Translations under genes and position numbers: made by a program
Assembly: GCF_001194135.2 (NCBI RefSeq)
Contig: NC_068999.1
Location: 24,556,346 to 24,595,932, forward strand
Direction: 5' to 3'
DNA: 39,587 nucleotides
Source of the DNA: Octopus bimaculoides
Lineage: Eukaryota
The notes under the pieces: generated by a model
Seen by the model: only the letters and a program-made list of their open reading frames with translations
Database searches by the model: none
What the model was told of the DNA's origin: nothing
In this document: positions 1 through 39,587 of the stretch, one piece after another
Layout of the letters: the number at the start of each line of letters is the position of its first letter
Numbering within the stretch: the stretch's first letter is position 1

Positions 1-31
<31 letters not shown>

Positions 32-189
32 CACATATATATATCTGATCATTTATAGAGATGCGTATCATGTTATTAACATTGGAGCCACATTCAGAAA
101 CAACAGTAATATAAATGTTTTCTCTTCATCCATCATCATTACTATTAAAAAAAAAAGATAATAATAAAAATGTAGTTCCTCTGCTTCTC

Positions 190-2165
190 TTTCAAACATT
201 TAATTTCGGAGATAATTTTTTGATGAAGTGTAGCGCCATTACTTTTCAGAATTTTGGGTCATCTTTTGAACACTTGTAAAAGACAATGATTTTGAACTTT
301 CCTTCATCACATATTTCTAGATGTTTGCTCAGTAGAATCTTGTGCAATTCCTCTTGTCAGATATGTTGTCTGTGGATTCTTGCACATTGGCAGAAGGAAT
401 TATTTGTTTCGCCAATGCAGTTTTCCTTGCAGTTGGGGCAAGTAATGTAGTATATGAGATTCTGCATTTTGCAGTTCATATCTGCATTTACTTTGAACAA
501 GAATTCACTCTTGAATTTTGTGGGAACCACTTTCTAAGCATTTAAAGTTGTTGTTGCATGTTCCACATCTGCTATCTCCACATTCTTTTATGGAGAATTC
601 TGATTCATTCTCTGATGAGAATTTTGCTCTTGTAAGGTGTTTTTTGAGATTTTTTGGTTGGCATCTACTGTTTTGTAAGGGGTTTTTATCAATCAGATTT
701 TTCATTTTGGGGTTTTGTAGAAGTATAAGAAGGTTTGATTTTATGGTGTGCAAGATGTTAGCTACTCCAGGATTGTGCATATTAATAAATGAAATTGAGG
801 TGTTCATTAATTTTTCTCCTTTGGTGTCCTTAGTTGTGTGATGCTCAACTTCATCACCTTTTTAATTCTCTCATTTATTAATCCTAATTTCTGCTTTGTT
901 AGAAAGTCTTTGAGCTCATTGAGTCAGAGTTAACATATTTTGGGGTCAATCACTATAGTACAGATATGTCTTATCATGCTGTATGGGATGTTCCTTTTGA
1001 TGTGTGAGGGATGGCAAGAGTAGAAATTCAAATATTAGTGCATGTCCAACTGTGGAGTTGTGTATTTTTATGTGAATATCCAGGAATGGTAATTCATTGC
1101 AACTGGATTCTGTCAGAAATTTGATAGATGGGTGAAATATTTTCAGGTCCTCATTTGATCTGTCCCAAAAGATGAAGCAGTCACTGAGGAAGCGTTTCTA
1201 CTTTTTAATGACGTATTTCTTACGATCCTGATTAAAAACCCTCCCTACTTCCTCATAAAGCTTTTCTTTCAAGTATCCCATGACTAGGTTAGCATATGAG
1301 GGTGCAAAGTGCATCTCTGTAGCCATGCCCTTTAACTGTTGATATGTTTTATTATCGAATATAAAGGTGTTTTATTCTAGTACCAGAGATGTGGCCTTGG
1401 TGATGAAGTCAGTTTTGAAGCATTTATTTATCTGTCCTCTATGTTTCTCTACCCAGTGTTTGACTGCTTCCAAGCCCAAAGTGTGAGGTATATTGGTATA
1501 AAGATTAGTGACCATTAAAGCTTCTTGTAAGTATAGTACCTTCGGGGTCAGTGGGTGGAATGTGCTGGAGGAAATCTATGCCGTCCTGTATATAGCTGGG
1601 TATTAATAGGCGTAGAGGTTTTAGGAGTATGTCCAAAAAATGACTCAGTTGTCGTGTTGGTCCAGCAGCTATTGGTCTCAGTGTGAGCTCTTAGTATTTT
1701 TACGTATTGGTTCTTCTGCTTATTTATGGCATTTTGTATTTCGGAGCTTTTGTGGATTTTGGGTAATCCATAGAAATTGCTCTCTTTGATTGCAGAGTTG
1801 CATAAATAATCTTTCTCCTTCTCTGTGAGGGAATTTTGGTATTCATTAGTGTTTTGATTTTATCATTATTGCTTTTTCTGTGTGTCATGGTTTTTCCTTG
1901 TAATAGGTTTGGTCTGTTAGAATTTCAAATATTTTATCTTTATAGTAGTCTTTGTCCATGATTATTATTGCTCCTCTCTTATCAGCTTCTTTTAGGATGA
2001 TTGAATTGTCATTCCTCAGTGTTAGTAAGGCTTCCTTTTCTTCTTCATAAAGGTTTTGTTTGCATTTATGGATACTTAAGGGAAATTTTGAAATTGTGCC
2101 TATATATGCATCTAAATGTTTGTCATTCACCTTGTAGGGGGTGAAGTGGGATTTATTTCTGACAA
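190..2165 (-). mobile_element. Decayed Penelope-like retroelement (RT + GIY-YIG endonuclease)
   Basis: Minus-strand fragments: ALLTLRNDNSIILKEADKRG, YTNIPHTLGLEAV, YQQLKGMATEMHFAPSYANL, *KRFLSDCFIFW (degenerate YxDD), CGDSRCGTC, NLIYYITCPNCKENCIGET; stops and frameshifts present. Confidence 0.9.
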
Positions 2166-2169
2166 ATGA

Positions 2170-2345
2170 TTTGAGGGAATGAAAAAGTCGATGACGTTGA
2201 CACCAGTGCTCAACTGGTATTTATTTCTTCAATCCTGAAAGGCAAAGTCAACCGTGACAGTATTTGATCTTAGAACATAAAGACAGACGAAATGCCACTA
2301 AGCATTTTGCCTGGCGTGTTAACGATTCTGCCAGTGCACTGCTTT
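2170..2345 (-). mobile_element. tRNA-derived SINE, family A
   Basis: Reverse complement of TGGCAGAATCGTTA...GCTTAG...GTTCTAAG, shared with about 10 copies in the window. Confidence 0.8.
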
Positions 2346-2882
2346 AGTGATCACAAATATTGGGGACATGTTGTACACGAGAAACTCTGCTCTCAGGTTT
2401 TCTCCACTGCAGAGAGAATGCTCGCAAAAGAGAAGTGTTGATGGTTAGGATGCACTGGCCGCAATTAACTCTTCGGTTTAAATAAGAAAAGAATACATTA
2501 AATAATGTAATCTTAAAAACGACTGGAATTCCAATGATCATAGGTCTCCTGGATCGGGTTTGACCTGGTGTTAAACAACATAAAATATACTAAAAACGTT
2601 TGTGGCATTTAGAGACATAAAAATGTACATTTCCTGAGAAAACAAAACAACCACTGATCATAAAGAGGTGGAAAATTTGAGAAAACCAGTCACTATAGTA
2701 ACTGTTGACACAAGTAATAGTGTCAAGAAGATAGCAAGTAGCATCATTTCAAGTTATATTTAAAGCAGCAGCAGGTGGAAATTGCAGCAGTAAAAACAAT
2801 TTAATTTTTCTTTAAGTAGCAACTTTATATTTATAAAATAAATAAATATATATATATATTTATAAAATAAATAAATAAATAA

Positions 2883-2914
<32 letters not shown>

Positions 2915-3519
2915 TATTGATCTTTTATTGAAATATATTATTAGTAATACTCCACACAGCCATAGTTTCGTATTACAAAAACCCGCGTGTTATAGTATTC
3001 TAATAACAAAACCCAACGTGAGTATTTTCCTTATCTGTTTATTGCTGCTAATTTAATTTCTCTGGTTATTTTACTGTTCTCTGTTATTTTCACCGATTAA
3101 AAAATTATCTTAGCATCTATTTCAAAATACTCCATAATTGAATAAAGCAAACTTATTCAGCAAAACATGAACAATCTTGTCCAAGTCGAGCGCAAACTGT
3201 TATATAACAACACTGGGAAAATCGTGTTATATAACATGTTTCGTTGTAAATCTTTGAGAAGTGCAACTTCGTTATGGCAGAAAATAACGAAAACACTAAG
3301 TGAAGAGATGGAGATACGCTGAAGCACGGCGTTTCCTTATATTTAGGTCTCTTAGAGGGGTGGTTTATAATGTTTGGTCCCACATTCCCAAACTCAACCT
3401 CTCGGTTACTCCTGATTCCTTCATCCTATTTCCATAACTTACTAAGTGTCAAGTAAACATTTTCTGTAAGTTTTGTGCCTTCCCTCGACTTTGTTTCCTC
3501 GTACCTATCTTTAGAATCG

Positions 3520-3900
3520 TTTATTTTTCACTTCAGTCATTGGACTGAGAACATGCTGGGGCACCTCCTTGAAGAATTTTGTACTACTTAGATACTGAGG
3601 TCCCGACGCATCTACGTAACCCTAACGCTAAAACTAATCCTAACGAGTGTACACTGTAAAAACATCGTTACGTAGATGCATCAAGACCTCTGTATATAAG
3701 TAGTGCGAAGAATTTTAGTCATGTCTCCGCTGAACCGTTAAGTTACGTGGACATACATAAACAAACCAACACCAGTTGTCAAGTGGTGGTTGCGCCGTGA
3801 TAAACAGACACAAAGACACACGCATAGTATATACATACACGACGGGATTCCATACAATTTCCGTCTATCAAATTTATTCAGGATGCCCAGTGGGACTGAA
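3520..3900 (-). mobile_element. SINE family B (tRNA head, CORE-like CCTTGGGCAAGT, internal microsatellite), interrupted by a MITE
   Basis: Matches the copies at 8921 and 33215. Confidence 0.75.
3581..3706. mobile_element. Mutator-like MITE nested in SINE B
   Basis: About 40-bp imperfect TIRs (GTACTACTTAGATACTGAGGTC...CATCTACGTAAC); perfect 10-bp TSD GAAGAATTTT at 3571-3580 and 3707-3716. Confidence 0.8.
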
Positions 3901-4294
3901 AAAAAAAATCTTTTTCACAAACTTTATGAGGAAATAAAGTGGAAAATGGTGCATCAAATTGTAATTATGTACTGTAAGTACTTTTTGTACTGTACTTTAT
4001 AAGATTTACAGATAAAACCTACATTTGTTAAAAATATAACATTAGAAATGGTAAAGGCAAGAATGATATGACATGTTGACGAGTGGAAAACTGGGAAAAT
4101 GTGGTACATTTAATAAAAATACCTGTAATAAAAAAATAAAAAAAATAGAATAATAAATTAATTTAAAGGTTAAGAAATGGTATTTCTTGAAAATCAGGTA
4201 AAATACATGCTTCAGTTTTGTTTAAGATACTTGTTAATACTGAAATGTTATAGGTGATGGCCCCCAGATATCTCCTCACTCTACCTTTTAAGTG

Positions 4295-4725
4295 AATAAA
4301 TCATGACTTTGAGTTAAGATGCTTGCTTCCCATCTCCATGGTTCTGGGTTCAGTCCCACTGCATGGCACGTTGGGCAAGTGTCTTGTACTATAGCCTCAG
4401 GTTGATCAAAGCATTGTGAATGGATTTGATGGATGGAAACTGAAAGAAGCCCATCGTATGTATGTATATATATATATATAAAATATATGTAATTATATAT
4501 ATATAATGTGTGTCTGTGTATGTCTCCCACCACTGCTTGGCAACTGGTGTTGGTGTGTTTATGTCCCTGTAACCTAGCAGTTTGGCAAAAAGAGAATAAT
4601 AGAATAAGTTCTAGGCTTTAAAAAAATATAAGTATTGGAGATTGATACATTCGACGAAAAACTCTTCAAGATGGCACCCCAGCATGGCTGCAGTCTAATG
4701 ACTGAAACAAGTAAAAGATAAAGAA
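4295..4725 (+). mobile_element. SINE family B
   Basis: GGTTCAGTCCCACTG...TTGGGCAAGTGTCTT...(TA)n...GACTGAAACAAGTAAAAG. Confidence 0.85.
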
Positions 4726-4807
4726 AAGCTAAAACAAATTTTGTCAAAACATTGAAAGTGGTAAGAAATAATATGAGAAAACCCATGATTAATTTCCAAA
4801 GCCATAC

Positions 4808-4871
<64 letters not shown>
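4808..4871. repeat. (TA)n microsatellite
   Basis: Long perfect TA run. Confidence 0.95.
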
Positions 4872-4875
<4 letters not shown>

Positions 4876-5227
4876 TTATTAGGGCACACAGAATAAGGTG
4901 GAGATGTGTAAAGAGAACAAACTGCTGCAAGGTAACCATGACTATAGTTCTTTATATGGAAAGCCTATGACATAGAGCAGATCACTGTCTTACTACTAGG
5001 GATGCTTTTGTCAATACTGCACATGAGAGTAAGATAACAACACATCAAAAGCCAGTTTATATGAGCCCCAGCAATATGGAAGGTGATTGCTGACTGCAAC
5101 ATCCATTTTATCTATCTTCCTCTTGACAATATACACAACTAGAATCTGCATGTACATGCATGATGCTTAGGAACTTTGTTATGTCTCCACTAGGCTTTCT
5201 CCAAATTATTGCAGATACCGGTGTCAC

Positions 5228-5402
5228 GCAGATGGCACCTGTGCTGGTGGCACGTAAAAGCACACATTGCACTTAGAGTGGTAGGTATTAGGAAGGGCAT
5301 CCAGGAGTCTGGCACAGCCTTCCAGCTTGCCAGTCCTGGTCAAACCATCCAACCCATGCCAGCATGGACAACAGACGTTAAATGATGGTGGTGATGATGA
5401 TG
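5228..5402 (+). mobile_element. Family C retroposon 3' end with (TGA)n tail (RTE-type tail)
   Basis: GGAAGGGCATCCAG...CCATGCCAGCATGGA...GTTAAATGATG; related copies at about 11487, 16225, 20370, 22065, 27005 and 30620. Confidence 0.75.
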
Positions 5403-6613
5403 TATATGCAGTTCTACAACACAACACATGAAATCTATGAAGAATTTCATGAAATGATAGTTGATTTTGAGAACTTAGTCATTCTTTGTTCTTATTTAAA
5501 ACAGCATATGTGACTGATACACCAACACAAGGACACTTCTCTCACCTTGTGCAGTGTACATGGAGAAAAATGTAGAATTTGGGACTGAGCAACAAATACA
5601 AAGATGGCAGTAATTTTAGATGGTTTCATCAAAGAGTAAATGCACTCGTTTTCTTACCAATAAAGATATACCATTAGGAGTGCAGTATTTTTTAATAAAC
5701 ATGTTTAAAAGTTAAGTGTTTATTTGTTAGACTATTTTGATAGTAGATATGTCACTGGAGCTTTTATGAGTCAATGCAATACAAAATCAGGTGCTCTTTC
5801 TTGTCAGTATTCCACATTGATTCTCACCCAAGCTGTAGAATATTAATTTAGTGACACTAGGGACCCAGCATCCAATGTGAAGATTGGAATAAAAAGGAAA
5901 AGTTTTCCCATTGTGTTGGTTCCATTCACTCTCCCATTTGCAAAGGAAATTAGAGTACGAGGAAAGAAGAGGCTGTTAATGCAGTCATTGCTCAACGTGC
6001 AATTGTTTAGCCCTTGCCACCCACACAGACAGGAAGAAAATGGATGTACGTAGATTGTTTGAAGAATCTGTGATAAAAGGTTATGATGAAGGTTGTAAGA
6101 ACAACCATAATTTAATACAAGGCATCTGGAACATTTGTCTGTAAATAAGTTTAATGTATTTTTACTCTTCTTTCCTCTAATTTTATAATCAGAAATAAAC
6201 TAATTTGATTTGTTTTGAAATTTTGATTAAAATTTTGAATTGTGAGAATTATTGTAATTAAATGTGCTGTTTGTTCCCAGTTTTCCGTTTTTATCTGGGT
6301 TATTTTAATCTGTATCATTTTTACTTGTGCTATTATAACCTGTGCCACTTTTACTGTGTACCTTAAAATGTGATAGCTCATGGAATTTAGCAAATAACAG
6401 TTATAACAACTTTATTATTTCTCATTCATACTATCATAAAGTAAAGGGGAAACTTTTCCTCCTACTTGATGAACATTATTGGATTATTTGGATTCTAGAA
6501 ATCTTTTTTTTTTTTTTTTCAGCATTTGTTCCTTTTTGTCGCTCAATTGCAAAACTTGGCAGACTCATTCCCGATTTCTCTTTAGTTGGAGATATTTAAT
6601 AATCAATAGAAAT

Positions 6614-6845
6614 ATGGCAAAACGTACAGCAAATTCCAAAATTGAAGATGAACCAGCTGACTTAAAAAAATCAAAGAACGAAAGTCTGTCAGAGAAAATT
6701 CAAGAATCTCGCATAAAATGTGCAAAATCTGTTCAGGATTTTAAATTCAACAAAAAGCGAGTTCGTTTGTTGAATGAAGTGGAAGAATTCCTTGAAGGAT
6801 CTCAGGGCGTTCTTTATTGGATGGTCCGTGACCAAAGGGTGCAAG
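6614..6845 (+). CDS. phr: phr coding exon 1 (MAKRTANSK...[12 protein letters not shown])
   Basis: ATG at 6614; donor G|GTATGG at 6846, phase 1. Strong upstream acceptor-like sites (T-tract-CAG ending 6522, TTTAG ending 6585) suggest an upstream non-coding exon. Confidence 0.92.
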
Positions 6846-9084
6846 GTATGGTGATGCTTTATTGTGACTTCTATTAAATGTAACAGCTGTATCATTTACT
6901 TTTGTAATTTCTTTGCAATATTAATATTCATTTTAGGGCAGTGAGCTGGCAGAATCGTTAGCACGTCAGGTAAAATGCTTAGCAGCATTTTGTCTGTCTT
7001 TATGTTCTAAGTTCAAATTCTGCTGAGGTCGACTTTGTCTTGCATCCTTTCAGGGTCAATAAAATAAGTACCAGTTGATTACTGGAGTCAATGTAATTAG
7101 CCCCTCCTCTGAAATAGCTAGCATTGTGCCAAAATTTAAAACAAATACTAATATTCATTTATGTTAGAAATTGATAAAAATGTTTAAAACAAAATTTGAA
7201 AAACAAGAGAAAAGTGCAGAAGTCTCTCTTCATGCAACAGGCTCTCCTAGATAGTGTCTGAGGTAGTTGTTACCTTTCCAATAAGCTAAGTGAAAGATTT
7301 ATATTGGAGGGAAGCTCCCAGGAGCAGCCTCTCTCTATCTCTGTCATTATCATTTCATTACTTTTGGACTTTATCTTTATTTATAGGTAAATGACAAAAG
7401 GTCAATATAATTTCGTGTATAATCATTTTAGTTGGTATAGGGTATAATCCACTCCATCTTCAGAATTTGTAATTATTCTGGTGCAAATGGCCAATTAATA
7501 CAGCAAGCAATACATAACCTTAGAAACAATAAGAAACGATTGTTTCAATAACAATAGAGAGGCTATTTCCATGGAGTTGGACCATGTCCCATTGTAAGTG
7601 AAATATTTTCTTAATTTATTTTAAAAGTTTGTTGGAAAAACAGCTGAATATCGAAAGTGTTGGCTAGTTTATGCTTGAGGCTAGTTGAATAAATGTTTTG
7701 AGTGGACATTATAAGAGTACTTGTGTTAAAAGTTGATCAATCTCAACTGGAAAGAAATGGTGTCACCTAGTCATCTACCGATCCGGCAGACACTCTAGCC
7801 AAATCGATTACATCCTCGCCAGAAATAGAGAAAGAGGGAGGCTCCTAAATGCCAAAACCCTCCTTGGCGAAGAATGTACACCCCAACACAGATTAGTAGT
7901 CAGCGACTTTGAGANNNNNNNNNNNNNNNNNNNNNNNNNNNNNNNNNNNNNNNNNNNNNNNNNNNNNNNNNNNNNNNNNNNNNNNNNNNNNNNNNNNNNN
8001 NNNNNNNNNNNNNNACACACACATGATGGGTTTCTTTCAGTTTCTGTCTACCAAATCCACTCACTAGGCTTTCGTTGGCCTGAGGCTATAGTGGAAAACA
8101 CATGTCCAAGGTGCCATGCAGTGGGACTGGACCTGGAATCATGTTCTATTATAATAAAGTTTAACAAATTTAAACATTATCTAAGAACGATCTAGTTTGC
8201 TTCATTATAAACCAATCAATTAATATGAGACATGAACTGTTTTTGCAATATTTATTTATTTTAGATAACTGGGCTATGCTGTTTGCCCAAAGACTTGCTC
8301 TTAAAGAAAAGACATCCCTTCATGTATGCTTTTGTGTGGTGGTTCCATTTCTCGAGGCAACCAAACGACATTATGATTTTTTGTTGAATGGACTGAAGGA
8401 AGTTGAAAAGGTTTGTCTCAATTTTGACTTTTCTGAATTTTGTTTTCATTTAACTTAGAAGTTATTAGTATGAATTTCAATTTAAAACAAGTGTTCAATT
8501 AAATTGTTGCATTGGAAAGACAATATAGCAGTTAGATTCAACCCCATATTTGGTCACATGGAAGTCACAAGTTGATCATGTGCATAAACACAATTTCTCT
8601 CCAATCAACAACTTCTGTTCATATGATAGTCTGGCAGCATGACTAGGACTTTCTGTGAGCAAACCTTACAAATACAGTTCATTTTAGTGCAAAAAGGGCA
8701 GAGTGATTCAGTCTTTGGTGGAGTTTGCTCTTGATTCTAGCTGTTCTCACAGCTAGGCGTGATAGGTGAAGAAACACAGCAACATTTGCCTAAATGTTGA
8801 ATTTCTGACAAAGATTTCCTGCACTTGTAATATACGTTGTTTCATATAAAATTTACTCTTATATTGCATGAATACTTTCTGTGTTAATGTAGAAATAAAT
8901 AATGTTGAAAATTCCATATAGGCGCAGGAGTGGCTGTGTGGTAAGTAGCTTGCTTACCAACCACATGGTCCCGGGTTCATTCCCACTGCATGGCACCGTG
9001 GGCAAGTGTCTTCTACTATAGCCTCGGGCCAACCAAAGCCTTGTGAGTGGATTTGGTAGACGGAAACTGAAAGAAGCCCGTCGT

Positions 9085-9123
<39 letters not shown>

Positions 9124-9789
9124 TGTGTGTCAGTGTTTGTCTCCTCCCAACATCGCTTGACAACTGATGGTGATGTGTTTATGCCCATGTAACTTAGCGG
9201 TTCGGCAAAATAGACTGATAGAATAAGTCCTGGGGTCGATTTGCTCGACTAAAGGTGGTGCTCCAGCATGGCCGCAGTCAAATGACTGAAACAAGTAAAA
9301 GAGTAAAGAGTAATTTCTGCATACATGCAAGAAGCCTTTCTTCATGCCCACACTACAGGAGATTATCCCACTATGAATTGAATTGTAAACTTAGACATGG
9401 TTTATGTTGGATTTTCAACTAAACTGATCAAAGTTTAATGTTTCACAAATAACGAACTATTGTAGTTCAAAAAATATTTTACTACTGAAGTGTTACTTGG
9501 AATAACAATAAGGAATTATGGAAATTTCGACTCAGATTCTGTATATTCTTTAATTATTTTATTTGTTTTATTCATTGAACTACAGTGTTGTTGGTGCACC
9601 ATCTTGAAGGGTTTACTTGATCAAATTGATCCCAGTACTTATTTTCAAGTCTAATACTTATTCTATCAATTGCTTTTTGCTGAACTGTTAAGTTATGGGG
9701 ATATGAACAAACCAACATACTTTGTTTATATCCCTATAAAGCAGTAAGAGGCAAACACAAAAGCTCATGCACACATGCCTGCATGCGTG

Positions 9790-9829
<40 letters not shown>

Positions 9830-12634
9830 CTCTCTCTCTCCCTCTCTCTCTTTCTCAAAGTGTAGGCATGATTGTACTGTTAAGAAGTTTGTTTTGCAAC
9901 CATGTGATTTCAAATTCAGTTTTACTGCATGGCACCTTGGGCATGTGTCCTCTACTATAGTCCTGGGCCAACCAAAGCCTTGTGGATGAAGGATAGATGG
10001 TAACAGAAAAGTATATACATGGTGAAGGCACATTGCCTAATAGTTAGTGTTGAATTCATGATTGCAAGATCATGATTTTGATTCCCAGGTTGGTAGCACA
10101 TTGTCTTCTTGAGCAAAACACTTCATTTCATTTTGCTCCAGTGACTTATGAATAGCTAACCCTGCAATAGACTACCATTTAGTTCAAGGGGTATATTAGC
10201 CTGCTCACATTTATGGTGCATTTTAGAAAAATAAGTAAAGAGCTGATATCCTCCACCATCATCACTACAAGAATTGGAGACTGTTTTAGCTGAAGAATGG
10301 ACAAAAATTCCTTTGGAAACAATTCAAACTTTGTACAAGTCCATACCTTGTAGAATTCAAGCTGTAATTACATCAAAAGCAGTCCTACCCCATATTAAAA
10401 TAAATTTGTTAGAAATTTTAAGGTGTTTCCATTATTTTGCCCAACCCCTGTAGATTACTTTACAAGATTGTGATAACACTCTATATATATCTCTTATTTT
10501 TCTCCTTTGACAGTTAATTAGTTTGATGGCTGTTAATAATTTTTGAAGTGTTGGCTCAGTATAAAATAAAATGTATGGTGTTTCTTTTTGTTCTTTCCTT
10601 AGGAATGCTGCAATTTGGATATTCAGTTCCATCTTTTGAAAGGAGACCCATCTTCTGAAGTATCCAGTTTGGTAAAAGAGTTGAATATCGGTGCTGTTGT
10701 CACAGATTTCAGCCCATTGAGACTTCCAAGAAAATGGTTGACTGATTTAACAGAGAATCTCCCTAAAAATGTTGGCTTGTGTCAGGTTAGACCTATTGTC
10801 CTCAAAATATTTGTAACAAATGCTTAATTAAATTAAAATAGAAATCATTTCTCTCATTACTGAACACTCATTTTATTATATTTCTTTTGTCTTTCAGGTG
10901 GACACACACAATATTGTACCATGTTGGATAACTTCTGAAAAGCAAGAATATGGTGCTAGAACTATTAGAAACAAAATCCACAGTCAAATGTGTAACTTTC
11001 TCACTGAATTCCCTCCTGTTATCAAGCATCCCCACAAAGCCAAAACTGAAGCCAAGGTAATCTTATATATCACTTTATTCTCTTTTCTATTACCTTTGCA
11101 TAGTTTATTATTATATCAGGATTGTTTAAATTATACATTTACTCTAATAAAGAAGTTTCTAGTAAGAAGGTAGAAAAAAAAAATGAAAAATGGTATTTTG
11201 TGCTAATTTGTTCTTTATTTTCATGCAGAATCTAAAAATACACAAACTTTGGATATATTTTGGGAAAGTTAATGATGATTCTTGACATACACATTTGTAT
11301 TGGAGTTCTTGATTAATTTAAATATGAAATTCTTACAGGAGCTGATTAGAGAAGAGTAGAGTGAATTGAAATAATTTTAGTAAACTATTAGAATTTATTT
11401 TATGTATACTCAATGCATAGAAGACAAACTTGGGTCATCACATTTTTAAAGATATCGTTATTAAGGTGTAATTTATTTTAAACCAAAATTATCATCATCA
11501 TTTAATGTCCACTTTCATGATATCATGGGTTAGATGGAATTTGTTGAGGTAAGTTTTTCTATTGCCAGATGTCCTTCCTATCGCTAATCCTCACCTGTTT
11601 CTAAGCAAGGTGATATTTCCCATGGTCAGACATGTTTTCTACAGAAGACTGGAAGCAAATACCATCATTGTATGAGAGTGATGCTTGTTTACAATCATCA
11701 TATGATGTCAAGACAAGAACATACGCACACAAACATATATATATATATATACATATATATATCATAAGGATGTGTTATAATACTATTCCACAGCCATACC
11801 AACAATCCAAGAATACTATTTCACATATACAAAAGCATCCATACCAACAATCCAACTTACCTCCATCGTCAGCTGCCCCACAGATATCATTATGGTTTCG
11901 ACATATCTTAATAATACTAAAACTCAAGGGATGTTTGCATGTACCCGAAACATCTCAGAAATATTTGTTTTCATACTTATCAAGGCAGAGCAGTACAAAT
12001 TTTTGTGACACCTAGACCTCTATTTATTAATGAAAATGATAAAAACACAATTTTTGTTTGTTATTTCTTGATGAAATAGAAAGCATGGCTTTCATGATGT
12101 CAACATACATACACGCTTACAGAACACACACACATATAATGAATGTCATGGCGTGTCAATCAACACAAACACACATCCGCTATCTGTGACTTATACACCT
12201 CATAGCCTTCGCGTTCTCTAATTAAAAAAAAAATGTTGACTTCTTGACGTACACAATATTGTAATCATTTTTAACTGAATATGATTTAAAAAATGTAATT
12301 AGTTTGTACAGTAAGTATTTATATTTTAGCTTTCTTTAAATAGACAATATTTTAATATTTTTAAAAATTATTTTCAAGTCGTTAATTTCTGTAAAAAAAT
12401 TTTTATTTATTTACTTTGTTTTAAAGTGAAAGATGTATGTACATCTGTGTATATGAAATGGATGTGTGTGTGTGAAAGAGAGAGAGAAAGAGTGAATGAA
12501 GGGGTGTGTTGTCATGTATACGTACAATACATCAATACATATGCGTGCATCTTTTTTGTATGTATGTGTGTGTGTGTGTGTGAGAGAGAGAGAGTGAGTG
12601 AATGAGTGTGTTCTCATGTATGTGTAAGTGGTAT

Positions 12635-12667
<33 letters not shown>

Positions 12668-13215
12668 TTTCCATTTCATATACCTGTTCATACATCTTTC
12701 ACTTTTTCCTCTCTTTTACTTTAAAACAAAAGTAAATGAATAAAAAATTTTTATAGAAATTAACGAACAAAACCAGCTGATCTGGATGAGAGTTCTAAGA
12801 GTCAAAGTGACAGTTCTGAGAGTCAAAGTGACAGTTCTGAGAGTCAAAGTGACAGTTCTGAGAGTCAAAGTGAAAGATCGCCCCAAGGGAATACCATTAC
12901 AAAAATTTTTTCGAGTGCATTCAATGTGACTCAGCTCCAAAGATTTGGCTGTTATTTCTTGCATGCCCTGCTACCACATAGTGGCTATTTGCAATAGAGG
13001 ACCCCAAATACCTGTTACATGGTAGCAGGGCATGCAAGAAATAGCCACCAAATCTTTTCTTTTCTGGGGAAAGGAGCCATTTACGTGTGATTTCAATGTC
13101 ACATTTGTTGAAAACGTGAAATAACCTGGAAAAGAAAAAAAAAATCCATGAAACAAAACTCCGTTGCTGGGAAATTCAGACTTTCCAGGTGACCCAACGG
13201 GTCACAGGCAGTCGA

Positions 13216-13263
<48 letters not shown>

Positions 13264-14242
13264 ATATATGTATACAGTACAACAGTGTAGTTAAGTAAGT
13301 CAGTATGAGAAGTGTACATGTAAGCCTGTACTATCCAAATAAACAATATCACAAAAGCCTTAGAGTGCCTCACCAAGGGAAGAGGAAAAAAACCTAAATC
13401 AGCTTATGACAGGTATCTTTTAATTTCTGTCTATCAAATCCACTCACAAGGGTTTGGTGAGCTCAAGGTTATAATAGAAGACACTTGCCTATGATACCAT
13501 GCAGTAGGACTGAACCTGAGACCTCTTGGTTGGGAAGCAAGCTTCTTAAACACACAGCCATGCCTGCACCTATAACCACATGGCTGCCTACAGCTGTTGT
13601 GTATATTTTACCTACAATGATTATTTATACATTATTAAAGTTTTTGGTTTCTAAATGGACTACTCAACCTATTTAAGGTTAGATTATCCACTAGTTGGTC
13701 ACTCCTATCAATATTGATTTCAAATTTTGGCACACAAAGCCAGCAATGTTAGATAGTGGGTAAGTCAATTACATTAACCTCAGTGCTCATCTGGTACCTA
13801 TTTTACCAACCCTGAAAGGATGAAAGGCAAAGTCTATCTCAGCAGAATTTAAATTCATGAAATGCTACTAAACATTTTGCCCACTGTGCTAACAATTCTG
13901 CCAGTTTGCTGCCTGTTTTTATTAAAGAAATGCTGTTAAGCATTTTGTCCTGCATGCTGATGGTTACCTTGGACCAGTCCTATCAATATTAGCATTATTG
14001 ATGTTGACTTTATTGTTTTTACACCCATTTTTTTTTCCAAGCAAGCACAGGTTGTACAAAACTTATTGAGAGGCAGTATTCTAAAGTTGGGTTTGTAACC
14101 CTAACCAATAGTAAGATACATATTTTTATTTATTTCACTAGTTGGGTTTCACTGAACTGCAAAATACATTGTTTATAGGTAATGCAAACAATTATACTAT
14201 TGCTCTAAGGGCATCAATGTGAAAACAAAGTAACATTCATTG

Positions 14243-14275
<33 letters not shown>

Positions 14276-16141
14276 CACATGTGCACCCCCCACCTTCTAT
14301 ATTTGTGTATATACAAGATGGTGCTTAAAAGTTCCTGGCTTTGAGTTAAAGAAAATATAAGAGAATCAATTATGATTTTATTCAGATTCACACACTTATT
14401 GCAGCGGTCCTTCAGTTTTTCTAAGCCCTGTAAAAAAGAACTTAGAAGGTTGGGTCACAAACCAGGCCATTTGTGACACCCTTAAAGCCAGGAACTTTTC
14501 AGCACCCCCTCATATATTTTCCATTTTTGTTTCAGAAGCCTACTACATCTCATTTCTCTCTAATTCAGAATTCTTACCACAATCACTTCATTTTGCAATC
14601 AGTATTGTCTGATGTAATTAGTTTTTCTGTACATTTAGAGCTGGAGCCAATATTACACATCATATTCAGTTTGTCTTCTTTATCTTAAACAAGCGAACTT
14701 GTTTTTTCAAACTGTCTCCTCTCTCTTTAGCCTACAAATTGGAATACAATTATTGGGAAGTCTGATATAGACGAGACTGTCAAACCAGTGGACTGGGCTA
14801 AACCAGGTACAGTTGCAGGTTATGCGACTCTGGAGAGTTTCTGCAATGAACGTCTAAAACATTTTGCCACAGAACGTAATGATCCTACCAAGAACAGTTT
14901 AAGTAATCTGTCTCCTTGGCTCCGATTTGGTAAGATTTATATTTAGTTATATTTGTAGAAATTTAACTGCAAATTTGTTTTTTCTTTTTTTGCTGTATCG
15001 TCATCATCACCATCACCACCATCCTCCTCCTCCAGGGTTGCAGTTGATCTGTCAATCAATGGAACAGCCATGCATGTGGCCGAGCACTCCACAGACACAA
15101 GTACTCTTAATGTAGTTTATTTGGGAGATTCAGTGACAAAGCTATCCCTTTGAAATACAGGTACTACTCGTTTTTGCCAAAGATACAATGTACTGCCAGG
15201 TATCGAACGCATGACCTTATGATCATAAGTTGAATACTCTAACTACTAAGCCACGCCTTCACACCAAGTATATATACGAACACAAACATTGACACATACA
15301 CACACACACGCACACACAATATATATTACATATATATATTACACAATATATATTATAAAGTATAATTATTTAGCTTCATTCTAGTTGTTAGAAATTATTC
15401 TTCCATTGCCATCATAATCATTGGGTAGACCATTTTTTCATGATGACATGATGTTGATCTAAACCCTATAGAGCCTGTTTGTGAGATTAATATCAGCACT
15501 TCATCTATTCTTCCTATGTCTTCCTTGGTCTCCTCCTTTTTTCTACCACGTGTTCCGTTCACCATCAACTCACCACACCTTTTCACCCTCACCCAGCACA
15601 TGTGTATATGCATTATGGATCTGCTGTCAGTTTATGATAATAAGTATTCAGTTGTTTGAGTAACCAAATGACCTGATCCTTAAATTAATATGTGAAGTGG
15701 CTGAGTATTTCACAAAAGCATGTACTGTTCTTGTAATTTTCAAGGAGAGTCAATTAGTATGACACAGTATGTGATAAAAGTGGAATTGTGAATTACAGGT
15801 ACAGTGGGCTTCTCCACAGTTTCTGTTTACCTATTTTTCACTCACGAGGCTTGGATTGAGTTTAAGCTGTGTTCAAAGACACTTGCCTAAGATGCCATGT
15901 GGTGAGATGGAACATGGGGCCTGGTGATCATGAAATGAATTTTTTAGCATTTGACCTTGTTGCATTCATTCTGCCATGCATAATGTAGATCAAATGTGTT
16001 CTGCTATAGCTCTGGGCCAACTAGAACCTTGTGAGAGAATTTGGTAGACTGAAACTGAAAGAAATTTATTGTACATATGTATTTGTGTACCCTTGTCTAG
16101 ACATCACATGATGATTGTAAATGAGTTTGTATATGTGTATG

Positions 16142-16172
<31 letters not shown>

Positions 16173-17038
16173 TCTTGTCTTGATATCATATGCAAGTTGT
16201 GAATAACAGTCACCAGTCCTTTCTGAAAGCATGTCCATTTCCAAAGGACAAAGGGAAATATTTCATTACTTAGAAACAGGGGAGGGCTGGTGAGATTTTC
16301 AGAGAAAATCTGTTTTAGTGAATTTCATCTGACCCATGTAAACATGAAAAAGTGGATGTTAAAATGATGATGGTGACGATAATGACTTGTTGTTGTGGCT
16401 GCTGCTGCTGTTGATGTTGTTTTTAAGGTGGTGAGCAAAATGCTTAGCAGCATTTCATCCGTCTTTATGTTCTGTGTTCAAATTAAACCGATGTCAATTA
16501 TGCCTTTCATAATGCTTAGGGGTTGATAAAATAAGTACCAGTTGAGCTCCAGGGTTGATGTAATCGATTTATCCTTTCCTCTGAAATTGCTGGCTTTGTG
16601 CCAGAATTTGGAAACATTATTATTATTGTTATTTAGGTGGTGAGCTGCCAGAATTGTTAGCACGCCGGGTAAAATGCTTTGCAGCATTTTGTCCGTCCTT
16701 ATGTTCTGAGTTCAAGTACATCTTTTTGGTGTTGATAAAATAAGTGCCAGTTGAGCACTGGGTCGACGTAATCGACTTATCCCTTCCCCCAATCTTGCTG
16801 GCCTTGTGCTAAACTTTGAAATCATTATTATTATTAGGTGGCAAGCTGACAGAATTGTTAGTACACTGGGCAAAATGCTTAGCGGGGTTTTGTCCATCTT
16901 CACATTCTGAGTTCAAATTCCACCGAGGTTGACTTTGCCTTTCATCCTTTTGGGCTCAAGTACCAGCTGGGTATTTGGTCAATGTAATTGACTATCCCCC
17001 TCTCCCAAATTTCATTTCTTGTGCCTATAGTAGAAAGG

Positions 17039-17095
<57 letters not shown>

Positions 17096-17154
17096 GTTAT
17101 TGTTNNNNNNNNNNTTATTGTTATTGTTATTGTTATTGTTGGTGTTGGTGTTGG

Positions 17155-17185
<31 letters not shown>

Positions 17186-18084
17186 AGCTGACAGAATTGT
17201 TAGCATGCTGGATGAAATGCTTAGCGGAATTTTGTCCTTATGTTCTGAGCTTAAATTCCACTGAAGTTGACTTTGCCTTTCATCCTTTTCGGGTCGATGA
17301 AACAAGTACCAGTTGCACACTGGGGTTGATGTAATCAATTCCCTCCCCTCCACACTCAAATTTTCAGGCCTTGTGCCTACAGTAGAAGGGATTATTATTA
17401 TTACTCTTGCTGCATATTGAACAAATTTATGCTTCCAGATGGTAGTGAGATGTTGTGCTCTTCCCTAACAGTATTTTTATATTTGCCATGTTTTGTTTTA
17501 TCTTAGCTGTAGTGTTATATCAGACATTGTTATTTGACTGTATTGCTACTTAACATGACTTATTTATTGCTAGTAAGTTTGAGAAAAGCTATGTTGAAGT
17601 GCTTAAGCCTTTTCTCCACTAGCATCTGCACTACTTGAGAAAACTGAAGAATTTCTTGTCAATGAGAGTCAATCCAATCTGGAAAAGTGTATTTTAACAT
17701 TAGAAGGAGTTTGATAGTTGCTCAAAAATAATTCTGAATCAAATTCAGACTGACTGCTTGTTAAAAACCTGTTGATTTCTCAATTCCAAGTCCAAACATG
17801 GCCATAGAATTCATTTTGTAACTTCATGGTATCAGATTTGCTTCTTTTGCACAGCACCTTGGGCAAGTGTCTTCTACCTACCCTTGCTTTGACCATAGCC
17901 TTGTAAATGAAGTTTGGTCATAAGAAACGAGATGGAAACTTGTTAGGCACAGGCGTTGCTGTGTGTTAAGAAGCTTGCTTTCCGACCACATGGTTTCAGG
18001 TTCAGTCCCACTGTGTGGCACCTTGGGCAAGTGTCTAAGCCTTATGATTGGATTTGGTAGATGAAAACTGAAAGAAGTCCATCG

Positions 18085-18154
<70 letters not shown>

Positions 18155-21100
18155 TTTCAGGGGAATGAATTTCCTTAAAATAATAGGTATATATGTATGA
18201 TGAAACCATCCCTTCTAATTAAATTTATATATACATATATATACATACATATATATTTGTGTTTGTGTGTGTGTCTTTGTGTCTGTGTTTGACAACCAGT
18301 GTTGGCATGTTTACATCCCTGTGACTTAGTGATTCGGCAAAGGGACCGATAGAATAAGTACTAGGCTTAAACAAAAATAAATAAGTGTTGGTGTCGATTT
18401 GTTCAACTAAATCCTTCAAGGCAGTACCCCAGCATGGCCACAGTCAAATGACTGAAACAATAAGTGTATAAATTAGTGTGTTGACCTAAAGTACTTTATT
18501 GAGTAGCGTCCCTTTATTTTAAATTCAGTTGGAGCCATTCAGTAAAGAGAAATTGATAAAATATATATCTGGCATAAGTACAGGTATTTGGTGATCAAAA
18601 TAATCAATAAAAACACCTAAAAGTGTGCTCCAGCATGACCACATTCCAAAAAGTGGAACCAGTTAAAGAATATAGAAATTCTGTCCAAATATCAATGAAA
18701 TATATTCCAATTACCTTTATCCATCATTCTGTGAACACGTTTCATACCTCCCCTTTATTGTTTGTCTCCCTTAAATGTTTTTCTTGTTTCTTTATGTAAT
18801 AGGTCATATATCTCCACAAAGATGTATACTGGTTGTTAAGAAATTTCAGAAATCTTACAAAAATAGTGTTGATGCATTTGTTGAAGAGGCTGTTATACGC
18901 AGTGAGCTGGCCGATAATTACTGCTATTACCAGAAGGACTACGACAATATAAATGGTAGGATTTGGTTTTTTTTTTTTTATCATTGATTCTGATGGAGTT
19001 CGCATAATGATCTTTAATCTATAAAACCTATCTCTTTGTTTGTATCTCAGGAGCTTATGAATGGGCTCGGAATAGCTTGAAGCAGCATGCTAAGGACAAA
19101 CGAGAATACGTTTACTCAAGGAAAGTGTTTGAAGAAGGCAAGACTCATGATCAACTCTGGAATGCTGCCCAAGTAAGAATATGTTTATGTTTAATATTTT
19201 TTAGTAAAATATTAGGCTGCGAGCTGGCAGAATTGTCAGTATGCTGGGCAAAATGCTCAGCAGCATTTTGTCCGTTTCTACATTCTGAGCTCAAATGTTA
19301 TTGGGGTCGACTTTGCCTTTCATGTTTTTGAAGCCAATAGAATAAGTATCAGTTGAGCATCATGGTCAATTTAATTGACCTAACCAAACCCTGAAATTGC
19401 TGGCCTTGTGCCAAAATTTTAAGACAATATTTTTTAGTAAATCTCCTTTTCTAAAGTAGATCATTTCATGTTTCTTTCCTTTTTTAATATTATGTGGATT
19501 TGTCTTTATGTTCTGAGTTGAAATTCCATCCTTTTGGGGTCGATAAATTAAGTACCATTTGCATACTGGAGTCGATCTGATTGACTGGCCCCCCCCCTCC
19601 CCCAAAATGTTGGGCCTTGTGCCTAGAGTAGAATTGGTCGTGCATATAATATTGGTTCCAGGTCAGAGGTGCTATTTTGCAAATTGTTTTGAGAAGCTAA
19701 TCTGTGAATGTTTTATGTTATTTAAAACTATTTCTTTATTTCCAGATACAACTTGTCAAAGAAGGTAAAATGCATGGCTTTCTAAGGATGTATTGGGCGA
19801 AAAAAATTCTAGAATGGTCAACTACTCCTTCTGAAGCACTGGAAATTGCCATATACTTAAATGACCGATATTCTTTAGATGGAATTGATTCCAATGGATA
19901 TGTTGGTATGTATTTATCTTTTAAAATATCTTCAGCTTTACAAAGGAGAAAAATGGTGAAATGTAATACACCTGTCATATCAGGAATACAGGAATTTCCT
20001 ACTGATAATATGTTCGGAACTTAAACACATATTGAGCTTGAATACTGAAAACCTATTTTTTGTATCAGTTTTTATTGGCTGGTTTATGACATAAGGTGGC
20101 AATATATTAAAAGCACAAAATAGAGGAAGTAGTCAAAATAGCTCATTTATTAAGGCAGTGTGTTGACAAAATTGTTAGACTGCCAGATAAAATGCCTTAT
20201 GGCATTTGTTCTGGCTCTTTGTATTCTGGGTTCAAATACCACCCCTTCTGGGACTCATAAAATAAAGTAACAATCAAGTATTTTAGTTGATTTTAATCAA
20301 CTGTTGATTTCTACCATTGTGCAATAGTCTAGCACTGCACAATACATTGCTGTTGCTGTTGCTACTTCTTCCTCTTTCTCCTATCGTTCACTATTCCATG
20401 CATGCATGGTCTGACATAATTTGTTGGGGGTGATTTTGTACAACCAGAAGCCCTTCCTGTTGCATTCCCATGGCCAGACATATTTTATATGGAAGACTAG
20501 AAACAAGCGACATGCTTATTTACAACCATCATGATGTCAAAAGATGGGTACGTATGCACACACAGACACACATATACATGTGATAAGCTTCTTCCAGTTT
20601 TCAACTATCAAATTCACACAAAGCTTTGATCAGCCCATTTCTGTAGTAGAAGACACTTGCTCAAGGTGCTGTATAGTGGATCACCACATGGTGAGGAAGC
20701 AAGCTTCTTAACTGCATAGTCCCACCTGCACTTCCCACGCTGTAGGACCAAAATCCCTACACAACCATAGGGTCCCCAGGACAGTTGAAGTGTCACACTG
20801 GTTGATGTTATCTTATTGTAACATTCCCATATTACTGGAACTGTAACACACACAGTCACACAATAGACACACCCACATGCTGATACATTCAGATCAGATC
20901 AAAAGGTTTTTACTGTTGATAATAATGGTTTCCAAATTTTGGCACAAGACCAGCAATTTTAGGGAGAGTGGGTAAGTTGATAACATTAACCCCAGTGTTC
21001 AACTGGTACTTATTTTATCGGTCCCAAAAGGATGAAAGGCAAAGTCGACCTCAGTAGAATTTGAACTCAGAATGTAAAGATAGACAAAATGCTGCTAAGC

Positions 21101-24100
21101 TTTTTGCCCGGCATGCTAACGACTCTACCAGCTAAACTTGTATTGTTTCATAATGACTGCATCAGAAACTGCAACTCTCGGGTCTGACTCTGGTTACAGG
21201 ACAAACAAATGCAATACTTATCTACAAGGGTAGATAAACTCAACAAAGAGTCAACAGCAAGCTATCAAACCAGGGGCCCCATTTAGGGCTTTTGAGTCTA
21301 GTGTTACTGACTCTTGGGACACACTGGTGTGAGAAGTCCCTTGATAAGTGTGAGGGCTATCCATGGTAGCTTGAATCAGTTGTGGGTTTTCCTTTTTCGT
21401 TTTATGGCATTGTTGAAAACAACAAATACATGAAATTCCTAATTAAATACTTGATTGTTTTTTAGACTCATTATTCACAATTGCTGTCTCTTTGTAGGCT
21501 GTATGTGGTCTGTTTGTGCTATTCATGATCGGGCCTGGGGGGAAAGAAAAATCATTGGCAAAATTCGGATCATGACATATGAAGGCTGCAAGCGGAAGTT
21601 CGATGTCGATGCCTACATTACCAAATATTGTTCCAAGAATTCTAAAAAAATATAAAGCCCAGCTCCCTTTCACTTCCAGTTTTGTTCAGAATGTTTTTCA
21701 GGAATAAATTTTTCTTAGTTGCTGCTTTTTTGGTTTTATGTTTGTCAGTCAGCTTTTATAAGAGTCCTTTTGAAATACATAATTGGCTAGTCCTGTATAT
21801 TCATTTGAAGTTGATTGTTATTAAAACTACTTTTCGTGCATGATAAATAACATCCTTTCTTTTGGTCTTTGTTTTTTTCTGTAATATTCTATTACAATGG
21901 CTTAAAGCTGTAAATAATTGTAGTATTATGTATGAAGAAAAGTGTTTTACATGTTCAGGAAAACCAAGAAAACTGAGATTTTAAGCTGAGTGAGATTGGA
22001 AGTTGTGAGGTTTTTTTTAAGTTCCCTAAGTAATTGCCAATAAGTTAAGTGAAATAACTTTAATAATCCTCCTCCTCTTCTTCCATCCATCCATTTTCCA
22101 TACTGGCATGGTTTGGACTGTTTAACAGGAGCTGGTAAGGCCAGGAGTTGCACCAGGCTCCATTGTCTGTTCTGGAATGATTTCTATGGCTGGATGCCCT
22201 TTCGAATGCCAACCACTTCACAGAGTGTACTGGATGCTTTTTATGTGGCACCAGCACCAAGACATAAATAATAAAAGAAAAAGAAATGGCAGTCTTATTT
22301 TTTTTCCTGATCTTTCTTGTGATAGCTGCTCTCAATACATGGATTTTTGAAGTTGTATGACTGCTGCCAGATCTTCAAACAGCTCTGTAATAATTTAAAC
22401 TATATATGTATATAATGTCAGAGGAAAGAATTACAATACAGATTCTTCAAGCCAAGCCAAGTGGTAGGAGACCAGAGGGTAAACCAAGGACAAACAAGAT
22501 AGTTAGATAATATCCATAGTCTGAGTTGGTCATGCTTGGGAATCCAGCCGGAAAGTCTAATAACAGTTGCTTCTGATAGGACCCTATGGAGGAGGTGTCT
22601 AAGGACTCTATCCCCACAATCATCTTGGGAGTAGTAGATGGAGAAGATGAATGGATGAATATGTGTGTGTGGATGTATAACTTGACAGATTTAGAATACA
22701 AGTTTGACTGTGGTTAAGAATTTCACTGTGCAGCTTCATGGTTCTAGATTTGTTTCTATTATTCTTTGAGCAAGTGTCTTCCAGTTTAACCTCTGAATGA
22801 CCAATACTTTGGAAGTGAAATTTAGTAGATTTGGTAGTGGGGGGNNNNNNNNNNNNNNGGGGGGGGGGGGGGTAGTATAACTTGTCTTTTCCATATGTAC
22901 ATACTTACATAGACAGACAGGCAGGTTTAATAACATCATAATTAACTGCTCCAAGGGCAAAGGTGATGCACTAGAGAGAGAGGAAACAGCAGAGATATTA
23001 AACTATTGGTTTAGTTTATGAGAGTTTGTGAAAGAGTTATAGTGTAATGAACTGGGATGAGAATAACATAGTTACAATGCAGTTTGGTTTTGTTCCATGA
23101 AGATATATTGCTGATGAGATTTTCATTTTTGACAAGGCTGCCAGGTAAGTATCTAGCTAGGGGCAAGCATCTGTACTAGGTTTGTTGATCTAGAAAAGAC
23201 TGTCAACAGGGTTCCATCCTCTGTGAAGAAGCTTGGGGTTAGTGTAATAGTTTATGAGAGCTATATAAGCCATATATGAAGGTACAGTCAGTAAGGTGAG
23301 AGTGAGTTATGGGTATAACAATGAATTCTGTGTAAAGTAGGGATACATGAAGGCTTAGTCTTCAGCCTGCTCCTGTTCATTATTATTCTTTTAGCTATAA
23401 CAAAGGAGTTTAAGATTGACTGCCCATGGAAACTTCTTTGTGTAGACAACCTTTGTCTTATAGTCAGATCAGTTGTAGAATTAGAAAAGAAATTCCAGGT
23501 GTGGAAACAAAACCTTGGAGTGGAAGGCTTAACAAAAGCTAAATTATTAGTAACAAGGAGAGAAAATAGGACTCCAGTACCATCAGAGAAATGATCGTCT
23601 GTTGTATGCAGAAAAGGAATAGGTAAGAATTCCATAAGGTATACTCAGTGTGGATTATGGACACATGAGGTGTAGTGAGAATAATAAAAGCATGAAGACA
23701 GGGAAGGAAGACTTTATATGCACAGAAGCTATAAGTACTTAGGCACATGTGAAATAAACACTTTCCATTGACTCTGTCAAAGTATTGATAGTTTCTGTTA
23801 TCTTGGGGACCTAATTAGCTGTTGGGGTGGGCTTTCAGAAAGCATGGTATCCAGAGTAAGAGCTGGTTGAAGATAGTTCTGAGAACTATTATCTCTGCTT
23901 GTAAGAAAGGATAAAGGGCAGATTGTATATGAAGTGCATTGCTGCATGGGCCCTGAATGAAAATTTGATAAGACTAGAAAGAGATGAAGTGAACATGGCC
24001 CATAAGATGTTTAACATTAGTGTACATTAATAATGGAGCACAAATAAGCTGATAGAATAACTGGACATGAGAGGAATCATGTAGCATACAAGAGAGAAGA

Positions 24101-27100
24101 CTGGTTGGTTTGGGTGTGTGCTTTGTGTGGAGGAGGACAGCTCTATGAAGAAGTGCTGCATGTTCAAAGTATTTCATTTGAACATTCAAAGTATGCTGCA
24201 GAAGAAGAAGACTTGGCACAAATATGTATATCATACTGCTGTGAAATCAGTTGCATTGTTATCTAACAATTCATCAGAGATTGCCATACAGTAGGGACTC
24301 TCAAACTTAGGTCCATGTCCCCCTAAGGGTACAAACCTCACACACCCCTAAAATCACTGGAATTTTAAGTAATTACAACCAAGATGCAAACTGGTCAATA
24401 AAGGACCAGAAACAACATAATCAATTGTTTGCTCCTCCAAAATTTCTGGCTTTGTCCTAGTAAGAAATTAATTTCGTTTGATTTAATGATGCAGTTTCAA
24501 AGAGGCTGTAAACTCTCATCTGGATTGAAACAGCAAAAGGCTCTCCACACATTTTCTAGACACACAGTTTGTCATGGTGGAAAGCAACAGCTTCCAGTTA
24601 GATGGCTTTAATGCAGGAATCTCAAACATTTCCTGCTTATGTACCCCTTTGTCATGTCCAGTACAACTGGCAGACCCTGTATAAAGTATAAAGTATATAG
24701 GGAAAATGGTTGGATAACATACAACAGATAAGACAGGTATAATTTATTAATTTAATTTGAAAAGTTCAAATCCCACCAAATTCCACCATGCAACTGATTT
24801 CACAGCAGTAAGGTCCTCAAATTCATGTTTCACGATTGCATTCCTGCTTCAGTGGAACTGTTAGCAGACAGCCCAGTTTAGTATGTATGTACTTGCAACT
24901 ATATTTAAGTACTTTTAGAAACTTAAAAATGAGCTTGGTACATAATCTGTCATGCTTTTAGAAGACTTCAGTATCCACTATGAGGACAAAACAACAGGCA
25001 TTGCGTCCCTCACCCCTAAAATTAACCAATTGCTTTGAGTTACAGTAAAGCAATAAGAGGAGAATTTTCTTGATGTTATTCTGATCAATTTAGGGTTAGG
25101 GTTAGGGTAGCTGCTACAAGTCTTGAACACCTGGGTAGGACTGGTAAAACTGAATGTTCCAATGTACATATTTGGTGCTACAAAAGAGCAAAACACTCAG
25201 TTCGTGTAATTTAAACTCTATGCAAAGTAATCATTCGAAGCAAAGTCATCAATGCCAAAAGAAACAACCAATAAAACTTGATTTGGTGAAAGATTCAGCA
25301 GAGCTTCCAGAAAAGTGTCATTTCTTCTGTCAATTTAAGATGAGTAAGAATAATAGTGTAGAGAATTAATGAAAGGCACAGTTACTGATTTTAGAGGGGG
25401 ATAAAAAGCACTGACATAGGTGTCAGTATGGTTGTGTGGTAAGAAGTTTGCTTCCCAACCTCATGGTTCTGGGTTCAACCCCACTATGTGGCACCTTGGG
25501 CAAGTGACTTTTATTATAACCCCAGGCTGACCAAAGCTTTGTGAGTGGATGTGGTAGATGGAAACTGAAAGAAGTCTGTCATTGTAAATATATATATGTG
25601 TGTGTCTTTCTGTATGTGTTTGTCCCCCCACCAGCACTTGACAACCAGTGTTGGGGTGTTTGGCCCTGTAATGTAGCAGTTAGGGAAAAAAGACTGATAG
25701 AATAAGTACCAGGTTTTACAAAAAACAATAAGTTCAACTAAAATTCTTCAAGGTGATGCCCCAGCATGGGTGTAGTCTAATGATTGAAACAAGATATTGA
25801 AGAAAGACCAAAACAATGTTGGACTATAATAAACTGTCACCTTCATATGGCTATTATCAAATGCAATGCATCTGCCTGCTCAACAACAGTAGAAGACAAA
25901 GTCAACATTTTCTACAAGAGTTTTGCTGTGAGCATTCTTAGCAAGGCAACAACAAGAGTTTTTAGCTAAAAGCCAACCCACTACATGTTTTATTTGTTGA
26001 CTGGAGAAGACTTTTGACAGAAAACCCCTCTCTAGCTGGGTGGTCACTAAGAGAACTATGTGTAGATGGATAGCATGTGGGAGTCATGTACAGTGGGGCT
26101 CTCAGCAAAATGAAAATTAGCAATGTATTTGGTGATAAATTTTGCAGGTAGATATGTGTCCATAAGGGCTCTGTTCTCAGCCTCCTGTTGTGGCTCGGAA
26201 ATGATAGCTGCCCAGGTGACTTTCATTTGTTGAGGGCACAAAACTTTCTCTTGTATTCTGTCCTACCAGCTTGTGTGTAGGTACTGAAACAGCAGAATTA
26301 CTTGGACCCTTGCTTAAGGACTTTTAAAGCCCCTTGTTATTTCTTCCATGTCCTGGTGGGCCTATTAAACATTTTTTAAAAACTTTTTATTATTATTATT
26401 ATTTTTTGTGATAGGAGGTGGAATTTGAACTCAAAACATACAGAACTGAAACTATTGCAAATTATTTCATCTAATGCTGTAACATAATATAAGCATTATC
26501 CAGTTGACTGATGCTTTATTTATCAGCTCTGAAAAGATGAAAAGCAAGGTTGATCTATGTGGGATTTGAATTCTGAGTGCAGAGGACCAGAACAAATAAA
26601 TACTTCTAGCAATTCTATTCAATATGCTAATAAATTCCTTAATTTGTCATCACAAACACGTGCGTGTGTATGTATGTGTAACTTGTTAACTTCTGAAGTG
26701 AGCTCTTCATATCAAGTGTTTCGTTTTAGGGCAGTAATATACTGTATAGTTTACTTTTATTTGTCTTGCAGTTTTTCTTGTATTTTGTTGCATAACATTG
26801 GCTTTTGTAGGAACAGCTATATGAACTAATAGACACTTTATATACAGCTCTCAACTCAACCCTGAAGCAGGACCTTAACACTGTAACTTGTTGTCAGTTA
26901 GGTAAAGCAGTGCAAACAGAACTCATGATTGTGATCATCAGTTAATTTTCTTAGCCCTATGGATATTGCACCTTATTTGACAAATACCACTTGTGTGGGT
27001 TTCAGCATTCATCATCATCATCATCACCATCATCATCATCATTTAATGTCCGTTTTCCTTGTTGGCATGGGTTGGACGGTTCAACAGGAGCTGACAAACT

Positions 27101-28161
27101 GGAGAGCTACATCAGATTCCATTTGTCTGTTTTGACGTGGTTTCTGTGGCTGGATACCCTTCCTAATGCGAACCACTTCACAGAGTGTGCTGGGTGCCTT
27201 GCATGTGTTGCTGGCACAGGTGCTTTTTACCTGGCACCGGCATCAACATGATCACCAAGTAACATACAAGACAAAGCCCTCTTGGCTGAGAGATGGAATG
27301 GAACCGAAGGAAGTGGTTGTGTGCCAGTCGAGAGGTTAGAGTATGAAAGAGGGACAGGGATAGTTGTCCGACTGTAGAGGGAATACTTGACCACCCCAGT
27401 AGGACAAGGAAGGAGATGAAAATATTCTTTTCTGCTCTAGCCACAAGGCCCGAAATTTTTTGGGGAGGGGGCCCAGTTGATTAGATTGACCCCAGTATGC
27501 AACTGGTACTTAATTTATTGACCCCGGCTAACATTTCTGCCAGCTCACTGCCTTAGGAGATGGAAATATTGTAGCTCCATTTCTACTTTAACATTTACCA
27601 TTACCTTCTTTTTTTTTTTTGATGAAATCTCTTTATCATAGTAATTTAGATATTGTTTACATTTAGTATTTGTTTACCAATAGGATGACAAGCTGGCAGA
27701 ACCTATAGCACACCAGGCAAAATGCTTAATGGCATTTCATCCATCTCTACATTCTTAGTTCAAATTTCACCTGGGTCGACTTTGTCTTTCATTCTTTCGG
27801 GGTCAATAAAATAAGGACCAGTTGAGCACCTGGGATTGATCTAATTGACTTACCCACTCCCCTGGAATTGCTGGCCTTGTGCTAAAGTGTGAAACCAATA
27901 TTTGTTTAGTAATAATAAAAGTTGCTAAAAAATTGACATGTTTGGTTTTGTTTGTTGTTCAACATTTTACATTTCAACACTGATCTTTACTTTGGCAACA
28001 TCTTTTCTATATTTCTAGGTTGTATGTGGTCAGTTTGTGGAATCCATGACATGGGTTGGGCCGAACGACAGATTTTTGGCAAAATTCGTTACATGAACTT
28101 CAATGGATGTAAACGTAAATTTGATGTCAACAGATTTATAATGCGTTATAAGAGCAAGTAA
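6614..28161 (+). CDS. phr: Class II CPD DNA photolyase, spliced: join(6614-6845,8265-8410,10603-10785,10898-11056,14731-14929,18803-18955,19051-19172,19746-19905, then either 21498-21655 [503 aa] or 28019-28161 [498 aa])
   Basis: All introns are GT-AG and phases join into one open frame. Class II motifs present: YWMxRDQRVQDNWA, TDFSPLR, VDxHNIVP, RNDP..LSNLSPW, ELADN, HDx[50 protein letters not shown]. Confidence 0.96.
6936..7150 (+). mobile_element. SINE family A (phr intron 1)
   Basis: A-box-like TGGCAGAATCGTTAG, B-box-like GTTCAAATTC, shared 3' end GTGCCAAAATTT. Confidence 0.85.
7764..7914 (+). mobile_element. RTE-clade LINE fragment (C-terminus of AP endonuclease), cut by an assembly gap
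   Basis: Open translation [20 protein letters not shown]...[16 protein letters not shown]; gap at 7915-8014. Confidence 0.8.
8265..8410 (+). CDS. phr: phr coding exon 2 (DNWAMLFAQ...GLKEVEK)
   Basis: Acceptor TTTTAG ending 8264 completes GAT (Asp of QDNWA); donor AG|GTTTGT at 8411, phase 0. Confidence 0.95.
8921..9310 (+). mobile_element. SINE family B, full-length, young-looking
   Basis: Complete head, CORE-like block, internal (TA)n and 3' tail; CpGs largely intact. Confidence 0.9.
9860..10020 (-). mobile_element. SINE family B 5' half, next to a (CA)n(CT)n microsatellite
   Basis: Reverse-complement head: GGCACCTTGGGCATGTGTCC...CCAAAGCCTTGTG. Confidence 0.7.
10035..10200 (+). mobile_element. 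tRNA/CORE-type SINE, family D
   Basis: GATTCCCAGG...TTCTTGAGCAAAACACTTCATTTCA...GCTCCAGT; related minus-strand copies at about 15030-15260 and 15660-15805. Confidence 0.6.
10245..10450 (+). mobile_element. Tc1-like transposon 3' fragment
   Basis: Translates [35 protein letters not shown]; ends in TIR ...TTTTGCCCAACCCCTG followed by TA (10451-10452). Confidence 0.8.
10603..10785 (+). CDS. phr: phr coding exon 3 ([12 protein letters not shown]...TDFSPLR...VGLCQ)
   Basis: Polypyrimidine tract plus TAG ending 10602; 61 codons; donor CAG|GTTAGA. Confidence 0.95.
10898..11056 (+). CDS. phr: phr coding exon 4 ([10 protein letters not shown]...EYGARTIR...EAK)
   Basis: Acceptor TTTCAG ending 10897 after a 112-nt intron; 53 codons; donor AAG|GTAATC. 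Confidence 0.95.
11487..11715 (-). mobile_element. Family C retroposon (variant) with (CAT)n tail
   Basis: CATCATCATTTAATGTCCACTTTCATG...CCTTCCTATCGCTAATCC. Confidence 0.65.
12791..12873. repeat. 21-bp minisatellite, 4 copies (AGTTCTGAGAGTCAAAGTGAC)
   Basis: Directly visible head-to-tail units with no spacers. Confidence 0.95.
12939..13057. repeat. Inverted repeat: 38-bp arms with a 43-nt spacer
   Basis: AAAGATTTGGCTGTTATTTCTTGCATGCCCTGCTACCA versus TGGTAGCAGGGCATGCAAGAAATAGCCACCAAATCTTT. Confidence 0.9.
13395..13575 (-). mobile_element. SINE family B 5' half
   Basis: TATCAAATCCACTCACAAGG...AGAAGACACTTGCC...GGACTGAACC. Confidence 0.75.
13713..13977 (-). mobile_element. SINE family A plus partial second copy, between 13-bp direct repeats
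   Basis: TCCTATCAATATT at 13703-13715 and 13978-13990 (probable TSD). Confidence 0.7.
14314..14512. mobile_element. Mariner-derived MITE
   Basis: About 30-bp TIRs (GGTGCTxAAAAGTTCCTGGCTTT) flanked by TA at both ends. Confidence 0.85.
14731..14929 (+). CDS. phr: phr coding exon 5 (PTNWN...[19 protein letters not shown])
   Basis: Acceptor CTCTTTAG ending 14730; donor G|GTAAGA, phase 1. Missed by the ORF track (no start codon). Confidence 0.95.
16425..17402 (+). mobile_element. Head-to-tail array of four family A SINEs separated by (TTA)n/(TTG)n tails
   Basis: Copies start at about 16425, 16634, 16836 and 17186; each ends in a GTGCC... tail running into ATT repeats. Confidence 0.85.
17946..18465 (+). 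mobile_element. SINE family B with long internal (TA)n; a partial copy precedes it at about 17850-17940
   Basis: Head GGCACAGGCGTTGCTGTGTG..., tail GACTGAAACAA. Confidence 0.85.
18803..18955 (+). CDS. phr: phr coding exon 6 (GHISPQR...[13 protein letters not shown]...DNIN-G)
   Basis: Acceptor AATAG ending 18802; donor G|GTAGGA, phase 1. Confidence 0.95.
19051..19172 (+). CDS. phr: phr coding exon 7 (GAYEWA...[10 protein letters not shown])
   Basis: Acceptor TCTCAG ending 19050 after a 95-nt intron; donor CAA|GTAAGA, phase 0. Confidence 0.95.
19215..19640 (+). mobile_element. SINE family A, full copy plus partial copy, filling most of phr intron 7
   Basis: GAGCTGGCAGAATTGTCAG...; second fragment GTTCTGAGTTGAAATTCC...GTGCCTAGAGTAGAA. 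Confidence 0.8.
19746..19905 (+). CDS. phr: phr coding exon 8 ([24 protein letters not shown]...[11 protein letters not shown])
   Basis: Acceptor TTTCCAG ending 19745; FAD-binding core motif; donor G|GTATGT, phase 1. Confidence 0.96.
20575..20720 (-). mobile_element. SINE family B 5' half
   Basis: GTAGAAGACACTTGCTCAAGG...CCACATGG...AAGCTTCTTAAC. Confidence 0.7.
20921..21133 (-). mobile_element. SINE family A upstream of exon 9a
   Basis: Near-complete reverse-complement copy. Confidence 0.85.
21498..21655 (+). CDS. phr: phr proximal alternative terminal exon 9a ([52 protein letters not shown])
   Basis: Acceptor CTCTTTGTAG ending 21497, phase-compatible with exon 8; open to TAA at 21653-21655; AATAAA at 21703 and ATTAAA at 21820 downstream. 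Confidence 0.88.
21703..21825 (+). terminator. Candidate proximal poly(A) signals for the exon 9a isoform
   Basis: AATAAA at 21703-21708 and ATTAAA at 21820-21825, the latter followed by a T/GT-rich tract. Confidence 0.5.
22965..24240 (+). mobile_element. Heavily decayed RTE-clade LINE (RT domain and C-terminus)
   Basis: Fragments resembling MQFGFVP, DLEKxxxRVP, VGxHxGxVxSxLLF, CPWKLLxVDxL, [22 protein letters not shown]; many stops and frameshifts. Confidence 0.8.
25420..25795 (+). mobile_element. SINE family B (CpG-eroded)
   Basis: Full-length alignment to the other copies; no CG seen. Confidence 0.85.
25840..25960 (+). mobile_element. Possible LINE AP-endonuclease fragment
   Basis: [23 protein letters not shown] resembles the II..YAPT...E..K..FY motif. 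Confidence 0.4.
27005..27245 (-). mobile_element. Family C retroposon with (CAT)n tail
   Basis: CATCATCATTTAATGTCCGTTTTCC...CCTTCCTAATGCGAACCAC. Confidence 0.75.
27682..27902 (+). mobile_element. SINE family A immediately upstream of exon 9b; a deleted minus-strand copy lies at about 27443-27548
   Basis: AAGCTGGCAGAACC...GAAACCAATA. Confidence 0.85.
28019..28161 (+). CDS. phr: phr distal alternative terminal exon 9b ([47 protein letters not shown])
   Basis: Acceptor ATTTCTAG ending 28018, same phase as 9a; branch-like CTGAT about 35 nt upstream; typical animal class II C-terminus. Confidence 0.9.
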
Positions 28162-28319
28162 TGATCAAGTACTGACATAACTGTAATTTAGTGTCAGCTG
28201 ACATCATTCATTTTAGACAGCCATATTCTTTCTTACTCTTTGAATCTCATGTTTGCTGTTTATTTCACATTTAAAATTATTTTTTGCATGTATTTTTTAA
28301 AATTTTCTTTTCTTTTTAA

Positions 28320-28534
28320 CCCTTTTGCTACCAACCTACCTGAAACTACCCTTGGTTCTCTCACACAAACTGTCTCAAAGTAACTTAAATGCAAATCTTC
28401 CATCAAAATTTCATGTTAATTTGTTCCAAACATCATCGTAATAATGACAAAGTTATTTTACTACATTCTTCATTATTTTCAAAATTAATAGAAACAAGGA
28501 ACTTTATTTCAGCAGAAATATGGTAATAAAAGAG
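28320..28534. mobile_element. piggyBac-like MITE in the 3' UTR of the 9b isoform
   Basis: TTAA-CCCTTTTGCTACC ... GGTAATAAAAGAG-TTAA (TTAA at 28316 and 28535; imperfect TIR). Confidence 0.7.
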
Positions 28535-28666
28535 TTAAGAACTCTCTTCATGCTCCACATTTTATTTGCTGTAAAACATTTAAAACAATGAACATTTCAA
28601 ACTCAGGGATTTATCAAAATAACATGTGGATTACACTTTGTAAGAAAATTTGGATTTTTTTTTGTT

Positions 28667-29105
28667 CTTTGGTCAGTAAGTGTTATTTCCTATTTGCTTC
28701 TATCTAGAAATCAAAGGAAATGACTACTATTCCCTCCAAACATTGCTTTTGTGTCCTGGATATCAATGTTTTGAAACTGACCTATTTTCCATTACATTTC
28801 AGACAAATTCAGAGTTGGGTTGCTGAAGCAGAAATATCGTTATAGCAAATATTCTGCTCAATACAACAGATTTGCTTGTCAGTTGCTGGCTTGATCATAA
28901 ACACTTGAACATGTCCCTTAGTGGCTGACAGTATGTGCATCTCTGATCATGAGCAGGAGTAGTGGGGGAGCATCATAACCATGTGTTGAGAGGGATTCTT
29001 TGGGATTTGAATAAATGTAACAAAAGCAAAGTTTGTAGGAAATATTAGTCATTTTTCATACTTTGTTGGGGTAAGCAAATAGGAAATAACAGTTGCTACC
29101 CAAGG
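28667..29105. mobile_element. Inverted-repeat-bounded element (about 33-bp TIRs)
   Basis: Perfect 18-bp core GTTATTTCCTATTTGCTT (28682-28699) versus AAGCAAATAGGAAATAAC (29073-29090), extendable with mismatches. Confidence 0.65.
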
Positions 29106-29571
29106 ACAAAAATCGTGTCACACATTGTTATCAGTGATACTTATGTAACTGGTCACTGGTGACTTAGCAGCTGAAACAACAGGTATTTATGTGTGAGAAG
29201 TTGACATGATGTTTATATTTTTCTACCTGGATTATTGAAACACCACATTTATAAGTTAATAATGACATGTAATCTTTTGAGTAGAAACCTCATTATATTT
29301 CATTTGTAACTACATGCTGGGGAGATGGAATTCATAGAATCACTGCTTGCCACGTTGTTTGTTTCTGATGTTACTGTTTTGCTTTTATTTTGATTCTACG
29401 GTCATTAATTATTTTTATTATAATATCATCACTTTTTAAAAACAATTAAAATTCTTTTGAGTGTAATTTATAATTACATGCTTGCTCAGGGAAACGGAAC
29501 TCCGTATTAAACTTGACAACCACATCTGAAGGTGTCGGTTCCAGTTAGTGAGCAGTGTATTTTTATAACAC

Positions 29572-29590
29572 AATAAAAGCTTGAAATAAA
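29572..29590 (+). terminator. Candidate distal poly(A) signals for the exon 9b isoform
   Basis: Two AATAAA (29572, 29585) followed by T-rich sequence. Earlier AATAAA at 28525 and 29010 lie inside repeats. Confidence 0.4.
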
Positions 29591-29654
29591 CTTTTAAACT
29601 TCATATAAACTTTAGCTTGCTTTGTCTTTGCAAGGAAGTTTCCATCTGTTTTAC

Positions 29655-30030
29655 CTTCTTATCTTTTATTTATTCCAGTCATTAGACCACGACCATGCTT
29701 GGGCACGTCCTTAAAGGATTTTTGGTCGAATGAATAGAGTTCATTACATTTTTTAAAGTACTTATTCTAACGGTTCTTTTGTTGAACAGCTAAATTACAG
29801 GGACGTAAACACACCAACACCAGTTGTCAAGCGGTGGTGAGGGACAAACAAAGACACACGTACACACACACACATACATATACGACGGACTTCTTTCAGT
29901 TTGCGTCAACCAAATCCACTCACAAGGTTATAGTAGAAGACACTTGCCCAAGGTGCTACGCAGTGGAACTGAACCCGGAACCATGTTGGGAAGTAAGCTT
30001 CTTACCACACTGCCACGCCTACGCCTATGT
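29655..30030 (-). mobile_element. SINE family B (CpG-rich)
   Basis: Full-length reverse-complement copy with internal (CA)n. Confidence 0.85.
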
Positions 30031-30166
30031 GTAAATATGAAGAATATTTTCACAGTTTGTTTATCCAAATCTCTATCCAATGAAAGCCGCTTTATAAAGT
30101 ATAAGATAGTAAGTAGATAATGTAATTTTGTAGTTTATTGATCTTTAATATTTTTTCATGTAATTT

Positions 30167-30388
30167 GAAGGCAGCGAGCTGGCAGAATGGTTAGGACGCC
30201 GGGCAAAATGCATAGTAGCGTTTCGCCCGTCTTTACGTTGTGAGTTTAAATTCCGTCGAGGTCGATATTACCTTTCAACCTTTCGGAGTTGATAAAATAA
30301 GTACCAGTTGAGTATTGGGATCGATGTAATCGATTTACCCCCTCCCTCAAAGCTGGTGGCCTTATGCCAAAATTTGAAACCAATATTT
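30167..30388 (+). mobile_element. SINE family A (CpG-rich)
   Basis: GGCAGCGAGCTGGCAGAATGGTTAGGACGCCGGGC...GAAACCAATATT. Confidence 0.9.
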
Positions 30389-30619
30389 TGATGTAATTTA
30401 GCTCATAAAGGTATATTGATTAGGAGTAATTAAGCAGCTAATGGCTTTCACTCATCAGTAAATTGAACAACTGTGGATATCTATATGATATATATATATA
30501 TATATAAATATATAAAGAGAGAGATGACTGATTGTTGTTAGGTTCCTTGGTTTGGAGATGAGTAAAATCTACAGTAAAAATTAGTAGATCATTTCTACTT
30601 GACTACAACAAAAATCTAA

Positions 30620-30825
30620 ACACGGCACCCAGTACACTCGTAAAAGGCACGCAGCACACTCTGTAAAGTGGTTGGCTTTTGGAAGTTGCATCCAGCCGTA
30701 GAAACCAAGCCAAATCAGACTGGAATGTAGTGTAGCTCTCCTGCTTGCTAGCTCTTGTCAAACTTTGCAACCCATGCCAGCATGGGAAACAGACGTTAAA
30801 TGATGATGATGAAGAAGAAGAAGAA
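30620..30825 (+). mobile_element. Family C retroposon with (TGA)n(GAA)n tail
   Basis: GCATCCAGCCGTAGAAACC...CCATGCCAGCATGG...GTTAAATGATGATG. Confidence 0.75.
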
Positions 30826-31134
30826 AAGTATACAGTACTTGGATTACAAACGAAAACAATGAAGATGTCTTGTTCAATATAGTCAGTCATTGTTTAATTG
30901 TATTTTATTTCCGTAAACCAGAAGCAACGTACATTTATATAACTGTATCAAAGGTAGTCATTGGCGGCGAGAGACATAGTTGTCAGAGCAGAAACTGATA
31001 CAAACCAGAGAATGACGAGGACAAAGCTGATGGGTGGGGTATTGATAGATCATTGTAACGCTGTGACGGAGTATTTAGTCACCTGCAACGGTAATTTTAA
31101 GTTTATGATTTAATTTGATGTTTGTGATTGATGT

Positions 31135-31310
31135 TGCTTAGCTGCAGGTCAGCTTTCATTGAGCAAACCTACGATCAAAGGCATTCCAAGCATAACCATC
31201 CTGCCTCCTTTATACTATCAAGAACTACAAGGTGTGATTTGAGGGGGATTTATCTCACTATTTCTTTCAGTTGAGCGACTTCGTAAGGGTTCCCTCGTCG
31301 TGCTTGTGTT
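31135..31310. repeat. Dispersed repeat family E (second copy at about 33795-33965)
   Basis: Shared GATCAAAGGCATTCCA..ACCATCC...GAGGGxGATTT..CTATTTCT blocks. Confidence 0.5.
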
Positions 31311-31352
31311 AGCGTTAACATCGTTGGTTGTCGGTGTGGTGAAAATATAGGA

Positions 31353-31537
31353 CAATGCTCTGCAACCGGTATGCCGCGGCACACTGGTGTGACACGAGAC
31401 GATGCTAGGCGTGCCGCAATGTAACCTGAATATAATTTTTTCCCTTATACTTTTAGTTATGTTTTTAGTTCAGGTGTGCCGCCGAATTTTGAAAAGAATA
31501 TAAGTGTACAACAAGTGAAAAAAGGTTACGGAGCATG
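31353..31537. mobile_element. hAT (Charlie-like) MITE
   Basis: TIRs CAATGCTCTGCAACC / GGTTACGGAGCATG; perfect 8-bp TSD ATATAGGA (31345-31352, 31538-31545); internal GTGTGCCGC motifs. Confidence 0.85.
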
Positions 31538-32319
31538 ATATAGGAGACTGTAACAGCGGCGATGTTACGAATGTGGATATTGGTGGTAAAGTGAGATATT
31601 GGTTTTAGTGAAATAGCAGTTAATTACATTCCCCTCAAAAATATCGTATGCCGTAATCTATTATACCTTTTTAATTATACTGCGAAGAGAATTTTGATTT
31701 TAAATTTCATAACGTCTAGCGTCTCTTCAGATTTGCCTGTCTTCTAAAATAGATTTGTGTGTGTGTGTGCGGATACATGCGCATACACATATACATATAA
31801 ATGTATACACATATCAATTTAGTGCCCCTCCTCCCCACTTGTTTTATCAATAGAATCCTTATATGATTTCCTCCAAAATCGCGAACCCACATCTATATTT
31901 TATGGATAACCCCCGCCACCCTAATTTTAAGACTTTAAATAAAATAAATGAGCGTATAACATCTTGAAGTACTTTTATATGCCATGTTTTTATGAAGTAA
32001 ATAATTAAATTTTATGTAATAAAAAAAAAACCCTTTATCTTACGGAATTTTTTCACAGAACCCTGGGTTTCCTCGGAACCTACATTGGGAAACAATGCCT
32101 TATGGTATACATCCTCTATATTCGGGTTAGTTGGTCATTTGTTTGTGGGTGTCTTGCATATAATGGATTTAACATGGAATTGGCCGTTACACACAAGACA
32201 TCAGACCCTAATTAAAATCAGAGTCAATATTCCAACAGCAAGGCTAATGTACGGTTGGAAGAATGTGGCCAGATATTGTTTTCGAAATTGGCCCTTCACC
32301 AGACTCGTAAGAGGAGTGA

Positions 32320-33185
32320 TGTTTGTTTGTATGTATGTATGTATGTATGCATGTTTATGTTCTTTTCTGTTTTTAATTATTTAAATTATTTCTCTAAAGA
32401 GGGAGCTGGTTTCTAACAAAGATACAAAGCTCCATCATTGGAATGTAGATAACAAAAACAATGTCACATTTTAAACCTGAGAAAAGTCTCGCATAGTTTT
32501 ACTGTCCCACTTACAGATTGTATTTATATTGTGCAAATCAGTTGGTTGAGTTCTTTTTCTGAAAATCCAAACTTAAACAGACTGACAGGCATTTACTTAC
32601 AAAACCAAGTGCTCCGCTTATTGTTGGGACAAATGTGTGTGTGTGTCTTCAGTATTTAATCATTTAAATTCTTTCTCTAAAGAGGGAGCTGGTTTCTAAC
32701 AAAGATACAAAGCTCCGTTGTTGGAATGTGGATAACGAAAACAATGTCACATTTTAAACCTGAGAAAAGTCTCGCATAGTTTTACTGTCCCACTTACAGA
32801 TTGTATTTGTAATGTGCGAATCAATTGGTTGATTTTTTTTCTGAAAATCCAAGTTTATCCAGACTGACAGTTAGGCATTTACTTATAAAACCAGGGGTTC
32901 CAATTATTACTGATATAAATGTAAATTTGTAATCCGGATATAGAAACTGGAGGTTTTGAAGCAGTTGTCCATAATTATCTTCCTTCTCCTTGATTTTCAA
33001 AGAGATATTCACATCAGCAGGACAGCTGACCACCATGATAGTACATACTTTTTCTTGTCCCCAAACAACGATATTTGGCCTGTTATGCTTACACTTGACA
33101 GATGTTTTGATGGGAATGTTCCACCAGTATTCCTTGTGTTGGTATTTGTATGCATACTCAATAACTATTAGTTATACAGCTAACT
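32320..33185 (-). mobile_element. 3' end of an R4/Dong-like non-LTR retrotransposon (restriction-like endonuclease) with a duplicated 3' terminus
   Basis: Minus-strand EYWWNIPIKTSVKCKHNRPNIVVW...VSCPADVNISLKIKEKEDNY...SVIIGTPG...SGTVKLCETFL; repeat units 32379-32607 and 32662-32893; (TACA)n tail. Confidence 0.8.
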
Positions 33186-33214
33186 ATAACGTAACAGTTT
33201 ATCAAATTTATCTT

Positions 33215-33615
33215 TTACTTGTTGAAGTCATTAGACTACGGCCATGCTGGGGCACCGCCTTGAAGAGTTTTTGGTCGAACGAATCCACTCCAGTACTTTT
33301 TTAAAGTCTGGCACTTATTCTATTGGTCTCTTTTAACGAACCGTTAAGCTACGGGGTTGTAAACAAACCAACACCAGTTGTCTAGCGCTAGTGGTGCGAC
33401 AAACACAAGATTCACACACATAGATAAATAGATATATAGATATCTATATACGACGGGCTTCTTTCAGTTTCCGTCTAACAAATCCACTCACAACGCTTTG
33501 GTCGGCTCGAGGCTATAATAGAAGACACTTGCCCAAGATGTTACGCTGTGGGACTGAACCCAGAAACAAATAGGCGGGAAGCAATCTTCTTACCACACAG
33601 CCAAGCCTATGCCTA
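33215..33615 (-). mobile_element. SINE family B (CpG-rich)
   Basis: Full-length reverse-complement copy. Confidence 0.9.
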
Positions 33616-34760
33616 CGTCATTATTTAATTACAACAATCATTGATTTTCTGTTCATTAACTTGGATTTTTTAATTAATTAAAAAATTAACATAATTGTAA
33701 GACAAATATATTTACATAGACATAGCAAAAGTGTTGTTTTTGGTGGTGGTGGTGGTGGTGGGGATGGATTTATTTTATTATTAATAGTAATGCTTGATGT
33801 AGAGCCCCAAGTCGGCAGTATAAGTGTCGGCTTATGATCCAAGACATTACAACCATGACCATCCCATCTTATTTTCAGAAATTATAGATCGCAGACTAGA
33901 TTATCCAATGCAGCTGTTATCGCTCAAGGGAGATTTGACTGTTATATCTTCCAGGTCGAATGTTATGAAAATAGCATTCTCTCCACCTTTGGCCCATGAT
34001 TGTGGAATGGCAGCGTTTAGAAAATTCATGATCGTGTGATATGATGGTGGTAGTAAAGATCGACACGATAATGCTGATGCTGATGATGGGGAAGAGGAGG
34101 AGGAGGAGGAGAACGAAATGGCTTATTGTTAAATCTGACGCAGCTCAACCGCGGTGATAGTCATGATATCGATCCCTGATAATATAATTATCATACAGCA
34201 ATTACCATAATGACGATGATACATCATTGACATATAAAATGGTGATAACTGTCTGTAATACAGATACTGTTATTTTGATGGAGAGTTTTTTTTTTTTTAA
34301 TGTTATCTCATGATAAAAGTCTACCAAGCACTATCGAATGTTTATTGTTAGGAGGGTTGGCTGTTGTAGACTGGTAAAACGTATTTTTGATGTTATAAAA
34401 TAAATTAATTCCAATATATTGCCCACAAAAATGTATGTCTAAATAATTAGAGGGGTTTGTAAAGCGTTTTCATGTTTTCTCATTGAAACGAGTTTCTCTA
34501 ACTTGTCTTACATTTAACACGTCACTACAGTACTGCAGTATTGAAATTGTCCTCCAAACGTTTAAGAGTTCCACATTTCTTTTTTTTTATCATTTACAGT
34601 TAAATTTCATATCGTTTTTTAGTTGGCGTCTAATATACTTGTCCAGATTTTCACAGACGATATATATTCTTTGATTTAAGACTAAATGATGTATCCAAAT
34701 GCTAAAGCTGACCAGAATAGTTCTAAGCCAGAAGAGGGAAATCCAATGCTAACTTCAACA

Positions 34761-35901
34761 TCAATCTACATCACAAGAAATCGTTTCTGAAAACTTTGAT
34801 TTTTCGTCAATGCAAGAACTTTTTCTGTTAGTTAACAGAGGAATGGGATTATTTTCCGAGATGAAATCATTTTCCGGCGGCATTATGGTTGTATCAAGGA
34901 GTTTAGTATAGTTATCTGTATCACAATTAGTCGTAGTGCAGTCTACATCACTATCGGAGGAATGAAATCCATTGTTAATATTAGTATTAGTAATTCTGCT
35001 GTGGGCAAGCAGGGGCACTGGTTCATTTATTTTCAGTCTATCATGAATTCGTTTATGTCTCTCTAGATTACTCTTGTGGCTAGTTGCATAATCACAATGT
35101 GGACAGTTATAGTCCTTTTGTCCATTATGGACAGACAGGTGACGTCTTAGCAAAGCTTTCCGACAGAATCGTCGCCCACAGAACGGACAGGAATAACCGT
35201 TGTGATGAAATATTGTGATGTGTTCCCTCAGAGACGCTTTTGTTGAGAAAGTGACACCACAGCATTCCAGGACTTTATCGCAGGCTTGATGCATTGTAGA
35301 AATATGTCTTTTTAGATTGTTGCGTCTGTCTGTGACATAACGACAGTGTGAGCAAGGAAATAACTTACCACGAAATGTGTTACACACGAGCATAGCAAGT
35401 TCTAAATAGTTTCTGTTCATTAAAGGGGCTTTGTATTTGAAATAAGATAAGTCAGTTGGCATACTGGCCTGCTTGAATTGTTGGTGATACTCTACTAGGC
35501 TAAGTGGCCGTGTATTGTTTGCAAGAGAAGTTGGTGGAGGATACAGTGAATATTGCAACCAAGCAGCAGGTAAACCCAGAGCAGTCGGCAAAGATGCTGC
35601 TGGAGATATTATTGGAATGCCGCTATGAAGGTAGTGACGGCTACTAGAACTACCAAATGGAGTAAAAGAACTGCTTGGGCTTTTCGTGTTCCCTTTTTCT
35701 GAGTTTGAGCTGGGAGATTGTAAATAGAATCGCTCTGTTCGATCTATCGATGCGGGTGAATGAAGAGAAAGGCGATCTGCTCGCTCCATTGAACCAGGAG
35801 AGTATAGAGACAGGCGTTCTTTTTGGTCTGTTGATCCAGGCGAGGAGTTACTTCTTTCTTGAGACAAACGAGGAAGAATATTTTCTGCCCGAGAAGAACC
35901 A
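34761..35901 (-). CDS. C2H2 zinc-finger protein (4 fingers), large terminal coding exon; upstream exon(s) not securely identified
   Basis: Long open frame; fingers at about 35360-35043 (FPCSHCRYVTDRRNNLKRHISTMH, atypical ECCGVTF...H...H, YSCPFCGRRF...HLSVH, YNCPHCDYATSHKSNLERHKRIH). The track start is TTG, not ATG. A strong acceptor (TTCTTTCTTTTTGCAG) opens the exon at 35901 (phase 2), adding GSSRAENILPR. Confidence 0.9.
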
Positions 35902-37258
35902 CTGCAAAAAGAAAGAACGAAAAGAAGATTAGATTACAAAAAATTAATAAGATTAAAAGATTAACACAAAGTATAATTTGGATGTTTCAGATATTTTATT
36001 TCAACAAGGATTATCCATTCTATCTAAAATAGAGATAAACTCTATTATTTCTTATTTGTATTATTAAGAGCATCACTCCTAAAAATTTTCTGTGCCTCCT
36101 CTAATCAATTCGATTCGATGCAAAGTAACTTGGTATGATCCACACCAACGAAGTCGAATACATATTCTGATGTCTGGTCAAGTCAGTGTTCACAAATGTT
36201 GTCCTATGTTTGATGATAGTGTTAGCAAAGAGAATAGATCAACTGACTAAAGATAATTACGAAGTCTTGTTTTATGTTAACATCTATATTCTAATTTACC
36301 TTGTATTTCTGGAGATATGGAAGAACAAACGTTAACAAATAGTGGTTTGATATATATTTTTTGTATTTCACAAATACACGGAAATTAAATGAATTTGTAT
36401 TTAAAATAGCACAATGTGAACAGGATGATCAAAATCGGCAAGAAACAATGAGAATAAATGAGAATAAGTTGATAAAATTTACGATAAACATAAATCTAAG
36501 AAAATAGATTGAATTTTGACAAATTTGTCTAATTTTTAGATTAATATCTGTAATCGTGTCTGAAGAGAGCAATATATGTCTAATACAGAATCTTCAGTCG
36601 GTTTCTAACAAATGCTCCAAACTTTACAAACTGAGAAAATATTTGCGTGAAAATAAAATCTGCAAATCAATACGATTTAAATTTAGTAGCGGGTTATTTC
36701 CCTCGTTAGATGGTACTTAACAATCGAACGTTGGATAGGCATATTTTTTTAATTCGATAACAAAACGGAAACCTTTCACTGCCTGATACTTATCACCAAG
36801 TCTTCGCTGCGATATGATGATGTGAAACAATGGAAGAACGGCACATACAACCAGATGCCTAGTGAAGCTATTGCAAATAATGTTATATCAAGTGCTATCA
36901 CTGTAATTGGAAGTGAAAGGAACAGATTACATACAACCACAATTAAGTTAATTCTAAATATGGACGAGTCTCCGTCAATGCCATAAAATGGTTCTGGAGC
37001 CAGCTGAGGACGCTATCTAAAACGAATAATAAAATCAGTCGCGACATCAAATGTATTTAATTATATTCTTTAAAAAAAAAAATTAAGAAAGGAGAAATAA
37101 TTCGATAAACGTTTCCCGTCATATTTTCCATTATTTACGTGACTTTAGATATATTTTGGAAACCACATTGATATCAGAGACAACTTAATAGTAGACTGTA
37201 AAAATCTTATGATAAATGAAAGACATCATCATCATAAATAAAATATGTGTGAGTAGAA

Positions 37259-37303
<45 letters not shown>

Positions 37304-37304
<1 letters not shown>

Positions 37305-37915
37305 CAGGTCATCCCATAAGTTCTGTCCGATTTAAACTTTTTAAAAATCGAATGAAATTTAATAGTATTTTAGAACGTCTAATGGAATTAAAAATTATTT
37401 TTATGCATTTGTGTACATTTAAACTAATTAAATATTATTTTACAGAATAATAGAATTAAAATTTCTTTGATGAAAAACCCTTTCTAAGATGGAAGTATCC
37501 AAAGAGCATTTGAGGCACAAAATGCTTTAGAGTACAAAAAAGGAAACTCTGCAGTCGAAGCGACTCGAAACATACACTCAATTTATGGGAAAGAATGCTT
37601 GAATGAAAGAACTTGCAGAAGATGGTTTGCAAAATTCGGAAGTGGAGATTTCAGCCTTGAAGATAAAGATTGAACAGGACGTTCAGTTGAGTTTGATGAT
37701 AAGCTCCTTGAGGCATTACTTGAAGAAAATCCTGCATTATCAGTTGAAGAATTGGCAATAAAGCTTAGTTCAAACCATACAACTGTTCATCGTCATCTTC
37801 AACAACTTGGAAAGGTTCCTAAACTTGAAAAATAGGTGCCTCATGAATTGTCCGAAAGCAACCGCAAATCCCGAGTTGACATCTGCTCTTCTCTCTATTC
37901 TCGCGAACTCATTTC
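37304..37915 (+). mobile_element. Mariner transposon 5' part (left TIR plus transposase pseudogene), cut by an assembly gap
   Basis: TA-TCAGGTCATCCCATAAGTTCTGTCC TIR; ATG at 37489: MEVSKEHLRH...ERTCRRWFAKF..GDFSLED...*VPHEL (WVPHEL motif with W mutated to stop); one frameshift and at least 2 stops; gap 37916-38656. Confidence 0.9.
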
Positions 37916-38656
37916 NNNNNNNNNNNNNNNNNNNNNNNNNNNNNNNNNNNNNNNNNNNNNNNNNNNNNNNNNNNNNNNNNNNNNNNNNNNNNNNNNNNNN
38001 NNNNNNNNNNNNNNNNNNNNNNNNNNNNNNNNNNNNNNNNNNNNNNNNNNNNNNNNNNNNNNNNNNNNNNNNNNNNNNNNNNNNNNNNNNNNNNNNNNNN
38101 NNNNNNNNNNNNNNNNNNNNNNNNNNNNNNNNNNNNNNNNNNNNNNNNNNNNNNNNNNNNNNNNNNNNNNNNNNNNNNNNNNNNNNNNNNNNNNNNNNNN
38201 NNNNNNNNNNNNNNNNNNNNNNNNNNNNNNNNNNNNNNNNNNNNNNNNNNNNNNNNNNNNNNNNNNNNNNNNNNNNNNNNNNNNNNNNNNNNNNNNNNNN
38301 NNNNNNNNNNNNNNNNNNNNNNNNNNNNNNNNNNNNNNNNNNNNNNNNNNNNNNNNNNNNNNNNNNNNNNNNNNNNNNNNNNNNNNNNNNNNNNNNNNNN
38401 NNNNNNNNNNNNNNNNNNNNNNNNNNNNNNNNNNNNNNNNNNNNNNNNNNNNNNNNNNNNNNNNNNNNNNNNNNNNNNNNNNNNNNNNNNNNNNNNNNNN
38501 NNNNNNNNNNNNNNNNNNNNNNNNNNNNNNNNNNNNNNNNNNNNNNNNNNNNNNNNNNNNNNNNNNNNNNNNNNNNNNNNNNNNNNNNNNNNNNNNNNNN
38601 NNNNNNNNNNNNNNNNNNNNNNNNNNNNNNNNNNNNNNNNNNNNNNNNNNNNNNNN

Positions 38657-38825
38657 ATATATATATATATATATATACGACGGGCTTCTTTCAGCTTCCG
38701 TCTACCAAATCCACTCACAAAGCCCGAGGCTATAGTAGAAGACACTTGCCCAAGGTGCCAAGCTGTGAGAATGAACCCGGAACCATGTGGTTCGTAAGCA
38801 AGCTACTTACCACACAGTCACACAC
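38657..38825 (-). mobile_element. SINE family B 5' half
   Basis: (TA)n CGACGGGCTTCTTTCAG...AGCTACTTACCACACAG. Confidence 0.85.
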
Positions 38826-38984
38826 ACACATATATATATATCTCGTGAAGTATATTTGCCACCTAAATGTGACTGACCCATATGGGACGATGCAACTGTT
38901 GTTTATAGCCCCAGGAAGACATCTCCGGCTAACGACATCTCAAGTAATCAACCAATAAAAAAAATTTTAAAAAACGTTGAACCA

Positions 38985-39587
38985 ACATCTTGTTTCAGTC
39001 ATTAGACTGCGGCCATGCTGGAGCACCACCTTGAAGAATTTTAGTGGAATGAATCGACCACAGTACTTATTTTGTTGTTTTTTAGGCCTGTTACCTGTTC
39101 TGTCGGTATCTTTTGCCGAACCGCCAGATTACGAGGACATAAATACACCAATACATAAAACATACATTAATACGTACATACATACATACGTACGTTCGTA
39201 CATACATACATACATACATACATACGTACGTACGTACATACATACATACATACATATATACATACATACGTACATGCTTATTATGTTTGTACTTATTAGT
39301 ATTTATTGGTACTTGTTCTATAAGTATCTTTTGCCGAACCGTCAAGTTACGGGGACAAACATACCAAGACCACACACACACACACACATACACACACACA
39401 CACACACGCACGCACGCACACGCGCGCGAGTAATCGACGGGCCTCTTTCAGTTTCCATCCACTACTAAATCCACTCACAAGGCTTTGATCACCCTGAGGC
39501 TATAGTAGAAGACATTTGCCCAAGATTCCACGCGGTGGGACTGAACCCAGAACCATGTAGTTGGGAAGCAAGCTTCTTACCCCACAG
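38985..39587 (-). mobile_element. SINE family B with (TACA)n and (CA)n expansions and an internal duplication
   Basis: The TCTTTTGCCGAACCG block occurs twice (about 39108 and 39327), around a (TACA)n tract. Confidence 0.8.

Follow-up and report, generated by a model that had tools for sequence, protein, structure and literature searches.

Tandemly duplicated alternative last exons in the class II CPD photolyase gene of Octopus bimaculoides

The DNA analyzed here (the window) is a 39,587 bp stretch of Octopus bimaculoides chromosome CM046619.1, and it contains a class II CPD photolyase gene of nine exons on the plus strand, every boundary of which is GT-AG. Exon 1 (6614..6845) starts the reading frame with the ATG at 6614 and ends in phase 1. 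It is followed by exon 2 (8265..8410, with AG/GT boundaries), exon 3 (10603..10785), exon 4 (10898..11056), exon 5 (14731..14929), exon 6 (18803..18955), exon 7 (19051..19172), which ends in ...HDQLWNAAQ, and exon 8 (19746..19905; 160 nt), the last shared exon, which ends in phase 1 at a GT donor (G/gtatgt). The ninth exon is present in two versions, proximal 9a (21498..21655) and distal 9b (28019..28161), both on the plus strand and 6521 nt apart. These tandem terminal exons are served by the single upstream donor in the same phase, and each has its own acceptor (...ctctttgtag/GC for 9a and ...atatttctag/GT for 9b, both of which complete the split Gly codon), its own stop codon and its own poly(A) signals. 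Exon 9a encodes 52 residues including the split Gly and ends in TAA, with poly(A)-type hexamers at 21703..21825 (AATAAA at 21703 and ATTAAA at 21820); 9b encodes 47 residues including the split Gly and also ends in TAA, and the first AATAAA past its stop codon is at 28525..28530. The gene range given by NCBI, 21,548 bp from 6614 to 28161, ends exactly at the end of 9b. The first-pass annotation of this DNA had described a phase 1 end of exon 8 and two intact homologous last exons about 6.5 kb apart, and we reproduce that structure from the sequence.

The two products share residues 1–451, within which lie the antenna domain, the FAD site and the Trp chain, and their divergence is confined to the last 47–52 residues. 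The reconstructed 9a product is identical to RefSeq isoform X1 (XP_052830650.1, 503 aa) and the reconstructed 9b product is identical to isoform X2 (XP_052830651.1, 498 aa), so the arrangement is already annotated. The same 9a/9b isoform pair is annotated in RefSeq for O. sinensis, and the alternative forms of O. vulgaris derive from transcript-based PASA updates/assemblies. These annotations are in accord with the earlier proposal that two mRNAs are made from one gene; in O. bimaculoides the transcript evidence for both forms consists of the RefSeq models. RNA-seq contigs of Sepia esculenta give direct evidence of the proposed exon 8 to 9a junction: they run from exon 8 into 9a and on into a 3′UTR collinear with the genomic DNA. 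For the cuttlefish, all the transcripts found (in the cluster of P0123) were of the 9a type, and the absence of 9b from that cluster is weak evidence against its use in decapodiforms. A protein search with exon 8 plus 9a as the query returned only fragments of up to 184 aa, none of them from a cephalopod, and this short-query search is uninformative about Octopus transcripts because it missed the identical RefSeq protein as well. Public annotation has carried both isoforms from the first release of O. bimaculoides onward, and the earlier remark that no description of the arrangement was known needs qualifying as regards the databases; it does hold for the papers covered by our literature search, in which we found none that discusses the two photolyase isoforms and no such architecture for the C-terminal catalytic segment of any photolyase or cryptochrome.

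The region between the two exons (21656..28018, plus strand), which is 3′ region for 9a and intron for the 9b isoform, is repeat-rich and includes an assembly gap at 22845–22858. The gap lies in a non-coding poly-G run ~1.19 kb past the 9a stop codon; nothing of note is lost there, and the reading frames are untouched. Its flanks adjoin in the ungapped assemblies of O. sinensis (32373/32366) and O. vulgaris (49838/49835), on which ground a gap-induced artefact was rejected, and the 9a–9b interval is collinear with that of O. sinensis. Further copies of exons 1–8 were found nowhere else in the window, including the 9a–9b interval, and the next gene beyond 9b is a convergent zinc-finger gene. 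Thus, 9b is not a second gene, as had been argued before.

The 9a and 9b peptides are identical at 31 of 47 residues, with a nucleotide identity of 64.5%, and different codons are used at 15 of the 27 identical residues that have degenerate codons; both counts repeat those made previously. Each exon has a recognizable signature, HDRAWGER...IGKIRIMT in 9a and HDMGWAER...FGKIRYMN in 9b. The 3′UTRs of the two exons are unrelated, and the C-terminal tails beyond ...KY/RY are also unlike. The previous claim that introns and UTRs have no similarity stands insofar as there is no duplicated flank, but it needs the qualification that copies of dispersed repeats occur in both flanks. These common repeat copies are non-collinear and partly inverted, and we therefore reject the idea that flank similarity reflects a recent segmental duplication.

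Both isoforms match the class II family profile TIGR00591 (phr2) over profile positions 2–453 of 453, X1 with 699 bits and X2 with 710.4 bits against a cut-off of 550.05, and both match the N-terminal DNA_photolyase (antenna) domain PF00875 at residues 66–226 (E = 4e-28). The solved class II structures used for comparison were those of Methanosarcina mazei MmCPDII (PDB 2xry, 2xrz and 5zcw) and rice PHR (3umv), which the exon 8 plus 9b segment matches with E-values of 1e-42 to 1e-47. In the alignment to 2xry (chain numbering minus 18), shared exon 8 contains the equivalents of W381 (RMYW), W388 (LEW) and N403 (LND), in agreement with the earlier assignment of the Trp chain and FAD site to the shared exons, and ungapped extension of the alignment numbering suggests that the Trp in QLWNAAQ of exon 7 is the equivalent of MmCPDII W360. 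Residues W421, D428, W431 and R441 are present in 9a and in 9b; their roles and that of R429 are those given in PMC6126647, and with the alignment they confirm the first-pass mapping of W421 to CMW, of the bubble-intruding loop to HDxxW and of R441 to KIR; KRK is a putative DNA-backbone motif. Four residues, R, Q, M and H, can occupy position 429 (PMC6126647), which is R in 9a, M in octopod 9b and Q in the 9b exon of a decapod contig. In class II photolyases the bubble-intruding region is believed to keep the flipped-out lesion complex together, and product release is accompanied by its displacement.

The order exon 8, 9a, 9b is conserved, with frames and acceptors intact, in O. sinensis, O. 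vulgaris, Argonauta hians and a cuttlefish-like decapodiform genomic contig, so that the sample comprises five independent assemblies, from octopods and one decapodiform. The decapodiform contig was reached through P0342, a match of a profile search with five exon-9 peptides. The same search returned no decapod 9b ORF, which is expected because the exon has no in-frame ATG before its YMNF motif. When O. bimaculoides is compared with Argonauta or with the decapod contig, the exons alone can be aligned, and the flanks and 3′UTRs cannot. In oyster and chiton the intron lies at the same place and is followed by a single last exon. Out of 46 residues, 31–42 are identical between 9a exons, 34–39 between 9b exons and 25–30 between 9a and 9b. 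The outgroups are nearer to 9b than to 9a, and overall the cephalopod orthologues are 55–68% identical to the photolyases of other animals. Judged by these sequence comparisons, 9b is the ancestral type and 9a is the derived type. Octopods and decapodiforms separated more than 200 million years ago, and by the same comparisons both last exons have been kept intact since before that split. The intact order, frames and acceptors in five assemblies bear out the view that the duplication is old.

Between O. bimaculoides and Argonauta, pS and pN are 0.94 and 0.11 for 9a (Fisher p = 3e-16) and 0.59 and 0.09 for 9b (Fisher p = 3e-7); decapod versus octopod comparisons give pN/pS values of 0.13–0.21, and exons 1–8 give 0.10–0.18. 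By these ratios, about 0.1–0.2 with synonymous sites near saturation, 9a and 9b are both under purifying selection, which agrees with the first reading of the locus that both copies are constrained. Disrupted or neutrally evolving 9a orthologues had been named among the observations that would refute the reading, and the orthologous 9a exons are intact, with pN/pS of 0.1–0.2. In 9a, O. bimaculoides and O. sinensis differ by four non-synonymous changes and one synonymous change, tiny numbers that hint at weaker constraint at some 9a sites.

The states found in 9a were compared with those of 118 other metazoan sequences and 342 non-cephalopod sequences. Changes common to 9a across coleoids are Q429R, G430A, A432G, Y442I and N444T, together with F437I in all but Argonauta, and these shared changes adjoin the bubble-intruding residues. 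In the 342 non-cephalopod sequences position 442, which is Ile in 9a, is always Y or F, and position 437 is F in 335. The 118 other animal enzymes have 26 sites with conservation of 95% or more, and 9a departs from the conserved state at 5–7 of them. Part of the 9a signature need not alter function, since HDRAWG is also found in ordinary class II enzymes such as that of Methanosarcina mazei.

We consider it quite probable that the last coding exon was tandemly duplicated and that both copies were kept as alternative last exons, giving isoforms that differ in plug engagement. The duplication of this terminal coding exon of the class II CPD photolyase gene would have taken place in the coleoid ancestor, and the single phase-1 donor of exon 8 would now be spliced to either 9a or 9b. 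When 9a is used, cleavage and polyadenylation just downstream would give the 503-aa enzyme; when 9a is skipped, splicing to the distal 9b would give the 498-aa enzyme, and which of the two is made presumably depends on whether splicing and polyadenylation at 9a outcompete splicing to 9b. The lesion-stacking Trp (MmCPDII W421) is in the alternative segment, as is the bubble-intruding region (residues D428, 429, W431 and R441), 9b being a conservative module of ancestral type and 9a a derived one in which W421, D428, W431 and R441 are retained. CPD photolyase activity is predicted for both isoforms, with the difference between them lying in the way the plug meets the unpaired bases and is displaced again; this difference would be expressed as lesion-context preference, binding or release.

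Cephalopods have no (6-4) photolyase and no CRY-DASH, and there is no other photolyase in the lineage. A bolder form of the same idea, about which we are doubtful, is that a second, neofunctionalised photolyase evolved from the sole coleoid photolyase gene by duplication of the plug-encoding exon alone. The neofunctionalised 9a (R429, A430, G432, I437, I442 and T444) may then differ from 9b in its range of lesion or sequence contexts, its use of single- or double-stranded substrates, its release kinetics or its compartment.

The same architecture might also be maintained by selection on regulation or targeting rather than on a different DNA-engaging surface. Plant class II photolyases have nuclear and mitochondrial signals in their C-terminal region, and the different 3′UTRs and the basic, dissimilar tails beyond ...KY/RY in 9a and 9b could set mRNA stability, translation, or nuclear versus mitochondrial delivery. 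However, there is little conservation at the very ends of the tails within either exon type (YSKAKKAK, for example, is one of the 9a tails), octopod 3′UTRs cannot be aligned with those of Argonauta or of the decapod contig, and where 9a and 9b differ in a conserved, type-specific way it is in the folded part near W431 and R441, so that we find this explanation unlikely, though it deserves to be kept in mind.

It is considerably less probable that the 9a isoform has altered or lost photolyase function, acting on another substrate or as a light-dependent regulator or lesion competitor, and has left classical repair to 9b. The 9a departures from highly conserved sites, its Ile at a position that is Tyr or Phe in 342 other sequences, and the lack of (6-4) photolyase and CRY-DASH in cephalopods would all suit such a change, but 9a retains W421, D428, W431 and R441, the entire catalytic core that it shares with 9b is intact, the match of the 9a isoform to TIGR00591 still reaches 699 bits, and 9a is the form present in cuttlefish larval transcriptomes, as would be the case for a working enzyme. 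We reject as very improbable the suggestion that one exon is a pseudo-exon, a relic no longer in use, and that the second isoform is an artefact of annotation. Although the cuttlefish transcripts found included none of the 9b type and the O. bimaculoides isoforms rest on RefSeq models, the frames, acceptors and stops of both exons are intact in five assemblies despite near-saturated synonymous divergence, pN/pS is 0.1–0.2 for 9a and for 9b, and the O. vulgaris alternative forms were built on transcript evidence. Finally, the notion that 9b belongs to a separate, collapsed or mis-joined paralogue, perhaps brought in across the gap that does lie between 9a and 9b, has next to nothing to recommend it and is rejected, since the gap is a poly-G run whose flanks meet directly in two ungapped assemblies, O. 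sinensis is collinear across the interval, exon 8, 9a and 9b have the same order in independent assemblies of five taxa, and the window has no other photolyase exons; the first-pass annotation had itself raised mis-assembly as an objection, and the 9a–9b arrangement stands in the comparison with other assemblies.

Returning to the favored reading, in which duplicated last exons give isoforms that differ in plug engagement, the contribution of the bubble-intruding region to specificity has hardly been tested, and the octopus pair offers two versions of it on one invariant photochemical core. Comparison of 9a and 9b would directly test what the plug and its neighbors do and, if 9a is truly neofunctionalised, the gene would amount to a "module swap" carried out by nature, from which the plug's control of photolyase specificity could be learned. 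The locus is also a clean case of duplication at the level of the exon, rather than the gene, followed by divergence in a DNA-repair enzyme. Family surveys have deliberately removed isoforms, and surveys that drop them can overlook functional diversity of this kind.

The octopus gene is like those of MmCPDII and rice PHR in its full-length family profile match and in having W381, W388, N403, W421, D428, W431 and R441, and 9a has HDRAWGER in common with MmCPDII. It differs from the known class II enzymes, which are described as single products, in having two versions of the α17-loop-α18/bubble-intruding segment, and the Ile442, Thr444 and usually Ile437 of 9a are absent or nearly so in 342 other sequences. 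Rice OsPHR, likewise a class II enzyme, has a C-terminal region with nuclear and mitochondrial signals and so with functions beyond catalysis, but it is a single protein, "not a splice variant", whereas the cephalopod gene encodes two C-termini. In the same superfamily, European robin CRY4a and CRY4b are alternative isoforms with proposed different roles; they belong to another subfamily than the octopus photolyase and have another exon usage and, to our knowledge, they do not involve a duplicated terminal exon that swaps a DNA-contacting module. Tandem exon duplication yields alternative exons in animals, including last exons that are chosen by competition between splicing and polyadenylation, and like tandem-duplicated alternative last exons in general, 9a and 9b are conserved at the protein level while their introns and UTRs have diverged.

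The photolyase gene lies on the plus strand of O. bimaculoides chromosome CM046619.1 (assembly GCA_001194135.2, ~24.55 Mb) and has nine exons, with GT-AG at every boundary. Exons 1–8 (6614–6845, 8265–8410, 10603–10785, 10898–11056, 14731–14929, 18803–18955, 19051–19172, and 19746–19905) are followed by two alternative last exons on the same strand, proximal 9a (21498–21655, acceptor ctctttgtag/GC) and distal 9b (28019–28161, acceptor atatttctag/GT), each ending in a TAA stop. The first-pass annotation had read these as two in-frame endings on one donor, and its observation is confirmed: exon 8 breaks off one base into a Gly codon that 9a and 9b each complete, the two peptides are identical at exactly 31 of 47 residues, different codons are used at 15 of the 27 identical residues with degenerate codons, and AATAAA or ATTAAA hexamers lie downstream of both stops. 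Nucleotide identity between the two exons is 64.5%. A tblastn search of the entire window with the whole protein found no further copy of exons 1–8. The claim that the flanks of 9a and 9b are dissimilar holds for collinear similarity, but they have dispersed repeat copies in common, non-collinear and partly inverted. An inverted repeat pair at 20921–21133 and 27691–27902 (78.5% over 214 nt; 365–575 nt upstream of 9a and 117–328 nt upstream of 9b) could loop out 9a in the pre-mRNA; O. sinensis and O. vulgaris have it too, and since it is absent from Argonauta and from a decapodiform contig it is probably a mere dispersed repeat.

Exons 1–8 joined to 9a encode 503 aa identical to XP_052830650.1 ("deoxyribodipyrimidine photo-lyase isoform X1"), and joined to 9b they encode 498 aa identical to XP_052830651.1 (isoform X2); the recorded gene range of 21,548 bp is exactly 6614–28161, and both isoforms match and pass the TIGR00591 profile end to end. 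Gnomon, used for RefSeq, as a rule issues additional isoforms only on transcript evidence. Both forms are also annotated in O. sinensis (XP_029648244.1 and XP_029648245.1) and in O. vulgaris (9a, CAI9736512; 9b, CAI9736511 and CAI9736510), where alternative forms come from PASA updates with RNA-seq and Iso-Seq assemblies, and the 9b form is annotated in Argonauta hians. A third O. vulgaris form (P0244, 542 aa) has a different N-terminus that reads through the homolog of the sequence just upstream of exon 1 at 6614 (...FVPFCRSIAKLGRLIPDFSLVGD...), and may stem from an alternative start or from retention of a 5′ segment.

In decapodiforms, ~2-kb RNA-seq contigs of several runs encode P0123, a photolyase of 500 aa whose end is of the 9a type; one of these runs (SRR25114244) is a Sepia esculenta larval library. 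One such contig follows decapodiform genomic DNA to the end of exon 8, resumes at 9a and remains collinear for ~80 nt past the stop, which shows that exon 8 is spliced to 9a and that 9a serves as a terminal exon. No decapodiform 9b transcript was seen, all full-length members of the P0123 cluster being 9a-type. Three 64-aa ORFs on Logan contigs of ~1–3.4 kb (P0253, P0254, and P0257) end in SPWLHFGK rather than HFGQVSAQR, so the frame continues beyond exon 5 into the intron after it; they are either genomic fragments or cuttlefish photolyase transcripts that are unspliced or retain an intron.

The order exon 8–9a–9b, with intact frames, AG acceptors and stops, is found in four other cephalopod sequences, those of O. 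sinensis, O. vulgaris, Argonauta hians, and an ENA genomic contig of a cuttlefish relative (exon 8 at 586–744, 9a at 3705–3862, 9b at 4906–5057), which bears out the earlier view that the duplication is old. An oyster and a chiton have a phase-1 intron at the same place and one intact last exon each; neither their last intron nor the 10 kb downstream contains a second copy. Identities are 31–42 of 46 residues among 9a peptides and 34–39 of 46 among 9b peptides, against 25–30 of 46 between the types. The exon 9 peptides thus form two orthology groups with the outgroups nearer to 9b, which indicates a single duplication before the octopod–decapodiform split, with 9b the ancestral type. Between O. 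bimaculoides and either Argonauta or the decapodiform contig, alignment is confined to exons and the flanks do not align. The last intron of the chiton Liolophura sinensis holds a tandem array (21253–21893 of its contig; ~7 copies of an 85-bp unit, 91–97% matches), each unit comprising the last codons of exon 8, the GT donor and the start of the intron; the copies are degenerate and stop-containing and offer several tandem candidate donors, so the intron that hosts the cephalopod duplication is duplication-prone in a chiton too.

The run of Ns at 22845–22858 lies inside a poly-G tract ~1.19 kb downstream of the 9a stop. Its flanks abut in ungapped assemblies (O. sinensis 32373/32366, O. vulgaris 49838/49835) and the entire 9a–9b interval is collinear between O. 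bimaculoides and O. sinensis, so it is irrelevant to the reading frames and to 9a/9b linkage. Further gaps at 7915–8014 (intron 1), 17105–17114 (intron 5), and 37916–38656 (beyond the zinc-finger gene) touch no coding exon, because the assembled coding sequence equals the RefSeq proteins. The 9a–9b spacing is 6.4 kb in O. bimaculoides and 9.3–9.4 kb in O. sinensis and O. vulgaris, ~3 kb of extra DNA; in O. sinensis a ~3.7-kb block (27238–30973) sits just past the 9a 3′ region, its counterpart here being 21926–22073. The next gene downstream, a convergent minus-strand C2H2 zinc-finger ORF of 368 aa (34761–35867), occupies the same position in O. sinensis, O. vulgaris, and Argonauta. Comparative data exclude a pseudo-exon, a mis-assembly, and a second gene containing 9b.

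Protein-level constraint on both copies, proposed from the codon differences, is upheld exon by exon by Nei-Gojobori analysis. Between O. bimaculoides and Argonauta, pS and pN are 0.94 and 0.11 for 9a (Fisher p = 3e-16), 0.59 and 0.09 for 9b (p = 3e-7), and 0.78 and 0.076 for exons 1–8 (pN/pS 0.10); exons 1–8 give 0.061 and 0.011 against O. sinensis (pN/pS 0.18), and decapod–octopod comparisons give pN/pS of 0.13–0.21 for both exon types. Exons 9a and 9b are therefore constrained about as much as the shared exons. Compared with O. sinensis (9a at 26814–26971), O. bimaculoides shows four nonsynonymous changes (K435N, I436V, E446Q, and A456S) and one synonymous in 9a, against zero and three in 9b; the 9a changes could point to recently relaxed constraint or to adaptation at variable sites, but the counts are too low to tell.

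Alignment to the Methanosarcina mazei class II enzyme, whose numbering is used throughout (chain numbering minus 18, the offset checked on five named residues), places W381, W388, and N403 in shared exon 8 and W421 (CMW), D428-R429-A430-W431 (HDxxW), and R441 (KIR) in exon 9, as the first-pass annotation had proposed for these last three motifs. W421 stacks on the CPD, R429, W431, and R441 intrude into the bubble, D428 and R441 are strictly conserved, and Q, M, or H can replace R at 429 (PMC6126647); product release is accompanied by displacement of the bubble-intruding region. W421, D428, W431, and R441 are kept in 9a and 9b alike. Of 26 sites highly conserved among 118 other animal enzymes, 1–3 differ in 9b and 5–7 in 9a. 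All coleoid 9a exons share Q429R, G430A, A432G, Y442I, and N444T, and all except that of Argonauta have F437I. The 342 non-cephalopod sequences gathered invariably have Y or F at position 442; F occupies position 437 in 335 of them, and N or S occupies position 444 in 341. HDRAWG is already known as a minority state, M. mazei being one example.

The best reading is that tandem duplication of the last exon gave rise to two class II CPD photolyases that share a single photochemical core. It would have occurred in a coleoid ancestor, both copies being kept as alternative last exons that would supply the lesion-stacking and bubble-plug segment in two versions, differing chiefly in residues flanking the plug. 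We infer that the two isoforms engage DNA differently, and the earlier interpretation of a swappable C-terminal DNA-binding module is supported. The main rival is that they differ in targeting or regulation, since in plant photolyases nuclear and mitochondrial signals are located in this C-terminal region. Because cephalopods are without (6-4) photolyase and CRY-DASH, a division of labor between the 9a and 9b isoforms is attractive but unproven. The first-pass annotation knew of no description of this arrangement for a photolyase; both isoforms are in fact publicly annotated, yet as far as we searched no paper describes them, and a large survey of the photolyase family explicitly removed isoforms. 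What the locus combines are known ingredients, a class II photolyase and alternative last exons born of exon duplication.
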